Source: a virus
IMG/VR virus record: IMGVR_UViG_3300050821_001343
Span: 1-64,000 of that record
DNA length: 64,000 nt
Direction: 5' to 3' (one strand)
Shown here: piece by piece, positions 1 to 64,000 of the stretch
Position numbering within the stretch: the stretch's first letter is position 1
How the letters are laid out: each line of letters opens with the position of its first letter
The notes under the pieces: generated by a model
Databases searched by the model: none
The model's input: the letters and a program-made list of their open reading frames with translations, nothing else
What the model was told of the DNA's origin: nothing
Made by a program: the position numbers and the translations under genes

Positions 1-263
1 AATTCTGGTAAGCAACATGGGTCGGAACAGCCTTGATGTGCAGCCGTCCTACTGGCATTCGATCCTCCAGAAGCATTCTTCTCTGGCTCTGGGGTTCCTG
101 CAAATCCATCAGCTTGTGACAATGGGTGTTGCGCGTTGGCACCGGGCCATTGACTATTAGCTGCTATCACAAAGCAGTCTGGTAGATGCGATTGTCCGAA
201 ACTGACCCCGAAACTGCCCTCACATGCGGGGCAGCGTTTTAGCTCTTTTGCATTGAAACTCAT
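1..263 (-). CDS. hypothetical protein, 3' partial (MSFNAKELKRCPACEG...)
   Basis: ATG at 263 preceded by GGAG; frame open to the window edge; CxxC motif. Confidence 0.5.
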   Translation of the reverse strand, partial: MSFNAKELKRCPACEGSFGVSFGQSHLPDCFVIAANSQWPGANAQHPLSQADGFAGTPEPEKNASGGSNASRTAAHQGCSDPCCLPE

Positions 264-392
264 TTGATTCTCCATTCCAGACCATACTATCACAGGTCTT
301 GCCGAATTGTCAAGCACAATTTGCAGAACAGGCGCAAATAACTCGGCAGCGCCGTGCTCAGATCGGGCAACTCATGCCCACACTCGTGGCAG

Positions 393-1433
393 TTAGTCGG
401 ACTTAGCGTTTCTGAATTTTCGTCCGGTTGACTCCTCTTCCACTTTGAGTGCCGGACTGGGTGCTGGCTGTGGTTCGACATTTGTAATTACTCCTTCATT
501 GGCATAATCTTTGTACTGTGCGATATTCGCGTTCGCCACTGGCGGGAAACCTTTCGGCATGGTAGCCTTCAAGTTCTCCACAAACTTTTTGTCATAATGC
601 TGTTTCAACGCAGCAGTTGTACTGGGGAACTCTTTAACAACTGCCTGCGCCATTTCCTGCTTAGTGCCGGTCCACTTCTGACTGCATACTGCGCACATCC
701 ATGCACAGGTGCCAGTCGCCGTTTGATGTGTTACAAATCCATTGGTATGCTGGCACTTCGTAGCTTTATCTGGCACCGGGGAATTCTTAAGCGTCTCCTC
801 TGGATGTTCCCCGAATAACTTAGCGTACAGCTTGGCGAATTTACTCTTTGCTTGCTGCGGAGCAGCATTCTCAACGTCCTGTTCGTTCTTGGCTTGTACA
901 GCCTCTAACGCCTTCTTGATTTCCTTTTGCTTGTCAGTGTCTACAAACAGATTGGTCTTCGACTTGACAGCCGGGAGCGTTGTAATCGGTCCCATGTAGT
1001 TTGTTGTTTTGGCCCGTTGCTGACCCAAGGCACAGTAGCATGGATACTCACTACCATCAAAGTCGGACTGCCGAACCCCATTTATACAATCAGGACATTC
1101 TTCTTGGACAATCACTCCCTCTGCAATCTGTTTGTAGCTCATATTATCGTACTTACCCATCCACTTCTTTGCTTGCTCCTCCATAACTTCAAAAGCTTTT
1201 ATCTTTGTACGAAGACTTTCGATTTGCTCGGTCAACGCATCAACTCGTGCAGGATCGTACAGCTTCTTAATTATGATCCCACGGGCCGCTTCAAGTATAG
1301 CCAATTCTCGATAATCACCTTTCTTATCGAGAATATAATCTAGCTCAGTAGTAGACAAAGGAGATGTTACATCCGGGTAAATGAGGACGTTGACATGGGC
1401 CTGAATTTCACTCCGTTCTTGAGTTGTTGGCAT
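393..1433 (-). CDS. hypothetical protein with Cys/Zn-finger motifs
   Basis: 346-aa ORF; CPDC..CYC and C-H..CAVC motifs. Confidence 0.75.
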   Translation of the reverse strand: MPTTQERSEIQAHVNVLIYPDVTSPLSTTELDYILDKKGDYRELAILEAARGIIIKKLYDPARVDALTEQIESLRTKIKAFEVMEEQAKKWMGKYDNMSYKQIAEGVIVQEECPDCINGVRQSDFDGSEYPCYCALGQQRAKTTNYMGPITTLPAVKSKTNLFVDTDKQKEIKKALEAVQAKNEQDVENAAPQQAKSKFAKLYAKLFGEHPEETLKNSPVPDKATKCQHTNGFVTHQTATGTCAWMCAVCSQKWTGTKQEMAQAVVKEFPSTTAALKQHYDKKFVENLKATMPKGFPPVANANIAQYKDYANEGVITNVEPQPAPSPALKVEEESTGRKFRNAKSD

Positions 1434-1887
1434 ATCGAAATCTGCGCCCCTGTGGTTCCGCTTCTTGCTCTTTCAATTCCGCACTGCCGTCATGTCGGTG
1501 CTTGTCACAGAAGATTCCGAATTCGACCCACGCTTCAGATTGAACTGTCGGGTCGGTCATAATGAAATCCGTAAGTTCTTGCACCTGTCCACAACTGTTA
1601 CAACGTGCCCGATACTCAGTAGAAACTCCAAACGGCATCATGAATGCTTGTAACAAAACGTTGAAGTTCGACATTTTTGCAACCCAATGTAAAACTTCTT
1701 GGCTTACGGATACCCCACCGCGCCCTTTCATGATAATTAACTCTCCCATCAGATCAACTACCTGCCCTTCACTGCCGTCATTTTCGATGTAGTTCGTTTC
1801 GATTAACTCTACCAGAGACTTTGCCATCGACTTCGACATTTCATTCCCTATCGCAATTAGCTCTGGAGGAATGATAGGCGTATACAT
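1408..1887 (-). CDS. hypothetical protein (CxxC...CxxH)
   Basis: 159-aa ORF coupled to its neighbours. Confidence 0.7.
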   Translation of the reverse strand: MYTPIIPPELIAIGNEMSKSMAKSLVELIETNYIENDGSEGQVVDLMGELIIMKGRGGVSVSQEVLHWVAKMSNFNVLLQAFMMPFGVSTEYRARCNSCGQVQELTDFIMTDPTVQSEAWVEFGIFCDKHRHDGSAELKEQEAEPQGRRFRYANNSRTE

Positions 1888-2603
1888 TACTTCTCCAATT
1901 CAATTAGCACCGGCTCGTTTACTGGGTTGTACTGTTCATTGCAAATACTCACGTTGTAGAAGTGAGTTACCTTCGGGGCGTAGTAATCAAGACTCTTGTC
2001 GTGTCCGTAGCTGCCATGGATGTGTCCGAAGATATGAACCTTGGGACTAATTCTGTCAACAATTTTCCGCAACTCTTCGCAGCCGCAATGCTCGGACGGA
2101 TGAACGATCAATTGACTGCTCCAATTGGATGATTGCGCAGTTGGTATGGCCTGATCTAAAACACCATTCGGCGGTCCGTGCGTAATCAATACGTCCGTGC
2201 CTTCCGGTATCCGGTCCCAATGCCTCTTGATCGGCTCTCCTCGGTCAACATTAAACGCCCAATCATAAAAACGTGGCTGGTAAGGACTGCCCCAGAATTT
2301 GAACCCATTGATAGTAACCTCGCTATCTTGAAGATAATAAAATTGGCCTTTTAGACCGAACCCTTCAAATTGAGCAAGACAGGTGCTAAGAGAATGTTCC
2401 ATGAAAATGTCGTGGTTGCCTGCAATGAGAATCTTGTGTGCGTGGGGTAGATTTGAAAACCAATTAGCGAAGTCCACTACTTCAGAAAACTTTCTCCCAC
2501 AGGTCATGAAGTCTCCTCCATACACTAACACGTCCGCATCTGGTACAGTGACTTCCCGATGGTTCCCGTGTGTGTCAGAGAGTGCTGCGATAGTCAGCTT
2601 CAT
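1887..2603 (-). CDS. calcineurin-like metallophosphoesterase
   Basis: DTHG, GD, GNHD, THGPP and GHIH motifs; start set at MKLTIAALSD. Confidence 0.9.
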   Translation of the reverse strand: MKLTIAALSDTHGNHREVTVPDADVLVYGGDFMTCGRKFSEVVDFANWFSNLPHAHKILIAGNHDIFMEHSLSTCLAQFEGFGLKGQFYYLQDSEVTINGFKFWGSPYQPRFYDWAFNVDRGEPIKRHWDRIPEGTDVLITHGPPNGVLDQAIPTAQSSNWSSQLIVHPSEHCGCEELRKIVDRISPKVHIFGHIHGSYGHDKSLDYYAPKVTHFYNVSICNEQYNPVNEPVLIELEK

Positions 2604-2916
2604 CTTTTTCCCTTTCGTCAGGTTCCTGTGCCAATTTAACCATCGCGGCATGACCTACAAGCGCAGCTTCATGGCTCGTATACCTATCTTGCGCCTGATC
2701 GTACCGACCACCAAAGATCATTGTCTCCCAGAGCACCGGAGGACCGCCTGCTTCAAAGCTGTGATCTAGAACTAAAAAGATCGTACTGACTCGTACCCCG
2801 TTCGGCAACTTAGTGTATGCAACTCTACGATTATGAGCAGTTCCCCATTTCCAAGCATCCATAGGATTGTCTTGTAAGATTGGTGTGTTATTCTCATCAA
2901 GTATGTAGCAGTTCAC
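2575..2916 (-). CDS. hypothetical phage protein
   Basis: 113 aa; VSTIFL.LDH..P.LWETMIFGG..RY motif typical of small phage proteins. Confidence 0.75.
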   Translation of the reverse strand: MNCYILDENNTPILQDNPMDAWKWGTAHNRRVAYTKLPNGVRVSTIFLVLDHSFEAGGPPVLWETMIFGGRYDQAQDRYTSHEAALVGHAAMVKLAQEPDEREKDEADYRSTL

Positions 2917-3107
2917 AATCCTCCCACCTTCCAGTTTCGGTGTACGTTGTGATACTCGGTTGTGGAGTCTTTATAGACTTCTTGGATATACCATAGACCA
3001 TCCACTCCGTCCATTCGAATCAGCCATCCTTTCTTGGCGAACTCGGCGTCGATGTAGGCAATTGTTTCACGATTGTCAAACACGAGTTTGCATTGTGTGA
3101 TCTTCAT
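2913..3107 (-). CDS. hypothetical protein
   Basis: MKITQCK...; stop overlaps the next start. Confidence 0.6.
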   Translation of the reverse strand: MKITQCKLVFDNRETIAYIDAEFAKKGWLIRMDGVDGLWYIQEVYKDSTTEYHNVHRNWKVGGL

Positions 3108-3252
3108 TAGCTTTAATCTCCTGATCTTGTGTGTACCATTCACGTCCAAAGCAATCTTTATGTGGCCCAATGTGTCCCGCCATTTTTACACACCCGGCAT
3201 GTTGATCGGACGCTTCTCCGCTACCGAAAAAATCACAATCAGCAAAACTCAT
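3076..3252 (-). CDS. small hypothetical protein
   Basis: ATGA overlap with the upstream stop; C..GHIGPH motif. Confidence 0.5.
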   Translation of the reverse strand: MSFADCDFFGSGEASDQHAGCVKMAGHIGPHKDCFGREWYTQDQEIKANEDHTMQTRV

Positions 3253-3887
3253 CTTAGCTCCATCGGTGCAGTACACTTCGCACAAGTTTTTGGGTTACTA
3301 TCATCAGCGTGGAAGTTGTTATCGCACTTCGTACACCGAAAGCGTTTCCCGTCAAATTTCGCAATCTTCTCCTGCATATAGGCATGAATCGCGTCAAGCG
3401 AAATAGGTAAAAAATTTTGGGCGTCTACTCCCACGTCCATAGAAAGCGAACCGTCTTCGGGTAGGTTATTGTGTGTGTGCCCATAAAGATGATAGGCTCC
3501 CCGATGACTGCCGTGCCACACTCTGTGAGCATAGTGGCTCAACCAAATGTGCGGATACCCTTTTATTTTCAAATTCTCAACATCACGCACCCAGATGAAA
3601 GATTCTCGCAACTCTTTGTCACGCATTCTCTCCTCATGATTTCCAAGGATGTAGTAATGCTGGCCGTTAAGCCGGTAGCGAATCGCAAGTGCCTCTTCTA
3701 GCGATGTAGTACGCCAGAACATGTCTCCAAGGTGGATCACTCGATCCCCCGGCCTCACAACCGAGTTGTGGCGCTCAATTAGACCTTCTCTCATTTCCTC
3801 TGTATTGGCAAATGGACGATTACAGAACGTGATGATATTCGCGTGTCCATAATGCTCGTCGCTGGTAGCCCAAACGTTATCCGACAT
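3249..3887 (-). CDS. phage metallophosphoesterase with C-terminal Zn ribbon
   Basis: SDEHYGH, LGD, GNHE, HY and GHTH motifs; CTKC..CAKC tail. Confidence 0.9.
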   Translation of the reverse strand: MSDNVWATSDEHYGHANIITFCNRPFANTEEMREGLIERHNSVVRPGDRVIHLGDMFWRTTSLEEALAIRYRLNGQHYYILGNHEERMRDKELRESFIWVRDVENLKIKGYPHIWLSHYAHRVWHGSHRGAYHLYGHTHNNLPEDGSLSMDVGVDAQNFLPISLDAIHAYMQEKIAKFDGKRFRCTKCDNNFHADDSNPKTCAKCTAPMELR

Positions 3888-4097
3888 TCAATACTCTTTC
3901 ACAATTTCAGCTTCCAGTGGGTCTTCAATCCAATTATAGGTTAAAGGACTGGTGTTGGATACATAGGCGTACTTGTCCACGACTTTTACATGGCGTGGGA
4001 AGTCCGGTAGTCCTCCGTCTAGTAGAAATGGCACCTTGATTAGAGCTATTTTCGATCCGGCTCCATCGACTAGATACGCGGTTAGAAACTTGTCCAT
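3888..4097 (-). CDS. hypothetical protein
   Basis: MDKFLTAY...; abuts its neighbours. Confidence 0.55.
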   Translation of the reverse strand: MDKFLTAYLVDGAGSKIALIKVPFLLDGGLPDFPRHVKVVDKYAYVSNTSPLTYNWIEDPLEAEIVKEY

Positions 4098-4098
4098 A

Positions 4099-4308
4099 TT
4101 ATTTTTCCTTGTACTGTTGTGTCTTGGTCGCACAAAAACCCGCCAACTCGGAAAGGCATAGCGAGTCAAACAAAGTTCCATCGTCGGGGAAAAATGCGTA
4201 TTTCCTCCATTGTGCATACCACTTTACCAACCCAAGATATACACCATGAGAATGTACCGACCATGTTTCCGTTTTCTTCTCCGTTTCTACTATAGAAAGT
4301 GTTAACAT
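4099..4308 (-). CDS. hypothetical protein (LG.VKW...R.Y.FF family)
   Basis: AGGAG RBS; similar to the 7835-8335 protein. Confidence 0.7.
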   Translation of the reverse strand: MLTLSIVETEKKTETWSVHSHGVYLGLVKWYAQWRKYAFFPDDGTLFDSLCLSELAGFCATKTQQYKEK

Positions 4309-4321
4309 GCTGCTCCTTTCA

Positions 4322-4416
4322 TGGCGGGTGCGGTAGGATTCGAACCCACGGAACCGGGTTCTAGCCGGTTCTCTGGTTTTCAAGACCAGCGCCTTCAACC
4401 TCTCAGCCACACACCC
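4322..4416 (-). tRNA. tRNA-Ser(TGA)
   Basis: cloverleaf; anticodon arm CTGGT-CTTGAAA-ACCAG; long variable arm; G73; encoded CCA. Confidence 0.95.
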
Positions 4417-4435
4417 GTAATAAAACCCTACTGCT

Positions 4436-4464
4436 ATACTACCACAGTAGGGTTGATTTGTCAA
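4436..4464 (-). promoter_or_regulatory. sigma70-type promoter
   Basis: TTGACA-17-TAGTAT with extended TG. Confidence 0.75.
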
Positions 4465-4478
4465 GTAAATTTTGGGGC

Positions 4479-4949
4479 TTATCTACGATTCCGTCCTGCA
4501 AATGTAGAACTCTGTGAGTGGCAATTTGGACAAAGTAACTTGAGATTTTCTTTTCTATTATCCCAAAACTTTCCGTTCTCGTGATCTGGACTCAAGACAA
4601 GAGGCTTTCCATTCCAAATTGGAAGTTGTCCGCATTGAGCACACAGTTCCGGTACACCAGATTCCAATAATGCTCTTTTTAAGAGGCGACCATGTACACG
4701 GCAGTCAGTTTCTTTCCCTAACACGAACCACTCCGATGGGGTTTTCTTTTTATTACCTCCCCTATGGCCTGTTCCGCGATTAGAACCTTTGCCTAAAAAA
4801 TGTGATGTGTCGATTCCAAATTGTTTTATTTTTCTAGTAATATGAGCATGTGACCCGCCTGCATGTTTTGCTCCAAGTAGACGTAGAACCCCGGCCACTG
4901 AAAGGCTGTCAGTAACTGCTGTTTGTAAAAATTCTTTTGTGTACTTCAC
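4479..4949 (-). CDS. HNH homing endonuclease
   Basis: CAQC..DHENG...N..ENL..LCPNCH; GTG start just downstream of tRNA-Leu. Confidence 0.85.
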   Translation of the reverse strand: MKYTKEFLQTAVTDSLSVAGVLRLLGAKHAGGSHAHITRKIKQFGIDTSHFLGKGSNRGTGHRGGNKKKTPSEWFVLGKETDCRVHGRLLKRALLESGVPELCAQCGQLPIWNGKPLVLSPDHENGKFWDNRKENLKLLCPNCHSQSSTFAGRNRR

Positions 4950-4957
4950 TTTTGCCT

Positions 4958-5043
4958 TGGTCCCCAGAAGAGGATTCGAACCTCCACGCCACAAGGACAT
5001 AAGTTTCTAAAACTTACGCGGCTACCAATTACGCCATCCGGGG
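4958..5043 (-). tRNA. tRNA-Leu(TAG)
   Basis: anticodon arm TAAGT-TTTAGAA-ACTTA; long variable arm; TTCGAAT T-loop; CCA. Confidence 0.95.
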
Positions 5044-5053
5044 ACAATATTTA

Positions 5054-5141
5054 TGGTGCGTGCAGATGGATTCGAACCACCGGAGCCCTAAAAGGCGGCA
5101 GATTTACAGTCTGCTGGTTTTAACCTCTCACCCATACACGC
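5054..5141 (-). tRNA. tRNA-Tyr(GTA)
   Basis: GCAGA-CTGTAAA-TCTGC; long variable arm; CCA. Confidence 0.95.
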
Positions 5142-5145
5142 AAAA

Positions 5146-5289
5146 CTAATCTTCGTTCAAAATGTCGATTGCATAGTCCCAACCTTCCCAGTTGTCTACG
5201 CCTGCGGCTCTTAATGCTTCTAAGAATTTCGCTTCTTTTTGAAGTGACTCGTATTCTGTCTTTGGAATTGTTACTGTTTCTTCTGACAT
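5146..5289 (-). CDS. small phage protein (LEALRAAGVDNWEGW family), 47 aa
   Basis: AGGAG RBS; translated by hand; motif widespread in phages. Confidence 0.75.
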   Translation of the reverse strand: MSEETVTIPKTEYESLQKEAKFLEALRAAGVDNWEGWDYAIDILNED

Positions 5290-5303
5290 ATGTCTCCTAG
5301 AAT

Positions 5304-5381
5304 TGGTGCCAAGGGCAGGATTTGAACCTGCGATTTCTGACTTATGAGGACAGCGAACTAGACCACTGTTCCACGCTTGGC
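5304..5381 (-). tRNA. tRNA-Met/Ile2(CAT), imperfect
   Basis: CTGTC-CTCATAA-GTCAG with one U-U mismatch; bulged acceptor stem; CCA. Confidence 0.8.
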
Positions 5382-5561
5382 AATCTCTTTGTTACAAAAA
5401 TCAATGATAGACTGGTATACTGCTGTAGCAACTGAATCACGACGCCATCCATCATATTGAATACTCACTAGGGTATATGCTTTTTCGTTATCCTGTTCCG
5501 CGACCCGATTCTCAAACTCGAAAGTGAGTTTCGGGTCGCTGTTGATGATAGATGTTTTCAC
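5358..5561 (-). CDS. hypothetical protein
   Basis: GTG start after AGGAG; 3' end overlaps the tRNA(CAT). Confidence 0.55.
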   Translation of the reverse strand: MKTSIINSDPKLTFEFENRVAEQDNEKAYTLVSIQYDGWRRDSVATAVYQSIIDFCNKEIAKRGTVV

Positions 5562-5569
5562 GTTGCTCC

Positions 5570-5818
5570 TTATTCCTCGCTGCCGATCTTTTTGAACCAA
5601 ACACGTGGTTTTATAAGTTTGCGGCGATAATCCGTCCATTCACAAAACCATATCAGACCGGCTGCAACTGGAGATGCCACTGGTATTAATGATAGTATGA
5701 AAAACAACACAATGTCGGTCGTATTTACATCATCATAGAAACGTGATGCCTGTATAAATATGCCCCAACTTAGTACAAGTTGTACAACATATACTACTAT
5801 CAGCAAAGCAGTAATCAT
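5570..5818 (-). CDS. small membrane protein
   Basis: two hydrophobic segments. Confidence 0.65.
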   Translation of the reverse strand: MITALLIVVYVVQLVLSWGIFIQASRFYDDVNTTDIVLFFILSLIPVASPVAAGLIWFCEWTDYRRKLIKPRVWFKKIGSEE

Positions 5819-5828
5819 TTCGTCCCTT

Positions 5829-6011
5829 TCAGAAGTTTCTTGCACAGCCCCATTGGAATTTTGCCGGGGCTGCTAGTTGGCGTTCCATCTGTACTGCTGC
5901 GGTGTCGCCTTCTTCTTGACAATCACAGTACACAGGACTAGTATCCCACGATTTGCGAATTTTGTCAACTTCGGTCCCACATCTCGGACATTGATAAGTA
6001 TACAGTGACAT
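5829..6011 (-). CDS. FmdB-like zinc-ribbon protein
   Basis: MSLYTYQCPRCG...CDC...MER. Confidence 0.75.
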   Translation of the reverse strand: MSLYTYQCPRCGTEVDKIRKSWDTSPVYCDCQEEGDTAAVQMERQLAAPAKFQWGCARNF

Positions 6012-6025
6012 TCATTACCTCAAAA

Positions 6026-6113
6026 TGGTCGGGGCAGGAGGATTCGAACCTCCAGTGCTCTTAAGCTCCCGCTTCCAAAGCAGGACGGCTCCCAACTACC
6101 GTTTTACGCCCCG
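6026..6113 (-). tRNA. tRNA-Pro(TGG) with atypical long variable arm
   Basis: C1:G72 and A73; CCTGC-TTTGGAA-GCGGG; GGAGG-TTCGAAT-CCTCC; CCA. Confidence 0.85.
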
Positions 6114-6194
6114 TAGTGAGGATTCGAGGCTACTACCACGGCGCTGCTATCCTCTGAGCAGATTCTTTGCCGTAAGTTGTTTAGCCTCCAAGCT

Positions 6195-6270
6195 TGGGGT
6201 AGCGTTGGGAATCGAACCCTCCGACCGGAGTCACAGTCCAGTCCAACGAGCCAATAGTTGCTACGCTACC
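6195..6270 (-). tRNA. tRNA-His(GTG), weak T-stem
   Basis: CTGGA-CTGTGAC-TCCGG; GGTAGCG/CGCTACC acceptor; CCA. Confidence 0.75.
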
Positions 6271-6273
6271 ACG

Positions 6274-6798
6274 TTAATCGTGATTGTACTCTTCTACTTC
6301 GATCTTCGGGCTGTCTTGTCCACGTGTGACAATCACTTGTACGTGATCGCCGAACATCGCCAAAAAATCATCGTCACTCAAAAGATTCAAAAACTCAGAC
6401 ACAGCTTTGTTGGCTTTATTTTTGGCAATGGCCTCTGGTGTGTGGGACTTGGGTACACATTTGGTCTTCCGAACCTGACGTTCGACTCCTCGCCAGTCTT
6501 TTTGAGTTTCATATCCATCGGCAACGTAGTCAAACTCGTTGAAATAGAACTCTTCAAGTTCCTCGTCATTTCCATACTGAATCTCTGGGTAATCAGTACG
6601 GGCTTCGAATTCACACGTATCCCCGTCATTGAAGTATGGAGTATACTGCTTCCATGAAAATGCTTTTAGGTCTGGAAACTCGGTGAACAGGTTGGCTACG
6701 GCCTCGATGAATAATGCCTTCCCAGTGGCTTGGATTTCTTTTGCCAATTCGTTCCGTCTTTCCTTGAACGATTTCAACTTCTCGATGGCTGTGCTCAT
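6274..6798 (-). CDS. conserved phage protein (WKQYTPYFNDGD.CEF)
   Basis: 174-aa ORF; motif recurrent in phages; adjacent to the DUF6915-like gene. Confidence 0.8.
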   Translation of the reverse strand: MSTAIEKLKSFKERRNELAKEIQATGKALFIEAVANLFTEFPDLKAFSWKQYTPYFNDGDTCEFEARTDYPEIQYGNDEELEEFYFNEFDYVADGYETQKDWRGVERQVRKTKCVPKSHTPEAIAKNKANKAVSEFLNLLSDDDFLAMFGDHVQVIVTRGQDSPKIEVEEYNHD

Positions 6799-7194
6799 AA
6801 CTCTACGGTTCTCCTCTCAGTTTTCTTGACCAGTTTTCCGAATGATGGCGGTGCGCCTCTACCCATGACCATCCACTCTTTCAGTTCTATTTCCTGAAGA
6901 TAGTCTTGCGCCGATGGAATGAATCTTCCACCAAAGTCTTCTAGGATGTGTTGCTCTCCAATATCTCTTACGGACACCAAACGGCCATTAGAGTTGGTAA
7001 TGTTGTGTCCAAAAATCTTCTCAAGGATCACTGACAGGAACCATGAGTTATGTGTCAGCGCCCGGTGCCCGGTGCCTGCTGTCAGCAATTGTTCCCTTAG
7101 ATGCATCCATCAAATCGTGAATGGGCAAATAGTCCTCCGGGACTCCTCCCCATTTCTTAGCCGATGAAATCGCGTGAATGTACGGCTTTGACAT
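6795..7194 (-). pseudogene. DUF6915-like gene frameshifted by a 7-bp duplication
   Basis: MSKPYIHAISSAKKWGG.PEDY.PIH...RHRA | LTHNSWF..RDIGEQHILED; duplicated GCACCGG at 7062-7075. Confidence 0.75.
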
Positions 7195-7211
7195 TTGACC
7201 CTTTCGATCAA

Positions 7212-7635
7212 TGGGGACACCGAAGTGCCCCCTTCTGTTTCCAAGCCTATGAATTAGGCTCAGGCGATTAAGCCAGTACAAGGTCATTGCTACGAACCAC
7301 GCCGTCTTTCGACACCGGGATTGCAGCAATCATCTTGTCATAAATGCTTGTGGCATTTACTTATTTGACTCTCGTTACGGTGAGCATCATTTCCGGCATG
7401 TCCATAACACTTTACCAATACTGTCGAATCTTGTCAGGCCCAAATTGATAGCCGGTAGGCTTTCTAGGTACAGTCTTACTCGCCTTCTCTCAGATCGGGC
7501 GCAATCACTGTACCGTGAGGCACTCCCGATAATTCCGGCTAACTTCGTACTACAAAACTTGGTGGACCTGCCGGTATATGCTAACCGGGTCCAATATCAA
7601 TGCGATGTACTTCATACATGCTTAACTTAAACGTA
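7212..7635 (-). ncRNA. ssrA: circularly permuted (two-piece) tmRNA
   Basis: acceptor piece TAAGCATGTA...GGACCCGG..CCGGCAGGTCCACCA (ends at 7560) precedes the 5' piece GGGCCTGACAAGATTCGAC (starts at 7441); G3-U70 pair; tag ORF at 7354-7268; outer boundaries approximate. Confidence 0.9.
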
Positions 7636-7639
7636 TTGT

Positions 7640-7825
7640 TTACAGCTTGCCTTTAAGGTCTGCTTCAACGGCTGCTACAACTGACTTTACCTTTGAAACA
7701 AAACCGGGAACCTTTGCTTCTAGAGCCGTGGCATCATCCTGAACCTTTGCGCGAAACAATGCATTGGTAACATACTCATACACGGTTGCTGCGAAGAGTC
7801 CTACAACTGCGATTTCAAGAATCAT
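7640..7825 (-). CDS. small membrane-anchored protein
   Basis: AGGAG RBS; N-terminal TM segment. Confidence 0.65.
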   Translation of the reverse strand: MILEIAVVGLFAATVYEYVTNALFRAKVQDDATALEAKVPGFVSKVKSVVAAVEADLKGKL

Positions 7826-7834
7826 GTGTCTCCT

Positions 7835-8335
7835 TTAACTAAAATCGTACATGCTTTCGTTTACTACAGGGGCGTCCGTGTTTGGGTCGCCTAGCGTCCC
7901 TACGGCGGCATTGCCCTCCACCATCGGCTTTTCTGATTCCGACACAGGTTCTATCTGTCGTTCACTTTCCTTTATACTACCACTCTTCTGCTGTTTTGTC
8001 AAGGCCAATTTTGCAATTCTTCGCTCACGTCTTGCTTTTTTCATATCGACGTGCCGTTTAACGTTCGGCAATTTAGACATGTGAGCGGCAGTAGCCTCTT
8101 CACAAAATTGGGCTACTTGCCGCATCATAGTATAGCTAATGACTGAAGTGAGTTGGAAGAAACCGTACTGTCGGTAGCCAGTCCACCATTTAACGTAGCC
8201 GAGGAGCGAACGATGCGCTTTATCGAATACGCTAAACTGCCTTGTCTTCGACCCAATGTGTGCAGGGCCATCATCTCGAAAGACCAAATGGCTAGACTTC
8301 CATAGGTCTAGGTCGATGCGCTCAATCTCAATCAT
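7835..8335 (-). CDS. hypothetical protein (paralog of 4099-4308 plus basic/acidic tail)
   Basis: LLGYVKWWTGYRQYGFF; start placed 7 nt after a -10 box. Confidence 0.7.
   Translation of the reverse strand: MIEIERIDLDLWKSSHLVFRDDGPAHIGSKTRQFSVFDKAHRSLLGYVKWWTGYRQYGFFQLTSVISYTMMRQVAQFCEEATAAHMSKLPNVKRHVDMKKARRERRIAKLALTKQQKSGSIKESERQIEPVSESEKPMVEGNAAVGTLGDPNTDAPVVNESMYDFS
7974..8002 (-). promoter_or_regulatory. sigma70-type promoter upstream of the tmRNA/tRNA block
   Basis: TTGACA-17-TAGTAT, extended TG. Confidence 0.7.
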
Positions 8336-8342
8336 CGAATAC

Positions 8343-8371
8343 AGTATATCATACTTTCCTGCGTTTGTCAA
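8343..8371 (-). promoter_or_regulatory. sigma70-type promoter (leaderless transcript)
   Basis: TTGACA-17-TATACT, extended TG, ATG 7 nt downstream. Confidence 0.75.
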
Positions 8372-8729
8372 GTGATTTTTGAGCCTTTTCTTTATCATTG
8401 GCAATGAACTGGACTACATAGCCGATGGAATAGGCAAAAACCTCTTCATCAGGATTAGCTCCTATATAGTTGAACATATTCGTCACGGCATGATATGCTT
8501 CATGCACCATGTGGTTGATAGTTGCTGTCCGTTTCAGAACTACAAACGTGTAGCTCTGGTTAGGCATCTTAACTGTGAAGCCATCAGTGGTATCGTCTAC
8601 CCAGTGGGCACTTTTAAGAAATCCCTTCTTGACGAGATTCTTAGCGCTATCAACCAAGTTGTCCGTGAATATAACATAAATCCGGTAGTTATATACAGGG
8701 AACGGGATTATTGTCTTAGATTCGCTCAT
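8349..8729 (-). CDS. HExxH-motif protein (putative metallopeptidase)
   Basis: HEAYH...EEVFAY. Confidence 0.7.
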   Translation of the reverse strand: MSESKTIIPFPVYNYRIYVIFTDNLVDSAKNLVKKGFLKSAHWVDDTTDGFTVKMPNQSYTFVVLKRTATINHMVHEAYHAVTNMFNYIGANPDEEVFAYSIGYVVQFIANDKEKAQKSLDKRRKV

Positions 8730-8735
8730 TGCTCC

Positions 8736-11459
8736 TCACTTCTTCCAATAGGCTGCGATGTTGTAGTCGAACTCCATGACTACACGTTTCATCTTCATTG
8801 CGGCTGCTCTCTTAAAGGCATCCCCGATCAGGTCTGCAACTTTCTGTGCGTATCTCTTCGGGCATTGTACGACCAATTCATCGTGTACGAACTTAATCAA
8901 CGTGGCACGGTACTGAGGAAGAGTGTGCCACAAGAACGGAATCCCATTCTGATCATAACCCGACCCCATTGCTTTTTTCGCAATCGTTGCATTAGTCGCC
9001 TGAATGCGGTGATTCTTTCCTTGGCGAGTAATACGGCTCGTCATCTGAAACCAACTGCGGCTAATTTCGTTTGCAGTCGGCTGTCGATGAGACAGATCAA
9101 ACATCTCAAGTTGTGTCGGCTTGCGACCCTTTATTGTGATAAACGTGTTTACGTTTTTCTCAGTGTCCTCATCTTTCAGGCGAAGGTCTTTTTCGTTCCA
9201 CTCCTTGCAGTTCTCAATCGCACGTGCTTGTGTTGGCTCAGGAAGCAAGCGGCGGCGTCCGAACAGATCAAATGCTTTGAACTTCCTTGCAGCCTCATCG
9301 CCGCTGTTTTTCAAATATGCCCAAATGCGAGGATTCTTGGCTTCGTGCAAAGCCATCAATTCTTTTGCGTGCTTGACGGTTTGTTTGATTTCCTTTGCTA
9401 GTTTGTTCGGCCCTCCACCATAGGCAAGCAGGAAGTTGGTAGACTTGTTGTTATCACGTAACTCTTTATGCTTCTCGCATTTGCATTTCTGCCGTTGTGG
9501 ATCACCAACAGTACATAGAGTATTTTTAGCAACCGATTCAGCGGTGTGAGTCTTAAAATATGCGCAATCTTCCAGAGCGTATTTCGGCCATTCAATTTCG
9601 TACAGAAGTTCAGTTCCTACTGAGTGAACGTCTTCTTTACGCCTGAATGCGTTGATCCATACGGGGTCATTAGCATCGTCCGCAATAATGCGTAACTCTG
9701 CGCCGGACATGTCAGCAGTGACTAGTACGTTTTCTTCAGCGTGCGTTGTACATTCGTTTCCACATTTCTGGCAGTAGAAGTTGAACTCACCGAATGCATT
9801 TGGCTCGTAGCTTGTATTGTCTTCACAACAGTCGCTAACTCTAACGTCTTCATTCGGAGGGTCGGCAACAAAGCAACTACGCACTTCCTTATCTTGTGGA
9901 AGATTCTGACCGTTCGGCTTCGATGAACTACTGCGACCTGTCCCGGCGTCATATTGGTTGAACTCGCAGTGAAGCCGTCCATCTCCGGGGTGCAACCATC
10001 CTTCTTCTTTGCACGGATGTGTTGTCCACGTCTGTGCCCACGCGTCTCCATAGGTGCCGATTTGTTTTGACAATCCATGATACTCTCGTATCAACTTCAT
10101 AACAGGAATTTTTTCAAACTTCTCTAGCGTCTCATCATCAAGGTTCTCAAGTTTCTCAAGCTTGGGGAAGTTCTCTTTGAGCACTTTCAACAACTGCGCG
10201 TCAGAGCCGTAGTTAATCAGAGCCTCTCCTTCGCAATCAGCGGCAAGGTTCTTGATCTTAGTACGTTTCTTTTTCAGATCACCACACTGTGCCTTGAGAA
10301 TGTCCTTCTGTGCTTTACGTGCTTGTTCCCATTGGCTAAGTTTGATTTCCAATTCGGCAATGTCAATATCGCTTATTTCGTTAAGATTTTTCTTTCTGTC
10401 GCGCTTCATCTGTGACAGTTGTGCTTTCATCTTAACTTCTTCGTCAGTCGGTGTAGACCCCAGTGCCTTCCATTCAGCTTCAAGCTTGGTGATGATATTC
10501 TCGTCAATTGCTTCCAACTTCGATCCCACAATTGGTAGGAAAATCACATCTAGGTATTGAAGATTGAGTTTGTACTTGTCTTTCGACTTTTGCACACGTT
10601 CTAGCCACTTCTCTGTAGCAATACGCTCTCCGTGAAGATGCATGTCCACAAAACTACCAATGGCTTCGTTCTCGATTTCGATAATTTCGTGGAGGTTGTC
10701 TCCAAGAATTATGCTGTCTAGGTAGTAAAGGTAGTCTGCAAGTTTTGGCTTTCCATGGGCTTTCAACGATGCTGGAGTCTCACCGCTAGCAATCACAGAC
10801 TGGAGAAGCTTGATCCCAATTGGTGTCCTCGTATCTAGTGCGGCGTATTCATACTGCGCATCGGAAATTTCATCATCAAGGTTGAACGACATTTGCAGCG
10901 TTTTGTCAATAGTTTTTCCGAAGTAACGCTCCATGAGTGATTCCATGGAGTAAAAGTCGTAGTTCTTCAACGAGGCGTGTCCACCGAGTCCAGCGTAGAT
11001 ACACTTCTCGGCCATCATGCAGTCGTACCATCCGTACGCACGAATACCCAACAGCCAATATAGGCACTCATACTCGAAGGCTAGGTTTACACCAACTTTT
11101 ATCCATTTGTCAGAAACTAAATACTTAGCTAACTTATTCAGTAGGTTTTGCAATCCCGGTGCCAGATGCAAGTTCGCACCGTAGTTCCCTTGACAGTTAT
11201 ACAATGTTTCGCCGCTACGGTCACACAATGCTCTTAAATCAATTACATACTGCTCGGTGTTGTTACCGAACTGCATGGTTCTTACCCTACGCCAAAAGTA
11301 ATCTTTGGTGGGTGTTGTTTCGCTGTCGAATCCAAATTCAGGTGTACGCTCAAGGAAGTCAATCAGCTTCTCAAACGAGTCGTTATCCACAACTCTTGTG
11401 ATATTAGGAGGAGGATTGAGAACGAGCGGCGTTAGTTCACGTTCCGCTATAATTGGCAT
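8736..11459 (-). CDS. polA: family A DNA polymerase with 3'-5' exonuclease
   Basis: Exo motifs DSET and YAALD; TGRSSS..PNGQNLP; motif A DMSGAELR, motif B K.TNF..AYG, motif C HDEL. Confidence 0.95.
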   Translation of the reverse strand: MPIIAERELTPLVLNPPPNITRVVDNDSFEKLIDFLERTPEFGFDSETTPTKDYFWRRVRTMQFGNNTEQYVIDLRALCDRSGETLYNCQGNYGANLHLAPGLQNLLNKLAKYLVSDKWIKVGVNLAFEYECLYWLLGIRAYGWYDCMMAEKCIYAGLGGHASLKNYDFYSMESLMERYFGKTIDKTLQMSFNLDDEISDAQYEYAALDTRTPIGIKLLQSVIASGETPASLKAHGKPKLADYLYYLDSIILGDNLHEIIEIENEAIGSFVDMHLHGERIATEKWLERVQKSKDKYKLNLQYLDVIFLPIVGSKLEAIDENIITKLEAEWKALGSTPTDEEVKMKAQLSQMKRDRKKNLNEISDIDIAELEIKLSQWEQARKAQKDILKAQCGDLKKKRTKIKNLAADCEGEALINYGSDAQLLKVLKENFPKLEKLENLDDETLEKFEKIPVMKLIREYHGLSKQIGTYGDAWAQTWTTHPCKEEGWLHPGDGRLHCEFNQYDAGTGRSSSSKPNGQNLPQDKEVRSCFVADPPNEDVRVSDCCEDNTSYEPNAFGEFNFYCQKCGNECTTHAEENVLVTADMSGAELRIIADDANDPVWINAFRRKEDVHSVGTELLYEIEWPKYALEDCAYFKTHTAESVAKNTLCTVGDPQRQKCKCEKHKELRDNNKSTNFLLAYGGGPNKLAKEIKQTVKHAKELMALHEAKNPRIWAYLKNSGDEAARKFKAFDLFGRRRLLPEPTQARAIENCKEWNEKDLRLKDEDTEKNVNTFITIKGRKPTQLEMFDLSHRQPTANEISRSWFQMTSRITRQGKNHRIQATNATIAKKAMGSGYDQNGIPFLWHTLPQYRATLIKFVHDELVVQCPKRYAQKVADLIGDAFKRAAAMKMKRVVMEFDYNIAAYWKK

Positions 11460-11466
11460 TCTTCTC

Positions 11467-11495
11467 ATATTACCACAAATCGTCTAAATTGTCAA
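11467..11495 (-). promoter_or_regulatory. sigma70-type promoter of the polymerase (leaderless)
   Basis: TTGACA-17-TAATAT, extended TG, ATG 7 nt downstream. Confidence 0.75.
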
Positions 11496-11518
11496 GTAAA
11501 GTTTTTTTGCGAAAAGAC

Positions 11519-11547
11519 TTGACAAATCCCCCGAAGTGTGATATACT
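11519..11547 (+). promoter_or_regulatory. divergent sigma70-type promoter
   Basis: TTGACA-17-TATACT, extended TG. Confidence 0.8.
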
Positions 11548-11576
11548 TGGTTTAATGTCAAAGTGTGAGGAGACAC

Positions 11577-12002
11577 ATGTCTGAGTACGTTCTACATTTC
11601 GATGGAAGCTGTGGTCCGACAAATCCGGGGCCGTTCGCTGGTTACGGGTATGTCATCTCTAAAGATGGCTTCATTAAGGAAAATGAATCAGGTCCATTGG
11701 TCGGGCAGACATTCAGCAACAATTATGCTGAATTCTATGCCCTATTCAAAGGACTCGACTACCTATTGACAATTCTCCAACCCTCTGACAAGTTGTTCAT
11801 TCGCGGCGATTCCGCCTTGGTTATCAACATCATGCGCGGTAAGTGGCGTCCGAAAGACTCCGGTATCTATTTTCCAGCCTATCTACTGGCAAGTAATGCG
11901 CTAACCTGCATTCGGCGGGATCGCGTTCATGTGTCGATAGACTGGGTTCCCCGAGAAATGAATACACAAGCAGATGCATTATCAACATCGTACCGCACGT
12001 AG
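11577..12002 (+). CDS. rnhA: ribonuclease HI-family protein
   Basis: FDGSC..NPG, NNYAEF, GDS..VI and WVPRE.N..AD catalytic DEDD set. Confidence 0.92.
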   Translation: MSEYVLHFDGSCGPTNPGPFAGYGYVISKDGFIKENESGPLVGQTFSNNYAEFYALFKGLDYLLTILQPSDKLFIRGDSALVINIMRGKWRPKDSGIYFPAYLLASNALTCIRRDRVHVSIDWVPREMNTQADALSTSYRT

Positions 12003-12016
12003 CTTCGTGGCACAGC

Positions 12017-12519
12017 GAATTAACGGGCCACTTGATATGAAAAACGGAGTGACTATCTCCGGTAAACATGCGTAATCGTGTTTATTTTCATGTACATGGC
12101 ATTACAACTTTCAACTATGAGGACTTGGCGCTCTGAGCAATCAGGCGTTCTCCGAATTGCTTAAAACCAGACAACTATACGGGACTCCCGGCGACGGGTA
12201 AACGGTTGAAAAGACATGCTTTGCAATAAAACCTAACTAAGTAGGTTGGAATTCTGCTATCGGGTAGGGGCCATAAGCACGCCTGAAGGGAAAAGATTAC
12301 AACCCTTCACTATTTTGAATGAAAAGCCAACAGCGATCTTTGGTAACAATGTGAGTTTGATACCTTACATTGATTTAGAGCCAATGTCTTAGCTAAATGT
12401 TCACTTTATCTTTAGCGATGATATGTTCAAAATAAGCAGTATTATCCAAGACTAGTACAATATCCTACCATGACCAATTGGTGAGTTAACTAGTCGTTCT
12501 TAGCGTTAGTCGTTAATTT
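12017..12519 (+). ncRNA. putative large structured ncRNA
   Basis: no convincing ORF; more than 10 nested helices with G-U pairs and a GCGA tetraloop; terminal helix GAATTAACGG/TCGTTAATTT. Confidence 0.6.
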
Positions 12520-12564
12520 TCATAATAACTTGCCGGGATATTACCCGGTAGGAAGGGGAGAATT

Positions 12565-13002
12565 GTGCCTAGAAACTGGAAAAGACGGAATAAAGTATCT
12601 GAAAAAGGTTTTGTAGTAGCTAAAAAGTTCCAAAACGTCCATAAGGAGCATAGATTGACCTTTTTGGTGTCATGTCTTAGACTGGATAGCCCCGATTTGC
12701 AGTTGAAGGGCCACTTGCGGAGGCGAGGGTTCAACGGTAGTAAAGGATGGTCGCTTCCTCTAACTGATAAGAGTGAGTGTTATCTGTGTAAAGGTAAAGC
12801 AACCCTGAGACACCATGTGATTCCGCTCGTTAAGGGAGGTCGAAACAAACTCAATAACATCGTTCCCCTCTGCCAACCATGCCATTGTCGGGTACATCCA
12901 CACATGCAGAAAGGATATAAACGTCCTGAACGATCCGTTCATCGACAGGTCTTAGGTAAACCATTGCAAACAATAGTTGTAATTCCTCCAAAATCGGTTT
13001 AG
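12565..13002 (+). CDS. HNH endonuclease
   Basis: CYLC..HHVIP...GG.N...N...LCQPCH; GGGGAG RBS and GTG start. Confidence 0.85.
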   Translation: MPRNWKRRNKVSEKGFVVAKKFQNVHKEHRLTFLVSCLRLDSPDLQLKGHLRRRGFNGSKGWSLPLTDKSECYLCKGKATLRHHVIPLVKGGRNKLNNIVPLCQPCHCRVHPHMQKGYKRPERSVHRQVLGKPLQTIVVIPPKSV

Positions 13003-13309
13003 TGAAAAACTATTTTTCATAAAAATATCTCCTTTCTACTCAACAACTTAATATACAGGAACCTATGAAAAGGGCTATAAACCCCTTGACAGGTGTGATA
13101 TAATAGGATTATACAATAGAAAGAAAGACGAAACACTATCCAGATCACTCTGGATCATGCTCTGGACCCAGAGTAATGGGCACAAGAACAGGGCGGGGGC
13201 CTCCTCCAGCCGCACTTCGGTGCGGTTCCTCCGTCCTCGATTTTAACCTCAATGGAGAGACGGGGCTAGTTTTCCTCTATGGACTAGCCCTTTCGTTTTT
13301 GGAGTCAAC

Positions 13310-13585
13310 ATGCCCGCAGTCGGAAATTCAGTTGCCTTTCAAGTTGCCATTGCATCAACAGGTGTTCCACAGCAACTTCCAGCAAATGCTTTACAGAACG
13401 GTGGAACTCTGGCTGCTAAGACCGGCAACACGGCAGCAGTTTCGATTAGCCCGAATCCAGCCGTTACTGCTACTACTGGCTTTTTGCTAGGAGCAGGACA
13501 ACAGGCTCCGTTCACTGGTAGTAATACGAACCAACTTTGGGTCGTTGGCACCGCAGCAGATGTAATTTCGTTTTTGGGTAATTAA
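13310..13585 (+). CDS. small beta-rich putative virion protein
   Basis: GGAG RBS; Ala/Gly/Thr-rich. Confidence 0.65.
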   Translation: MPAVGNSVAFQVAIASTGVPQQLPANALQNGGTLAAKTGNTAAVSISPNPAVTATTGFLLGAGQQAPFTGSNTNQLWVVGTAADVISFLGN

Positions 13586-13613
13586 AGCGTACTTGATACG
13601 CAAGGATTGATAA

Positions 13614-14735
13614 ATGGCATTTGATAGCGTGTTTCAAGGACCGCCCGAAGATGTAGCTGCACCGGGTACGGCTCAGTCCCCTTCATTGGGTGTCGATGTT
13701 GTAAACAAAGAATTGTATGTTTCTGCTGGTGAAGGATGGCAGGAGTTGTCTTCCAGCGGCGGTGAAACACCGGGCGGAAGCAATGGTGAACTTCAATATA
13801 ACAATTCCGGTGCATTCGCTGGTACTTCTGGTGGAAGCACCAACGGCAATCATTTTGCATTTGGAGACGGATCAGTAATAGATACGGCTGCGACTACTGC
13901 CCCAGATGGAGAGTTTGCTACACCAGCAAAAGCGATAGCGTGTTTTCAGGAAGAAACCTACACTGATCCCGGTTTGGAGAACGGTGTTTATGTTGAAATT
14001 GATTTGGCTCCATCTTCTCCAGTTGCGGCAGGACTTGCGGCAGTTGGCGAATATGTAAATGTTATAGCTGATGACAGCCCTAATTGGAACGCTGATGACA
14101 ACTTTATAATCGGTTCGTGGCAATCTGCGAATGGTGCGGTCAATAGTCCTAATGTGTCTCCTAGTTTGATTGGCGGAGCGTTCGGCTCCTATGTTTATGG
14201 CAGCGCAGATATTATAGCCGCACATGGTACTTATTTCGATGCCTTTCATTTAGGTACTGGAACCGTAGACGATCTTGTAGGTGCAGAAGTTGCGTTGCAA
14301 AACGCCTCAACTGGAGAACTCACCCAAACAGACGGCGTTCGAGTCATGTTTTATGGCGGCGGTGCCGGTGGTACAACTGAGAATTATAAAGCACTTCATG
14401 TAGGCTCTCCTCTTAATAACGGAGACACGATTACTCTTGTAACTGGACTTCAAATTGATGCGTTAGAGACTGCGGGGGTAGGTACAGCAATTCCTATCAA
14501 CTCATTAAGTACAAGTCCGTCACAGTTTGTAGGGCCAATTGAACTACCGTATACCAAGGCTAAGGTTGTCTATAGTGCAGCCGGAACACCGATTATACCA
14601 GCGGCTACGGCAGGAGTCGGAGCAAGAGCATTTGTAAGCGATGCAACGGCTAACGTATATGGGAGCGCATATACTAGTGGAGGGTCAGTGAAGGCCCCAG
14701 TTTACTCGGATGGAACAAATTGGTTGATGGGGTAA
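13614..14735 (+). CDS. putative capsid-associated fibre/spike protein
   Basis: N-terminus shared with 25426-25938; PGGSNGELQYNNSGAFAG fibre motif; C-terminal VPVYSDGTNW-type domain. Confidence 0.7.
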   Translation: MAFDSVFQGPPEDVAAPGTAQSPSLGVDVVNKELYVSAGEGWQELSSSGGETPGGSNGELQYNNSGAFAGTSGGSTNGNHFAFGDGSVIDTAATTAPDGEFATPAKAIACFQEETYTDPGLENGVYVEIDLAPSSPVAAGLAAVGEYVNVIADDSPNWNADDNFIIGSWQSANGAVNSPNVSPSLIGGAFGSYVYGSADIIAAHGTYFDAFHLGTGTVDDLVGAEVALQNASTGELTQTDGVRVMFYGGGAGGTTENYKALHVGSPLNNGDTITLVTGLQIDALETAGVGTAIPINSLSTSPSQFVGPIELPYTKAKVVYSAAGTPIIPAATAGVGARAFVSDATANVYGSAYTSGGSVKAPVYSDGTNWLMG

Positions 14736-14855
14736 CTGTGTAAATAAGTTTCAAAGAGGTCGCCAGAATCACAGATTCCTAACATGAGCGACTATGGGGC
14801 CATGCCCCAATATCGGAGCGGGGACCGAATTAGTCCCCGCTACAAAGGAGACTTA

Positions 14856-15272
14856 ATGTTCTCGAAAGTCAAAGTGAAAAAGGGAGCACTTGACTATTTT
14901 CGAAAACTTGCGAGAAACAGTCCCCTAGAAGTTCACGCATATCTACTCGGTAATGTGATTTCACCAGAGCTAGTAGAAGCGACTGATTTTGTATACCCTA
15001 AAGAATATGACCAGCAGACTGCTACACATGTGCAATGGACTGCTGATGAGTATGAGAAACTGAAGAAACGCGCCGAACAAGAAGGGAAACGTGTCGTTGG
15101 AGACATACACTCGCACCCGTCTTGGGACGCCGTTATGAGTCCTTCCGACTACAAAGCTTGCTTACTTGATGGGTTAACTATTTGCGCCATTGTTTCTGTG
15201 TATGAAAAGAAAACTAGAGTGCGGTTTTGGACACCGACAAGTGCCCTGCCGTGCGAGATGATCTACACGTAA
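14856..15272 (+). CDS. JAB/MPN (JAMM) metalloprotease-domain protein
   Basis: E...HSHP-x5-SPSD JAMM motif; AAGGAG RBS. Confidence 0.85.
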   Translation: MFSKVKVKKGALDYFRKLARNSPLEVHAYLLGNVISPELVEATDFVYPKEYDQQTATHVQWTADEYEKLKKRAEQEGKRVVGDIHSHPSWDAVMSPSDYKACLLDGLTICAIVSVYEKKTRVRFWTPTSALPCEMIYT

Positions 15273-15288
15273 CTCTTGAGGAGGAGTT

Positions 15289-15603
15289 ATGCCGTTTGAG
15301 AAATCAGAGAATACACCCAAGTTTTACACTGGGCAAAATCTTCTCAAGAATTACTGGAAAACGGTAATCGAAAACATCAACTCTTCACCGGCTCAAGTTA
15401 CGCTTGGGGTGACGTGGATGATGTTTTTATGCGCTGAGACAGAAGAGACTAGAAACATTGGTAAACTTGCTCTCATTGCGCACTACGGCAAACAACTCTT
15501 CTCGAAAGGTGTCACAGACCTTGATGGACTTGTGGAAGACGCAAAGGAAAACACAGCGTCAACGGGTTCGGCAATTCTGGATCAATTCAAGGAGAGACTA
15601 TGA
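15289..15603 (+). CDS. hypothetical protein
   Basis: GAGGAG RBS. Confidence 0.7.
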   Translation: MPFEKSENTPKFYTGQNLLKNYWKTVIENINSSPAQVTLGVTWMMFLCAETEETRNIGKLALIAHYGKQLFSKGVTDLDGLVEDAKENTASTGSAILDQFKERL

Positions 15604-15824
15604 GTGTCTACAAAGTAGAGCGCATCGAAGCCGAGAAGTTTTCGAAAGTCTGGAACAAGAAAGGCATCGCAATCATTCTGACACCAGAGGCAATTGACTT
15701 TGCCACAGATTTTTCTAACGTAGTGCTCAACAACTTCATCGGCATGTGTCAAGCACAGGCAAAAGAAGCCGCCGCGAAAGCAGCACAAGAGGCCAAGCCG
15801 AAGATCATTATTGAAGGTATTTAG
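15600..15824 (+). CDS. hypothetical protein
   Basis: ATGA overlap; AAGGAG RBS. Confidence 0.7.
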   Translation: MSVYKVERIEAEKFSKVWNKKGIAIILTPEAIDFATDFSNVVLNNFIGMCQAQAKEAAAKAAQEAKPKIIIEGI

Positions 15825-15830
15825 TTTTAC

Positions 15831-15905
15831 TGGCAGATCGTATAACGGTAGTATGGGACACTGTTAATGTCTAAGGCGCTGGTTCGAATCCAGCTTTGCC
15901 AGCCA
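15831..15905 (+). tRNA. tRNA-Asn(GTT)
   Basis: GGACA-CTGTTAA-TGTCT; G73; CCA. Confidence 0.92.
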
Positions 15906-16032
15906 TTTATTTTTCAGGGTTAGAGCCTGTCAAATACTCTCACAATTCAAACTTGCACCGAGAGAAATCTCGGTGACAACACGGAGGGGCTAGCTCTAAC
16001 CTAGCTCCTCTGATTTTTGAATTGGAGATGAC

Positions 16033-16581
16033 ATGTTTAGGAAAGTAAAATTTAATCTAACAGGACAAACATTTGGATGCCTAACTGCCATAGAAAGGGC
16101 AGTAAGTCCGAAATATGATAAAAAACAAGCTTATTGGAGATGTCGTTGCTCTTGTGGTAACTATCTAAATGTAGGCTCTTTTGAGATTAGAAATCGCAGA
16201 AACATCGGATGTGGGGTTTGTCGAAGCGCGGTATCACGGCTCATTGGCAGTGCGGCTTCGGTATTGTTTAAACGATACAAACGTGAAGCAGAAGAAAGAA
16301 ACCTAGAGTTTTGCTTAACTCCAATGCAATTTAAGGAAATAACACAGAAAAATTGCAAATACTGCGGAATAGTTCCGAATCAGATAATAAAACAAAAAAT
16401 TGCTAACAAGAAAACCGAAGAATATACATATAATGGAGTTGATAGAGTGGATAGTGCAGTTGGTTATACATTGACCAATTGCGTTCCATGTTGCAAAATG
16501 TGCAATGGTGCTAAGAGAGACTATTGCGAGGAAGACTTTTTAAGATGGGTTCGGCGTTTATATGAGCACTCACTCACATGA
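16033..16581 (+). CDS. HNH-type homing endonuclease
   Basis: LTGQTFG.LT...W.CRCSCG N-domain; CKYCG..NGVDRVDS..GY...NCVPCC..CN. Confidence 0.85.
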   Translation: MFRKVKFNLTGQTFGCLTAIERAVSPKYDKKQAYWRCRCSCGNYLNVGSFEIRNRRNIGCGVCRSAVSRLIGSAASVLFKRYKREAEERNLEFCLTPMQFKEITQKNCKYCGIVPNQIIKQKIANKKTEEYTYNGVDRVDSAVGYTLTNCVPCCKMCNGAKRDYCEEDFLRWVRRLYEHSLT

Positions 16582-17092
16582 GATTTATAACAACGTTTTC
16601 GTAGGCGGTGACGAGTTTTATGAATCGGTTAAAAATAAACCCGGATGGTCCTTCCTTAGATGTGCAAAATATGGACCTGACTGTCATCAACAACTATTAG
16701 GATACCATACACGACAAGCGCCCAAGGGTCCTAATTACTTGTTTTTTAGGAAAAATGAACATCTGGCTGCGCTTAATCTTGTGGACATAGACGATCCTAA
16801 TTACTTTCACTGGGATTGTATAAAACCGGGATTAGATTTTATAAAAGAACGGCTGGATGCAGGCGACAAAATCGCGGTTTGTTGCAATTCAGGCCACTCT
16901 CGCGGTCCTAGTATGGGTTTGATGTTCTTACGCAGCATGGGAGATTTGCCATACAATTTCCACAAATCTGAGCACGTGTATAAGACATTATATAGTTTGT
17001 ACGATCCCGGAATGGGAGTTCGTCAGTTTGCCAGATCACACTGGTCAGAATTAGAAGGAATGGAGTTAGCAAATGGCACAGAACCCCGGTGA
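16562..17092 (+). CDS. dual-specificity/tyrosine phosphatase
   Basis: CNSGHSRG (CX5R) P-loop. Confidence 0.85.
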   Translation: MSTHSHEIYNNVFVGGDEFYESVKNKPGWSFLRCAKYGPDCHQQLLGYHTRQAPKGPNYLFFRKNEHLAALNLVDIDDPNYFHWDCIKPGLDFIKERLDAGDKIAVCCNSGHSRGPSMGLMFLRSMGDLPYNFHKSEHVYKTLYSLYDPGMGVRQFARSHWSELEGMELANGTEPR

Positions 17093-17759
17093 CAATCTAG
17101 TAGACACACTCAAAAACACATTCGTGAAGCCTGTTCAAAACGTATTAGATACGGTTGGAAAGGTTGTACCGAGTTCGTTGATGCCGAAATCAAAACCAGC
17201 ACCTAGCGACCCGCAGCACGATCAAGATGTGATTAATGCTACTCATTCGTTTGGCGTGAAAGCGGGAGCAGGGGACAAGCAACCACCAGTAAAGGCCCAA
17301 ACCATGCCGTCCCACAAGAACGGCACTGATTACGTGAAGAAAACAGGGCCAGCGAAACTGCACAAAGGCGAAGCAGTTCTGAAGAAAACAGATGCCGACA
17401 AGTTAAGAGCGGCAAAGGGAAAAGGAATGGCAAAGAATAGTGCAATGGACGCCGTTGCTGGCGAGTTGGGTGGTAAGAAAGAAGCTACCCCGAAGAAAGA
17501 GATTGACCACATCAAAACCAAGAAAGCAAAGAGCGGCGGGTACATACACACGCATGTACATACCCATCCTGAGACTCATCCCAATGAGGAGCACGTTTCT
17601 TCAAACCAAGATCAGATGATCCAGCATATGATGCAAAACATGGGTACACCTAATCCCGGAGAAGCTGAAGCAGATGCAGGCCAGAGTGGGGTTCCCGGCG
17701 CAGCGGCGACACCCGGAGCGTCAGCGGGAGCACCACCAGCCGGACCCGTAGCGGCATAA
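17073..17759 (+). CDS. hypothetical protein, Lys/His-rich
   Basis: 228-aa ORF; GTDYV..TGPA.LHKGEAVL motif. Confidence 0.7.
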   Translation: MAQNPGDNLVDTLKNTFVKPVQNVLDTVGKVVPSSLMPKSKPAPSDPQHDQDVINATHSFGVKAGAGDKQPPVKAQTMPSHKNGTDYVKKTGPAKLHKGEAVLKKTDADKLRAAKGKGMAKNSAMDAVAGELGGKKEATPKKEIDHIKTKKAKSGGYIHTHVHTHPETHPNEEHVSSNQDQMIQHMMQNMGTPNPGEAEADAGQSGVPGAAATPGASAGAPPAGPVAA

Positions 17760-17767
17760 GGATCACC

Positions 17768-17968
17768 ATGGCAACTGAGAAGAAACACGAGGTATCGCTC
17801 TACCGAGCCATGCATCACTTGAACAAAGGCGGATTGCACCGCGCACTAGGAGTCCCGGAAGGACAGCCAATTCCTGCATCAAAACTTGCAGCGGCTAAGA
17901 ACTCAAAGAACTCCCACGTAGCGCACATGGCGCATTTCGCCGCAACAATGGAACATTTCAAACACTAA
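17768..17968 (+). CDS. small basic phage protein (GGLHRALGVPEG..IP..KL)
   Basis: AAGGA RBS; motif recurrent near packaging genes. Confidence 0.7.
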   Translation: MATEKKHEVSLYRAMHHLNKGGLHRALGVPEGQPIPASKLAAAKNSKNSHVAHMAHFAATMEHFKH

Positions 17969-17986
17969 CGTGTTACTTGGAGAGGT

Positions 17987-20038
17987 ATGCGTCTAGAAAA
18001 ACTTGCAGAATTGTACGAGACGTGTAGATACCAGCCTCACTATCATTACAAGGACTTGACGGATGTAGAGTTTCAAACAAAGGCAGAACTGAGTTTTAAG
18101 AAACTACCAGACGTTCAAAAGAAAAAGGTCGCCAAGAGTTGGGGCGAGAAACTTGACAAAGAGCAGATCGTTCTTTCTCCCGAGAAAGGACTTGAGACTT
18201 TGCTTAAATATCGCTTTCTTGCTCAAACGAACCTTTTCTTCATGTGCCATTTGCTTGAGAGCTACAACGCGACGACTTTGAACACGCACGAAGAGATTTG
18301 CAATGACTTCTTCGTACAGAAAGACCCGACATATATTACATTCGATCATTTTGCCGACCAATATACGGACCTTAAGCAGCGCATGTTGCTTGTTCCACGT
18401 GGAGGCTTTAAGTCGAGTTTGAATATGGCAGATTGCATTCAGTGGATCACGTGCTATCCTGCTATCACCATTGCTATTCTAACGGGCGTTTTACAACTTG
18501 CGAAAGACTTTGTGGGCGAAGTCAAACAACACTTCACCTACACCGAAACCGGACAATCTGACAACAAAGGAAAAATGTTGTACGGTGTCAGACAAATCAT
18601 GGACAAACAAACCGGAGATTGGTCAGACAGCCTATTCCAAGTTCTATTCCCAGAGCATTGCCTGTCCCCGTTAGAAGGCAATCAGCTTGAGTTTCAAACA
18701 CCAGCAGCCGAAGAGAAGAAAGAGCCTAGTGTAAGAGCAGCCTCTATTGACCAAGCTTTGTCTGGTAGTCACTATAACGTTTTGAAACTCGATGACGTTG
18801 TGACAAACGAGAATACCAAAACCGAGACTCGTATCAAGGACTGCAACAAGCAGATCAGCATTGACAACGGTCTATTGAACCCGAACGGGTTCTATGATGT
18901 CATCGGGACATGGTATGACGAACGCGATTACTACGGCGTCACAATTAAGAAAGAAGAGAAATTCGCAAAAGACCAAGGACTTCAAGGACTCTTAAAAGGC
19001 TCAGTAGATAGCGGACGATTTAACACTGCTGTGAGTTTCAAGATTTACCTAAGAGCCGCATGGTGGCCTACAGAGGCCGCAGCCAAGGCTGGTAAAATCG
19101 AAGAAGAGATGGTTAAGTCAGATTGGACTCTATGGTTTCCAGAACGACTGAGCTATGAGTTCCTGAAAGGTAAACAGCAGAACGATTCCGACGTTGACGA
19201 CGAGGACGGGGACACTGGGTATTTTGCTATCAAGTATCTCAACAACCCACGCAAGGCAAACCGAGTAAAGTTCCCACGAGAACTTTTGATTCGGCGCACC
19301 GTTCCTCACCGTGAACTTCCGCCACAAGGCATAATTGTTACCACAGTCGATACTGCCTACAGTACGAAATCATGGGCAGATTACACGGTCATAATGACCG
19401 CCCTAATCTTTGGAGGTAGGTTCTACATTATCAACATGGTGAGAGGCCGTTTCAATGAATATGACTTGCCAAAAATTATTGCCCAAACCGCTAACAGATG
19501 GAAGCCAAAACGAATTGCAATTGAAGACTCTGTTGGGGTTAAATGGATGGGTCGAGAACTTAGACGGGAGATGGATGCCCTTAGAATTTCCATACCAGTC
19601 GAATTCTGCTCCTTGGGACTTGGGTCTAAACTTCGAAGCAAACAGCTTAAAGCCAAGCCTGTACTCCGTCTACTAGGCGACGAGCGTATGTACTTCTCAA
19701 ACTCCTGCGAAGGACTAGAAGAGATTTACAACGAGATGGAGAAGTTCACCGGAACGAGTGATGACAAGCACGATGATATTGTGTCTGCAATTTCACTTTT
19801 GGTAGAGCAGTTCGGCGGGTATGCCGATATTGATAACCGTCTCAACTCTATCAACCAAGAGTATGCGGCAGATCAAAAATCGAAAGAAGCACACGACATG
19901 ATGTATTGTCTAGGTAGGTATGCAAAATATGCAACGCCAGATGATAGCCCAACTACAAATTTTCAAGTTGGACAGGCCGCACAAGCCTCACCTGTATCGG
20001 AACCATATGTTGACCCGCTTGCTGATTTGATGGGATAG
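17987..20038 (+). CDS. terL: terminase large subunit
   Basis: Walker A PRGGFKSS, Walker B LKLDD, GT coupling motif; RNase H-like DTA..DYT..HDD. Confidence 0.9.
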   Translation: MRLEKLAELYETCRYQPHYHYKDLTDVEFQTKAELSFKKLPDVQKKKVAKSWGEKLDKEQIVLSPEKGLETLLKYRFLAQTNLFFMCHLLESYNATTLNTHEEICNDFFVQKDPTYITFDHFADQYTDLKQRMLLVPRGGFKSSLNMADCIQWITCYPAITIAILTGVLQLAKDFVGEVKQHFTYTETGQSDNKGKMLYGVRQIMDKQTGDWSDSLFQVLFPEHCLSPLEGNQLEFQTPAAEEKKEPSVRAASIDQALSGSHYNVLKLDDVVTNENTKTETRIKDCNKQISIDNGLLNPNGFYDVIGTWYDERDYYGVTIKKEEKFAKDQGLQGLLKGSVDSGRFNTAVSFKIYLRAAWWPTEAAAKAGKIEEEMVKSDWTLWFPERLSYEFLKGKQQNDSDVDDEDGDTGYFAIKYLNNPRKANRVKFPRELLIRRTVPHRELPPQGIIVTTVDTAYSTKSWADYTVIMTALIFGGRFYIINMVRGRFNEYDLPKIIAQTANRWKPKRIAIEDSVGVKWMGRELRREMDALRISIPVEFCSLGLGSKLRSKQLKAKPVLRLLGDERMYFSNSCEGLEEIYNEMEKFTGTSDDKHDDIVSAISLLVEQFGGYADIDNRLNSINQEYAADQKSKEAHDMMYCLGRYAKYATPDDSPTTNFQVGQAAQASPVSEPYVDPLADLMG

Positions 20039-20045
20039 GAGCAAA

Positions 20046-22163
20046 ATGTCTTTACTAGAAGATCAGGCAGGTAATAAGGTTTCTCTCACACCACAAGACT
20101 ACAAAACAAACGGCGATTTGAACAATGTTGCCGCTGAAGTAGCATTGGTCATAGGAGCAGCCTCGAAAGCCGAAGCATTCATCCAGAACAAGCAGTACGC
20201 TCTGCTATGGAGAGATGCGGACTTGCTTTTTCAATCTCCTCGCCCAATGTCGGTGTACGAGAATACATACATCCTTGAGCCTAACGTTCAACGTTTTACA
20301 GTAGCTAAGGTTGTAAACTCAATTGTACCGCAACTCTATAAGGGACTTTTTTACCAAGACCCTCCAATGGTACTGCGTCCGCGTCCCGGCACATCGCAGA
20401 ATGTAATAGACGCCAAGACTTCAATGTTTTCGTACCTATTGGATGATTGCGATTTCAAGATGGAAACGAAGATGGGCCTTGAACAAATGGCGCATCTAGG
20501 AACCGGAATCTGGAAATGGGGAATTAAGTACAAAAAGATCATCACCAAGAAAAGAACAGCAACATCACATAAGGTTACGGCTGGTCCTGTAGGTGGTCAA
20601 TCAAATATAATTGTTCCTCGTGACGAACCACCCAATATCACAATAGAGGAGCGTTACGCCCCTAGACCGTACATTGAAAGTCGCCCCCTTGATAGAGTGC
20701 TTGTTGACCCACACACAGCGGTAGGCGACATCCGTAGATCAGATTTTGTAATTGACATGCGGTTCATGGATTTCTACCAGCTTCAGGACTTGATCAAAGG
20801 CATCGCAGAATTGCCAGAAGGTCATCCTGACAAAGAAGGGTGGACGCTGCCAACTGAATCAGAATTGAAAAGTTGGTTTATGCCGCCAACGGATGCAGGT
20901 CAGCTAGGAGAGTCCAACACTCAACAGGCCGCATATGTCACTGGCGTAGTACATCACTCAGAAGATATTAACCTAGAAGTTACTCCCGATCTTCTGATGA
21001 AGAAATTGGAAGTGCTCGAATATTGGGACAAACGAAGAAAGATCATTGTTGTCCAGCGCAAGAGAAAGCTTTACGCCGGGAAGAATACATTTGGAGTCAT
21101 CCCGTTCCTTTCAGCTAATTGGTGGAACAGACCAAGAGCATTTTACGGAATGGGACTGGGCCTGATTGTAGGACAAAACCAGCGCGTTGACCAAGGCACA
21201 ATTAACGCAATTCTGAAGATACTGTCATATGGTGTCAACCCTGTTTATTTGCGCAGACGTGATGCAAATGCACCGACGCAAATGATTCGCACGGGGTTAG
21301 GCAAAATCCTGACAGTTGACGGAGATATAAAAGATGCGTACGGGTTGTTGGAATCCCCCAAGGTTCCACCCGATGTGTGGTCAGCCCTGTCCGAGTCCGA
21401 GAAGGCTACGGAAAGTAGCTCAGGAGCCGATTCACAGCTTGTACAAGGCTCATCAGCAGGCCCAAGATCATCAATGGGGCGCACGGCAACTGGTGCTACT
21501 AACTTGGCTGGTGCTTCAGCGACACGACTTGACGGACCACTTGATAACTTTATCGAGCAAGTCTTCAAACCGTGGCTGTATATTCTGGACATGCTGGTAT
21601 TCGAATTTTTCTCTGATACAGAGATTTATCGAATTCTAGGGGAAGAGAAAGGAAAAGACTTCGAAATTGATCTACAAGAGTTCCACGATGGCGTGGTTGA
21701 ATTTGAGGTTCTAGCCGGTGCATCATTGGCCGCGAAGAGAACGATGAGTCAGTCAATGACACTGATTACGCAAATCTTCGAGAATCCTACAATTCAGGAA
21801 AACCTTGCAGACATTAACGAAGAGTACATTGACTTCAGACAAATTCTGAAGATGTGGATGGAAGCTAGCGAGTGGAAAGACTTCAACGATATTGTCAAGA
21901 AGATGACACCAGCGATGAAGGCTAAGAGACAGCAGCAATCAGCCGCAGCACAGCAACAATCGAAACTTGCAACTCAACAGGCTATTAGCAAGCAGAACGC
22001 AAGTCAGAAATCGCAAATCCAACAAGAGGCAATCCAAGGACGTATTCAAGAGAGATTGATAGTTGGAGCGGTTCTGAATAGTGCGAAAGGCGAGGCTAAC
22101 GAAGGCGCACCGGACGTAGGAGGTTTGGGCGGCGGTCCTGATGAGGAAGCAACAGTCGAGTAA
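20046..22163 (+). CDS. portal protein
   Basis: 705 aa directly after terL; GTGIWK, FYGMG and RTATG motifs; Gln-rich C-terminal barrel. Confidence 0.85.
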   Translation: MSLLEDQAGNKVSLTPQDYKTNGDLNNVAAEVALVIGAASKAEAFIQNKQYALLWRDADLLFQSPRPMSVYENTYILEPNVQRFTVAKVVNSIVPQLYKGLFYQDPPMVLRPRPGTSQNVIDAKTSMFSYLLDDCDFKMETKMGLEQMAHLGTGIWKWGIKYKKIITKKRTATSHKVTAGPVGGQSNIIVPRDEPPNITIEERYAPRPYIESRPLDRVLVDPHTAVGDIRRSDFVIDMRFMDFYQLQDLIKGIAELPEGHPDKEGWTLPTESELKSWFMPPTDAGQLGESNTQQAAYVTGVVHHSEDINLEVTPDLLMKKLEVLEYWDKRRKIIVVQRKRKLYAGKNTFGVIPFLSANWWNRPRAFYGMGLGLIVGQNQRVDQGTINAILKILSYGVNPVYLRRRDANAPTQMIRTGLGKILTVDGDIKDAYGLLESPKVPPDVWSALSESEKATESSSGADSQLVQGSSAGPRSSMGRTATGATNLAGASATRLDGPLDNFIEQVFKPWLYILDMLVFEFFSDTEIYRILGEEKGKDFEIDLQEFHDGVVEFEVLAGASLAAKRTMSQSMTLITQIFENPTIQENLADINEEYIDFRQILKMWMEASEWKDFNDIVKKMTPAMKAKRQQQSAAAQQQSKLATQQAISKQNASQKSQIQQEAIQGRIQERLIVGAVLNSAKGEANEGAPDVGGLGGGPDEEATVE

Positions 22164-22357
22164 GAACGTGGGTCTATGGAAAACTCCTTGCGTGGATACG
22201 GCGTATCTATTACGTGAGGACCACCGCACGACTGCGGATTATAAATCGTCCCATAGACTCGGTATGCAACTGTTCATCGAGAGATGTGGCACCTAAGCGG
22301 CACGTCTTAATGGAGAGGCTTATAGTCGTCTCATGAACGAATTCCACAAAGGAGAGT

Positions 22358-22729
22358 ATGGAACAAGATTTTTTCAAGGATTTCAACCCAGAGGTAGGGT
22401 TGAATCAGGATGAAGCGTCCCAGTTGGCAGCATTAACTGCCCATCCGGGATTCAAAACCATCCAGAAGATTTTTCGTTGCGGCGTAGACAGTTTCGCTGT
22501 AGCGATGCTCAACACCGATCAAGCGACACCAGAATTGGTTTTAGCACGACACAACGCAGCCAGAACCGCTGCACAGTTTTACACTTGGGTTATTTCGAGG
22601 ATCAACCACGTCAAGGAAGATTACATCAACTCGATACCCAGTAACAAGCCGATTGAATCGGTTGAAAATTTGGACCTTGGTGATGAAACCACGGTTGAGG
22701 AAATTGGCACTGAGGAGAGCCTATTCTAA
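22358..22729 (+). CDS. hypothetical head-module protein
   Basis: AAGGAG RBS; L.AHPGF motif; lies between portal and scaffold. Confidence 0.7.
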   Translation: MEQDFFKDFNPEVGLNQDEASQLAALTAHPGFKTIQKIFRCGVDSFAVAMLNTDQATPELVLARHNAARTAAQFYTWVISRINHVKEDYINSIPSNKPIESVENLDLGDETTVEEIGTEESLF

Positions 22730-23685
22730 TGGCAAACGAGATACAGGTAGAAACTCCAGTTGAGAAGGTACACAACTACCAGCCGACTGATGATGAAGGA
22801 AGGCCAATTGGCGGAAAACAGGTAATTAAGTACACGACTCAAGATGAGTTGGTTCAGAAGCTAGAACAACAGACCGTTCTTCTTATTCGTAAACTGCGTC
22901 AAGAGACAAAGAAAAACAGACTAGGGATTGTTGAAGATGAGGTCATTTCTGACGACGCGCAGAGGTTTGATGGGCCAATTGAATTCAACCCCGTCGAACT
23001 AAGCGAAGATCAGCGTTATGACATTTCCCGTAGACTGCTTGATCCAACCACTGCCTCCGATGCTACTTCAGAACTCGTTGAAGCCCGTCTTGGAGCACCG
23101 CTGGATTTAATTGGCAAGACTCTCCGGGACATGCAGCAAAAGACCATTAACCTACAAGCGAAGATTGAAGCCGGTGCGTTCATTGCCGACAACCCGGACT
23201 ATTACCGTTGTAATGAGAATTTCGAAGCAATTGCTGCTTGGATTTCTCGTTACGGTCTAGCCCCTGTCAAGGCAAATTTCCAAAAAGCCTATGACACTTT
23301 GAAGGCGCAGGGAATTCTCATTAACGGTGCGGCACCAGACCCCGTGATTATTCCGGTTGTAGAACCAATCGTTGATGATCAGCCTCTTCGTGAAGAGATT
23401 CCGGTAGAGAATCAAGTCCCTGTGGAAGTTGCCCCTGCACCACCTGTACATCGTATTCCAAGTGGACTGACAAGAGAAAATGCCTCAGATACCGGACAGA
23501 CTGTGAAGCCCGCCAGCGACATTGTATTTGAATTCACTCAGAACGGACAGAAAACTGTCCTCACTGGACTTGCGGCTGTATCTGCAATGCCAAGTGAGGA
23601 ATATAAACGCCGCCTTCTAACTGACAGGACATTCGCTAAGAAGGTTGAACAACTTGAAGCTGATGCAAAAAAGCCGAGACGATAA
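22729..23685 (+). CDS. putative scaffolding protein
   Basis: acidic, helical with a Pro-rich linker; upstream of the capsid gene. Confidence 0.6.
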   Translation: MANEIQVETPVEKVHNYQPTDDEGRPIGGKQVIKYTTQDELVQKLEQQTVLLIRKLRQETKKNRLGIVEDEVISDDAQRFDGPIEFNPVELSEDQRYDISRRLLDPTTASDATSELVEARLGAPLDLIGKTLRDMQQKTINLQAKIEAGAFIADNPDYYRCNENFEAIAAWISRYGLAPVKANFQKAYDTLKAQGILINGAAPDPVIIPVVEPIVDDQPLREEIPVENQVPVEVAPAPPVHRIPSGLTRENASDTGQTVKPASDIVFEFTQNGQKTVLTGLAAVSAMPSEEYKRRLLTDRTFAKKVEQLEADAKKPRR

Positions 23686-24096
23686 ATGATTCGCCGTGCA
23701 ACCTCGCAGGATTATCCTGCTATCTACGCCATTGAGAAAGCATGTTTTGAGGACCCAATCCCCAATTATGAAATGCTCCCGGTGCTGCAAGAGGGGAACA
23801 CATGGGTCGTTGAAGAGGACGGTAAGATAGTAGGTTGCTTGATGGCAGCTTATACTTATGCGGTGCAAATTTACTCAATCGCAATTCTCCCTGAGTTTCA
23901 GAAAAAGGGATTCGGTTGGGACTTGCTCTCTGCTTTCCAAGATTTTTACAAAGGGTATGGATTGACTTATCTGCATGTTGATAAGACAAACCCCGCCCAA
24001 AACCTGTATCAGAAATTTGGGTACAAAGTTGTAGATGAAGCAATTGATTACTATGGACCGGGCAAAGATGCATGGTACATGGTAAAATACCTTTAG
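23686..24096 (+). CDS. GNAT (RimI-like) acetyltransferase
   Basis: IRRAT..D..AI.AIE..CF; SIAILPEFQKKGFG; N.AQNLYQKFGY. Confidence 0.88.
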   Translation: MIRRATSQDYPAIYAIEKACFEDPIPNYEMLPVLQEGNTWVVEEDGKIVGCLMAAYTYAVQIYSIAILPEFQKKGFGWDLLSAFQDFYKGYGLTYLHVDKTNPAQNLYQKFGYKVVDEAIDYYGPGKDAWYMVKYL

Positions 24097-24147
24097 GAGA
24101 TTGCAAATCCGGCATAGGGCCGGTCCCAGTCGCCTAACTAGCATTCG

Positions 24148-24238
24148 CAGTCGGATTACTGTAGAGCTACCAACGAGCGTGAGGCAACCCTGATTGAAGT
24201 CTTAGTCGGGGTCATTGAAAATCCCAGTCGGATTACTG
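24148..24238 (+). repeat. 14-bp direct repeat CAGTCGGATTACTG (x2, hairpin-forming)
   Basis: copies at 24148-24161 and 24225-24238 in the capsid gene leader. Confidence 0.85.
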
Positions 24239-24327
24239 GAGAGAAGTAAGTGACGCAAAAGGACATGGAGTTCTATTCTCTGGGAGGAGAATACGAATAG
24301 ATTTTCCACTATAAGGAAAATACTAAC

Positions 24328-25359
24328 ATGGCTTTTAGTCCATCTAGTAATAGTCAGTCAAATCTGCCTCAGTCAACGGTGCGTTACTACGACAAGAAAT
24401 TCCGTGAGAACTTGAAGGCACAAACTCCGTTCGTAGCATGTTCTGAGCGTCTTGATCTACCCATGAAGTCGGGTAACCAGTACGAGCTATTCATGTACGT
24501 GCCTCTAGCAGCCAACACAACTCAGACAACTGAGGGTACTGTTGGTAGCGGTATCTCGGTCAATGTTCTTACCACAACCTCAACAATTGGTGAGTACGCT
24601 GATTACGCTAACTTCTCAAGTCTGTCACTTGCTACCGCAATCGACAACACAGTTGAGAACGTAGCGCGTGAACTTGCATACCGCCTTGGCGAGTCTCTAA
24701 GCGGTCTTGTCCGTGCAACTGCTGACGGTGCAAACGCGGTTGACTCTTCAGTGCTTGTAGAACTTGGAGCAACATCACTAACTGCATTTACGACTCTCAG
24801 CCTCAACCAGATTCGTAACTCTGTGCAGAGCCTTGCAGGTCGTTCGGTTCGTCCGTTCGATGAGGGTTCAAAGACATTCGCTGGTGTAATTCACCCGTTT
24901 GCTCTTGGCGACGTTCTTGCTGACAACAGCAACGACTCACCGATTGACATCCTGAAGCACACCCCAGTGGGTCTAGCACGCATGGAAGACCTGATTTCTG
25001 TTGACTTGACAGAAATGATCGAATTGCCTTCAACCGGCGTTCGTTTCTTCCAGACCAACCAAGTCACCAGCACTGCGAACTATAAGGCGGTAACAGGGCT
25101 AACCGCTCTGCGTACTTATATCTTCGGACGTGACGGCATCTTCTCTATCAAGCTTGGCGCACAGGGAGATACTGGTTTCGGTGACGGTGAGTGGCAGAAC
25201 ATCAAGTGCAACATCGTGCAGAATGCAGCACCAACGGTTGCTGATCCAGAAGGTCTAATCCCCGGATGGACAAGCTATCGTGTACACTTCACGACTAGCC
25301 TTGGACCTGATACGACAATCCGTATCCGCGAAATCGACGCGGCTTCAGCAATCAGCTAA
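24328..25359 (+). CDS. major capsid protein (N4-gp56-like)
   Basis: 343 aa; LPMKSG, TEG, IHP and YIFG..G features; position after the scaffold. Confidence 0.85.
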   Translation: MAFSPSSNSQSNLPQSTVRYYDKKFRENLKAQTPFVACSERLDLPMKSGNQYELFMYVPLAANTTQTTEGTVGSGISVNVLTTTSTIGEYADYANFSSLSLATAIDNTVENVARELAYRLGESLSGLVRATADGANAVDSSVLVELGATSLTAFTTLSLNQIRNSVQSLAGRSVRPFDEGSKTFAGVIHPFALGDVLADNSNDSPIDILKHTPVGLARMEDLISVDLTEMIELPSTGVRFFQTNQVTSTANYKAVTGLTALRTYIFGRDGIFSIKLGAQGDTGFGDGEWQNIKCNIVQNAAPTVADPEGLIPGWTSYRVHFTTSLGPDTTIRIREIDAASAIS

Positions 25360-25425
25360 TAACTGAGCTAGGCATTTTCGGTTCACTTAAGGGGCGGGTG
25401 CTCTCGCCCCTACAAAGGAGAAAAA

Positions 25426-25938
25426 ATGGGTTTACTAAATCAAGTATTTCAGGGCAATCCTAACATCCTTGGCGATGTTGCAGCGGGCGGTAGTTCAATC
25501 GCCCCCAACGTTGGCATCGACACTGTGGATGGGACATTGTTTCTGAGCGCAGGTAACGGATGGGTGCCCCTATCGGGTGTGGCTCAGAAGGCAGTCGCTT
25601 CAGCACAGGTAGCAAACAATGCTAACGTGCTGACTTTTACTGCTCCTGTAAACGGTCTGTATGAGGTTAATCTTTATGAAGTATCGACTAACGCTCCAAC
25701 GGCTGCTACACTTCCTGCCATTACAGTAACATATACTGATCTGGATTCTAATGCATCAGTAACGGACACCCTAGCAGATGTCGCTTCAGTTGGCGCGGCT
25801 GGTGTGGTTAACCAAGGATCGTTCCTCGTAAACGTCAAGGCAGGCGGAACAATAGTTGTCGCAACGACAAGCTATGCTGCCGGAAGTGGTACGGCACTCG
25901 CTTACACAGTTAAAGCCCGTGTAAGTTATCGCGGCTAA
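25426..25938 (+). CDS. putative capsid decoration protein
   Basis: immediately after the MCP; beta-rich; AAGGAG RBS. Confidence 0.6.
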   Translation: MGLLNQVFQGNPNILGDVAAGGSSIAPNVGIDTVDGTLFLSAGNGWVPLSGVAQKAVASAQVANNANVLTFTAPVNGLYEVNLYEVSTNAPTAATLPAITVTYTDLDSNASVTDTLADVASVGAAGVVNQGSFLVNVKAGGTIVVATTSYAAGSGTALAYTVKARVSYRG

Positions 25939-25955
25939 TAGGAGAAAAATAAAAA

Positions 25956-26930
25956 ATGGCTAACGTTCAAGAATCATATCCTACCCAAACGACAGGTTTG
26001 GGAGTGGCCGCAAAGATTTCCGTTCTGGGTAATCTAGCCGGGGGAACAGCGGTTCCCGGTTACAACGATATTTGGCTTTCGGTTTCAGGGGCCACATACA
26101 ACGGTGTAACTTATCCATCAACTTTCCAGCTTAATCCGCAACTTCAGGATGTTGCTGGAAACGAAATCACCTTTGGTACAAGTTTCGTACTGTCCTCAGT
26201 GGCAAGTTCCAGCGGCAACACAGCCGTCTACACAGGTACTATCGGCGTAAAAGCTAATAGTCTTGTTGGTCAGACCTTTGTGGTCGCAGGGTTCGTAACC
26301 CACGCAAGTAACAACGGGACATTCATTTGTACCGCCAATAACGGAAGCACAACCATTACCCTTGAGAACGCCGCTGCGGTGTCAGAAAGCGCATCAGCAA
26401 CAGCTACCTCTCAGGAGTCAAATGAGAATGTATTTGTGCTATCGGCTGCTGCTAACGCAAGCGCAGGGACAACTGTCTACACCGGCACCATCGGTGTTGC
26501 AGCAAATAGTCTTGTGGGCAAGACGGTTCTTATTGCAGGATTTGTAACACATACTGTCAACAACGGTACATTTGTGGTCACCGCCAATAACGGAAGCACA
26601 ACTATCACTGTTGCGAACACAGCAGGTGTTGCTGAGTCTGCTGCATCGACAGCTACCACAGAGCCACAGGATTCCGAGCTAACTTATGTCGTATATCCTG
26701 CAAAGACACTGACAGGCAACACCTATCAGCCTTTGGGCACAAGCACTGCTATTGCCACTGTGTCATCGAGCGGCCTGCTTACAGCAGTTGCTCCGGGTGG
26801 AGTTGAAGTTGAAGTTTCGTACCCAACCTTCGACAACACCATCGGAGACATTGTTTCTAGCGGCAATCCGATGAATGGTCTGCCAGTCAACAAGATTTTC
26901 GCGGCCATCAATCTGACAGTGTTCCCCTAA
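25956..26930 (+). CDS. Ig-like virion protein with an internal ~80-aa tandem duplication
   Basis: IATVSSSGLLTAVAPG (Big_2-like); repeated YTGTIGV.ANSLVG...AGFVTH..NNGTF. Confidence 0.75.
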   Translation: MANVQESYPTQTTGLGVAAKISVLGNLAGGTAVPGYNDIWLSVSGATYNGVTYPSTFQLNPQLQDVAGNEITFGTSFVLSSVASSSGNTAVYTGTIGVKANSLVGQTFVVAGFVTHASNNGTFICTANNGSTTITLENAAAVSESASATATSQESNENVFVLSAAANASAGTTVYTGTIGVAANSLVGKTVLIAGFVTHTVNNGTFVVTANNGSTTITVANTAGVAESAASTATTEPQDSELTYVVYPAKTLTGNTYQPLGTSTAIATVSSSGLLTAVAPGGVEVEVSYPTFDNTIGDIVSSGNPMNGLPVNKIFAAINLTVFP

Positions 26931-26945
26931 GAAATAAATAATGAA

Positions 26946-26978
26946 CAAAGAGGCTCGCTACGGTTGGGAGCCTCTTTG
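26946..26978 (+). terminator. intrinsic terminator-like hairpin
   Basis: CAAAGAGGCTC/GAGCCTCTTTG. Confidence 0.6.
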
Positions 26979-27009
26979 AGCATTAGTATTCTTAATACTG
27001 GAGGGTATT

Positions 27010-27297
27010 ATGGATCACGAGAACGAGCAGTTAGAAGTGGTACAAAAACAGAACCGGATTCTGCGCGGGGCACTTTCAGCTACGCGCAAAATCAACCAAA
27101 TCACAAAACAATATAACGATGCAATCTTTGAGGAACTGTGCAACACCGAGGCAGACCATGGAGCAACGTTAGCTATGGAACAACTTTGGGCGCTTGGGGA
27201 TTTAGGAAAGCATGTCTGCGGTCCAAAGGACTATGATCGTATAGTCGAAATCTATCTGGCAGCGCTACGAGTAGCGTTAAAGACTGAGCAGAAGTAG
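27010..27297 (+). CDS. hypothetical protein
   Basis: GGAGGG RBS. Confidence 0.7.
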   Translation: MDHENEQLEVVQKQNRILRGALSATRKINQITKQYNDAIFEELCNTEADHGATLAMEQLWALGDLGKHVCGPKDYDRIVEIYLAALRVALKTEQK

Positions 27298-27315
27298 ATA
27301 AGACCCCGGATACCA

Positions 27316-27482
27316 TAGCAGCAAAGTTGGGCAAGAAGAACTTGGTTCGTCACCAAGCGGACCCGCGAAGTCATGCGCGGCATGGGCTGTATACCATGCT
27401 TCCTACGCCTCGATACAGCAAGTGCAGATGGCATTGCTCAACGATGACGAATTGCAGCCTACGGGCTGCACTTTTTTTGCTA
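27316..27482 (+). ncRNA. putative double-pseudoknot structured RNA with terminator
   Basis: nested helices, two 7-nt loop complements, and TGCAGCC-TACG-GGCTGCA followed by a T7 tract. Confidence 0.55.
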
Positions 27483-27645
27483 ATAGGGATTCCTAAGTGG
27501 GTGGATTACCCACGACCGATGATCTATCAGCTACATCTTTTCCCGTCAGGTGTGTACAGCCGGGTGAAAAGACCTTCCCTTACGGAGAGTTATAGACTTC
27601 CCCTAGACGAAGGACATGTTATTAGATGCTTTGAGGAGGGCATTT

Positions 27646-27846
27646 ATGGAAATATTAGGATATAAGATTTCCCCTTACAAACAGTTACATCCTAATATAT
27701 GGGGTATCGGATTTTATGTGTTAGAACTTTCGACAGTTACGAGCGTTGCAACAGGACTTACATACCAAGGATGCAGGTATATTACTTTTAGAATTGGCAA
27801 TAAAGGTTGGTCAATCGAAAAATTGATTACAAAAGAGGCAATCTAA
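27646..27846 (+). CDS. small hypothetical protein
   Basis: GAGGAGG RBS. Confidence 0.55.
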   Translation: MEILGYKISPYKQLHPNIWGIGFYVLELSTVTSVATGLTYQGCRYITFRIGNKGWSIEKLITKEAI

Positions 27847-28505
27847 TGACACAACCAACCGTGCAGGAGATACAAGCAACTCAAGGAACGCGCCTGAGTG
27901 AGACAGCGCCATGGGAAAGCTACGATTCAGAACTATCGGGACCTAAAATGTCCTCGGAGCTAGCGAGTCAGGTAGCGGCCTATTCGGAACAGCGTTATAA
28001 AGATGCTCCACAATCTTCTGAGTCTCAGGAAGTTCTCGCAGAGAACCGCGAGATTAACGAAGAGATTGCAAAACAGTATCAGTGGCTTGATCCGAAGGAT
28101 TACGCGGATGTGGAAGCACGAGTCGGACGAGTGATGTCCCATGCGGACTTTATCACTAAGCTGAGACAACTTGGTGTGACTTGTTTCTATAAGCAACACC
28201 CACACCAAGACAAACTAACATTGCTATATTTACCGAAGAATGGAAAAGAGTTAGAAGTCGCATGTTGGGCGCAGTTCGGGCAGATGCCTGAATTATCCAT
28301 CATGAACTTTGATGCTTACGGCGCACCGCTCGCGGAAAGACGCCGTGGGTGGAGAACATGTTTGCTTCAAATCATTCTGAAAGGAATTATTACAGAGGAA
28401 AAAGCAAACGAAGTATTCGGCAAGCCGGGACAGACCAAGGCATTTGACCGATACAACTCACTGCTACAGGCATTCAGAAATGCTGGCAGCAGTCTAGGCG
28501 AATAG
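27846..28505 (+). CDS. hypothetical protein
   Basis: GAGG RBS; RRRGWRT.LL motif. Confidence 0.75.
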   Translation: MTQPTVQEIQATQGTRLSETAPWESYDSELSGPKMSSELASQVAAYSEQRYKDAPQSSESQEVLAENREINEEIAKQYQWLDPKDYADVEARVGRVMSHADFITKLRQLGVTCFYKQHPHQDKLTLLYLPKNGKELEVACWAQFGQMPELSIMNFDAYGAPLAERRRGWRTCLLQIILKGIITEEKANEVFGKPGQTKAFDRYNSLLQAFRNAGSSLGE

Positions 28506-28516
28506 GAGAGGAGACT

Positions 28517-29137
28517 ATGAGTAATCTAGGAGATATTGTGCAGGGTAGCGTAACGGCCCCCTCGCTAACAGGTGTTGAGAATCTCGGCGGAGCACCGGCC
28601 AAGAACAGCAAGAAAGAAATTGAAGCACTTGATTTGGAAGCGAAGCAGCTTGAAGTTGCATCCAAGAAGCTTGAGATTCTAGAGAAGCAGGCGAATCTAC
28701 AGGACCTACAGGAGCGCCTTGCAGAGCGTGAGTTGAAGCGCGAGAACAAGCGTCAGAGAAGTCTAACTAACGGTCAGACGTTGAAGCAGCTTGCTACAAA
28801 CGATGCTGCCGCACAGAAGCGTTGTAACCATCGTAAAGGTGGTAACGGTGCTCACGGTGTTGTAGGCGGACAGGGCGATGATTCTCAGTACGCAGTGCTC
28901 AAACACACATTTGCTAATGGAGATATGTGGGTTCGTTGCCTACGTTGTGGAAAGACATGGAAGCCGCCTATTCAGGAGTCGTTCAAGACTGAAGCCGAGT
29001 TTTTGGCCGCAGTTGTCGTTTACGAAACTGCTGTCAACTTCCAGACTCGTAACGTTGCGTCAGGTTCGTGTCAGTTCCGGTTCTCGGACGGCGGAAAGTA
29101 TTACCGCGAAGTCACCGCAAACTCAACCCTTCGCTAA
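28517..29137 (+). CDS. coiled-coil plus Zn-finger protein
   Basis: long heptad region; CNH...CLRC. Confidence 0.75.
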   Translation: MSNLGDIVQGSVTAPSLTGVENLGGAPAKNSKKEIEALDLEAKQLEVASKKLEILEKQANLQDLQERLAERELKRENKRQRSLTNGQTLKQLATNDAAAQKRCNHRKGGNGAHGVVGGQGDDSQYAVLKHTFANGDMWVRCLRCGKTWKPPIQESFKTEAEFLAAVVVYETAVNFQTRNVASGSCQFRFSDGGKYYREVTANSTLR

Positions 29138-29149
29138 ACAGGAGCTACA

Positions 29150-30508
29150 ATGGCCGCACAAGTTGTTCAAATTCCATTTACAACTCCCAACGCTGGTAAC
29201 TTTACGTTGCCTCAATCGTTGGGAGTGGTTCCCGGATCAGTAATTTTCGAGATGACTAGCGGCGGTGCTGTTTATTTTCAGCCTGCAAGGTTCGATGCAA
29301 ACAATTTGTACCTAGTAGCATCTGCTGCTGGACTTACAGGTTACGCAATTGTATTTGCAGCATCAAGTCCTTCCTTTCTTATCCCCGGACAAGCCAACTC
29401 AACAATTCAATTGCAAGAAGTTGTGGACGATGCTTCGACACTCGGTGATGTAGCCCCTGCACTTTCTACAGGCGGGTCCTCGCGTGACCCTGCCCTTTCC
29501 ATTGCAAACGACGTGATGCAGGCAATGATTAACGGAGGACCCGGAGGACAGCCTTACAACTGGAAATGGAATCGCTACAATCTTCCGGTGTTTTATACCA
29601 ACAGTTTGCAGCAAGACTATTTCATTCCTAATCTTGTGAACATCGGATGGCTTGAAAGCGGGTGGGCTGTAGACATCAATCAAACATCAATACCGAAACA
29701 ATCCTATCCTGTTGAGATAGATAAAGACTTGCTGGTAATGAACAACCAAAGCGGATACATTGGTAAAGCCGCATGGCTACCTAACAGTGTACTCAACACA
29801 GGCACGTGGGGAGCACAACCTCTTGGACCTACAGCGGGTAATCCGTCTGGGCAAACGACTCTGCCGGGACCAAATCTAACCGGACAGCAAAATCCCGGAC
29901 CAAACGTATTGTATACGAATCCACTTGGACAGCTTGTTACACCGTACAACGCAACAACCGCGATCAAAGACCCGAATGGTAACCTGTGGTGTTTGACAAC
30001 TTACGGCGTGTGCGGGGCTACACAACCAACATGGCCTACAAGTCCAGTTTATCCCACACTCCGCAACCCGAACTTGATTGCAACCACGGTAACAGATGGC
30101 ACATGTGTATGGACCGCCATTAACCCTTATGGACAGGGCATCAGGTTGAGTCCTATGCCGCCGCAGAGCGGTATCATTTGGGCGATTCAGTTAGTCGGTC
30201 AGATGGTTGCCCCTCGTTTCTTCAGGCTCTCGCAATACTTGAACCCTCTTCCTGATACAATGGAATGGGCGTTCAAACAAGGCTTCTTCGCGGAATGCTA
30301 TCGGAGAAATGCCGATCCAAAGATCAGAGCACGGTATAAGGAAGAACGGCAGAACTGGCTGGAAGCTTTGGACAAAGCGGTACGGCAATATGACCGCGAG
30401 AAAGATGACTTCGGCTTCTACCCCGGCAGTCCGGGAGTCATGGATACTGGATGGGGCTTCAACATGGTGACACCTTCGATGCCTTATGGACCGTGGGTAG
30501 GCTGGTAA
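29150..30508 (+). CDS. virion head-tail adaptor-like protein
   Basis: AN..MQ...P.NW.WNR motif; paralog of the next gene. Confidence 0.6.
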   Translation: MAAQVVQIPFTTPNAGNFTLPQSLGVVPGSVIFEMTSGGAVYFQPARFDANNLYLVASAAGLTGYAIVFAASSPSFLIPGQANSTIQLQEVVDDASTLGDVAPALSTGGSSRDPALSIANDVMQAMINGGPGGQPYNWKWNRYNLPVFYTNSLQQDYFIPNLVNIGWLESGWAVDINQTSIPKQSYPVEIDKDLLVMNNQSGYIGKAAWLPNSVLNTGTWGAQPLGPTAGNPSGQTTLPGPNLTGQQNPGPNVLYTNPLGQLVTPYNATTAIKDPNGNLWCLTTYGVCGATQPTWPTSPVYPTLRNPNLIATTVTDGTCVWTAINPYGQGIRLSPMPPQSGIIWAIQLVGQMVAPRFFRLSQYLNPLPDTMEWAFKQGFFAECYRRNADPKIRARYKEERQNWLEALDKAVRQYDREKDDFGFYPGSPGVMDTGWGFNMVTPSMPYGPWVGW

Positions 30509-30581
30509 CAATTCAAGTGACACCTATACGGCAGTGCTGGCACCAAAGCCGCGCTGCCGTTTTTCTTTGCATGGAGACAGA

Positions 30582-31508
30582 ATGCCATCAAGTTCTATTC
30601 AACTTTTACAAACCATTGAGTGGGCAAAGAGGTTTATATTTCAACGCCGCACGAACTTTGGCAACTTCAATGAGCCTGCCATTAGCAGCGCCAATACAAT
30701 TCTCCAGACCATACTGGGACCGCCGTTTGCATGGCCGTGGAACAGGGCTGTCACTGGTTTCATTACTACTCCCGGAATACAGGATTACACGATTTTCAAC
30801 TGGCAAGCCACTACGAATGTTTCTCTTGGATATGTACTGGTAGACTCGAATGGGAACAGTCAGTCAGTGACAACAGCCGGTACAACAGGAGCATCCCTTC
30901 CAACGTGGAATGCAACTACAAGCGGGACGACTGCTGATGGATCAGCCGTGTGGACTAACCTTGGTCCTATAGGTCTATCTAATGGCTCTACTACTTACAA
31001 CTTCTCGTGGATTGAAACGGCTTCACTGAATGCACCACAGGTTAACGGTAATGGGACAGTTTGGAAAGAGATTTCAAACAAGAATATGCTTGCTGTAGAA
31101 TCGAATACAGATCGTCCACACAGCATCTCCCCACAATTCACGGATGTGAACGGAAACATTACTTTCCGCTTGATGCCCTGTCCTGATAAAGCATATCCTG
31201 TATCTATCACGATGCAGCAAAAGGCTCCCTTGTTCACAGAAATTAGCCAAGAATGGGCACCAGTTCCAGACTATTTTAGTCATGTATACAACTGGGGATT
31301 CTTGAGTTTGATGTTCATGTTTGCTGATGACCCCGGTAGAGCGCAGTTCGCTAATCAGAAGTTTGTAGCACATCTTCTAAGTTCCGCTCATGGACTAACA
31401 GACACCGAACGCAACATTTGGCTCAACAACTGGCAGGCGGTATCAGGACAACAAGTAATCCTCGCAACGAACATTCAACAAGGATTCCAAGGCAGAACAG
31501 CGTTATAA
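30582..31508 (+). CDS. virion head-tail adaptor-like protein
   Basis: AN..LQ...PFAWPWNR; FRL.PCPDKAY.V; GGAG RBS. Confidence 0.6.
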   Translation: MPSSSIQLLQTIEWAKRFIFQRRTNFGNFNEPAISSANTILQTILGPPFAWPWNRAVTGFITTPGIQDYTIFNWQATTNVSLGYVLVDSNGNSQSVTTAGTTGASLPTWNATTSGTTADGSAVWTNLGPIGLSNGSTTYNFSWIETASLNAPQVNGNGTVWKEISNKNMLAVESNTDRPHSISPQFTDVNGNITFRLMPCPDKAYPVSITMQQKAPLFTEISQEWAPVPDYFSHVYNWGFLSLMFMFADDPGRAQFANQKFVAHLLSSAHGLTDTERNIWLNNWQAVSGQQVILATNIQQGFQGRTAL

Positions 31509-31520
31509 GCGGAGCAATAA

Positions 31521-32414
31521 ATGGCAATTTCACATGTTAGCACAGCTTCCGCAGGAACCGGCACATCGACGTTTGCCAATAATCAAACGGGAAATGCCTT
31601 GTTTGCTGCGTTCATAGCCTATGGGGGCAGTTCTCCTTATACGTTTCCATCGACTATGACGGACACGGCTGGTAACTTATACAATTTGCTCTACGACGGC
31701 ACTGATGTCACATTTACACAATTCACTACATGGGCTATATATTGCTGCCCCTCTTGTATTGGTACTACAACTTTAGTTCAAACAACGTATGTGAATCCTG
31801 ACGGAAGTCCTGTTGCAAATGGGACTCTTTTGATCCGCTTGAACCGGGACGGAATCACATCAGATAAACAGATTCAATCTAACTTCATCAGAATCCCATT
31901 GGATTCTCAAGGTCGTGTTACGGGAAGTCCTGTTTTGCCTTTGACCTCAGCAATTACTCCTTCGGGAACCTATTACATAGGGAAGGTATACAACTCGACC
32001 GGACAACTTGTAGGTATACCATTTATAGTTCCTGTTCAAAACGCATCTTCTAACTCGTTTACAACTCCTACTTCGGGAAGTGTAGCTACACGTAGCATGG
32101 GAGCAGAATTTTCTGGTTTTAACGGAGTAGTCACGTTGGATCAGGGAGTAGGTCCATCAGAAGATGTGACCCTTGGTTATATACAAGTCCCTCCGGCATC
32201 GGGAGGACCTCTTATAACTATAGGTGATTTTGCATTAGGCATGGCGTTGAACGTTTCTGGGGTGTGTAATGCCGCAGCAGGGGCTAATGCTCTTTATACC
32301 GGAGGAGACACTATTCTTCAATGGGCTATTGCAAACGCCACGACCTATAGGCAGAATTTTTCCTTTACAGGTGGGGTATCACAAAGCGCCTTGGTAGCAG
32401 CATTTTTCGCATAA
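31521..32414 (+). CDS. virion/tail accessory protein
   Basis: beta-rich; internal module homologous to 36158-36508. Confidence 0.65.
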   Translation: MAISHVSTASAGTGTSTFANNQTGNALFAAFIAYGGSSPYTFPSTMTDTAGNLYNLLYDGTDVTFTQFTTWAIYCCPSCIGTTTLVQTTYVNPDGSPVANGTLLIRLNRDGITSDKQIQSNFIRIPLDSQGRVTGSPVLPLTSAITPSGTYYIGKVYNSTGQLVGIPFIVPVQNASSNSFTTPTSGSVATRSMGAEFSGFNGVVTLDQGVGPSEDVTLGYIQVPPASGGPLITIGDFALGMALNVSGVCNAAAGANALYTGGDTILQWAIANATTYRQNFSFTGGVSQSALVAAFFA

Positions 32415-32421
32415 GGATGAC

Positions 32422-34335
32422 ATGAATCTCAAGAAAATACTATCATTTATAGCATTGGCATTGGTTTCGGTCATGCCTATTGTAGCGCAGCAACCTCAAT
32501 CTCAAGTTGACCCTCCCTTTCAAGTCAACGCTATCCTAACAAACGGAGTAGCGCCGGGATACGCGCCTCTGCCGGGAACCGGACTGAATGTAAACATTGG
32601 ACCCGGCACAGCCAATAACGCTGGTACAATTGAATTCTATGCTGGTGGCACTCTAGCCCTTACTGCGAGCGTTACAAACTACATCTATCTGGACGGTACG
32701 ACGTACCTTCCTTCAGTAAAAACAAGCGCATTTTCGGCATCAGACATTGCAATCGCAGAAGTTTTAACAAGCGGATCGGGCATATTGTTTACGTGTAACA
32801 CGAACGGTACTACATCACCATCAGGAACATTGCCTTGCATCGTTGATGTCAGAACGATGTTCTTCAAAGCTAGCGCTGGTGCTGGTATCACCTTGACCAC
32901 GAGCGGCACGAGTGGTCCTGCATCATTAAGCGGCACAGTTTTGAACATCCCGAATTACACGTATACTTTACCATCCACTGTAGTACAAACGAATCAAGCG
33001 AATACATACGGCAACTTCTTGCAAGACTTCTCAGGCGCAACGATGAAAGTTCCATCGGGCTTGAGTGGATGTCTAAGCGCATCTACGGGAACATTAAGCG
33101 GAAGTGGTTTTGCTTGTGGTTCGACGGGTGTGGTTTCTTTTAACACTCGTACTGGGGCAGTTGTTCTTAGTGCAGCCGATGTGAACTCAGTCGGAACAAT
33201 TTCTAATCCAACTACCGGCAATTCACAGACAGCTACCGATTTGGCGTCTTATCCAAGTCCGTGTGCTGGTAGTCAGTTTTCGCAAGGGCTATCATCAGGA
33301 AGCAACAATTGCGCGACTCCAGCGGGCAGCGGTACCGTTAGTCCCGGCTCAGGATATGCAATTCCGGCCTACCCAAGCGGATCATCAAGCACCATAGGAC
33401 CATCGAATATCAAAACAGACGCTTCCGGGAATGATTTAAGTGTTCCGGGTAACGTAGCGGTAGGTGCCAGTCCTCCCACTCTCGCAGGGCAGTTTAACCT
33501 TGAGACACAAGGGGTAACTCCAACCCCAACTGCTAGTCAGTTTAGTTGCAGCGATGTTACTAACGTGGTGGAGTGTACGAACAACGGCGCAGCAGTCTTT
33601 AATTCGTTGATAGGAGCAGCGGCAGATGGAGTAACACTCGTACAAACCGGAGCCACTCTTGCATGTGCCAGTGCTACCACATCTAATCATGGGTGCGTAG
33701 AACCGGATGGTAACTCAGCACATTTTTATCGAGGAGACGGAACCTTTGCTACACCAGCGGGGGGCGGTAATTACGTTAACCTCTGCACAGCAGTGACGCT
33801 TGCGAATGCTACTTGTGTTAATGGGCAGATTGTGCCAAGTGCTAGTGTTACAAATTTCACTATCAGCGTTATACCTCAAACTTATCTCAATTTGATTTTC
33901 GATTGTGACTTGCGTAGCACTGATACAACGACGGGCAACTTTTCGGACTCTGCTACGACTTTCAACAGCATCACTGCCTATAGCTATTTGTCCTCTCAGG
34001 CCAACAACGCTAGTGTTTCTATTGCTCCACAGGGATTCAACGTTTCTGCTATGCAACTCTGGGACGTGGCAAACGCGAACGTTACTACTGCTTATTCTGG
34101 CGGCGGTGAGATGACCATCCAGAACTATGCAGGTACAACATTCAACAAACACGGATGGTTTACCAATGGTCTTGTGGAACCGGCTGCTTCGGGAAATCCC
34201 GCAGCAGGCACGACTTTCATATATCGTGGGGATTTCTGGTCGATGTCCACAGCAGCCATTGCGTCCATCAAAGAGGCTCTAAATCACGGTAATTACGCAA
34301 CCGGGTCAACCTGTACTCTTTACGGAACAAACTAG
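32422..34335 (+). CDS. tail-fibre-like protein with Sec signal peptide
   Basis: MNLKKILSFIALALVSVMPIVA-QQ; VSFNTRTGAVVL and FYRGDGTFA fibre motifs; 14 Cys. Confidence 0.75.
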   Translation: MNLKKILSFIALALVSVMPIVAQQPQSQVDPPFQVNAILTNGVAPGYAPLPGTGLNVNIGPGTANNAGTIEFYAGGTLALTASVTNYIYLDGTTYLPSVKTSAFSASDIAIAEVLTSGSGILFTCNTNGTTSPSGTLPCIVDVRTMFFKASAGAGITLTTSGTSGPASLSGTVLNIPNYTYTLPSTVVQTNQANTYGNFLQDFSGATMKVPSGLSGCLSASTGTLSGSGFACGSTGVVSFNTRTGAVVLSAADVNSVGTISNPTTGNSQTATDLASYPSPCAGSQFSQGLSSGSNNCATPAGSGTVSPGSGYAIPAYPSGSSSTIGPSNIKTDASGNDLSVPGNVAVGASPPTLAGQFNLETQGVTPTPTASQFSCSDVTNVVECTNNGAAVFNSLIGAAADGVTLVQTGATLACASATTSNHGCVEPDGNSAHFYRGDGTFATPAGGGNYVNLCTAVTLANATCVNGQIVPSASVTNFTISVIPQTYLNLIFDCDLRSTDTTTGNFSDSATTFNSITAYSYLSSQANNASVSIAPQGFNVSAMQLWDVANANVTTAYSGGGEMTIQNYAGTTFNKHGWFTNGLVEPAASGNPAAGTTFIYRGDFWSMSTAAIASIKEALNHGNYATGSTCTLYGTN

Positions 34336-34343
34336 GACACATA

Positions 34344-35849
34344 ATGAAGAATCTGATTAAGCTGTTTGCCAGTTATCTAATGCTTGTACCTATGCTATTA
34401 ATGGCTCAGACCAATATAGGCAATGGGGTAACAATAGGTACTGGCGTATCAGAGGGTAGTAGTATCACGGTTGGTTCGAATTCCATAGGACTGACCGATG
34501 GGAACTTCAACCTATCGTTTAATGATCCCGGAAACGTCTTGGAGGGTATGCGGTTTGTGTACTCCCAATTTACGCAGCAAGCCCCTATCACGAATGGCTC
34601 TGCTGACGGATGCAGTGTTGTATACAATAACAAGATTTACATGGTGGGAGGGTATGGAGCAAGTGCTTCAACCCCTTTGAACTATGTACAAATCTTTGAT
34701 CCTCTCGCAAACAGTTGGTCACAGGGAGCAGTTATTCCCACTGCCGAATGGGGGGCAGCTTGTTCTCTATACAACGGTAATATTTACGTTTTTGGCGGAG
34801 TCAATAGCAGCGCCGAAACTCCCACCAACAATGCATATGTGTACAGTATTGCAGGGAACTCATGGTCTACACTGACCGTAATGCCGTCCAGTATTTCAGA
34901 CGGCATCATGGCTGTAACCGTTGGGAACTTCATTTACATTTTGTATGAATCAACATTCTGGCAATTTGATCCGTCAGGAAGCGGGGGACTAGGTTCGTAC
35001 AGCACACTTACTGCCCCTCCCAGTGCAGCGCGTGTGCAGTGGGCCGCGACTGGATACATCAATGTGAGCGGAGATGACCGTATTTATGTCATTGGGGGCA
35101 GCACTTCTGGCGGATCAGGATACGGAAACGGAAACTACTACTACAGTGTAACTAACTCAACATGGAGTTCTGCTCAAGCTGCGGGACCGTATAGCGCACA
35201 CGGACAACTTCAACAGGCCATCCTTAATGGCACCCTTTACTATGTAGGTGGCTACGATACGTCAGTTTTCTATCCTACCCTGTACGCTTATACTGCTTCA
35301 ACGAACTCATGGTCTAGCCAATTGGCTGAGTTAAGTCAATGGCGAGATGGTGTGGTAGGAGGGTTCATTGGTAGCGAGTTGTATGTGATTGGGGGACGTA
35401 ACGCTAACTCACCAAATGTATTCGGAATGACCGAGAATGAATACTTTGCTGTTGGGTCAACTCCGATTACATCGACATTTACTAAGATTCAACTTCACTA
35501 CACAGGTAGCCCCTCTGGTACGGTTCGTCTGGGAATTTATTCAGACTCCGCTGGATCACCCGGTTCTTTGATCCTTGATGCCGGAACAGTGGCTATGGTC
35601 AACGGATGGGCCGTGATTACCGGACTCAGTGTATCTTCGCTAGTCCTCGGCACACACTATTGGTTAGTCTTCCTGCAAAATGCATCGGCTTCGGTATCAT
35701 ATACGGCTGGTGCTCCGACTGGATCAGCGAGCGGTGCTCATTGTAGCAATAATACTGTGACTTATGGAGCACTGCCATCCACTTTCCCAAGTGGCGGTAT
35801 ATCCTGCCAAGTTGGTAGTATGTACGCGGAGAGGCTCACAGTTAACTAG
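34344..35849 (+). CDS. Kelch beta-propeller protein with signal peptide
   Basis: repeated IY.vGG...Y....NSW blades; MKNLIKLFASYLMLVPMLLMA-Q. Confidence 0.85.
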   Translation: MKNLIKLFASYLMLVPMLLMAQTNIGNGVTIGTGVSEGSSITVGSNSIGLTDGNFNLSFNDPGNVLEGMRFVYSQFTQQAPITNGSADGCSVVYNNKIYMVGGYGASASTPLNYVQIFDPLANSWSQGAVIPTAEWGAACSLYNGNIYVFGGVNSSAETPTNNAYVYSIAGNSWSTLTVMPSSISDGIMAVTVGNFIYILYESTFWQFDPSGSGGLGSYSTLTAPPSAARVQWAATGYINVSGDDRIYVIGGSTSGGSGYGNGNYYYSVTNSTWSSAQAAGPYSAHGQLQQAILNGTLYYVGGYDTSVFYPTLYAYTASTNSWSSQLAELSQWRDGVVGGFIGSELYVIGGRNANSPNVFGMTENEYFAVGSTPITSTFTKIQLHYTGSPSGTVRLGIYSDSAGSPGSLILDAGTVAMVNGWAVITGLSVSSLVLGTHYWLVFLQNASASVSYTAGAPTGSASGAHCSNNTVTYGALPSTFPSGGISCQVGSMYAERLTVN

Positions 35850-35857
35850 GAGAATAC

Positions 35858-36154
35858 ATGAACTGGCAATGGCTTAAATCAATTTGGAGCGAGCCAAATG
35901 GTAACGGATCGTCTACACGAATCCATATGACTGTCTTGATTGCATTCATAATCGGAGTAGGGATTTCGTTTGGCGTTGCGACCCATCAGAAACGCTTTTC
36001 TATCGAACAGTTCGATAACTTTCTGAACGCAGGAGCAACTTTTATCGTGACCACGTGCGGTCCTCTTTATGCGGCCAATAAGGTAGCGGATTGGGGCAAG
36101 AACCACGACAATCAACCAAACCAACCAAACCAACCAAACCAACCCGGAGCCTAG
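35858..36154 (+). CDS. holin-like membrane protein
   Basis: two TM segments; SE.NG.GSSTR motif; NQP repeat tail. Confidence 0.6.
   Translation: MNWQWLKSIWSEPNGNGSSTRIHMTVLIAFIIGVGISFGVATHQKRFSIEQFDNFLNAGATFIVTTCGPLYAANKVADWGKNHDNQPNQPNQPNQPGA
36110..36145 (+). repeat. 9-bp tandem repeat (AACCAACCA x4, encodes NQP)
   Basis: read directly from the sequence. Confidence 0.9.
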
Positions 36155-36157
36155 AAT

Positions 36158-36508
36158 ATGTCAACAGTAAATCAGATCGTAAATGGGGCGTTTCAAGACC
36201 CCGAAGGCAACCCTCTTGCGAATGGTTTTTTACTGTTTGAGTTAAGTCAAGACGGTGTTGTAAACACAAGCACTCGGGTATGCGCGGGGCATACCATACG
36301 TGTCCCGCTTAACTCAAGCGGAGATGTTCCATCATCGCCTATTTATAGCCTGTGGCCGAACACGGTGATAACACCTTCGACTACATTCTATACTCTGTCT
36401 GCGTACTCGTCTACGGGACAACTTGTTTGGGGGCCGAATCCAGTTTCAATCACAGCATCCCCAAGTCCTCTTGATTTGGGCACCCTAATACCGGGAGATA
36501 TTAACTAA
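36158..36508 (+). CDS. tail accessory/adaptor module protein
   Basis: F.DPEGNPLANG.L.FEL..DG...LWPN..ITP..T.Y. Confidence 0.65.
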   Translation: MSTVNQIVNGAFQDPEGNPLANGFLLFELSQDGVVNTSTRVCAGHTIRVPLNSSGDVPSSPIYSLWPNTVITPSTTFYTLSAYSSTGQLVWGPNPVSITASPSPLDLGTLIPGDIN

Positions 36509-39500
36509 ATGCCAAACAGTCTATCCCTTGCTGGCGCACAACCCCAGAAACAACCCCGCTTTGCTCCGATTTTCACATCGAGGTTTTTCTCGGGTATATG
36601 GACAAATCGTAGTCCTCTTAGAGACGCAACTACCTCTCGTATTGTCGAAAAATTCTACGGCCAAGCCGGGGATGCCATCATTGCCGGGACCAACATCGAG
36701 ATTACGAATAAACTGACTTTTGCTCGCAGACCCGGCACTTCTGTGTATGATTCCAACAGCTATACGGACCCAGATCGGTACTACGAGTTTCGTTTGTTCA
36801 ACTCCACTACTGAACAGATTGATGTGATGATAGACCAAGCCAATGCTTTGTATTCTCTACATGGCGGCGTAAAGACATTGGTATTCACAAAGAGCACAGG
36901 CTCGGGACAGACTTACATGCAGTCTGTGGGCAACGAGTTATATTTTGCAGACGGTGTGGACAACAAGAAATGGCTTCAGAGTTTGTTCATTCGTTCCAAC
37001 AGCACCTTGATCAACACAAACGTTAACCCATTCTTCACCACTTTCCTCATAGACCCGAACGGTAACATTCAACAGTTAACGGGATCATACGTTACGGCAA
37101 ATGCTGTGAACTGGGGCGATGGCCTTCTTATCATCACTACTGACCAAACCAACTTGCTTACATCGGGAGTTGTAGCCGTTGGGGATAGCATCACCTTCCC
37201 TAATACTATGACTGCAACACAGTTGGAGGGGTTGACACTTGAAGTCACCGGAATAGCCGCCAACGAACTAGAGTTCTCTTACATCAATTTGACAACTCCT
37301 ACCTACAGTGGCGCAGAAAGTCACGTAGTTTTGGAGAACATTGGATCGGGAACTCCTACTACCGGATCAGGTACTCCAACGTGGAGCACAGTTGTACCTT
37401 CTCCGTCTAATAACTTTGCCGGTGGAGTCACACTTGATGGCTCGGCTCTCTGGACAAACAGAGGATTGCCGGTAGAGAATTGGGGAATTGATATAAGCAA
37501 CGGCAAGCAATTGGCTAAACCATTGCCTGTTTCTCCGTCAGTCTCCGAAACCATTGCTGGTGGCAGTTCAAGTTCATCTCAAACTGGCCCCGGTTCAAAT
37601 ATTACATCTAATACTCTATCAGGTTTTGGATCATCACCTGTATCTGAAAACGTCACTTTGAATATGACGTTCAATGCGACCTCAACCTTCAACTTTACAG
37701 TATTGGCCGGTGGACCTGATCCTGCCAATTACGCACAGATACTTGTGTCTCCTGATGGCGGTGCGTCTTATATTTCTTTGTATACGCAAACGTTTCAAAC
37801 TCCATTTGGAGCAACTTCACCATACACAATCGCAGTGAGCAACATCCCGTTAAGCACGGTTCTATCCGGCGTGAGCAACTTGAATAACATTCAGGTCAAG
37901 ATCATTACGGAATCTTTCGGAGCGAATGCAGGCGATGTGGCGAATTTTACTGTCACGCTTGGAGCTATCACTGTAGCAACGGGAAACAACGCATTACCAT
38001 GGACCGCCAACACTGCATACAGCTTGGGTCAGGTTGTAATTGACAGCAACAACAACCTCCAAACCGTTACGGTAGCTGGTATATCAGGACTAGTACAGCC
38101 AAATTGGAATACCATTCTAGGAGGTACGACGTTCGACAACTCTATAACTTGGGAGAATACATTCATCCAAGCCATCTCTGCATTCAACGGCGGGTTTGAG
38201 TACAGCATTGCTCTCGTCAACAGTTTGGATGCAACCGTATCAAATGCTACTCCTTTGTCAGTGGCTACAGGCAACTTTGTTGGGGCTCAAGGTGTAGCAA
38301 TTCCAGCAGGAGCCGGACTGCCTCCGTTGAGTCAGATTGACCCGCAAGCGGACTATGTGGATATTTTCAGAACAGTTGATGGCGGCTCTGTGCCGTTCTT
38401 AATTAACGGTCCCGGAAACTTTCCGTATACAATACCACTTGCTCAATACATTGCCGAGGGGTATGTAGATAATACTCTCGACACTCAGTTGAACAATCAA
38501 ATATCGGGAGCTATTGCTGGAGAGAACACTCCGCCCGGCATCGGAGCAATCAACCTTACGTATCACCTTAGCCGAATCTGGTACAGCATTGGAAATGTAG
38601 TCTACTGGACTACTGGGCCAGATACACCAGTCGGCAACGGAATCAACGGCACATCACCTTTGAACTTCGCCGCTATGCCATCATTGGTCAAGAGAATTGT
38701 ACCAACGACAAGCGGGGCACTCATCTTCACTGTGTCCGACGTGTATATCATTCAAGGAAACGGAACGACTAACAATCCAATTCAAGGAGCATTACCATTG
38801 CTTCCGGGTATTGGACTGTTGAGCTACAATGCGTTGGATCAGAACGGACCGACTATTGGATTATTTACGACCGACAATCAGTTTATCATACTTGATCCCT
38901 CATCAGGAACAACGTATGCTGGATTTCCCATTGGCGATCAGCTAAGGCAGAATAACGGATCACCGGGCACAAGCTGGAATCCAGCCAATGTATATGTCGC
39001 ATGGCATGTACAAGGCGAAGACCAAGCTTGGTATGTTTGTGACGGTACTAATGGATGGTACAGATTAATGTCCACACCGGCTCCTGAAAGCGGTTACACA
39101 TGGTCGCCATTTGCAACCATCACAGGCGGGGCCGGTGCCGTGCAGAGCGTCGAGGTAACCCCCGGAGTTCATAGACTTCTCATTGGACCCACGGGAACAG
39201 GTGAACTACTGCAACGAGATTTGACTGTGTTTACCGACAATGGAACAACCTATCCTGCTAACGCAACGATTGGCTCTCTAGTGCTGGCACAACCGGGTCA
39301 AGTAGCAGAAGTCGCTCACATTGTTTGCGAATCAGCCAAGGTCGGTGCCCCTGTAGAACTTGGATTCTTGACCGACGAGGCATTTCCTTATTACACAGGA
39401 CCGATTGATATTCTTAAGGAATGGACATCTGATCCTCCGAATTTGTCACCTAGCCAATCACTGTATAGTCAACGTTTCTATTTAGCAAATATAGACGATG

Positions 39501-39616
39501 ACGACGCAGCGGTGATGCGACATTGCCAAATTCAGATCATATTCTCACCTTATGATACTGTGCAAAATGAGATGCTAACCCTCACGGTTTTTGGGGCCTA
39601 TTCGCAGGAGGTATAA
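36509..39616 (+). CDS. tail nozzle/tubular-like protein
   Basis: 1035 aa, beta-rich; N-terminal RRPG motif; position before the ejection genes. Confidence 0.6.
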   Translation: MPNSLSLAGAQPQKQPRFAPIFTSRFFSGIWTNRSPLRDATTSRIVEKFYGQAGDAIIAGTNIEITNKLTFARRPGTSVYDSNSYTDPDRYYEFRLFNSTTEQIDVMIDQANALYSLHGGVKTLVFTKSTGSGQTYMQSVGNELYFADGVDNKKWLQSLFIRSNSTLINTNVNPFFTTFLIDPNGNIQQLTGSYVTANAVNWGDGLLIITTDQTNLLTSGVVAVGDSITFPNTMTATQLEGLTLEVTGIAANELEFSYINLTTPTYSGAESHVVLENIGSGTPTTGSGTPTWSTVVPSPSNNFAGGVTLDGSALWTNRGLPVENWGIDISNGKQLAKPLPVSPSVSETIAGGSSSSSQTGPGSNITSNTLSGFGSSPVSENVTLNMTFNATSTFNFTVLAGGPDPANYAQILVSPDGGASYISLYTQTFQTPFGATSPYTIAVSNIPLSTVLSGVSNLNNIQVKIITESFGANAGDVANFTVTLGAITVATGNNALPWTANTAYSLGQVVIDSNNNLQTVTVAGISGLVQPNWNTILGGTTFDNSITWENTFIQAISAFNGGFEYSIALVNSLDATVSNATPLSVATGNFVGAQGVAIPAGAGLPPLSQIDPQADYVDIFRTVDGGSVPFLINGPGNFPYTIPLAQYIAEGYVDNTLDTQLNNQISGAIAGENTPPGIGAINLTYHLSRIWYSIGNVVYWTTGPDTPVGNGINGTSPLNFAAMPSLVKRIVPTTSGALIFTVSDVYIIQGNGTTNNPIQGALPLLPGIGLLSYNALDQNGPTIGLFTTDNQFIILDPSSGTTYAGFPIGDQLRQNNGSPGTSWNPANVYVAWHVQGEDQAWYVCDGTNGWYRLMSTPAPESGYTWSPFATITGGAGAVQSVEVTPGVHRLLIGPTGTGELLQRDLTVFTDNGTTYPANATIGSLVLAQPGQVAEVAHIVCESAKVGAPVELGFLTDEAFPYYTGPIDILKEWTSDPPNLSPSQSLYSQRFYLANIDDDDAAVMRHCQIQIIFSPYDTVQNEMLTLTVFGAYSQEV

Positions 39617-39619
39617 TCA

Positions 39620-40333
39620 ATGCCCGATTTAGCAAGTAGAACAGGTGTGGACCTTGATGGATATACTCCGATAGCTCCCGTCTCTGGATCACCAGTTCCG
39701 GCTCAAGGTACATCATCACCCAATACTGTTGAGCCGGGATTGAATCCATTTTTACGATGCCCAATACCTCCTATTTGGCAGTCATCACCAGATTCTTTGA
39801 GGCAGTTCTATCAGAACAATGTCGTTCCACAAACTAGATTGTTTAATCCTCCTCCGAATCAAAACGTATCTGTTGCCGCAGCCGCACCCGCTGCAAGCAA
39901 TGTAACTAATGTTACTAACAACACAGTTGTCTCCGTAGCGGCTGCTCAGAATCCTAATTTGATTTCCAGTGACGGAACTACAGGATCGCGTAGGTTTTTC
40001 CAAACTGCGAATCCAGAAACTACCGGCCCTACATCGAGTTATGTGTTTCAGAATTCCAATACCAGTCCCCTTTTAGTAGTTGTCTCTGCTGACGGCGGCG
40101 GCGGAGGATTTCACGGAGTAGTATATTGTGACATTACCACGACTCCCGTTACGAAAGTAGCACGACTATCTCGTGTCAACGCGGGGTCCAGTAATCCAAA
40201 CTACTATCCCGGAAGCGTGATGTTTCTTGTTCCTGCTGGTTACTATTATGGGATCAGCGTGACAAGCGGCGGTGGCACGCCAGTCGGAGCTAATGCACTT
40301 GATTCATGGACTGAGTACACCCTTGGGAGTTAA
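39620..40333 (+). CDS. virion protein
   Basis: GGAGG RBS; C-terminal F.VPAG.YY.I domain. Confidence 0.65.
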   Translation: MPDLASRTGVDLDGYTPIAPVSGSPVPAQGTSSPNTVEPGLNPFLRCPIPPIWQSSPDSLRQFYQNNVVPQTRLFNPPPNQNVSVAAAAPAASNVTNVTNNTVVSVAAAQNPNLISSDGTTGSRRFFQTANPETTGPTSSYVFQNSNTSPLLVVVSADGGGGGFHGVVYCDITTTPVTKVARLSRVNAGSSNPNYYPGSVMFLVPAGYYYGISVTSGGGTPVGANALDSWTEYTLGS

Positions 40334-40750
40334 ATGATTACCAACCGATTTATCACCGACAATGATTACTCTATTCTTGCTGGATCGTTGCTACTGGATG
40401 AGTATCACAAGGACACACCAGCCGGTTTCTTTTATGCAGACGGAACGGTTTGCTCTGTTTATGAAGACGAAAATGGTCCCATTTGTTTTGTACGAGGAAA
40501 GCCCATTACACAAGACAAAGTGGCGATTATACAACTAGATATTCAATATGTCAACAATCGAGACGCTCGACGTAACATGAGAGCGATGCTTGAAGGATTA
40601 CCAGAATTGGAAAAGAAAGCGCGTGAAAATGGTTTTTCTGGCTTTTTCTTTGTGAGTAATGTTCCTCTGCTTAGACAGTTTTGCATAAAGCGACTTGGAT
40701 TCGAGGCTTATGGGGAAGATTGTCTGGTTAAAGTTTTGCAGGAGAAATAA
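40334..40750 (+). CDS. GNAT-like virion assembly protein
   Basis: L..F..KRLGF; position equivalent to podovirus acetyltransferase-like assembly genes. Confidence 0.55.
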   Translation: MITNRFITDNDYSILAGSLLLDEYHKDTPAGFFYADGTVCSVYEDENGPICFVRGKPITQDKVAIIQLDIQYVNNRDARRNMRAMLEGLPELEKKARENGFSGFFFVSNVPLLRQFCIKRLGFEAYGEDCLVKVLQEK

Positions 40751-41568
40751 TGCGTATCTATACGAAGTTGCAATATAGTTGGGACGGTATTAAATACGCT
40801 CTTGACAAAGCCGAGTATTTCGAGTACAATGGAGAAGTAGCCTTATTGTGCGGCCCGTCTGCGCAGCAGACTCAACTTGCCAGCCAACAGGCAAGTTTCA
40901 TGACTCAATTGCAGACTCAAGCTTCACAAGCTTTCGGAACCGCGTCAGCAGTTCTCAACTCATTGGTATCGACATTCACTCCGACGATTCAGGCTGGACC
41001 TAATCAACAGGGTATGTCACCGGCTGAACTTGCCGCCCGTAATGCTGCTGTTATTCAGAACGCCGGTATTGCGGCAAAGAATGCAAAAGCAGCGGTCGGT
41101 AATGAAGAAGCTGCTGTAGGCGGGGGCAACGTCAGCCTGCCAAGCGGTGCCAAGATTGGTGCCGATCTGAGCGTAGCAGAAAACGCTGCTAACCAAACAT
41201 CAACAGGGTTGAATCAAGTTGAGCAAGAGAATTACACACTTGGTCGAGAGAACTATGACAACGCAGTGAAGGGCCTTGAAGGATCAACCTCAGTCCTGAA
41301 TCCGGTTACAAGTGCCGATAATGCTGCGAGCACTTCAGGCACCGTGGCGAGCAATCAAGCTAACGCAAACGAGCAAGCAAGTACAAGCTGGATGGCCCCA
41401 GTCGCTTCCGTTCTTGGAGATGTTGCTAGTGTTGCAACAGGCGGCATCATTAAAGGCATACAGAACCCAACGAGCAATGCTACACAACAGCAACCCATCC
41501 CGAATTACGGTGCTAACCAAGGTAACCAAGGTAACATTGGCGAAGGCACGGTTGAAGAAGCGGCATAA
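40750..41568 (+). CDS. putative DNA ejection protein
   Basis: N-terminal MRIYTK...EY.GEVALLCG leader followed by Gln/Ala/Asn-rich helices. Confidence 0.65.
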   Translation: MRIYTKLQYSWDGIKYALDKAEYFEYNGEVALLCGPSAQQTQLASQQASFMTQLQTQASQAFGTASAVLNSLVSTFTPTIQAGPNQQGMSPAELAARNAAVIQNAGIAAKNAKAAVGNEEAAVGGGNVSLPSGAKIGADLSVAENAANQTSTGLNQVEQENYTLGRENYDNAVKGLEGSTSVLNPVTSADNAASTSGTVASNQANANEQASTSWMAPVASVLGDVASVATGGIIKGIQNPTSNATQQQPIPNYGANQGNQGNIGEGTVEEAA

Positions 41569-41578
41569 GGAATAACAC

Positions 41579-44404
41579 ATGGCAGACCCACAGACACCGA
41601 ATACAGGAATATCGAACCCACCTAATGGTGGAGCGGTAACGGATGTAGCACTTCCAGATTCAAATGAATCGACCGTTTCGCAAGCATCTGCGCCCAATCA
41701 ACCTGCACAACAGACACCGCAGGCAGCACCGGCTGCTAGTGCATCGTCTTCGGCTCCCCAAGCTTCACAGCAACCGCAAACTCCCGGTCAGTCGCAACCG
41801 GCAAGCACGCCAGCGGCTTCCGGTCAGACGCCCGATTTGTCGAAACCAACGCCACAGCAAGCGGCTGCGCAAGTGCAACAACAGGTGAAAGATGCCAAGG
41901 TACAGAAGGCCAGCACTTTCCACGACATTGCCGAAACCCTATCTGGTGGTCCTCGTTTTACCTACACCATCGATGCTAACGGTAACACCGTTAAGACCAA
42001 AATTCCTGTAAGTAATGCTCATCTTGCACTAGCAATTGCAATGGAAGCTTTGAGCGGAGCAGCGGCAGGAGTCGGTCAAACTGGACCCGGCGCTGTAGGC
42101 AAAGCTGCGACTGCTGGACTAAAGCAAGGACAAGATCAGACCGCGCAGATTCAAAAAGGCGATCAAGAGGCGCAGCAACAAGCACAGGGAGATTTTGCCC
42201 GTAAAGCACAGATCACTGAAACTAATATGCGTCTGTACGCCAATGCTGTCAACTTAGGGCGCATGAGTGTAGAAGATCAGGACAACTATATTAAATCAGT
42301 TGCTCCCGTCGCTACTAAGTTGCAGCAAGAACTTCCCGGCTTCCTGAAAGAAGTAGTCGGATACAAAGGGCTGTCTCAATACAATGTCACTGAGAATACA
42401 GCACTACCTTACCGCCGTGTCGCCAGAATTGGTGCAGACGGTCAGCAGGCTGTAGACAAGAACGGAGTTCCGCAGTGGGACATGGATTATCTGATCCTTG
42501 ATCCAAAGTTCAAGGTTTCTGGTTTATTCACACCGGAGATTAAGAAGGCGTTCAAAGAACAAGGACTCCCTTGGGCCGATAATCCAAACATCGACAATAC
42601 TCCGATGAACGCGTACACTGCTCTGAATCTCATTTCCCGCGCATCACAGTGGAATGTAGCTAAGGGTTATGTCAGTAACTTCTTTGACACAGTAGACAAA
42701 GCCACGAAGGAAGGTTCCGCGCCGAAGAACGCCGTGGATATGACTACTGCCGGATCACTTACGGCTCCTCCGATCAAGGACAAGCAGATTTCAGGACTAG
42801 TTGACGCCGCTTCGAATAAGTACGCCTCACAGGTATCCGACATTGTATCACCTGATAACTTTAGAGCGATCATTCATGGAATCGTCAATCAGGAACACGG
42901 GCTTCATGGAGAAGTAAGTTCTAAAGGCGCTCAAGGTCCAATGCAGCTAATGCCCGGTACGGCTACGGCGTTAGGTGTACACAATATAAACGATCCCGCT
43001 GAGAATGTGGACGCGGGTACAAAGTATTTCACTCAGCTTTTGAAGAAATACAAGTCGCTCCCCAACGCATTAGCCGCCTATAATGCCGGTCCCGGAAACG
43101 TAGACAAAGCAAACGGCGTGCCGAACATCCCCGAGACAAAAGGGTATGTTGCGAACATTAGCAAGATGCTTGGCATTTCATCTGAGGACAACGCAGCACA
43201 GACTCCTAATCGTCCCGATATGGCGCAGTTTACGCAGTCCAACCCGACCTTTCCATCAGCGGTAGAGAAATTCAATGCATCTCTTGCCCACACAGATGGA
43301 AGCTATGGAGCCGCATTAAAGGACATGGAAGCCAAAGGATTCACAGATGATGTGAAAACAATGTCTGCATTCTTCAACAGTGACGGGAAAGACAATATCA
43401 AGGCTCATGATGATTATGTAAACACACAGGCCGAGATACGCAAGTCTGACATACAAACCCAAGCTATCGAAGACCGTGCGGCTAACAAAACAGCACAGGA
43501 TTCTTTAGCTCAGAAGCAGGTACAAGATCAACTTGACTCTTTTCAAAGAGCTAAGATGCCTGATAATGCCTTGCAACTTTCACCTAACGATTTGATTGCC
43601 AATTTAAAGGGTCAAGGAGTAACAGTTCCGTTTCAAGTTATAAGTGATGCCCAAAAGGTAGCTCGTTATGAGTTACCACTTAGTGTTGCTTCCAACAAGC
43701 TGTGGTTCAAAGACAAGAATGCGAACCAATCAGCTTTGGCAGCTTTGGCTACACAGCTTAATCCTGAATTTAATGCCGGTAACTACGACAAACTCAAAGC
43801 AACGGAGATGCCGAACGGTAAAGCAATTAGAACTGTAGAGTCAGCCGCCGCTGTGTCAAATCACTTAAACGATTTGATGGATTTGTCTAACTCGATTAAG
43901 TCAGGAAGAACGAACTATCCTCTATTGAACAAACTTGAGGGAGAACTTCAAACACACACTGGTGGAAGTGACTATCTAAGACTACAATCTTTGACAGGCG
44001 CTATCAACGGAGAAATGGGACCCGTTCTCGCAGGCGGTTACGCCCCTCATGAAGCAGAAATCAACGGGCTAATTAAGAACATGAATGCTAACAACGCGGA
44101 CGATCAGATTCAGCAATTAGGTAAACTTTACACCGAAATTATGTACGGTAAAGTAGCCCCGTTTGATGAAGAGTATAATGAACTGTCCGGCTCAGGGGAT
44201 AAGCATTTGACGATTCCAGCTTCGTTTACTAGACTGGCACAACGAAATGGATATGATACCCCGTGGGAGAAAAAGCTTCCTCAGCAAAATCAACAGTTAC
44301 CCGGTCAGCGGCCAAATGAGATACCACAGTATTTGAATGGTAAGTTGGTCGGATACACTCTACCCGGCAAAACAGGCATGAGGCCGGTAACACCACAACA
44401 ATAA
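41579..44404 (+). CDS. internal virion/ejection protein with lytic transglycosylase (SLT) domain
   Basis: QE....SSKGAQGPMQLMPGTA...N..AG..Y...AAYNAGPG...ET..YV. Confidence 0.85.
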   Translation: MADPQTPNTGISNPPNGGAVTDVALPDSNESTVSQASAPNQPAQQTPQAAPAASASSSAPQASQQPQTPGQSQPASTPAASGQTPDLSKPTPQQAAAQVQQQVKDAKVQKASTFHDIAETLSGGPRFTYTIDANGNTVKTKIPVSNAHLALAIAMEALSGAAAGVGQTGPGAVGKAATAGLKQGQDQTAQIQKGDQEAQQQAQGDFARKAQITETNMRLYANAVNLGRMSVEDQDNYIKSVAPVATKLQQELPGFLKEVVGYKGLSQYNVTENTALPYRRVARIGADGQQAVDKNGVPQWDMDYLILDPKFKVSGLFTPEIKKAFKEQGLPWADNPNIDNTPMNAYTALNLISRASQWNVAKGYVSNFFDTVDKATKEGSAPKNAVDMTTAGSLTAPPIKDKQISGLVDAASNKYASQVSDIVSPDNFRAIIHGIVNQEHGLHGEVSSKGAQGPMQLMPGTATALGVHNINDPAENVDAGTKYFTQLLKKYKSLPNALAAYNAGPGNVDKANGVPNIPETKGYVANISKMLGISSEDNAAQTPNRPDMAQFTQSNPTFPSAVEKFNASLAHTDGSYGAALKDMEAKGFTDDVKTMSAFFNSDGKDNIKAHDDYVNTQAEIRKSDIQTQAIEDRAANKTAQDSLAQKQVQDQLDSFQRAKMPDNALQLSPNDLIANLKGQGVTVPFQVISDAQKVARYELPLSVASNKLWFKDKNANQSALAALATQLNPEFNAGNYDKLKATEMPNGKAIRTVESAAAVSNHLNDLMDLSNSIKSGRTNYPLLNKLEGELQTHTGGSDYLRLQSLTGAINGEMGPVLAGGYAPHEAEINGLIKNMNANNADDQIQQLGKLYTEIMYGKVAPFDEEYNELSGSGDKHLTIPASFTRLAQRNGYDTPWEKKLPQQNQQLPGQRPNEIPQYLNGKLVGYTLPGKTGMRPVTPQQ

Positions 44405-44411
44405 GGTGAAT

Positions 44412-46616
44412 ATGGATGATACACAGAACACTCCGCAACTGGCAACCGGGACTAATGGAAGCAATCCAGCTAGTCCTGCTGCTCCTGACGAATACTCAAC
44501 TCCTATTCCACAAGGGGCCACAAGTGCGCCTACTCAGCAGGATGAGTATTCTACGCCAATTCCACAAGGAGCTACAGCAACGCCGTCGAACATCACACCA
44601 CCAGAAACCGGACTCAATAAGTTTGTCTCGGGATTGGAAGCAGATAAAGACCCAACTAATCCCGCAGATGACCCCGATGCTTATGAACGAGGCATCAACC
44701 GAATGGCCGCTGGCGGAATCAAAGAAGCTGCCAACGGTGTCGGAAACATCCTCGACATGCTAACCAATCATGGTCAAGGTGGGCCGGGGCCTGTTAGCAC
44801 TAAAGCGGCAGTTGCTTTGTACAAGGAGATTCACAAAGACGCTACGCCACAGCAGATTTCAGATTTTGCTAATAAGCAGATTCGTGCTCCGCAAGCGTTT
44901 CAGAAACCAATACAAGAAGCTATTAGTTGGTTGCACTCAGGGGGACAGCCAGACGGGTTTTGGGAAACGGTCGGTTCACTTGGAGAACAAGCAGCAGAGT
45001 GGCTTGGCGGCGAAGAAGCATTGAAACTTGCATCAGCGCCGATCAAGATTGTTGAAGGAGCACCTGAAGCCATTGACACAGCAAAGCACATCGCTTCTGC
45101 AAAGAATGTCATGACTGTTCTAAAGCTTAATCCAAAGTTAGCAGGTATTGTAGCTATCGGATTGAAAGCAAGTCAAACCGCATTAGGATCAGCCGCGCAG
45201 AATTATGTGCATACTGAAGACCCGAATTCGGCACTAAGAGCCGGTGAGATAGGAGAGGGACTAGGAGCACTTGGGGGAGCAATTGCAAAGCCTATTGAAT
45301 CCATTTCCGATCAACTTGGAAACGTTGGGCCTAAAGTTGCGCAGATCGCAGGCGAGGATGTTCCGGTCGCGGCTACCCATCCACAACTTACAGGAGCACC
45401 AGCAAATGAAACTGCTACTAGTGCATTGAACATCAACAATCCTGAGAATTTAGAAACGACTGTTGAACCGGCAGGTAAAACCGATGCAGCAACCCCGGTA
45501 AAAAATACGCTACAGCATTTTTCCACACCAGCGGGAGCACAGAACTTTGTGGATACACAGGTACAGCCAGCCGCAAGGAAAGCACTTCAGGCAGGTCTGT
45601 CACAACCAGCGATTGATTCTGTAGACGCATTACGCACACTTCGTGGAGAGGCACCGCTAGCAGATGCTCCTCCGAAGTTGAAAACGACCGCCGCAATTGC
45701 GAAGTTCATGCAAGGTGAGGCCAAGAAAACTTACCAAACACTGGATGACGCAGCACAGCAGGACATTGATAAGTGGACCGAGCAATACGGCGAACAGGCA
45801 CAGAGCAATGCTGTGAAAGAGGGTGCTCCTGATTTTGAGACGCAGTTTTCCAAGATGGGACAACCATCGACCGAGACTGCACCTAAACCAAAGATCACGA
45901 TTCCAGAGAAGCCAAAGCTATTTACGGAATTGCAAGATCAAGTTAGAGATGCAAAGGCGACCATTGGAAGCAAGGCTTCATCTCAAGTAGACAAGCAAAC
46001 TGCGATTCAGAATCTTCCAGTCTATGAGAAGGAAATGAAAGCATTCATGGCGAAGCATGGGGGTTTGGTTGATCCTGATGAGTTGTCAACTGCTAACTCT
46101 GTATACTCACAAAGTAAGAGATATGAGTGGTTGTCAAAGCAACTACAACGAGCAACGCAAGGTGCGGAAGGCGGGGGTCTATTTAAAGGTGATACTTTGA
46201 AGTATAGACCACAGGCTCTTGAGAGTCTTGAACGCCAATACAACATCCAGTTTGGAAAGACTGACGGAGAAGATGCCTTCAAGAAACTATTGGGACCAAA
46301 GGCATACAACAACTATAACGATGTGGTTAATGCTTTGAAGCGTCCAAGCACGGGCGGTGGTACATTCGTGGAATGGTTAAACAGTCTCCCATTAAAATCG
46401 GGAAAAGTGTTTGGCACAATCCCCGTGGGAGCATTGGCAGATCATTTACTGTTCGATCCAGATGCCGCGTCGGAAATTGCAGCGAAGTTTGAGGGTGCAT
46501 CTAAACTTGCGAAGGCTGCGGGTGAACGAGTAGGTGCAACCACAGCGGCAACCGTGCGACCAAAGAACTCATCGTTGAACGATTCTTTGCAATCGGCATC
46601 TGGTGCTTTTCAATAA
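44412..46616 (+). CDS. putative internal virion/ejection protein
   Basis: large Ala-rich helical ORF after the SLT gene; DEYSTPIPQGAT repeated twice. Confidence 0.6.
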   Translation: MDDTQNTPQLATGTNGSNPASPAAPDEYSTPIPQGATSAPTQQDEYSTPIPQGATATPSNITPPETGLNKFVSGLEADKDPTNPADDPDAYERGINRMAAGGIKEAANGVGNILDMLTNHGQGGPGPVSTKAAVALYKEIHKDATPQQISDFANKQIRAPQAFQKPIQEAISWLHSGGQPDGFWETVGSLGEQAAEWLGGEEALKLASAPIKIVEGAPEAIDTAKHIASAKNVMTVLKLNPKLAGIVAIGLKASQTALGSAAQNYVHTEDPNSALRAGEIGEGLGALGGAIAKPIESISDQLGNVGPKVAQIAGEDVPVAATHPQLTGAPANETATSALNINNPENLETTVEPAGKTDAATPVKNTLQHFSTPAGAQNFVDTQVQPAARKALQAGLSQPAIDSVDALRTLRGEAPLADAPPKLKTTAAIAKFMQGEAKKTYQTLDDAAQQDIDKWTEQYGEQAQSNAVKEGAPDFETQFSKMGQPSTETAPKPKITIPEKPKLFTELQDQVRDAKATIGSKASSQVDKQTAIQNLPVYEKEMKAFMAKHGGLVDPDELSTANSVYSQSKRYEWLSKQLQRATQGAEGGGLFKGDTLKYRPQALESLERQYNIQFGKTDGEDAFKKLLGPKAYNNYNDVVNALKRPSTGGGTFVEWLNSLPLKSGKVFGTIPVGALADHLLFDPDAASEIAAKFEGASKLAKAAGERVGATTAATVRPKNSSLNDSLQSASGAFQ

Positions 46617-46625
46617 GGAGGATAT

Positions 46626-47033
46626 TTGTTAAGACAAGATGATTTTTGCCGGTCGCAATTAGTCCTTGCAGGATGGAGACACGGACATATCTATGGGGGG
46701 CATCTCGGAAGCTGTTTAATCATGAGTTGCCTCGCTAACCGCCAGAAAGCGGGATGGGGACCATGGCTAGAGATTTTAGACACAATACCAAGGTATGCTG
46801 CCACAATTGAACAGCCTGAAGGGATACCCTCGATTTGGGAACCTAACTTCGTGAGACTCTTGCACGAAGTTGAATCCATCTCGGAAGGCTCCAAGGACTA
46901 TGCAAACGGAGCAATGTATTGGTTTGACTCTTCGAAACCTGTCACCAATGAATGGTTCAAAGAGAAGCTTTTAGATAACAAAGAATCACATCCAGTAATA
47001 GGGAACATGAATTCCCTAATGTTGTTAAGATAG
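46626..47033 (+). CDS. SleB/Hydrolase_2-like cell wall hydrolase homolog
   Basis: LANR..AGWG...D.ANGA.YW...IGN; TTG start after AGGAGG. Confidence 0.5.
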   Translation: MLRQDDFCRSQLVLAGWRHGHIYGGHLGSCLIMSCLANRQKAGWGPWLEILDTIPRYAATIEQPEGIPSIWEPNFVRLLHEVESISEGSKDYANGAMYWFDSSKPVTNEWFKEKLLDNKESHPVIGNMNSLMLLR

Positions 47034-47045
47034 ATTGGAGAATAC

Positions 47046-47408
47046 ATGATTGATCCCGTGACGATGGCAACACTTGTTACTCTTGGAAGTGAAATTCTGA
47101 AAATTTGGATACCAGCAGGGGCACTCTTGTTTGGGATATTCCGAGGATGGCTCTGGGTGAAAAATAAGTTTGTGAACATAGATGCGAACGTCATTGAGAT
47201 GAAGAAGTCTCTAGACACTCATTTCGATGCATTACGTTCGGATGTGCAAGACCAGACAAAGACAATTGCCGGGGCACTATCCGAGCAGCGTCAAGATTTT
47301 AGAACATTCTATGCTCCCATGTTCCTGATGCAACAGTCACAAGTACAACAGGCTGCGGCTCCGGTGCGAGCTAAGAAGGCACCCCGAAAACCGGCCCGAA
47401 AGAAATAA
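47046..47408 (+). CDS. membrane protein, holin-like
   Basis: N-terminal TM, coiled coil, basic tail. Confidence 0.55.
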   Translation: MIDPVTMATLVTLGSEILKIWIPAGALLFGIFRGWLWVKNKFVNIDANVIEMKKSLDTHFDALRSDVQDQTKTIAGALSEQRQDFRTFYAPMFLMQQSQVQQAAAPVRAKKAPRKPARKK

Positions 47409-47409
47409 C

Positions 47410-47438
47410 TTGACAAATGGGCCAAACTATGGTAATAT
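47410..47438 (+). promoter_or_regulatory. sigma70-type promoter
   Basis: TTGACA-17-TAATAT, extended TG. Confidence 0.8.
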
Positions 47439-47471
47439 AGGGATGTAGTCAAAGTTCAATCACGGAGGATA

Positions 47472-48803
47472 ATGTCTAATAAACTAGCGGATACCAGAGA
47501 TGGTCTAATTGTTGATCTTAAGATCATGCTTAAGCAGTATGGAAAAGTAAGCCGAGATTTCTATAGACAGAAGGGGGCTTTTTCTGAAAAGGTTTGGAGT
47601 AAATATTTTCCAACCTTCAAAGATTTTCTAGCAGCGGCAGCACCAGAAGAAGCGAACAATACGGAAACTCATACTTCTGATGGAGACAACTGGGACATAA
47701 CCCTTAAGGGGACGACGATTCACACGCTGCCAGAGTTGTTGGAATACTGCAAGGTTGACTTAGGAATCTGGGAAGTCGAACGCTTTGTTGTTAACAAATG
47801 GGAAATGGGTTATGCAACTGGACCCAAGGATGACCGAGAAGCGAAGTCACACCCATTGTTCCAAGTTAAAGCCACGCTTATCAAGCGGAAAGAGGTAGTT
47901 GATGCTCGTGCAGAACTTGACCGTCTCAAAGACGAATTCAAACGTACAGCGCCTAAAGTCAAACGCGCATCAGCCAAATCATTACTCGAATCTGGCAATA
48001 TGTTAGAGGTAAACATTCCTGATGCTCATTTTGGGAAGATGGCTTGGGCAACAGAGACAGGTGGACGTAGTTATGACACTCCGATTGCTTCGGCAACGTT
48101 TCTCCGCGCACTTGATACGCTTATCGGGCTATCTCGCGGATTCGTCTTCGGAAAGATTCTTTTTGTTGTTGGGAACGATCTTCTCAACTCGGATGATGAA
48201 CTTGGACGTACAACCAAGGGAACCTTTGTCAGTACGGATGGCCGGTATCAAAAGACTTTCTCAACAGTCCGCAAGACCGTCACTGAAGCGATTCACAGAC
48301 TTCGTGAAATCGCGCCGGTTGAAGTCGTAATGGTCAGCGGTAATCATGACAATCTTGGAGTATGGCATCTCGGAGATTCCCTTGAGTGCTTGTTTGAAGG
48401 TTATGAGGATGTGACCGTAAGGAATGAACCCACGGCACGTAAGTACGTTCGCCATGGAAATGTTCTATTGATGCTCACGCACGGAGACAAAGGGAAACGT
48501 GAAGACTATCCGTTGCTCATGGCAACCGAAAGGAGCCAAGACTTTGGAGAAACCAAATACCGAGAAATTCACACCGGACACATTCACCAGACCAAACTTC
48601 AAGAATGGCATGGAGTTCGCGTTCGAATCCTACCGAGCCTTTCTCCCCCTGATGCGTGGCACAGTGAGAATGCCTTCGTCGGGCAACAACGCAACGCTGA
48701 GGCATATGTCTGGAATGAGGAACACGGTCTAATAGCAATGTTCTTCCATAACGATGAGACATTTCCAGAAATTACAACAGATCGAATACTGAAAGTTGAG
48801 TAA
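47472..48803 (+). CDS. metallophosphoesterase-fold protein with N-terminal helical repeat
   Basis: DAHFG, GND, GNHD, HGD and GHIH motifs. Confidence 0.85.
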   Translation: MSNKLADTRDGLIVDLKIMLKQYGKVSRDFYRQKGAFSEKVWSKYFPTFKDFLAAAAPEEANNTETHTSDGDNWDITLKGTTIHTLPELLEYCKVDLGIWEVERFVVNKWEMGYATGPKDDREAKSHPLFQVKATLIKRKEVVDARAELDRLKDEFKRTAPKVKRASAKSLLESGNMLEVNIPDAHFGKMAWATETGGRSYDTPIASATFLRALDTLIGLSRGFVFGKILFVVGNDLLNSDDELGRTTKGTFVSTDGRYQKTFSTVRKTVTEAIHRLREIAPVEVVMVSGNHDNLGVWHLGDSLECLFEGYEDVTVRNEPTARKYVRHGNVLLMLTHGDKGKREDYPLLMATERSQDFGETKYREIHTGHIHQTKLQEWHGVRVRILPSLSPPDAWHSENAFVGQQRNAEAYVWNEEHGLIAMFFHNDETFPEITTDRILKVE

Positions 48804-48804
48804 C

Positions 48805-49032
48805 ATGCAACAAGTGTTTTGGAGAAACTATATCGCATATGTCTACACACCAAGTTCTGATCTTTACGATGTAGAGATTGGAGATGTATTTTTGCATCAA
48901 AATGGAAGACGATACAAACTGGTTGAGCGCGACATAATCAAATGTATCATCGTCAAGTGGACATGGTGGGATGACTTCAAAGCAAAATTAAGAGGAGAAA
49001 AAGTCAATGTCATCAGCGCACCTACCAAGTGA
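48805..49032 (+). CDS. hypothetical protein
   Basis: short ORF between coupled genes. Confidence 0.5.
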   Translation: MQQVFWRNYIAYVYTPSSDLYDVEIGDVFLHQNGRRYKLVERDIIKCIIVKWTWWDDFKAKLRGEKVNVISAPTK

Positions 49033-49357
49033 CGCACAGGCGCGGAAAGGAATGCCGATTTTCTCGGGAGTCCTCCGCTATTTCCCAGATGCTATTGCAG
49101 AAATTGCAAGAATCTCAAAAGCAGGGAATGATCAGCACAACCCCGGCCAGCCCCTACATTGGTCAAGAGAAAAATCAGCAGATCACCATGACTGCGCCTC
49201 ACGGCATTTGATTGAATCCGGGACAGTCGATAGTGACGGATACCGCCATAGTGCCAAACTAGCATGGAGAGCATTAGCTATCCTACAGCTAGAACTGGAA
49301 GCTGAATTCGCAGCTAACGCAAAGCAGGATGCAGCACAACCTTGGATTCAGTTGTAG
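49007..49357 (+). CDS. dATP/dGTP diphosphohydrolase-like (DUF5664) protein
   Basis: FPDAIAEIARIS..GN..H...W.......RHL.....D.DG..H.AKLAWR.L. Confidence 0.7.
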   Translation: MSSAHLPSDAQARKGMPIFSGVLRYFPDAIAEIARISKAGNDQHNPGQPLHWSREKSADHHDCASRHLIESGTVDSDGYRHSAKLAWRALAILQLELEAEFAANAKQDAAQPWIQL

Positions 49358-49385
49358 AGTCAAACCGGAATTTCAGGAGTAAAAT

Positions 49386-49529
49386 ATGCCGTTGGTCAAG
49401 AGCAAAAGCAAGAAAGCAATGAGCACCAATATACGCCGGGAAGTTGCAGCCGGTAAGCCACAAAAACAAGCCGTGGCGATTGCGTATTCAGTGCAACGTC
49501 GCGCAGGAAAGAAGCGCAAGGGGAAATAA
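49386..49529 (+). CDS. small basic phage protein (NIRRE..AGKPQKQAVAIAYS), 47 aa
   Basis: AGGAG RBS; translated by hand; widespread phage motif. Confidence 0.75.
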   Translation: MPLVKSKSKKAMSTNIRREVAAGKPQKQAVAIAYSVQRRAGKKRKGK

Positions 49530-49750
49530 TGTCGAAACTAAGCAAGCCAATCTCAGGTGATCCACTCCCCATGAAGGAAAAGAAAGAAGACGGCGGTTGG
49601 TCGCAGTTCGAAGCGTGGGCGGGACAGGAATGGTTTGGAGGAGACAATCCGTACAAGGAGCGTTATGGCAGCAGCAACACCGTCAACACCACCAACATCA
49701 GTAATACCCCCAGTAAGTTCCCTAAGCCAAGTGGAAAGCGCAGCAACTAG
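49529..49750 (+). CDS. hypothetical protein
   Basis: TAATG overlap; overlaps the next gene by 86 nt. Confidence 0.4.
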   Translation: MSKLSKPISGDPLPMKEKKEDGGWSQFEAWAGQEWFGGDNPYKERYGSSNTVNTTNISNTPSKFPKPSGKRSN

Positions 49751-50438
49751 TTGGTTTAAGACACACGAGACATTACTGATCGTGTTCATGTCCTTAATCG
49801 TAGGGACATTTCTGGTTTACAAAGGACTGGATATTGTATCCAGTTACGAGAATCACAAAGCCCAACAAGCCATCGCGGTCGTGCAGGCACAGAGCAATCA
49901 GAATGCTGCTGATTTGACCACAGTGAAACAAACACTTGCTGCCTATCAAACGGCTCTTGCGAACGCTACCACGGCCAATCAGACGTTAGCACAGGCTGTG
50001 ACAGCACGTAACACAGTTGTAGTCAAGCAAGAATCGACCGACGCCACTCTTCCTCAGTCCGCATTAGGGCAGAGATGGGAAACATTGGTAAACGATACGG
50101 GTGTGACTCCAACTCCTACTGGATTTGCGGTCCCGGAGAAAGCAGCCCTCGATACGGTACAATCTCTTGAGCAAGTTCCGGTTTTGACGCAGGATGTGAA
50201 AGACGCTCAGGCTCAGACGGCCAATGATCAAATCGCACTGACGCAGGCTAACAATGTAATAGATCAAGGAAAAACTTTGGTAACCGGCCTACAAAATCAG
50301 TTGACAGATGAGACGAAATCGTGTAGTATTCAATTATCGGCTGCAAAGGCAGCAGCGAATAAGGGCAAATTCAAATGGTTCGGTATCGGATACGTTTCTG
50401 GATTCGTTAGCGGACTAGTGGTAGCGATTGTAAAGTAG
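49665..50438 (+). CDS. membrane-anchored coiled-coil protein (spanin-like)
   Basis: AAGGAG RBS; N-terminal TM, long Gln/Ala/Thr helix, hydrophobic C-terminus. Confidence 0.55.
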   Translation: MAAATPSTPPTSVIPPVSSLSQVESAATSWFKTHETLLIVFMSLIVGTFLVYKGLDIVSSYENHKAQQAIAVVQAQSNQNAADLTTVKQTLAAYQTALANATTANQTLAQAVTARNTVVVKQESTDATLPQSALGQRWETLVNDTGVTPTPTGFAVPEKAALDTVQSLEQVPVLTQDVKDAQAQTANDQIALTQANNVIDQGKTLVTGLQNQLTDETKSCSIQLSAAKAAANKGKFKWFGIGYVSGFVSGLVVAIVK

Positions 50439-50439
50439 T

Positions 50440-50515
50440 GGGCCAGTAGCTCAATTGGGAGAGCAATCCCCTTGCACGGGATAGGTTGCAGGTTCGATGC
50501 CTGTCAGGTCCACCA
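50440..50515 (+). tRNA. tRNA-Ala(TGC)
   Basis: ATCCC-CTTGCAC-GGGAT; G3-U70; CCA. Confidence 0.93.
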
Positions 50516-50523
50516 AAAGTTTT

Positions 50524-50600
50524 GCCCTGTTAGCTCAGTTGGTCAGAGCATAACTTTTACAAAGTTGGGGTCGGAGGTTCGAATCCTTCACGGGGCACCA
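50524..50600 (+). tRNA. tRNA-Val(TAC)
   Basis: TAACT-TTTACAA-AGTTG; CCA. Confidence 0.92.
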
Positions 50601-50609
50601 AGAGGTTGT

Positions 50610-50714
50610 ATGCATCATAAACACCATGTCGAGGATGTAGCTTGGGACATTTTCATAGGACCGTTCTACTTCACTTGGGGAATCCTGAGATGGATTTTTG
50701 AGAACTGGGATTAA
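50610..50714 (+). CDS. very small hydrophobic peptide
   Basis: GAGGT RBS; MHHKHHVEDVAWDIFIGPFYFTWGILRWIFENWD. Confidence 0.4.
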   Translation: MHHKHHVEDVAWDIFIGPFYFTWGILRWIFENWD

Positions 50715-50727
50715 CTGAAAGGGGCAT

Positions 50728-50904
50728 ATGGACGCAGCACGCGAGGAAGCACGGGCAGCACGAATTGAGCAGCGCCGAATCCTTGGGGACTACTACCGGG
50801 AGCTATCGGTCAACTATTTGGACTATGAGGTTCTAGCAAAAACCATTGGGCCAACTCTGGCATTTCCAGCGCGTCCAAATATTCCAGAATACGAGAACGC
50901 TTAA
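50728..50904 (+). CDS. small hypothetical protein (58 aa)
   Basis: AAGGGG RBS; translated by hand, MDAAREEARAAR... Confidence 0.5.
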   Translation: MDAAREEARAARIEQRRILGDYYRELSVNYLDYEVLAKTIGPTLAFPARPNIPEYENA

Positions 50905-50911
50905 GGAAAAT

Positions 50912-51094
50912 ATGCGATCTACAACTTATTGTCGTAAACTAGAAGATGGAAGTGGCTTTGTCATTGTAAGAACCATTTTCAAGAGGTATAAGAATTTTAA
51001 TACTCCTTCCTATATCGACCAGCAATGGGAAGAAGCTTTAGCGACGGGTACGACGAAAGACGAAGCATGGTCAAATTACCGTCTAAAGGTTTGA
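50912..51094 (+). CDS. small hypothetical protein
   Basis: AAGGA RBS. Confidence 0.5.
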   Translation: MRSTTYCRKLEDGSGFVIVRTIFKRYKNFNTPSYIDQQWEEALATGTTKDEAWSNYRLKV

Positions 51095-51099
51095 ATTGT

Positions 51100-51173
51100 A
51101 TCGGGTTCGTTTAGTGGCAGGACGGCAGGCTTTGACCCTGCTCGCTGAGGTTCGATTCCTTGCCCCGGTGCCA
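51100..51173 (+). tRNA. tRNA-Gln(TTG)
   Basis: GCAGG-CTTTGAC-CCTGC; G73; CCA. Confidence 0.88.
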
Positions 51174-51186
51174 AGATTGGAGAGAA

Positions 51187-51567
51187 ATGAAGAGACTGGC
51201 AGTATTTCTTATCGTATTGGTAACAATGTGTCTGCCCGATCTTGGCGGTCATCTTAACTGGTACGCTGAAAAACAGAATGCAGGATTCATGCCAGTATGG
51301 TGCTATGATACAGGCATGAAGATGTCGGTCGATGAAGATTCACGCCATGTGGAATTAACCAAATCGAGCAAGGTCCCATATCTGTCCGATATTTTCCCCA
51401 TGTATGTGTATTCATTTGAGGATAGCAAATTCGAATTAGATGGAGTAATGAGCATAGGCGATCTACTTCTATGGAGTGGCTACGTCGGTTTCTTTTTCTC
51501 CCTGTTCTATTTGTTGGTGCTTTTGTTGGATGATTTGGTGACAGTTCTTTGCAGGTTTAGACATTGA
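51187..51567 (+). CDS. DUF5317-like membrane protein
   Basis: N.G.MPV...H...T..S...YLSDI...SIGDLL. Confidence 0.6.
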   Translation: MKRLAVFLIVLVTMCLPDLGGHLNWYAEKQNAGFMPVWCYDTGMKMSVDEDSRHVELTKSSKVPYLSDIFPMYVYSFEDSKFELDGVMSIGDLLLWSGYVGFFFSLFYLLVLLLDDLVTVLCRFRH

Positions 51568-51644
51568 GCGGGATTGTTTTGTAATGGTAGCATATCGGTC
51601 TTCCAAACCGTAAGGTATAGGTTCAAATCCGGTATCCCGCTCCA
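51568..51644 (+). tRNA. tRNA-Gly(TCC), imperfect
   Basis: GCGGGAT/ATCCCGC acceptor; U73; CTTCCAA loop; CCA. Confidence 0.8.
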
Positions 51645-51645
51645 T

Positions 51646-51722
51646 CTACCAGTGGCGAAGGGGTTTAACGCGGTCGGCTGCAACCCGTCTATTCACAGGT
51701 TCGAATCCTGTCTGGTAGTCCA
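51646..51722 (+). tRNA. tRNA-Cys(GCA)
   Basis: CTGCAAC loop; U73; CCA. Confidence 0.88.
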
Positions 51723-51735
51723 TTTGGAGGTACAC

Positions 51736-51924
51736 ATGACATACGTGGTGAAAGCACCGTCCAGCGCGGACGCAGGCAAGCAAATCCTCCTTAAGATCAC
51801 AGGCGTTGATTATTTCGAGGTAAACGCAGGAACACTTTTGTTCTACAAACGTTCTAGTAAGAATCCGGTTAAAGCATTCGGTCCGGGTGGATGGTTTTAC
51901 GTTCTTGAGAACGACAAGAAATAG
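51736..51924 (+). CDS. small hypothetical protein
   Basis: GGAGGT RBS. Confidence 0.6.
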   Translation: MTYVVKAPSSADAGKQILLKITGVDYFEVNAGTLLFYKRSSKNPVKAFGPGGWFYVLENDKK

Positions 51925-51931
51925 GAGATAC

Positions 51932-52360
51932 ATGAAGCACACAATTGAAAAACTACTTCTGACAGCAGCGTTGCTGTTCGGCTCACTCACTGTCCAAGCA
52001 CGGGCACAAGCACCAACGGTCACCCTGCCAAGCGCAACCGCTAGTCAGAGTAATCTGTCATGGACTAACTCCGCAAATTGTACGGCTGCTACCCCCTGTC
52101 TTATCAATCCGTATCGGATTGGTGGGCAATGTCCGGCGAATCTTGCAGGCACAACTGGCTGGACTCAACTACCCGCTACAGCGGCACAGGCAACTTCGGC
52201 AACGGACACAACCGTGGTAGCTGGTCAAACCTATAGCTACGTGGTTGAAGCAACATTTGTATCTGGCGGAAGTCCTAGTGGACCGTCGAATTGTGTAACT
52301 GTTTCAATCCCAAACGTACCGGGCGTCCCAACGGGCCTGAACGCGACCGTCACAAACTAG
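51932..52360 (+). CDS. secreted fibronectin type III-like protein
   Basis: signal peptide ...VQARA-Q; LSW...YR...TDTTVVAGQTYSYVVEA...S.PSN; 4 Cys. Confidence 0.8.
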   Translation: MKHTIEKLLLTAALLFGSLTVQARAQAPTVTLPSATASQSNLSWTNSANCTAATPCLINPYRIGGQCPANLAGTTGWTQLPATAAQATSATDTTVVAGQTYSYVVEATFVSGGSPSGPSNCVTVSIPNVPGVPTGLNATVTN

Positions 52361-52433
52361 TATGTAGGGAAATTTGGACCTTTGGCGGTTGGGTGAAGGT
52401 CTGCGAAAATAAGTAATCGACATGTGCCCACGC

Positions 52434-52545
52434 AAATCCTCTGTGCCGTATCCGGGTCAAGGAGTTAGTACATGAAGCGTGCCCTTCCCTCTAGTCGGGG
52501 AGAAGTTGACCTATCCGATTAGCGGCTGGCGAGATGAAGGGATTT
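52434..52545 (+). ncRNA. putative pseudoknotted RNA abutting tRNA-Thr
   Basis: AAATCCT/GGGATTT and GGGTCAA/TTGACCT helices; loop CTAGTCGG complementary to CCGATTAG. Confidence 0.45.
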
Positions 52546-52622
52546 GCCACGGTAGCTCAGTTGGTTAGAGCGGCAGTTTTGTAAACTGCGGGTCGGGAGT
52601 TCGAATCTCTCCCGTGGCTCCA
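52546..52622 (+). tRNA. tRNA-Thr(TGT)
   Basis: GCAGT-TTTGTAA-ACTGC; canonical cloverleaf; CCA. Confidence 0.95.
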
Positions 52623-52692
52623 TATTCCTACACCTTAGATGCATTCACTATTAGGTGTTTGTATGACAACGGAATGCTAAATTGGAGGCAGT

Positions 52693-53028
52693 ATGGCGAA
52701 GCAGTTATTGTTTTCTCTTACTGCCAAGGATTTTGATTTTCAATACTTCACTGTGAGTGGTCACGGAGGGTCTGGAAAAGATACATCCAACACAGGTGCA
52801 CGGTGCATTCATCGTGCGTCCGGTGCGACCGGAGAAGGCCGAGAAGAACGTAGTCAACTCAAGAACAGACAAAGCGCATTCGGTAAGTGTGTAAAATCCA
52901 AAAAGTTTCAGGCATGGCACAAATTAGAAACTATGCGTCGTCTAGGGCTACTCAAAGACATTGAGAGTCGAGTTGATGAGCAAATGAAAGACAAGAACTT
53001 AAAGATTGAATACATCACAGGAGATTAA
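52693..53028 (+). CDS. class I release-factor (RF-1 domain)-like protein with GGS variant
   Basis: SGHGGS....NTGARCIH..SG......ERSQLKNR..AF. Confidence 0.8.
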   Translation: MAKQLLFSLTAKDFDFQYFTVSGHGGSGKDTSNTGARCIHRASGATGEGREERSQLKNRQSAFGKCVKSKKFQAWHKLETMRRLGLLKDIESRVDEQMKDKNLKIEYITGD

Positions 53029-53092
53029 GCTAGAGGGAAACTGACCGGCTCCAACCCGGTACTCAGAGGTTCAAATCCTCTATCTCCTGCCA
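53019..53092 (+). tRNA. tRNA-Trp(CCA)
   Basis: AGGAGAT/ATCTCCT acceptor; ACCGG-CTCCAAC-CCGGT; G73; CCA. Confidence 0.88.
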
Positions 53093-53106
53093 ATTTTAGA
53101 GGCACC

Positions 53107-53553
53107 ATGCAACTAAGCGATCAAGGGGCAGCATTTATTGCTAGCTTTGAAGGTATCAAGCTTGTACCGTATAACGATTCAAATGGATGGGCAACAGTCG
53201 GCATTGGACATTTGATCCGTAAAGGTCCGGTACTACCAACTGACCTACCGATCACACTGGCGCAAGCCTATGACTTATTCCGGCAGGATGCAAAAATTGA
53301 AATCTCTATCATTGGCATCTACGTTAAGGTTCCAATCAATCAGAATCAATTTGATGCCCTCTGCTCTCTTTCCTACAACATCGGTGTCGGCAACTTTATG
53401 CGATCACCGATCCCATCCCTCATCAACAGCGGCCAGTTAGATCAAGTCCCCGCTGCGTTTCTCATCCACAACAAGGATGCTAAAGGCAACATCCTACGCG
53501 GCTTGACTCGTAGACGTGAGGCCGAAGTTGCAGTATTCAACAAACTAAGCTAA
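53107..53553 (+). CDS. endolysin, GH24 lysozyme
   Basis: FEG....YND..G..TVGIGH; QFDAL.S..YNIG; GL.RRREAE. Confidence 0.93.
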   Translation: MQLSDQGAAFIASFEGIKLVPYNDSNGWATVGIGHLIRKGPVLPTDLPITLAQAYDLFRQDAKIEISIIGIYVKVPINQNQFDALCSLSYNIGVGNFMRSPIPSLINSGQLDQVPAAFLIHNKDAKGNILRGLTRRREAEVAVFNKLS

Positions 53554-53581
53554 CCCACTGCTAGAAGATATAGCGGTCACT

Positions 53582-53609
53582 CCGGGTGCCTAAAAAGCAC
53601 CCGGCTTTT
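53582..53609 (+). terminator. intrinsic terminator
   Basis: CCGGGTGC/GCACCCGG followed by TTTT. Confidence 0.65.
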
Positions 53610-53653
53610 CGTGTCTTTGTGGCACGTTGTATCAATTACCATCGGAGAAAGAA

Positions 53654-55315
53654 ATGCCAAGGGCCATAGACCCCAAGTTACTTCAGTTCGGATCGTTATC
53701 CGAAACCATCATAAATTCTAAATACGCACAATTTCCAACACAACAAGATAAACAAACATGGCCCGAAATTGCACGCAGAGTTGCTAGCAGCGTTTTAAGT
53801 GCAGTTCCAGCGTCACAGTCTTTGATAGATGAGTTAACATACCGCATATCAATTCGTCAAATCATTCCCGGAGGACGTTACCTGTACGCGGCAGGACGGG
53901 ATTACCACCAAGTCCAGAACTGCCTGCTGATGAGAGCGGAGGATAGTCGAGAGGGTTGGTCCGAAATCATGCATAACGCGTCCATGGCCCTTATGAGCGG
54001 TGCAGGCATCGGAATCGAGTATTCGCCTGTCCGAGAGGCCGGGGCGCTTATAAAGCGAACTGGAGGTCAAGCAACAGGTCCTACAGCCCTCATGCAGATG
54101 GTCAATGAGGCAGGACGGCATATTATGCAGGGAGGCAGTCGCCGGTCGGCTATCTGGGCCGGTCTAGGATGGGATCACCCAGACATCTTCACCTTCATTG
54201 ACATTAAGAACTGGTCACCTGAAGTACGAGCACTCAAAGCCAAGGACTTCAATTTTCCCGCTCCTATGGACGGAACAAACGTCTCGGTAAGACTTGATGG
54301 AGAGTTCTTCAAGGCGTATAATGACCTTGAGCACCATAAACACGACCATGCTCACTCGGTCTACTGGAAAACTATTCACCAGATGCTCAAGACCGGGGAA
54401 CCGGGATTCAGTATTGACACAGGAGAAAACGAGGGAGAAACACTACGTAATGCTTGTACTGAAGTGTCTAGCTCTGATGATTCTGATATATGCAATCTTC
54501 TCAGTATTAACATGGCTAGGATAAATACACTGGAGGATATGCAAGCCTGTGTGGAAGTGTCCACGGCTTTGCTAGTTGCCGGTACGGTTTACTCGCACGT
54601 TCCATACGACAAGGTTGCAGAGATTAGGACCCGTAATCGCCGCTTAGGTCTGGGTTTGATGGGACTCCACGAATGGTTGATTAAGCATGGTAAACAATAC
54701 GGGCCGGACGATGATCTGAAGAAGTATCTGGAGATTTATGAGCAAAGCACCCTACACGCCCATGGATGGGAACGAAAGTGGGGACTCTCTCTTTCTGCAA
54801 AGACTCGTGCAATTGCACCAACAGGAACTATTGGAATTGTGGCAGAGACAACTACAGGATGCGAGCCAATCTTCTGTGTGGCGTTCAAGCGGAGATATTT
54901 GCAGGGGAAGGTCTGGAACTATCAATACGTTATCGAATCCATCGCACAACGACTTATAGAACAGGATGGAATTGCACCAGATCAAGTTGAGGATGCCTAT
55001 TCGATCACGCCAGAACGCCGGGTAGAATTCCAGACGTGGCTTCAGCAATACGTTGACCATGGGATTAGCAGCACGATCAACCTACCGGCATGGGGAAGTC
55101 CGACGAACAATGAAGACACAGTTACAGACTTCGGCAATATGCTTATGAAGAATTTGCCGAAACTTAGAGGGATCACGTGCTACCCAGATGGAGCACGAAG
55201 CGGTCAGCCTCTAACGGCGGTCAGTTACAAGACAGCCATGAAGCACAAGGGACAGATATTTATTGAGTCTCAGGATGTGTGCGATTGGACAAAAGGCGGT
55301 ACGTGCGGAAACTAA
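53654..55315 (+). CDS. nrdJ: class II (AdoCbl-type) ribonucleotide reductase
   Basis: PGGR, NC, RRSA, GEPG, NACTE, CNL, APTGT and ISSTINLP motifs; C-terminal C....GGTCG; no nrdB seen. Confidence 0.85.
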   Translation: MPRAIDPKLLQFGSLSETIINSKYAQFPTQQDKQTWPEIARRVASSVLSAVPASQSLIDELTYRISIRQIIPGGRYLYAAGRDYHQVQNCLLMRAEDSREGWSEIMHNASMALMSGAGIGIEYSPVREAGALIKRTGGQATGPTALMQMVNEAGRHIMQGGSRRSAIWAGLGWDHPDIFTFIDIKNWSPEVRALKAKDFNFPAPMDGTNVSVRLDGEFFKAYNDLEHHKHDHAHSVYWKTIHQMLKTGEPGFSIDTGENEGETLRNACTEVSSSDDSDICNLLSINMARINTLEDMQACVEVSTALLVAGTVYSHVPYDKVAEIRTRNRRLGLGLMGLHEWLIKHGKQYGPDDDLKKYLEIYEQSTLHAHGWERKWGLSLSAKTRAIAPTGTIGIVAETTTGCEPIFCVAFKRRYLQGKVWNYQYVIESIAQRLIEQDGIAPDQVEDAYSITPERRVEFQTWLQQYVDHGISSTINLPAWGSPTNNEDTVTDFGNMLMKNLPKLRGITCYPDGARSGQPLTAVSYKTAMKHKGQIFIESQDVCDWTKGGTCGN

Positions 55316-55321
55316 ATAGAA

Positions 55322-55348
55322 AGGCCCCGAATTAACGGGGCCTCTTTT
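55322..55348. terminator. bidirectional terminator at the convergence point
   Basis: AGGCCCCG/CGGGGCCT flanked by A- and T-tracts. Confidence 0.7.
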
Positions 55349-55526
55349 CGAATGTCACAGCTTTGATTCGTTGTACTGCACGATTGGTCAGTTCACTGAA
55401 TAGTTTGACCATATCTATTGCCTCAAGATTGTATTTCTGTTCAATTTCCTCCACTGACCTGAGAAGATCAACCTTGGCTTGAAGCGCGTTATGCTCATGC
55501 TTGTACTTTTTTAACGACTGGGCCAT
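55332..55526 (-). CDS. small hypothetical protein
   Basis: AGGAG RBS. Confidence 0.6.
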   Translation of the reverse strand: MAQSLKKYKHEHNALQAKVDLLRSVEEIEQKYNLEAIDMVKLFSELTNRAVQRIKAVTFEKRPR

Positions 55527-55534
55527 GGTTCTCC

Positions 55535-56662
55535 TTAGTCATCGTACGCTAGGCTCTCGTACTTGGTGAAGTTGTTGACTTGCGCATAGACCTTACGGGT
55601 GAGAATCAAGCGATGCTCTGGCGTCCGATACTCGTAGACTCCCTTCAGACCGTTGAACGATACCAAGTTCTTCGGTTCGAAGTAAACTTCGTCGTATTCC
55701 TCGATAGGTTCTGCCGCCTTCTTGCCCTTGCCCACCTTGGGATGCACACGGTGGATGTACTCGATTCCGAACTGCCGGAACGGGTTAACTCGAACTTCAT
55801 TCTTTTCGTGATCCAGACGGACAAGTTCCTTTCCATTGAGAAGTTCAAACTGGGCCGTGTAAGTCTCGCTCCATTGCTGCGACATCTTGACATTAAGCAT
55901 TTCCATCGCCTTGACTGGAGTCTCATCGTAGCGATTGCACTCTTCTACGATGGCTTGTAGAATGTCGAAGCTAATTGGGTTGACCATGGAAGCGATTACG
56001 CCAAGGTTGCTTAAGTTCGCCTTGTTCTTGAGATTCTCCTTGCCATACTCCAAGATGAAGTCTCGGCTCAAACCGATGAACTCAAGCGAGTAGTACAAGC
56101 GTCCCGGACGATTCTGAAGATGATCGTTGATCCCGAGATAGTTGTTAGTGGTCAAGACTAGCAGCTTCGTGGTTGTGAAGAATCCATCGAACAGTGTCAA
56201 AAGACCTTGTTGATCGTCTTTGGTATACACCTTCTCGAACTCATCGAACAGAATAATGCAGGGCTGCGTGATGGACTGGAGAAACGTATTAAATGCGTCT
56301 CCGGTGTAACTGTTGTTGACAATCAGAGTCGGATAGCCGCGAGTGAGCCCTTCGATGGATAGCTTCTTTGCCAGTAAGGTCTTTCCGCTTCCCTTCTCGC
56401 CGCTCAGAAGCACGCCCGTGCTCTTGTGCTTACGATCCTCGAACGTGTTCAAGATGCGATCAGCCTTGTCGATCACGTCGCCGTAAAGACGGCTCGGCAA
56501 TTCGAAGTCGGGAGCGATTCTCAAGAAGAACCCAATTCCCGGTGCCGCATCGACGAGATATGTGCCAACGGGAAGCTTGGAAAAACGCTGTCCCGGATTG
56601 TCTGCGCCAAGCATGAAAATGTCCTCACGCCTGAAAAATGTTGGTGCCTGTGGTTGACTCAT
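55535..56662 (-). CDS. AAA+ ATPase
   Basis: GEKGSGKT Walker A; ILFDEFEK Walker B; NRPGR Arg finger. Confidence 0.9.
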   Translation of the reverse strand: MSQPQAPTFFRREDIFMLGADNPGQRFSKLPVGTYLVDAAPGIGFFLRIAPDFELPSRLYGDVIDKADRILNTFEDRKHKSTGVLLSGEKGSGKTLLAKKLSIEGLTRGYPTLIVNNSYTGDAFNTFLQSITQPCIILFDEFEKVYTKDDQQGLLTLFDGFFTTTKLLVLTTNNYLGINDHLQNRPGRLYYSLEFIGLSRDFILEYGKENLKNKANLSNLGVIASMVNPISFDILQAIVEECNRYDETPVKAMEMLNVKMSQQWSETYTAQFELLNGKELVRLDHEKNEVRVNPFRQFGIEYIHRVHPKVGKGKKAAEPIEEYDEVYFEPKNLVSFNGLKGVYEYRTPEHRLILTRKVYAQVNNFTKYESLAYDD

Positions 56663-56684
56663 TTCAATTCCTTTCGTTGATCGG

Positions 56685-56915
56685 TTAGATGTGCTTTACT
56701 GTTAATCCAAGCGCGCGTAGTGCGGCCTCTTGTATGGTCAGTTCCCCTTTAGGATTAATCCAACAAATGGATCGGTCCTTCTGTGATGCCAATGGTGATC
56801 CTACAATTGATCCGGTAAGAATCCCGTTGCAATCGCATTGTCCGACCCTCAGCTTCAAGGACAACTCTGGTTCATGCTCCTTTGGAGTTGGTGCTCCTAC
56901 TGTGATCTTCATCAT
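56685..56915 (-). CDS. hypothetical protein
   Basis: ATGA overlap; GGAGG RBS. Confidence 0.55.
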   Translation of the reverse strand: MMKITVGAPTPKEHEPELSLKLRVGQCDCNGILTGSIVGSPLASQKDRSICWINPKGELTIQEAALRALGLTVKHI

Positions 56916-58411
56916 CCCTCCAGCAATCTCTTACGAATTTCCGTTACGTTTTCGTAGCGGTGCATTTCCCCGTTCTTGAATACAGGCTTGTACAGACCTT
57001 CTTTTTCTTGCTCCTCGGTCTGATTTTCATATAGTACAAAGTTACCGTGCTCCTTCTCAACTCGCAGTAACCCACGGGCCGAATTCTTCATTCCGGTATC
57101 GGTCTTAGGCTGCTTGAATAGGGGCAACTTCTTTCCGTTTACCTGTCCCCATGTTGCCTTGATTGCTGTCCCAAGGCTGTCACGGGTCACGTAGTTGTAT
57201 GTGTAGCTCCCTATTCCGAACACGATGTTAGATGACGCGAATCCTTTAGCCTTCAGGCCCTCTAGGATTGCTTCTGCACGTGCCAGCGAGATACTATCGC
57301 CGTAGATCAGACCTACGTGGGGGTCAAGTTCTTTATAGCCCTTCTCGTTGATTGTCCCGCCAAACTCGTCCCAGAGACATTCGACTGCGCCTTTGAATTC
57401 TGGTAATTGCCAGTCATATCCATACTGGTCATCACCCACGATGATCTTTACAGGATCACCACTGTCCGGCCTGAAGACAACCTTACCATCCCGGCTCACA
57501 ATTTCATTGTGCAACTCGTGCGTGAATTCAGTCAGCACCTTCCAAAAGTCCCACGTATCAGATACGATGCTAACGATTCCTTCTGGATAGACTTTGTTAA
57601 TCAACCTACGGAAAGTATTAATCTCCGTTTCTTCCCCACCCATGCACATCACTGAGTGTTCTGTTGCCGGTACACTGCCGCCAAGGAACGTGTCTGCTCC
57701 AAAGTAGTAGTCTTCCAGCAAATCCAGTGCGACAATCGTGTCGGTTCCTGTGAAACTCAACAGGTGCGCAGCCCCGGACGTTGCCGCGTCTTCAATCCCG
57801 CTCATACCACGGAAGGAGAAATCATGTCCCTGCCATGGTACGAATGCTTTGGGAGCACCAGTCTTATCCGCATAGTAGTCGAACATGCGCCGGTACTCAT
57901 ACGCCGTGGTTGCGGACGTAATCATTTTCCAGATTTCAGCAGACAACTGCGTTTCAATATAGTTTGTCAGCCAGCCGAAATCCTGATGTGTGTTTTGGAT
58001 CGTAAAGACCGGAACACGAATGTCTACTCTGGACCCTTCAGGTAGAGCCTTGATAAGCAATGGAAGGTAACCAAGGTCGTGCAGCTTTTCAATATGCTCC
58101 GTTGAAACCTTGTCACGACCAAGAGCAAGGTCCATACGCCGCTTGTACCGGGCAACAACCTTCTCCTTTGGTTCGTTGAAGAAGTTTGCTTCCCACGTGT
58201 CAATCAGCATGTTCTGGCAGAAGTATTGCAGGCCAAAGAACACCACTTTGTTGTCGAACCCACGGACCTCACCATCAATGCCGTTCCAATGCTGGAATAG
58301 CTTACCTGACCGGCAGGTAAAGTTCGAATATACCTTTTCGGTCTTGACCGGGTACTGTGCGTAGTGCCCGGTCTTGTAGAAGTCAGTTGCGTGTAGTGGG
58401 AAAATCTTCAT
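56912..58411 (-). CDS. nicotinamide phosphoribosyltransferase-like (Nampt/Namat)
   Basis: TDFYKTGH, HDFSFRG, GTDT, PATEHSV, SDTWD, RPDSGDP, YGDSI and GIGSYT motifs. Confidence 0.92.
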   Translation of the reverse strand: MKIFPLHATDFYKTGHYAQYPVKTEKVYSNFTCRSGKLFQHWNGIDGEVRGFDNKVVFFGLQYFCQNMLIDTWEANFFNEPKEKVVARYKRRMDLALGRDKVSTEHIEKLHDLGYLPLLIKALPEGSRVDIRVPVFTIQNTHQDFGWLTNYIETQLSAEIWKMITSATTAYEYRRMFDYYADKTGAPKAFVPWQGHDFSFRGMSGIEDAATSGAAHLLSFTGTDTIVALDLLEDYYFGADTFLGGSVPATEHSVMCMGGEETEINTFRRLINKVYPEGIVSIVSDTWDFWKVLTEFTHELHNEIVSRDGKVVFRPDSGDPVKIIVGDDQYGYDWQLPEFKGAVECLWDEFGGTINEKGYKELDPHVGLIYGDSISLARAEAILEGLKAKGFASSNIVFGIGSYTYNYVTRDSLGTAIKATWGQVNGKKLPLFKQPKTDTGMKNSARGLLRVEKEHGNFVLYENQTEEQEKEGLYKPVFKNGEMHRYENVTEIRKRLLEG

Positions 58412-59223
58412 ATAATCTCCAATAGAGGGTTAGTTTCGTCCACATTGGGGAACGGAAAGGCTGTGAATACCTTGTTGAAGCAGCCTAGCGGTTCCAGTCC
58501 TTTCGAAAAGATACCATGTGTCACATAAAGATACACATAGGCATCCGTGAGGGGCCGAAGCTTCTTTTCTAGTTCTATGAACGTTCGGCCCCCATCGCAA
58601 ATGTCATCCACTATTAGGAAAGATTTATTCCCAATGTGGTCAGAGTAAACAACCGTATCGGTAATAGCCCCGGTGCTCACGTCTCGAATTTTGTCGGCAC
58701 GGACCATTGGAAGTCCGGTCTTCTGTGATACTTTTAGAACCTTTTTGATTGCTCCTGCATCCGGGGCAACTAACACAACATCTCCGCTAACTCCGACAAG
58801 ACGTTCATTTAAAATATCCTGTACCTCAACATTCTTCACTCGATCAATCAGAGCGAGAGCTACATCACTATGAACATCACAGATTCGGACTACATCGAAT
58901 TTTAGCGAATTGATGAATTGTGCGATGACTGCAAGAGAAAGAGATTCTCCCGGCGCACACACTCTATCCTGTCGTGCGTAGGGTAGATATGGAATGTACA
59001 ATTCGATTTTAATTGACGCACCATATTGACGCCGTAGGGCATCTGTTATCATTGCAAGTTCCATGATCTTGTCCGATGACGTAAGAGCACTAGTAATCGT
59101 AAATGGACGAGTTAAGTCTCCATTGAAGTAAAGAGATGACTCAAGCTTCACGCTTACTTCTCCCCCGGAGAATGTGAAACTCTTGAATGGAATTAATTGT
59201 CCTGAATGCAGAATCGTTGTCAT
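58408..59223 (-). CDS. ribose-phosphate pyrophosphokinase-like (Prs/Adps)
   Basis: FSGGE, PYLPYARQDR, DVHS, PDAGA, VDDICDGGRTF and YVTHG motifs. Confidence 0.92.
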   Translation of the reverse strand: MTTILHSGQLIPFKSFTFSGGEVSVKLESSLYFNGDLTRPFTITSALTSSDKIMELAMITDALRRQYGASIKIELYIPYLPYARQDRVCAPGESLSLAVIAQFINSLKFDVVRICDVHSDVALALIDRVKNVEVQDILNERLVGVSGDVVLVAPDAGAIKKVLKVSQKTGLPMVRADKIRDVSTGAITDTVVYSDHIGNKSFLIVDDICDGGRTFIELEKKLRPLTDAYVYLYVTHGIFSKGLEPLGCFNKVFTAFPFPNVDETNPLLEII

Positions 59224-59230
59224 ATTTACC

Positions 59231-59259
59231 ACTCTACCACGGTTGTGTCCTTTTGTCAA
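59231..59259 (-). promoter_or_regulatory. sigma70-type promoter (leaderless) for the Prs/Nampt pair
   Basis: TTGACA-17-TAGAGT, extended TG, ATG 7 nt downstream. Confidence 0.7.
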
Positions 59260-59267
59260 GGACTATT

Positions 59268-59615
59268 TTACCGATTGTCTCCCTCAGATTTGACTACCCC
59301 ACGTTCCCGGCGATCCGAAAGCTTGGCGATGTTGGCCGTAGCAATTTCCTCTAGAGGAATATTAAGTTCGTTCGCAATGGCCGCGATATACCAAAGAACA
59401 TCTCCGACTTCTTTGATTAGTTCCGTCTTTTGTTCCGGCGTCAAGGTGTTCAAACTTGGAAAGATTCCGCTGTTTCTCCACCATTTCTTTACTTTGTCAG
59501 CGGCCTCTCCGCTTTCCCCCGCCAACCCTAGTGCCGGATAGACAAGATTCTCTCCGATTAACGGGTAACCGGCTGTAGAGACTGCTGCTTTTTCGTATTC
59601 GTCAAATGTCTTCAT
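59268..59615 (-). CDS. MazG-like nucleotide pyrophosphohydrolase
   Basis: LGLAGESGE..KVKK...EVGDVLWY...N..KL..R..RG....GDNR. Confidence 0.9.
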   Translation of the reverse strand: MKTFDEYEKAAVSTAGYPLIGENLVYPALGLAGESGEAADKVKKWWRNSGIFPSLNTLTPEQKTELIKEVGDVLWYIAAIANELNIPLEEIATANIAKLSDRRERGVVKSEGDNR

Positions 59616-60457
59616 TTCTCTCCTTGTAAATTACAGAGGCAGGTTCCGTACAGCGGGGTCCTTACTTTGAATCCAGCGGCATGTTTATGACCGCCCCCGC
59701 CAAGCTTCTTGGCAATTTCCGACACATCAAGTCCATTTTCATCTGATCGAAGACTGTACACAAAGCCTTCTCCATCATAATAGAACGTCGAAGCAAAGGG
59801 TTCTCCTTTGGCTAGCAAGTTTCCCATATCACTTGAGAACGTATACGGTACGTTTACTGTCCACACATTATGCCCGTATATATCAATGCGGAACTTGTTG
59901 GCTGATAATTCGAGTGTATCTTTGGCCTTTGCTGCAAGAATCGCGGCCCCTGCGTCAGCTACTTTTGTGAATTGGAATGACACGTCTTCACTGAAACGAT
60001 TCCAATTTTCAAAAGTGTAGTCAAGGCTAAATCCATAAGCAGAAACAACTCCGGTAGCTTTCAACTTAAAACGCCATAAATCCCTATCCTCCACAAATTC
60101 TACAAGATGTGGAACTTTGTCGCTAGGGTGAAAGTATTCCCAAGTAATCCGTGCGCCGGATTTCTCCATGTTAAAATGTACGGACACATTTGGTGCAAGT
60201 TCGCCAGCAAGGTCCGATTCAGCCGTTTTATGGTGATCCAGAATAACAATGTGCTCGGCTGTCAATGCCATGCCTAGAATAACAGATCGCTTATAGCTGA
60301 AATCAACCATATATACTCGACGGCCCGTAACATCCGGGGGAGGGTCACCGTGTTTTGCGGGGTAAAACTCCCAGTCAGGATGTGATTTCCATACAGCCCA
60401 TGCTGCTGTAAATCCGTCTTGACAGTTGCCGTGATAAATTACCAAAGGTTTAGTCAT
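59612..60457 (-). CDS. DHH/DHHA1 phosphoesterase
   Basis: YH.NC.DG, VDFS, LDHH, DRDLW, SLRS and GGGH..AAG motifs. Confidence 0.9.
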   Translation of the reverse strand: MTKPLVIYHGNCQDGFTAAWAVWKSHPDWEFYPAKHGDPPPDVTGRRVYMVDFSYKRSVILGMALTAEHIVILDHHKTAESDLAGELAPNVSVHFNMEKSGARITWEYFHPSDKVPHLVEFVEDRDLWRFKLKATGVVSAYGFSLDYTFENWNRFSEDVSFQFTKVADAGAAILAAKAKDTLELSANKFRIDIYGHNVWTVNVPYTFSSDMGNLLAKGEPFASTFYYDGEGFVYSLRSDENGLDVSEIAKKLGGGGHKHAAGFKVRTPLYGTCLCNLQGEK

Positions 60458-60659
60458 TTCTCTCCTTTGTTGACAGGTAAACGGCCAGCCACCAAATCGC
60501 TGTGACAAATACGTTTACAAATGGTATGCTACTTATAAGCAGGTTGAACACCATCTCTCCGGTACTTGCGCAGCCGTCCTTCCTGTCGGCAGCTTGTAAA
60601 AACAGGAAGCTACCAAAAAAACTTCCAACCCACGCTAGCCCAAATAAAAATATGCTCAT
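60450..60659 (-). CDS. small membrane protein
   Basis: two hydrophobic segments. Confidence 0.6.
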   Translation of the reverse strand: MSIFLFGLAWVGSFFGSFLFLQAADRKDGCASTGEMVFNLLISSIPFVNVFVTAIWWLAVYLSTKERND

Positions 60660-60814
60660 AGTCCCCTCACCTGTTCTAGCAAGTCCGCGACCGCTTCCTC
60701 AAAAGTATCGCCCAAACCCTCGATTGGATCATACATGGCTCCCATACCGTCAATAGTCAGATGGTATTCGTCGTCGTTCACATAGATTCGTATGTTACCT
60801 TCAAGTGTTAGCAA
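60656..60814 (-). CDS. small hypothetical protein (G.GDTFEEA motif)
   Basis: TTG start after GGGG; start uncertain. Confidence 0.45.
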   Translation of the reverse strand: MLTLEGNIRIYVNDDEYHLTIDGMGAMYDPIEGLGDTFEEAVADLLEQVRGL

Positions 60815-61133
60815 GTGGTGTCCCCCTTCCGCCTTCAATAGATGCCGGGTCCTTGGGAACTGAATTGACTACTCGATATACGGAGTATTCCAAGTCTCGA
60901 TCTGTCAACCCGTACATCGAATCCAGTGTTGCTTTCAGAACCTCGGCGGCTGTGTAAAATTTAATTAGCCGTTCCTTATCATCTTTTGAGTAGACCCCAC
61001 GCTTTCTCATGATCTGGAAACACGCATCGAGGGATTCCAGATAGTCACGGAGATGTTCTTCGCGGGTGCCTATGTCTTCAAGCTTGGGTTCCGGCTTCGG
61101 TTCCCGTATCGGTTGCTCCGGTACTTGCTCCAT
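60801..61133 (-). CDS. hypothetical protein
   Basis: GGAGG RBS. Confidence 0.65.
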   Translation of the reverse strand: MEQVPEQPIREPKPEPKLEDIGTREEHLRDYLESLDACFQIMRKRGVYSKDDKERLIKFYTAAEVLKATLDSMYGLTDRDLEYSVYRVVNSVPKDPASIEGGRGTPLANT

Positions 61134-61386
61134 TTGGTTCCTCCCTCTTGAATTTGGAACGCGTTACTTTGCACGGTTGCTCACACTGACCGCACCGCCA
61201 GCTACCAAGCGGAGACTCACTAAACTTGTTCTCAGCTTTGTCCTCTGATTTCCGCGTGCAGGCGGGTTTCTTGGCCTGTACCTTGCAACACACACTTGTG
61301 TACAAGAATACTGGGTCCTGTGGCTTTGACGCTGGCACATGCTTCTTGTGCCGTGCGTTCCGGTTTTTCTTATTCTGGTTTCCCAC
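61078..61386 (-). CDS. Zn-finger protein (SxCC...CxxC...C)
   Basis: GTG start after AAGGG; SVCC...WRCGQCEQPC. Confidence 0.6.
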   Translation of the reverse strand: MGNQNKKNRNARHKKHVPASKPQDPVFLYTSVCCKVQAKKPACTRKSEDKAENKFSESPLGSWRCGQCEQPCKVTRSKFKREEPNGASTGATDTGTEAGTQA

Positions 61387-61397
61387 GTCTATCCCTT

Positions 61398-61757
61398 TCA
61401 GTTGCAGTCTGTGAATCCCCACTCCCGTTGCTTAGGCCCGGTCATAACTAATGACCATGATTTTCCATACGGGGTGATAATATTGTGCTTGAACGCTGCT
61501 GGTCTATAAAGCAAGCTACCAGCCCTTCTCCTGTCAAAATGCTTATCACTCTCTTCCAAGTAACCATTCCACAGAATCAAAGTCCAAAACCACCACGGAT
61601 GATCGTGACAGTGTGGATGCCACTCTGGTGCAGTCAGTTCATGCAGATAGAGGTTGAACCATCTGGACTTGATGAGAGTGTATCTGTAAAACACTTCACC
61701 CAGTTCAGTCCAGCCAATCTCTTTCCACGGAAGAAACTTACGCAGTAATTTGACCAT
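61398..61757 (-). CDS. cupin-like protein
   Basis: YLH...HDHPW...L..GY.E...R.A..KH. Confidence 0.75.
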   Translation of the reverse strand: MVKLLRKFLPWKEIGWTELGEVFYRYTLIKSRWFNLYLHELTAPEWHPHCHDHPWWFWTLILWNGYLEESDKHFDRRRAGSLLYRPAAFKHNIITPYGKSWSLVMTGPKQREWGFTDCN

Positions 61758-61758
61758 T

Positions 61759-62007
61759 TTACACCGTCAACAGTAACTTGGTTCCCTTGGGTAATGGAGT
61801 GCATCTCCAGCCCATCTTGCTGGCAGTCGAATGACTTAAGTGCTCACTCTGTCCAAGACTGGGCCAGATTTTCAGATACCCTCCAATGGTGTTCTTCCAA
61901 ACCAGTAGACTCGAATCTCCATCTATCATTGCCAAAGTATCGGAATCGAGTTCCTCCAGAGAATAGGTTGCTTTAACAGAAGGGTCCTTTTGTAATTCTA
62001 TTTTCAT
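61759..62007 (-). CDS. hypothetical protein
   Basis: ATGA overlap with recA. Confidence 0.6.
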   Translation of the reverse strand: MKIELQKDPSVKATYSLEELDSDTLAMIDGDSSLLVWKNTIGGYLKIWPSLGQSEHLSHSTASKMGWRCTPLPKGTKLLLTV

Positions 62008-63101
62008 TTGTCCGCCTTTCGGATTTCGGTCACCTTGTCGGTGACGGCCTTCCTCAACTCTGAATCCAGCCTAACACACTCTATGACATTTGTCAAGCCC
62101 TGTGCAAGCTTTTTTTCACCAAAACTATAGTAACCGTTGTTGGTCTTGTCCAAGGCTCCTACCTTCACTGCATATTCGATGAAGTCAGTTTCCTTTTCGA
62201 TTCCTAATCCGTACATCAATCGCACAGTGGTTGACCGCATTGGAGAGCCTACCTTGTTCTTTACAGCTTTAATCTCCAACTCGTGGCCCAATGGTGCATC
62301 CTTCTCACCGATAATAGCTCTACGGCGCACATCAAGACGAACACTGGCGAAGAACTTTAGAGCACGTCCCCCAGTGGTCACTTCCGGCGATCCGAACATG
62401 ACGCCGATCTTCTCACGAATCTGGTTAATGAAGACAATTGTGATACCATTCGCTGACGCCTTGCCACGAAGCTTGCGCATAGCTTGAGACATAAGACGGG
62501 CATGTAGGCCCATATTGGAGTCTCCCATTTCTCCCTCTAGCTCCGCACGGGGCACCAGAGCGGCCACAGAGTCAACGATGATGAGACTGACAGCCTTGGA
62601 GTCAATCAGAGCCTCCACAGTCTCTAGAGCCTGTTCTCCGCTGTCCGGCTGTGCAATCAGCAGTTCGTTCACATTTACACCAAGCTTGGCCGCGTAATTA
62701 ATATCGAGCGCGTGCTCGGCGTCCACGTATGCACAAATACTATCCGTAGCCTGTTGCTCACAGGCAACTAGATGCAGACAGAACGTTGTCTTACCAGATG
62801 ACTCAGGACCATAAACTTCAATGATCCGGCCTCTAGGGATTCCACCACACTCAAGAACTCCATAATCAAGTGATGGAAGTTGTGTACTAATGACAGGAAT
62901 ATCCAGACCTAGACGTTTGCCTAGAATCTGGATTGATCCTGTCGTGTCGAATTGTTTGTTGAGAGACTTCTCTAACAGCCTAAGCTGCTCAAATCGGTCT
63001 GCCTTGGTTGCTGCTTTTGGTGCCTCGGTTTTACCTGCTTTGGCTTTTGGGGCCGCGTCTGCCCCGGCATGTGCCGCAGCTAGGTCTGATAGTACACTCA
63101 T
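62004..63101 (-). CDS. recA: RecA recombinase
   Basis: GPESSGKT, DAEHALD, DSVAALVPRAE, ARLMSQAMRKL and TTGGRALKF motifs. Confidence 0.97.
   Translation of the reverse strand: MSVLSDLAAAHAGADAAPKAKAGKTEAPKAATKADRFEQLRLLEKSLNKQFDTTGSIQILGKRLGLDIPVISTQLPSLDYGVLECGGIPRGRIIEVYGPESSGKTTFCLHLVACEQQATDSICAYVDAEHALDINYAAKLGVNVNELLIAQPDSGEQALETVEALIDSKAVSLIIVDSVAALVPRAELEGEMGDSNMGLHARLMSQAMRKLRGKASANGITIVFINQIREKIGVMFGSPEVTTGGRALKFFASVRLDVRRRAIIGEKDAPLGHELEIKAVKNKVGSPMRSTTVRLMYGLGIEKETDFIEYAVKVGALDKTNNGYYSFGEKKLAQGLTNVIECVRLDSELRKAVTDKVTEIRKADK
62068..62096 (-). promoter_or_regulatory. possible internal sigma70 promoter
   Basis: TTGACA-17-TAGGCT with extended TG, inside the recA 3' end. Confidence 0.5.
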
Positions 63102-63325
63102 CTGTCCCTCAATAGTTGTGTTTGAAAAATTTCCACGTATCTCGGCTGCGTCGGTCTAGTTTTAGCCAATCGAGAATGAAAGAAAAATCGTACAGCTTCT
63201 TCATGGTCTTCGAAAAAATCTGTAGTCATACTGTCTTCCCAATGCGAGGAAACAGCCCATCCGTTTACAACCTTAATCGGTGGTAGTCTGTACTTCTGGG
63301 TTTTGATCTGTTGATCCCAACTCAT
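63098..63325 (-). CDS. hypothetical protein
   Basis: AGGAG RBS; ATGA overlap. Confidence 0.55.
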   Translation of the reverse strand: MSWDQQIKTQKYRLPPIKVVNGWAVSSHWEDSMTTDFFEDHEEAVRFFFHSRLAKTRPTQPRYVEIFQTQLLRDR

Positions 63326-63728
63326 TTTGCTCCTGTTCTTTTTGCTGCTCTGCTTGTTGCTTCCACTGTGCGACGGTGGACATGAATTGTAACCAGCGGC
63401 GGAAGAACTTCTCTCCCTGAAGTGCTACTATGATGTTGTCTTCATTCTTTACGTGCATCTCATCAAGCTGCTGGACTATCTTTCCGTTGTTGTTGAACCA
63501 TGCAAACCAGCAGGTTTGGCAATTGCGCTGTCTGGGTTGCTTGTGCAGGTTCAATCGGTGACCGCATCCCGCTACACGTGGATGGCGAACGGTCACGTAT
63601 AGTTTACGCAGCTTTCGCGCTTCAGCGGGTGTAGGTGGTTTTTGATCAGTTGTGTCAATTAGCTCGTAGTGTTCTGCTGTCGGCTCCTCTGGCTTTACCT
63701 GCTCAATGGATTCGGTTGGCTCGTTCAT
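63273..63728 (-). CDS. hypothetical protein with CGH...CxxC
   Basis: GGAG RBS; ATGA overlap. Confidence 0.7.
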   Translation of the reverse strand: MNEPTESIEQVKPEEPTAEHYELIDTTDQKPPTPAEARKLRKLYVTVRHPRVAGCGHRLNLHKQPRQRNCQTCWFAWFNNNGKIVQQLDEMHVKNEDNIIVALQGEKFFRRWLQFMSTVAQWKQQAEQQKEQEQNELGSTDQNPEVQTTTD

Positions 63729-63970
63729 GCTCCCTCCTCAGCAACATTATTCCAATTATCCAGAACCAGCTTTACTATAACCTTTGGGTCCAACGGCTCT
63801 CTGCTGATAAATGGAACTATTCCTTCGGCTTCATATTCAATTAAACGTTGCTCTAACGGTGTCAGCTTCGGCTCAATAAAACCGTATTTCTGAAGTAGCT
63901 GCTCTTTTTCTACTGCGTTAGCTGCTTCCTTAATCTCGGTAACAGCAAGGTCCAACTTTGTGTCTTTCAT
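63725..63970 (-). CDS. hypothetical protein
   Basis: AAGGA RBS. Confidence 0.6.
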   Translation of the reverse strand: MKDTKLDLAVTEIKEAANAVEKEQLLQKYGFIEPKLTPLEQRLIEYEAEGIVPFISREPLDPKVIVKLVLDNWNNVAEEGA

Positions 63971-64000
63971 GGTAATCCTTTCATTGTTTGGTTACGGTGA

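Follow-up and report, generated by a model that had tools for sequence, protein, structure and literature searches.

To our knowledge, large and intricately folded RNA classes are rare among bacteria and their phages, the known ones being OLE, GOLLD, ROOL, HEARO, and raiA. Each of these has proved to be either part of a machine or an RNA-only assembly without precedent, and one criterion for likening an RNA to ROOL, GOLLD, OLE, and raiA is an RNA-only homo-oligomer formed via intermolecular kissing loops. The IscB effector is a protein of ~400 to 500 amino acids with split RuvC and HNH domains as well as PLMP and TID domains. ColE1 RNA II is processed by RNase H and extended by Pol I. T4-like phages carry free-standing homing endonucleases (the Seg and Mob proteins) and I-TevI-type translational repression.

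Here, we analyze a 64,000-nucleotide (nt) stretch of virus DNA (positions 1 to 64,000 of IMG/VR record IMGVR_UViG_3300050821_001343), hereafter the window, in which an RNA lies between an RNase HI-like gene and an HNH endonuclease gene. It is probably a discrete, multidomain noncoding RNA (ncRNA) of ~570 nt that belongs to an uncatalogued family of soil Acidobacteriota phages and prophages, with the HNH gene as a nonobligate neighbor. Like ROOL and GOLLD, it is phage-encoded, hundreds of nucleotides long, multidomain, and noncoding, its long-range and loop-loop pairings covary, it has no protein partner known to date, and its phage is tRNA-rich and has a tmRNA. Unlike them, it has no covariance-model match at E ≤ 10, and its family has soil Acidobacteriota as hosts, measures 200 to 570 nt, and is found in replication and recombination modules (polA, RNase H, ERF, FEN) rather than tRNA islands. 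GOLLD is universally conserved at one end and variable in the rest (PMC12286853), as is the family described here.

The locus recalls HEARO/IscB in that a structured RNA is directly upstream of an HNH open reading frame (ORF) and overlaps its start, and both HNH cores belong to one McrA-like clade. However, the nuclease has 145 rather than 400 to 500 amino acids and lacks the RuvC, PLMP, and TID domains, and the RNA occurs mostly without any nuclease, has no variable guide end, and does not match HEARO. No IS200/605 context was seen. Like phage group I introns that carry HNH or GIY-YIG genes, the RNA occurs in phages, is structured, runs to several hundred nucleotides, has a GNRA loop, and is bordered by HNH or EndoVII-type genes that are polymorphic in presence and position. 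Yet the RNA interrupts no gene, matches no intron model, has ends that pair, and has many nuclease-less members. Its likeness to ColE1 RNA II consists in a folded RNA of ~550 nt beside RNase H and Pol I-family polymerase genes at a strand-switch point; it differs in its closed 5'/3' helix, in RNA-level covariation over its full length, in also being found beside ERF-type recombinases, and, at one locus, in a polA-to-RNA interval that lacks RNase H; no antisense RNA I-like element was noticed. The neighboring HNH and EndoVII genes resemble the free-standing homing endonucleases of T4-like phages, lying between conserved genes and variable in presence and side, with one apparently truncated copy (locus L089) and a start codon buried in RNA structure, although what they presumably target is a gene for an RNA, not for a protein.

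Gene order and promoters of the locus

The gene order proposed from the sequence, RNase H followed by a gap and HNH, divergent from polA, was recovered, together with back-to-back promoters for polA and RNase H. The features are as follows.

8736-11468, - strand: polA
11467-11495, - strand: sigma-70-like promoter, TTGACA-17-TAATAT, TG-extended, driving polA
11519-11547, + strand: sigma-70-like promoter, TTGACA-17-TATACT, TG-extended (11/12 match), driving RNase H, RNA, and HNH
11565/11577-12002, + strand: RNase HI-like gene (Pfam RNase_H and RVT_3; PHROG 531)
11999-12569, + strand: whole structured ncRNA (subfamily A), ~571 nt, defined by fold, covariation, and stops, with the same ends in L016, L046, and L090
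12565-13002, + strand: HNH endonuclease of 145 amino acids, McrA/HNH_5 type; N-terminal region basic and helical (Pfam; PHROGs HNH families)

The likely start of the RNase H gene is the ATG at 11577, which is preceded by a GAGGAG Shine-Dalgarno sequence. RNase H orthologues are found upstream of the RNA in eight of the nine polA-type relatives that have an upstream flank. The RNase H and HNH genes are ~560 nt apart, and the RNA overlaps the stop codon of the first at its 5' end and the start codon of the second at its 3' end. One copy of the RNA is present in the window phage. The same phage has many tRNA genes and a tmRNA; no tRNA- or tmRNA-like element was detected inside the RNA with ARAGORN.

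Two further expectations, that the gap has no convincing ORF and that the + strand is favored, were borne out. All six frames of 11999-12569 contain 10 to 16 stops each, and the relatives are likewise interrupted. The + strand fold has a z score of -2.98, with 0 of 100 shuffles equally stable, versus -0.73 for the - strand, and G-U pairs are present within the conserved helices.

A family of covarying RNAs

Homologues were gathered, as the original prediction had proposed, and several helices covary among them. We found at least 20 distinct homologues of 200 to 570 nt in soil viral contigs, metagenome contigs, and two Acidobacteriota metagenome-assembled genomes (MAGs); the 20 distinct sequences are motif matches pooled from metagenome contigs, viral contigs, and the two MAGs. 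The motif AGCTTCNNGGCACNGCG-N(2-30)-TAACGGGCC gave 22 matches in metagenome contigs, all of them true. Common to the homologues are a near-invariant 5' hairpin (P1) and a closing helix between the 5' and 3' ends; L003 and L006 are variants without P1. The 5' 45 nt, which is also the length of our covariance model R1, are the most conserved part and near-invariant in 20 sequences, and the 3' end is the conserved strand of the closing helix. The four full-length members of subfamily A share their ends and measure 540 to 575 nt.

In P1, nine cells changed on both sides versus 2.0 ± 1.1 in shuffles, a value reached in 0 of 500, and the covariation of the B-type junction helix (CNNRG-CAACG...ACGU-CYNNG) was likewise matched in 0 of 500 shuffles. 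Among the four full-length A-type RNAs, RNAalifold found compensatory change in 28 of 80 pairs, including the closing helix P0 and a loop-loop pairing. For nine hand-curated helices, a swap test gave paired fractions of 0.88 to 1.00 within a sequence versus 0.39 to 0.77 across sequences, values that rest partly on hand alignment. The strands of the P2 domain were defined by hand; MAFFT with RNAalifold on six sequences misaligned L095. Support for the 3' domain and the loop-loop pairing is thin, because subfamily A comprises four to six sequences and the loop-loop pairing a single compensatory event. The sequence is noncoding, and covariation in several helices shows that its structure is conserved.

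The RNA is phage-borne and not a host gene: among 150 other Acidobacteriota genomes, there was a single weak match. No blastn match to 11500-13100 or to the 44-nt signature was found in 50,697 cultured-phage records. The nearest isolates by PolA are the Tunturiibacter phages Tunturi_3 and Tunturi_4; Tunturi_3 lacks the P1 motif and has a different gene order. Several candidates were discarded. Matches of an initial 17-nt pattern scan were mostly due to chance, the sole extra locus of an A-specific pattern scan (L112) was a coding false positive, and so were three of five matches in the genome collection.

Architecture of the RNA

The helices and domains of the window RNA are listed below, from the 5' to the 3' end.

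11999-12006, + strand: P0 5' strand of the closing helix, GUAGCUUC; AGCUUC invariant in 20 sequences, paired with the 3' strand in RNAalifold
12007-12031, + strand: P1 hairpin, GUGGC / GCCAC, with near-invariant interior ACWGCG...AAUUAACGG and covariation
12037-12043 / 12085-12091, + strand: P2 helix (domain 12037-12091), enclosing P2a and P2b, paired in relatives
12045-12061, + strand: P2a hairpin
12064-12083, + strand: P2b hairpin, loop GUAAUC at 12072-12077
12107-12116 / 12204-12213, + strand: P3 long-range helix of 10 base pairs (bp), eight of them covarying among four sequences
12187-12198, + strand: P6 GNRA hairpin, with loops GCGA, GUGA, GAGA, GUGA, and GUAA across members
12230-12247, + strand: P7 hairpin, AACCUA / UAGGUU; five relatives each have their own stem sequence, all paired
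12285-12308, + strand: P9 hairpin, loop GAUUAC (12295-12300) complementary to the P2b loop GUAAUC
12309-12528, + strand: variable 3' domain, aligning with L016 and loosely with L046 and L090; helix counterparts in L016 matched by eye
12529-12552, + strand: last hairpin, CUUGCCGGG / CCCGGUAGG, from RNAalifold, paired in relatives
12550-12568, + strand: purine tract AGGAAGGGGAGAA, then P0 3' strand (12560-12568)

Across the family, the GUAGCUUC at the 5' end pairs with GAAG..UGUGYC at the 3' end. P3 encloses the conserved segments AUGAGG and CCGAAKUGC together with the GNRA hairpin P6. The 6-nt complementarity between the P2b and P9 loops covaries in RNAalifold, with GUAACC and GGUUAC in L046 as the one compensatory event, and is compatible with pairing within one molecule or between two. 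RNAduplex gave no conserved partner for the invariant P1 loop, as each member yielded a different, nonhomologous site. The purine tract AGGAAGGGGAGAA doubles as the Shine-Dalgarno sequence of the HNH gene, the GUG start of which (12565) is contained in the P0 3' strand.

Most of the helices originally proposed proved to be kept in relatives by compensatory change, namely ATGAAAA/TTTTCAT, CGGAG/CTCCG, TAAACATG/CGTGTTTA, TTTCAAC/GTTGAAA, TGAAGGG/CCCTTCA, and CCCG-GCGA-CGGG, the loop of which is always a GNRA tetraloop. For CAATGTGAG/CTTACATTG and TATTTTGAA/TTCAAAATA, there are counterparts in L016, matched by eye alone and without statistics. GCCA/TGGC and TGAGCAAT/ATTGCTTA are not kept. Nor is the 10-bp end-to-end helix (12017-12026 with 12510-12519) that had been thought to close the RNA. 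This helix is window-specific: 12017-12026 is the invariant apical loop of P1, and 12510-12519 has no conserved counterpart. The RNA is indeed closed end to end, but by a different helix, 11999-12006 with 12560-12568, and therefore comprises 11999-12569 rather than 12017-12519. The observation is partly confirmed: it holds, and the feature is larger than first noted.

Comparison with catalogued RNA families

The proposed covariance-model scan was negative throughout. The window has no match in Rfam 15 at E ≤ 10, including HEARO (scanned over 11900-13400), ROOL, GOLLD, OLE, and the group I and II introns; ROOL, GOLLD, OLE, and raiA models were all unmatched, and eight relatives have no Rfam 15 match at E ≤ 5. 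Together with the covariation among at least 20 homologues, this supports one of the three hypotheses originally suggested, that of a new large phage ncRNA class. The family is uncatalogued and, as far as the accessible part of a 2023 survey goes, may sit unnamed among its 10,006 viral candidates (PMC10690425).

The HNH protein and the variable gene neighborhood

As expected, the HNH protein is minimal and has no RuvC: its 145 amino acids match only HNH_5 and HNH in Pfam. Homologues are few, with only nine in a library of 5.8 billion proteins, and in these the HNH (beta-beta-alpha-metal) motif is intact, Cys pairs included, as CxxC...HH..N..N...CxxCH. The N-terminal half is basic and conserved. 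Among the best Protein Data Bank (PDB) sequence matches are IscB HNH domains, with a marginal E value (~6e-4) that McrA equals, and the similarity to IscB is limited to the ~40-residue HNH core. An AlphaFold model (pLDDT 72.7) has no fold match at E ≤ 0.001; weak fold matches, all at E ≥ 0.03, include Cas8-HNH.

Eight of the 20 loci encode a nuclease within ~1.2 kb of the RNA, on one side or the other and in one case an EndoVII, and ~12 have none nearby. The HNH gene is 3' of the RNA in the window, L016, and L098, and 5' of it in L046, L089, and L090, so that both its presence and its side vary among closely related genomes. Other neighbors are EndoVII (L011), ERF/YqaJ (L031), ERF with a methylase and an HNH (L085), FEN (L100), and nothing (L035), and in L093 the stretch from polA to the RNA lacks an RNase H gene. 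Throughout, the RNA is found among replication and recombination genes; on other backbones, its neighbor is ERF/YqaJ or a FEN 5'-3' exonuclease. The same HNH family adjoins the RNA at five of six A-type loci, where the gene either overlaps the 3' end of the RNA or stops 9 to 44 nt before its 5' end.

Expression

Contigs from RNA libraries of four libraries or studies, 100% identical to the window, span 11574-12288 and thus the 5' half of the RNA; they are low-depth contigs without strand or end information and could include DNA. They start at 11574 and 11610, shortly downstream of the 11519 promoter, and one runs across the RNase H stop codon into the RNA. Positions 12289-13139 are uncovered, which says nothing on silence of the 3' half or of HNH. 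No joined flanks were seen among these contigs, which is not evidence of their absence.

Interpretation of the RNA

In this phage, the early rightward promoter at 11519 would yield a transcript shared by the RNase H gene and the RNA. Because the RNA is always found among replication and recombination genes, it probably works as a trans-acting folded molecule or ribonucleoprotein during early infection; multimerization via the loop-loop pairing may be possible. The HNH gene appears to behave like a free-standing homing-type endonuclease gene at the exact border of an ultraconserved RNA gene. Its translation would be repressed by folding of the RNA, because the GUG start and the Shine-Dalgarno sequence are in or beside the P0 3' strand.

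The first suggestion for the RNA, a guide or partner of the HNH protein, fits poorly with the variable neighborhood and is not supported. If the RNA served the minimal HNH next to it as a subunit or guide, in an OMEGA- or HEARO-like ribonucleoprotein without RuvC, this would account for the recurrence of one HNH family at five of six A-type loci, for the conserved basic N-terminal half of the protein, and for the IscB and Cas8-HNH domains among its matches. We regard such a role as very unlikely, since the HEARO model is unmatched, the protein is a bare McrA-type HNH domain no closer to IscB than to McrA, its fold matches are all weak, and the gene changes sides, is replaced once by EndoVII, and is often absent. 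Furthermore, neither end of the RNA has a variable, guide-like segment; both ends are the most conserved parts. There is similarly little chance that, in subfamily A, the RNA is the main subunit of a minimal nuclease that has the 145-amino acid HNH as its sole protein and relies on the RNA to recognize its target. On that view, members without a nuclease would be RNA-only relatives or would depend on a nuclease encoded elsewhere. Some functional link between HNH and RNA is nonetheless conceivable within subfamily A, given that the same HNH family adjoins five of six A-type RNAs. The least probable reading, and a highly improbable one, is a relic or ORF-less mobile intron-like ribozyme traveling with homing endonuclease genes. 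It would fit the scattered occurrence of the RNA on unrelated phage backbones, the placement of HNH or EndoVII genes right at its borders, and the GNRA loop with pseudoknot-like pairing. However, no group I or II model matches at E ≤ 10, the upstream sequence and neighbor differ between loci, terminal 5'/3' pairing is foreign to introns, and no gene is interrupted, the RNase H gene being complete and ending as it does in homologues without a P1-bearing RNA.

The original prediction also raised a ColE1 RNA II-like pre-primer, processed by RNase H and extended by PolA. As such a pre-primer or origin transcript, the folded early RNA would form a persistent hybrid between its purine-rich 3' part and the downstream AT-rich DNA, to be trimmed and extended by the two phage enzymes. 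The setting speaks for it: the RNA is at divergent promoters beside polA and RNase H, on other backbones beside ERF/YqaJ or FEN, the 3' purine tract is kept in the family, and polA-type relatives without a downstream nuclease have an AT-rich spacer of 100 to 200 nt and then a promoter. Against it, a conserved helix joins the two ends of the RNA, giving a closed RNA instead of a DNA-hybridized tail. Covariation at the RNA level extends over the whole 570 nt, including the GNRA and loop-loop motifs; members adjoining ERF have no AT-rich spacer after the RNA, and L031 and L017 pass directly to the next gene without one; and L093 has no RNase H gene at the expected place. The cumulative GC skew reaches its minimum near 12 kb, but gene orientation switches at the same place, and the minimum is hence not independent evidence for an origin. 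The case is only circumstantial, and we consider a pre-primer unlikely. Less likely still is a cis-acting translational leader, in which P0 would hide the Shine-Dalgarno-like tract and GUG, and a sensed signal would gate the following gene. The Shine-Dalgarno-like purine tract, 5 to 7 nt, and GUG recur at the 3' end across subfamilies and would fit such an element; the GUG is the start codon of HNH in the window and L016 and of an unrelated ORF in L103, and EndoVII, ERF, and another HNH begin within ~20 nt of it. Yet the downstream gene differs in nearly every lineage, in L035, L046, and L090 only an ORF of 6 to 8 codons separates the RNA from a new promoter, the HNH gene of L046, L089, and L090 comes before the RNA, and a pseudoknotted 570-nt fold far exceeds known leaders. 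The interpretation first offered is thus partly supported as a whole, and we favor a discrete ncRNA of a phage family with HNH as a nonobligate neighbor.

Because this ncRNA is consistently found with genes for replication and recombination, a function in phage DNA metabolism can be put to the test, and the family offers experimental handles in its sharp 5' signature, defined ends, and candidate loop-loop pairing. Its source phages infect Acidobacteriota, an abundant and barely studied soil phylum. The locus is also a possible case of homing endonucleases with an RNA gene as a safe harbor. In size, the family runs from a minimal form of ~200 nt to an ornate form of ~570 nt.

The RNA and its locus

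The structured RNA between the RNase H and HNH genes is real, and its interest lies more in the RNA itself than in its membership of an HNH cassette. The viral contig spans 99 kb with direct terminal repeats, the window being its first 64 kb, and its nearest cultured relatives by PolA are the Acidobacteriota phages Tunturi_3 (51%) and Tunturi_4 (39%). The locus is arranged as follows.

8736–11468, − strand: polA
11467–11495, − strand: sigma-70-like promoter, back-to-back with the next
11519–11547, + strand: sigma-70-like promoter, back-to-back with the preceding one
11565/11577–12002, + strand: RNase HI-like gene
about 560 nt: gap from RNase H to HNH
12565–13002, + strand: HNH gene, 145 aa

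The gap is non-coding, with 10 to 16 stop codons in each of six frames, and the homologous regions in relatives are closed by stops to the same degree. Its + strand folds at −155 kcal/mol with z = −2.98, a stability reached by none of 100 shuffles, versus z = −0.73 for the − strand. The cassette and its + strand orientation had therefore been called correctly.

Family members and novelty

In protein-anchored searches, viral contigs turned up in which polA and RNase H are arranged as in the window; one locus (L008/L016) also shares the window's RNase H–gap–HNH order, and the two gaps align as collinear islands with obvious compensatory changes. A signature beginning at the RNase H stop codon (AGCTTC-NN-GGCAC-N-GCG, 2 to 30 nt, TAACGGGCC) gave 22 matches in metagenome contigs, all of them true, and also recovered further viral contigs and two Acidobacteriota MAGs. 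With duplicates removed, the family set contained 20 distinct sequences, in which three size groups were separated by eye. Subfamily A (540 to 575 nt, identical ends) comprises the window, L016, L046, L090, L089 (truncated) and L095 (5′ domain only); a second group measures 375 to 450 nt, and short forms (L031, L085, L017, L097 and L100) 200 to 270 nt. Two further loci, L003 and L006, have the same genomic slot and the B-type junction (here CUAGG-CAACG...GCGU-CCUAG) without the 5′ hairpin P1. Their regions directly after RNase H (L003:4424–4860 and L006:4005–4440) are non-coding, ~430 nt long and 74% identical, lack the P1 signature, and are possibly a fourth subfamily.

A scan with R1, a 45-nt covariance model of the conserved 5′ part, found one copy in the window phage, none in Tunturi_3 and only one weak match among 150 other Acidobacteriota genomes. 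The large RNA is therefore phage-borne rather than a host housekeeping RNA. Rfam 15 (4227 models) gave no match to it at E ≤ 10, including the HEARO, ROOL, GOLLD, OLE and group I/II models named in the original prediction, and, at E ≤ 5, none to eight relatives. Recognisable HEARO, ROOL, GOLLD, OLE, raiA and group I/II introns are thereby excluded, as are recognisable RNase P, tmRNA and Acido motifs; ARAGORN found no tRNA-like part in the RNA. We found no published description of it. A 2023 survey (PMC10690425) used IMG/VR to predict 10,006 structured-RNA candidates, all unnamed, and this RNA is possibly already among them. Judged by sequence comparison, the large phage ncRNA class originally proposed is indeed a new family of large structured RNAs in phages, one whose ends are defined and whose comparative support is strong.

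Structure and covariation

The fold is conserved, closed, multi-domain and + strand-specific. P1 (NNGGC...GCCNN) encloses a nearly invariant interior, and its two variable pairs occur as G-C, C-G, U-A and G-U among the 20 sequences, with 9 cells changed on both sides versus 2.0 ± 1.1 in shuffles (0/500) and 98% pairing versus 19 to 48% with the partner slid. The B-type junction helix (CNNRG-CAACG...ACGU-CYNNG), present in longer and short forms, has seven versions, all paired, with 8 such cells versus 2.5 ± 1.4 (0/500). For four full-length subfamily A RNAs, a small set, RNAalifold predicted 80 pairs, 28 with compensatory change. These include the closing helix P0 (11999–12006 with 12560–12568), which sets the extent of the RNA at 11999–12569. 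The long-range helix P3 (12107–12116/12204–12213) covaries at 8 of its 10 bp, and loop–loop pairing was predicted between P2b GUAAUC (12072–12077) and P9 GAUUAC (12295–12300), with the counterpart GUAACC/GGUUAC in L046. When the 3′ strands of hand-defined helices (P1, P2, P2a, P2b, P3, P6, P7, P9 and the last hairpin) were exchanged between members, pairing was 39 to 77%, compared with 88 to 100% within sequences. The comparative alignments were in part curated by hand. The P6 loop is GNRA in all (GCGA, GUGA, GAGA, GUGA, GUAA). Several originally proposed helices did not survive comparison with relatives: GCCA/TGGC, TGAGCAAT/ATTGCTTA and the 10-bp 'end-to-end' helix are not conserved, the 5′ arm of the last being the invariant P1 loop, for which no conserved partner was found.

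The sequence GUAGCUUC is kept where the RNase H stop lies 5 to 7 nt upstream (L016, L011) and also where the upstream gene is not RNase H; this conservation therefore belongs to the RNA rather than to the stop codon. On its 3′ side, the P0 strand comes after a conserved purine tract and contains a GUG, and the HNH start codon in the window and L016 is this GUG or the next. Where no long ORF begins at the conserved GUG, a mini-ORF of 5 to 11 codons does (for example L011, L093, L090 and L046; frames read by eye), overlapping the EndoVII start in L011. Such mini-ORFs could reflect chance, a remnant or translational coupling.

Genomic context and alternative explanations

The RNA is not tied to any single neighbouring gene. 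Genes of the HNH family are found 3′ of it in the window and L016, as is a more distant HNH in L098, and 5′ of it in L046, L089 and L090, where the gene stops 9 to 44 nt short of GGUAGC. In L089 this gene is reduced to a 60-aa ORF that matches the catalytic core (L089:1679–1825, ~190 to 44 nt upstream of the RNA) and has the appearance of a homing endonuclease gene in decay. In L011, an Endonuclease VII gene takes the place of HNH, and L035 has no gene between the RNA and the next promoter. The protein is a plain McrA/HNH_5-type nuclease; by sequence, its top hits in the PDB are to IscB HNH domains and McrA (E ~6 × 10−4), with similarity confined to a ~40-residue catalytic core, and a fold search with its AlphaFold model gave no significant match. 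In the favoured reading, the HNH and EndoVII genes would be free-standing homing-type nucleases that inserted at the borders of an ultra-conserved gene and left it intact. A guide or partner RNA for this HNH is very unlikely, and an intron-like mobile ribozyme is the least credible reading of all.

A cis-acting translational leader is improbable. A replication pre-primer is somewhat less improbable, yet still unlikely. Across loci, the constant context is an early replication/recombination module, with no particular protein. In L093, polA and the RNA have no RNase H gene between them; the RNA begins 141 nt from polA, behind its own promoter, and in L095 it likewise has a promoter of its own. 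On unrelated phage backbones, the RNA stands immediately before ERF-YqaJ (L031), immediately after ERF and then followed by methylase and HNH (L085), or near a FEN 5′-3′ exonuclease (L100); in L107, it lies within a prophage with a serine recombinase. L095 also carries, besides its upstream RNase H copy, a second, divergent paralogue (27% identity) 1117 to 1491 nt downstream of the motif.

Expression and proposed role

Contigs with 100% identity that cover 11574–12288 are present in four soil metatranscriptome libraries, which come from different studies. The first of these contigs begin just downstream of the 11519 promoter, and one contig (11860–12164) bridges the RNase H interior into the RNA. 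RNA-library contigs also cover 13140–13400, and no + strand intrinsic terminator is predicted upstream of 13262–13291. These low-depth contigs, without strand or end information, hint that RNase H and the large RNA are co-transcribed. We propose that early transcription from the 11519 promoter would yield the RNA together with RNase H, and that the RNA, as a folded molecule or RNP, may act in trans. With the HNH start codon inside P0, RNA folding should also limit HNH translation. The interior of P1, nearly invariant, resembles a binding or docking site, and the covarying loop–loop pairing could be intermolecular, like that of ROOL and GOLLD (PMC12286853). ROOL and GOLLD usually occur in tRNA-rich phages, and the window phage is likewise tRNA-rich. 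Besides a circularly permuted tmRNA (Rfam RF04321, 51.8 bits), the window has 12 tRNA genes, which form three clusters; together these features lie at 7321–7621 (−), 4325–5380 (−), 15831–15905 (+) and 50440–53089 (+).

A candidate second conserved small RNA or leader, with no Rfam match, lies at 13087–13300 (+). It consists, in order, of a promoter-like TTGACA..TGATATAAT, a GC-rich stem, a terminator (13262–13291) and a UUUGGAG-N-AUG start. Next to a UUCG hairpin, the stem (GGGCGG.../...CCGUCC) presents the anti-Shine-Dalgarno-like run CCUCCUCC, whose core is found again in seven relatives (L011, L035, L046, L090, L095, L103 and L098), each time downstream of the large RNA. Early promoters of the phage have a common extended motif, TTGACA-N17-(G)TGTGATATAMT (window 11519–11547 and 13087–13105, and upstream regions of L093, L035 and L095). 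It also stands ahead of the large RNA in L093 and, in L035 and L011, ahead of the CCUCCUCC element.

Follow-up and report, generated by a model that had tools for sequence, protein, structure and literature searches.

In textbook accounts the entire assembly of a tailed phage happens in the cytoplasm, and we know of no description in print of a Sec-exported route for the fibres of a tailed phage, nor of any member of the Caudoviricetes whose final assembly takes place at lysis. In the filamentous phages, the receptor-binding protein g3p joins the particle only after Sec export, cleavage by signal peptidase and disulfide formation in the periplasm, but inoviruses extrude through the envelope, whereas the phage that we describe here is tailed and of a lytic type, with a particle built in the cytoplasm. 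Among cultured podoviruses, Cellulophaga phage phi18:3 (NC_021794; Pachyviridae) encodes three consecutive large late proteins, gp085-087, with signals cut before Gln; its record lists all three as structural, 'based on experimental MS/MS proteomics analysis', and is silent on the signals. This case shows that proteins bearing signals can come through purification together with tailed virions, which does not in itself prove attachment. The differences from FIB, the putative fibre at the centre of our locus, are that phi18:3 has a Bacteroidota host, that no sequence relation was found, and that its three proteins carry 0, 1 and 3 Cys and hence no pairing signature.

Two further systems deserve mention. 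Bdellovibrio bacteriovorus, with its mosaic adhesive trimer (MAT) fibres, demonstrates that a Gram-negative cell exports phage-type fibres (Caulton et al. 2024, PMC10769870). MAT proteins resemble FIB in architecture, a signal and a conserved beta-rich N-domain (~130 residues) being followed by a phage-like fibre and tip that vary, but they are cellular proteins of the predator, found on its surface or vesicles, and are not encoded by a phage structural operon (PMC10769870). In Porphyromonas gingivalis phages, signal cleavage exposes Gln in a set of genes, which was read as adaptation to the host Sec/signal peptidase I machinery (Matrishin et al. 2023, PMC10367356); the set comprises five genes without known function together with capsid and spanin, and the account makes no mention of tail fibres, Cys pairing or a virion partner (PMC10367356).

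The phage closest to ours in culture is Tunturiibacter phage Tunturi_3 (PP885686), which shares its genome plan (66% identity for the portal; other identities are in Table 1) and has a variable fibre slot at the equivalent place. That slot holds gp15, gp16 and gp18, all signal-less, with 1, 1 and 7 Cys respectively; Tunturi_3 is without FIB, Kelch and w452N, and its TM98-like gp27 is located elsewhere. Our own phage, a short-tailed one of soil Acidobacteriota, has a complete 99-kb genome with terminal repeats, of which 64,000 nucleotides were analysed (the window).

Table 1. Features of the fibre slot and of related genes in the window, in order of position.
Feature	Coordinates	Strand	Description
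w452	29150..30508	+	structural protein; 66% identity to Tunturi_3 gp12 ('structural protein') over residues 83-452, plus w452N
w452N	29153..29359	+	65-residue beta domain, N-terminus of w452; no signal peptide
Head-to-tail adaptor	30534..31508	+	Pfam SU10_adaptor E 3e-8; 54% identity to Tunturi_3 gp13
w297	31521..32414	+	signal-less, directly upstream of FIB; gp14-like domain of ~90 residues
FIB	32422..34335	+	637 aa; receptor-binding-type fibre, predicted exported (ORF, start, family)
FIB signal peptide	32422..32487	+	predicted Sec/signal peptidase I, 22 residues, cut between ..PIVA and QQPQ
FIB-N	32488..32877	+	residues 23-152; conserved QQPQ...NGVAPGY, then beta-sandwich 'shoulder' domain
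Kelch protein	34344..35849	+	501 aa, 4 Cys (Pfam, model, fold search)
Kelch signal	34344-34406	+	predicted cut after residue 21, between ..LLMA and QTNI
TM98	35858..36154	+	small membrane protein; clear TM at residues 23-42, weaker second (hydropathy)
w116	36158..36508	+	stand-alone gp14-like domain; 45% identity to gp15 residues 1-114
w1035	36509..39616	+	large conserved tail protein closing the variable fibre slot; 59-66% identity to Tunturi_3 gp19
SP142	51932..52360	+	third signal-bearing protein, 4 Cys, outside the tail operon
SP142 signal	51932-52006	+	predicted cut after residue 25, between ..ARA and QAPT

A sequence-only reading of this DNA had proposed that FIB and the Kelch protein, two of its open reading frames, begin with signal peptides cut before Gln, as does SP142, and are disulfide-bonded after export. 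Both reading frames are present as it stated, each preceded by a Shine-Dalgarno-like AGGA/GGAG and separated from its neighbours by 7-8 nt, within a late operon in which intergenic gaps are 0-12 nt, every start has a Shine-Dalgarno sequence, and promoter- or terminator-like sites occur at chance level only. We tested for signals by rules of our own (a positive n-region, an unbroken h-region of ~8-15 residues and small residues at -3/-1) together with conservation among homologues, and the signals are therefore predicted ones. Four of the 87 ORFs in the window pass, namely FIB, Kelch, SP142 and a lipoprotein-like ORF at 51160/51187. The first three all have the sequence features of Sec/signal peptidase I substrates, with a K-rich n-region, a hydrophobic core of 12-15 residues, small residues at -3/-1 and Gln after the cut, just as had been proposed. 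With Kyte-Doolittle means of 2.5-3.0 over 10 residues, their h-regions are strongly hydrophobic, and a conserved A-x-A site follows before Gln; we rejected a SAR domain on both counts, the h-regions not being weakly hydrophobic and the cleavage site being conserved. Lipoproteins or superinfection-exclusion proteins of the T5 Llp or Cor type were likewise set aside, given a +1 residue that is Gln and not Cys, lengths of 637 and 501 aa, and coupling to the late operon.

These signals are not peculiar to one phage. The FIB-N module, consisting of the signal, the QQPQ peptide and a beta domain of ~125 residues, recurs in 620 protein clusters, has been seen only in Acidobacteriota phages and prophages, and contains invariant columns in family alignments. 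A survey of homologues for conserved signals, which the earlier reading had suggested as a check, found that 131 of 149 FIB-N representatives pass the strict rule, most failures being mis-called starts, with Ala at -1 in 117 of the 131 and Gln at +1 in 111; among 15 full-length Kelch homologues, 12 have a signal cut before Gln and three have an N-terminal domain in its place. The Cys tell a similar story. The proposed counts of 14, 4 and 4 in FIB, Kelch and SP142 hold, 12 of the 14 in FIB do fall into six close pairs (125/139, 217/232, 281/297, 376/385, 415/425 and 455/465, at spacings of 9-16 residues, leaving 495 and 631), and the signal-less comparators at 13614, 25426 and 25956 are Cys-poor, with 1, 0 and 1. 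Of the 131 FIB-N family proteins, 85% have an even number of Cys in the mature part, and across the loci examined even counts occur in 78% of signal-bearing proteins versus 47% of signal-less ones. Within FIB-N, both members of the Cys pair are kept in 150 sequences and both are lost in 3, while none has half a pair, and in the three Kelch variants without a signal (P0023, P0026 and P0030) either each pair is down to a single Cys or all four Cys are gone. Because signals are conserved, Cys counts are even, Cys are lost as pairs and signal-less Kelch proteins drop theirs, we consider the predicted export of FIB and Kelch, and their disulfide-dependent folding outside the cytoplasm, to be well supported at the level of sequence; this part of the earlier proposal, Sec export with disulfide bonding outside the cytoplasm, has drawn strong support from signal conservation and the Cys comparisons. 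As a side observation, signal-like N-termini in host genomes favour Gln at +1 too (11 of 40), and type I glutaminyl cyclase (PF05096) was not found in three Acidobacteriota genomes, which says nothing on pyroglutamate formation.

What kind of protein is exported? In FIB, the signal and the conserved N-terminal peptide are followed by a shoulder-like beta domain, a fibre body with Cys loops and finally a C-terminal domain; the protein has no sequence match in Pfam, PHROG or the PDB, nor any match among the phage isolate collection. Its model has a helix over residues 3-16 and a pLDDT of 80-94 over residues 55-120. In a fold search with FIB-N, all of the top 15 rows were phage receptor-binding protein (RBP) or baseplate chains, including the 1358 RBP and Mtd. 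The best alignments (VIA-align) were to the tail fibre of cyanophage A-1(L) at Z 9.8 and to residues 39-147 of the lactococcal p2 RBP at Z 7.8, middling values that denote likeness at the level of fold only, while a Z below 8 may reflect a mere common beta arrangement. The virion-proximal domains of the p2 RBP (2BSD), the 1358 RBP (4L92), the A-1(L) fibre (8KEC) and Bordetella Mtd (1YU0) share their fold with FIB residues 40-152 (Z 5.6-9.8, rmsd 2.3-3.0 over 84-93 residues, identity 6-21%) and, as in FIB, a conserved proximal domain is followed by a variable distal part. On the model, then, FIB-N appears to have the shoulder of p2-type RBPs, as a fold-level likeness, with the difference that those proteins lack a signal peptide and assemble in the cytoplasm, whereas FIB bears a signal. 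Beyond FIB-N, family members are hypervariable, with C-termini of 108-1786 aa that are occasionally lectin/ConA-like, GDSL esterase, pectate-lyase-like or DUF2961. We also considered whether FIB is one of the Tunturi_3 proteins gp15, gp16 or gp18 with its anchor swapped for a signal, and rejected this when the FIB-N profile, compared by hhalign with each of them, gave no match; a frameshift or read-through fusion with the upstream gene was rejected as well, the apparent run-through ORFs being over-extended starts with a normal signal just before QQPQ.

The surroundings of FIB are those of a fibre slot. Tunturi_3-like podophages have, in this order, the adaptor, a gp14-like gene, FIB with 0-2 further signal-bearing proteins, TM98, a second gp14-like gene and w1035, and the same slot in Tunturi_3 and in L076 holds signal-less fibres. 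Residues 88-167 of w297 match Tunturi_3 gp14 and the N-terminus of gp15, while w116 is the equivalent of the first 116 residues of the signal-less fibre gp15 and is kept after the signal cassette in relatives. TM98 is restricted to the podophage group, with homologues directly after signal-bearing genes in L018, L036, L037, L043, L049, L054 and others. In the window it lies within the fibre slot, and it gave no significant Pfam, PHROG or PDB-sequence match (Phage_holin_2_3 only at E 0.79); its remote match is the unannotated Tunturi_3 gp27 (hhalign 78%, E 1.8e-5), which adjoins a gene annotated as endolysin, and from this match we would say that TM98 may be holin-like.

A lead towards a virion partner is w452N, which an HMM places upstream of 59 of the 67 distinct FIB-N copies across podophage- and prophage-type architectures. 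For 44 of these copies it lies at the C-terminal end of the signal-less gene next upstream, where it often stands as 2-4 units in tandem. It is missing at eight FIB-N loci and absent from Tunturi_3 (including the gp12 homologue) and L076, as well as from the distant, signal-less relatives L057-L067; one 17-kb contig, L070, has w452N and TM98 and no FIB. No junction examined showed a w452N/FIB-N fusion. The domain has no Pfam, PHROG or PDB-sequence match, and a weak lead from the ESM Atlas likens it (TM 0.67-0.75 over ~70 residues) to small tail-protein beta domains, among them Mtd_N. We regard w452N as a candidate virion-side partner of FIB-N, docking being suggested by their co-occurrence; inheritance or transfer of the whole module in one piece would, however, give an identical pattern.

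Taken with due caution, the explanation that we prefer, with somewhat less than even confidence, is that FIB is a receptor-binding fibre made in two compartments and docked at lysis, and that Kelch is exported likewise. FIB would be translated late from the structural operon and exported unfolded via Sec, signal peptidase I would cut before Gln, and folding, probably with trimerisation, would take place in the periplasm, where about seven disulfides would form. Meanwhile the particle, a cytoplasmic product, would carry a signal-less 'socket', w452N on 29150-30508, onto which the mature N-terminus and shoulder of FIB would dock only upon breach of the inner membrane at lysis, and the cassette-encoded TM98 may set the time of that breach or help to bring it about. 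Kelch, taking the same export route, could be a glycan-binding or -modifying accessory that rides on the fibre or acts free. What we infer here are the export itself, the disulfides, the docking and its timing; attachment to the virion at or after lysis, the second half of the earlier proposal, is suggested circumstantially by the shoulder fold, the slot position, embedding in the late operon, co-occurrence with w452N and the phi18:3 precedent. Counting against docking at lysis, a fibre that joins in the seconds around lysis must beat dilution. A broader proposition, that tailed phages of Acidobacteriota finish their particles across a membrane, with fibres that are Sec-exported, oxidised in the periplasm and plugged onto a socket at lysis, is possible and still more doubtful. 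New here are the Acidobacteriota FIB family, the covariation of its Cys and the partner domain.

It is equally pertinent to ask whether the exported proteins ever join a virion. FIB and Kelch might instead be periplasmic, disulfide-stabilised soluble proteins that bind or cut glycans, acting on polysaccharide of the cell's own envelope (receptor removal, phage exclusion, or sparing progeny from adsorption to debris) or released at lysis as enzymes that strip exopolysaccharide from neighbouring cells. This is a doubtful reading and nonetheless a possible one, which the export and disulfide signature fits equally well; the secreted decoy or exclusion factor that the earlier proposal gave as its alternative is likewise possible. 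The identity of Kelch, proposed in the earlier reading, was borne out by Pfam (Kelch_1 E 6e-26, 90 bits against a cut-off of 20.1) and by a six-bladed propeller model (pTM 0.72; Foldseek E 1e-17 to Kelch domains), with a Gly/Ser-rich linker between signal and propeller and a C-terminal beta domain of ~130 residues; matches in the phage isolate collection are generic Kelch ones. We found no FIB-N or other recognisable docking domain in it, which tells against a particle-bound Kelch, and since its signal-less relatives do have an N-terminal domain, sequence comparison suggests that the signal-bearing form is not particle-bound. (That this N-terminal domain might be w452N, a 'Rosetta stone', was rejected: BLAST best E 0.14, hhalign 0.2%.) The enzyme- and lectin-like C-termini in the FIB family (GDSL esterase, pectate-lyase-like, DUF2961, ConA-like) point the same way, as do other phages, such as L003, whose cassettes hold up to four signal-bearing proteins and neither FIB-N nor w452N, and the reading of the Porphyromonas phage proteins with exposed Gln as envelope modifiers (Matrishin et al. 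2023, PMC10367356). A purely free role nevertheless leaves unexplained the RBP shoulder and the near-invariant mature N-terminus over 620 clusters, the conserved domain on signal-less structural proteins that travels with FIB, and the fact that FIB replaces the ordinary slot fibres and does not add to them. Typical exclusion factors are small and are expressed early or in lysogens, and against that version stand the large size of FIB and Kelch and their translational coupling to late structural genes. Even on this reading, these phages would give up to ~2,700 residues of late coding capacity to exported, envelope-active proteins, which is undescribed for Acidobacteriota phages.

We think it improbable that the N-domain anchors the fibre on the infected cell, a lysogen or vesicles for adhesion or conversion, in the manner of Bdellovibrio MAT; the architecture matches, and many FIB copies do sit in prophage-like clusters, but ours is a complete 99-kb phage genome with the genes inside a late structural operon, and we saw no outer-membrane targeting signal, lipobox or sorting tag at either protein end. 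Least probable, and very unlikely in our view, is that the N-termini are structural, buried or ignored by Sec, with folding in the cytoplasm and Cys oxidised after release, which would be the textbook route of every characterised tailed phage, but h-region hydrophobicity is conserved without sequence, the conserved -1 Ala and +1 Gln form the pattern of a cleaved signal and not of a structural helix, unrelated proteins of the same cassettes also bear signals, signal-less Kelch variants have dropped Cys pairs, and the +1 Gln preference is shared with host genomes (11/40).

If fibres made in two compartments are real, the periplasm becomes a folding compartment for host-recognition parts, yielding disulfide-stabilised fibres suited to acidic soil, and completion of the particle is coupled to lysis, which would change our view of how lysis timing and virion maturation are coordinated. 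Annotation of fibres in uncultured soil phages would change too, and host-range or depolymerase work should express such fibres in the periplasm or in oxidising strains. The family offers good handles for testing, in the shape of the invariant mature N-terminus QQPQ, the covarying Cys pair and the candidate partner domain.

Some smaller points remain. The earlier reading had taken SP142 for an FN3 protein, which neither Pfam nor PDB sequence searches support (there was no PHROG match either); the gene lies outside the tail operon, among lysis-type genes (Rz-like at 49635, endolysin at 53107). A homologue of SP142 is found directly 3' of a signal-bearing FIB in L034. Many FIB copies lie within prophage-like clusters of Acidobacteriota chromosomes, some sharing one chromosomal locus across several species, and their prophage neighbours of 1325, 161 and 221 aa have no Pfam, PHROG or PDB-sequence match. 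A weak ESM Atlas lead places TM98 near DUF2644 at 0.89. Finally, the true start of the adaptor is probably the ATG at 30582, which a Shine-Dalgarno sequence precedes.

We think it very probable, from the sequence patterns set out here, that the proteins filling the variable tail-fibre position (the slot) of this phage undergo export and oxidative folding. The source record is complete (99,181 bp, direct terminal repeats), and the window, its first 64 kb, encodes a family-A DNA polymerase, an SU10-type portal and adaptor, an SLT-domain internal protein and a class II ribonucleotide reductase. Among cultured phages, the podovirus Tunturiibacter phage Tunturi_3 is the closest to it (portals 66% identical); its host is a member of Acidobacteriota, and its description mentions neither signal peptides nor virion proteomics (PMC11924767).

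The sequence-only reading had singled out two tail-operon genes, for a fibre (FIB, 637 aa) and a Kelch protein (501 aa), and both open reading frames are indeed there, each behind a Shine-Dalgarno-like motif. They lie 7-8 nt from their neighbours in a structural gene run with gaps of 0-25 nt and no more promoter- or terminator-like sites than chance; near the tail operon there is only one strong intrinsic-terminator-like site, just upstream of this run. Both proteins, and the more distant SP142, do carry the Sec-type signal peptide that had been described: the n-region is K-rich, the core is strongly hydrophobic, and A-x-A precedes Gln at +1. A strict rule-based test finds signals in only 4 of the 87 ORFs of the window. 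The reported Cys counts of 14 (FIB), 4 (Kelch) and 4 (SP142) are correct, as are the pairing of 12 FIB Cys (six pairs, spaced 9-16 residues) and the 0-1 Cys of the signal-less virion proteins named as comparators. Two points on SP142 need correcting: an FN3 assignment is without any support in Pfam and PDB sequence searches, and the gene sits 16 kb from the tail operon, amid lysis-type genes, in what is likely, from its gene content, a lysis region (49635-53553).

Features of the window discussed in the text
Feature	Position	Observation
Intrinsic-terminator-like site	27453-27479	7-bp GC-rich stem, then T7
w452, structural protein	29150-30508	repeated motif
Protein of the structural run	30534-31508	repeated motif
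gp14-like protein	31521-32414	gp14-like domain
FIB, fibre	32422-34335	signal
Cys-loop motif in FIB	33247-33324	FIB residues 276-301
Kelch protein	34344-35849	signal
TM98, small membrane protein	35858-36154	kept at end of signal cassette in podophage group
gp14-like protein, 116 aa	36158-36508	counterpart of Tunturi_3 fibre gp15 residues 1-116 alone
w1035, tail protein	36509-39616	repeated motif
Tunturi_3 gp26 homologue (gp26 annotated 'endolysin')	46626-47033	no family match
Rz-like membrane protein	49635-50438	weak PHROG match
Lipoprotein-like ORF	likely start 51187	..LVTMC, atypical lipobox
SP142, signal-bearing	51932-52360	rule-based signal
Endolysin	53107-53553	strong phrog_7 match

The signal is a property of a whole family. 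With FIB residues 1-150 as query, 1.84 billion cluster representatives gave 620 clusters at E <= 0.001 and 433 at E <= 1e-10, nearly all matching from residues 1-20 of both query and target, in proteins of 108-1786 aa. The strict rule was passed by 131 of the 149 representatives of this FIB-N family that were read, and those failing it mostly have truncated or over-extended starts, with a signal visible just before QQPQ. Ala precedes the cut (-1) in 117 and Gln follows it (+1) in 111, and 102 mature proteins start with QQPQ, QNPQ or QSPQ. FIB-N occurs at 62 loci in IMG/VR, and among bacterial contigs (one genome per species) all 39 matches are Acidobacteriota MAGs, from Acidobacteriaceae and Terriglobia. 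The Kelch protein has 15 full-length homologues (50-70% identity), 12 of them with a signal cut before Gln. In 400 kb of an Acidobacteriota chromosome (positions 100001-500000), scored by the same signal rule with the Gln bonus removed from the site picker, 11 of 40 signal-like N-termini had Gln at +1, with several further cases by eye, against a background in which Gln makes up a few per cent, so the phage signals follow host usage. As read from these N-termini, this is a 'Q-rule'-like preference outside Bacteroidota; the Bacteroidetes Q-rule paper did not have Acidobacteria within its scope, and three Acidobacteriota genomes searched for a type I glutaminyl cyclase (PF05096) yielded none.

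The mature Cys count is even in 85% of the 131 FIB-N proteins, by our arithmetic some eight standard deviations away from the chance expectation of 50%. Across the fetched loci, Cys makes up 1.7% of signal-bearing proteins and 78% of these proteins have an even count, against 0.98% and 47% for signal-less proteins of at least 200 aa. Two conserved FIB-N Cys are both kept in 150 sequences, both missing in 3 (the window's own FIB among them) and single in none. Three Kelch homologues (P0023, P0026 and P0030) begin, in place of signal and linker, with a domain of some 110 residues that has no signal, and exactly these three lack one Cys per presumed pair, or all four, where signal-bearing forms retain them; they are close kin, so the loss counts as one evolutionary event. 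Even counts, pairwise loss, the Kelch variants and the host-like Gln are four independent lines that point, at the level of sequence, to folding in an oxidising compartment. A Cys-loop motif in FIB (SYP..C.G.QFSQGLSSGSNNCATP) also appears in P0008, P0010, P0012 and P0016, being 79-90% conserved among otherwise unrelated signal-bearing fibre proteins and sometimes repeated inside one of them.

Apart from its signal, FIB resembles a modular receptor-binding protein (RBP) in all respects. Behind the signal come a peptide of about 30 residues, near-invariant at Q23, P25, Q26, P31, N41-Y47 and P49 and given low confidence in the monomer model, a beta domain (pLDDT 80-94 across residues 55-120) and a variable remainder. 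In fold alignments the beta domain matches the cyanophage A-1(L) tail fibre (Z 9.8, rmsd 2.3, 84 residues), the baseplate-docking shoulder of the lactococcal p2 RBP (residues 39-147, Z 7.8), the 1358 RBP and Mtd residues 58-172; these counterparts are virion-proximal domains of RBPs, and the top 15 rows are all phage RBP or baseplate chains. The family's C-termini are hypervariable, with lectin, esterase, pectate-lyase-like or DUF2961 domains now and then. For the Kelch protein the prediction is a propeller of six blades, followed by a beta domain at the C-terminus.

A candidate partner lies in w452, the counterpart of Tunturi_3 gp12 with an additional 80-residue N-terminus, which alignment resolves as a distinct 65-residue domain, w452N. 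An HMM built from the w452N alignment places it upstream of FIB-N at 59 of 67 distinct copies and finds none at the other 8. At 44 of the 59 it forms the very C-terminal end of the adjacent upstream signal-less gene, often repeated in tandem (2-4 copies); the tails concerned are of prophage type and not related to the podophage layout. At the remaining 15, which have that layout, it lies 0.3-6.6 kb upstream. It is absent from Tunturi_3, from contig L076 and from L057-L067 (distant relatives, signal-less and non-Acidobacteriota); one contig (L070) has w452N and TM98 with no FIB within its 17 kb, and no w452N-FIB-N fusion was found among the examined loci. Judged by gene neighbourhoods, then, w452N, always signal-less and on structural proteins, and FIB-N, always behind a signal, travel together across differing tail architectures. 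This would be best explained by physical interaction; co-inheritance as one unit is possible.

In at least 10 distinct Tunturi_3-like contigs the slot order is w452, adaptor, a small gp14-like protein, FIB, between none and 2 more proteins with a signal, a TM98 homologue, another gp14-like protein and the large, conserved w1035. In one contig the signal-bearing proteins of the slot amount to 1728 + 398 + 615 residues. In Tunturi_3 and L076 signal-less fibres occupy the slot (gp15, gp16 and gp18 of Tunturi_3, with 1, 1 and 7 Cys). TM98 has no Pfam or PHROG family match; its remote match to Tunturi_3 gp27 (hhalign 78%), which adjoins a gene annotated as endolysin, makes a holin-like role a lead.

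What becomes of exported FIB? Joining the particle after export is the best single explanation, held tentatively. In its favour are the RBP-shoulder fold, a mature N-terminus that hardly varies, the candidate partner domain w452N, slot replacement, late-operon coupling and a Cellulophaga precedent: gp085-087 of phage phi18:3 are annotated as structural from virion MS/MS, and all three have textbook signals cut before Gln. The main rival, which we rate only a little lower, is that exported FIB is never part of the virion; for the Kelch protein on its own this is the more likely reading. A full-text literature search turned up no account of tailed phages whose tail fibres are exported by Sec (Q-rule signals in Porphyromonas phages are on unknown, capsid and spanin genes; Matrishin et al. 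2023, PMC10367356). Display on the cell surface is unlikely; the Bdellovibrio MAT fibres share with FIB a signal, a conserved 130-residue beta domain and a variable fibre, but are cellular proteins (Caulton et al. 2024, PMC10769870). Signals that are present but unused seem to us about as unlikely. The FIB family is well defined and offers clear experimental handles.

Some smaller observations concern the neighbouring genes. Proteins w452, 30534-31508 and w1035 have a short repeated motif or domain in common (phrog_20658 'head decoration' match; BLAST cross-hits), probably, on these matches, a small beta unit that is repeated in the tail. A domain resembling gp14, some 90 residues long (motif ...DP.GNP.ANG...), recurs in two window proteins, in Tunturi_3 gp14 and at the gp15 N-terminus (L002, 13003-13290 and 13298-14779); in phages with signal-bearing fibres it persists as stand-alone proteins of 93-117 aa either side of the cassette. 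In Terriglobia MAG contigs (L093, L095, L102, L103, L107, L114) a tail-gene cluster recurs in several species-level genomes, with products of about 199, 128, 60, 1325, 161 and 221 aa (w452N closes the 221-aa product), then a signal-bearing FIB and each time the same downstream host genes (~324 and 470 aa, minus strand), and in L103 a CorA transporter directly after it; it may be what is left of a prophage passed on vertically, or an element of GTA or tailocin type. Finally, an IMG/VR contig of a different phage type (L003, 7939-13393) has four to five consecutive signal-bearing proteins with neither FIB-N nor w452N near them, so exported cassettes that close the structural module occur in more than one phage lineage. 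Among these proteins are a Kelch homologue (64% identity), a 425-aa protein resembling a fibre and, probably, a lipoprotein (..SVGC), and the same protein also occurs on a 230-kb contig.
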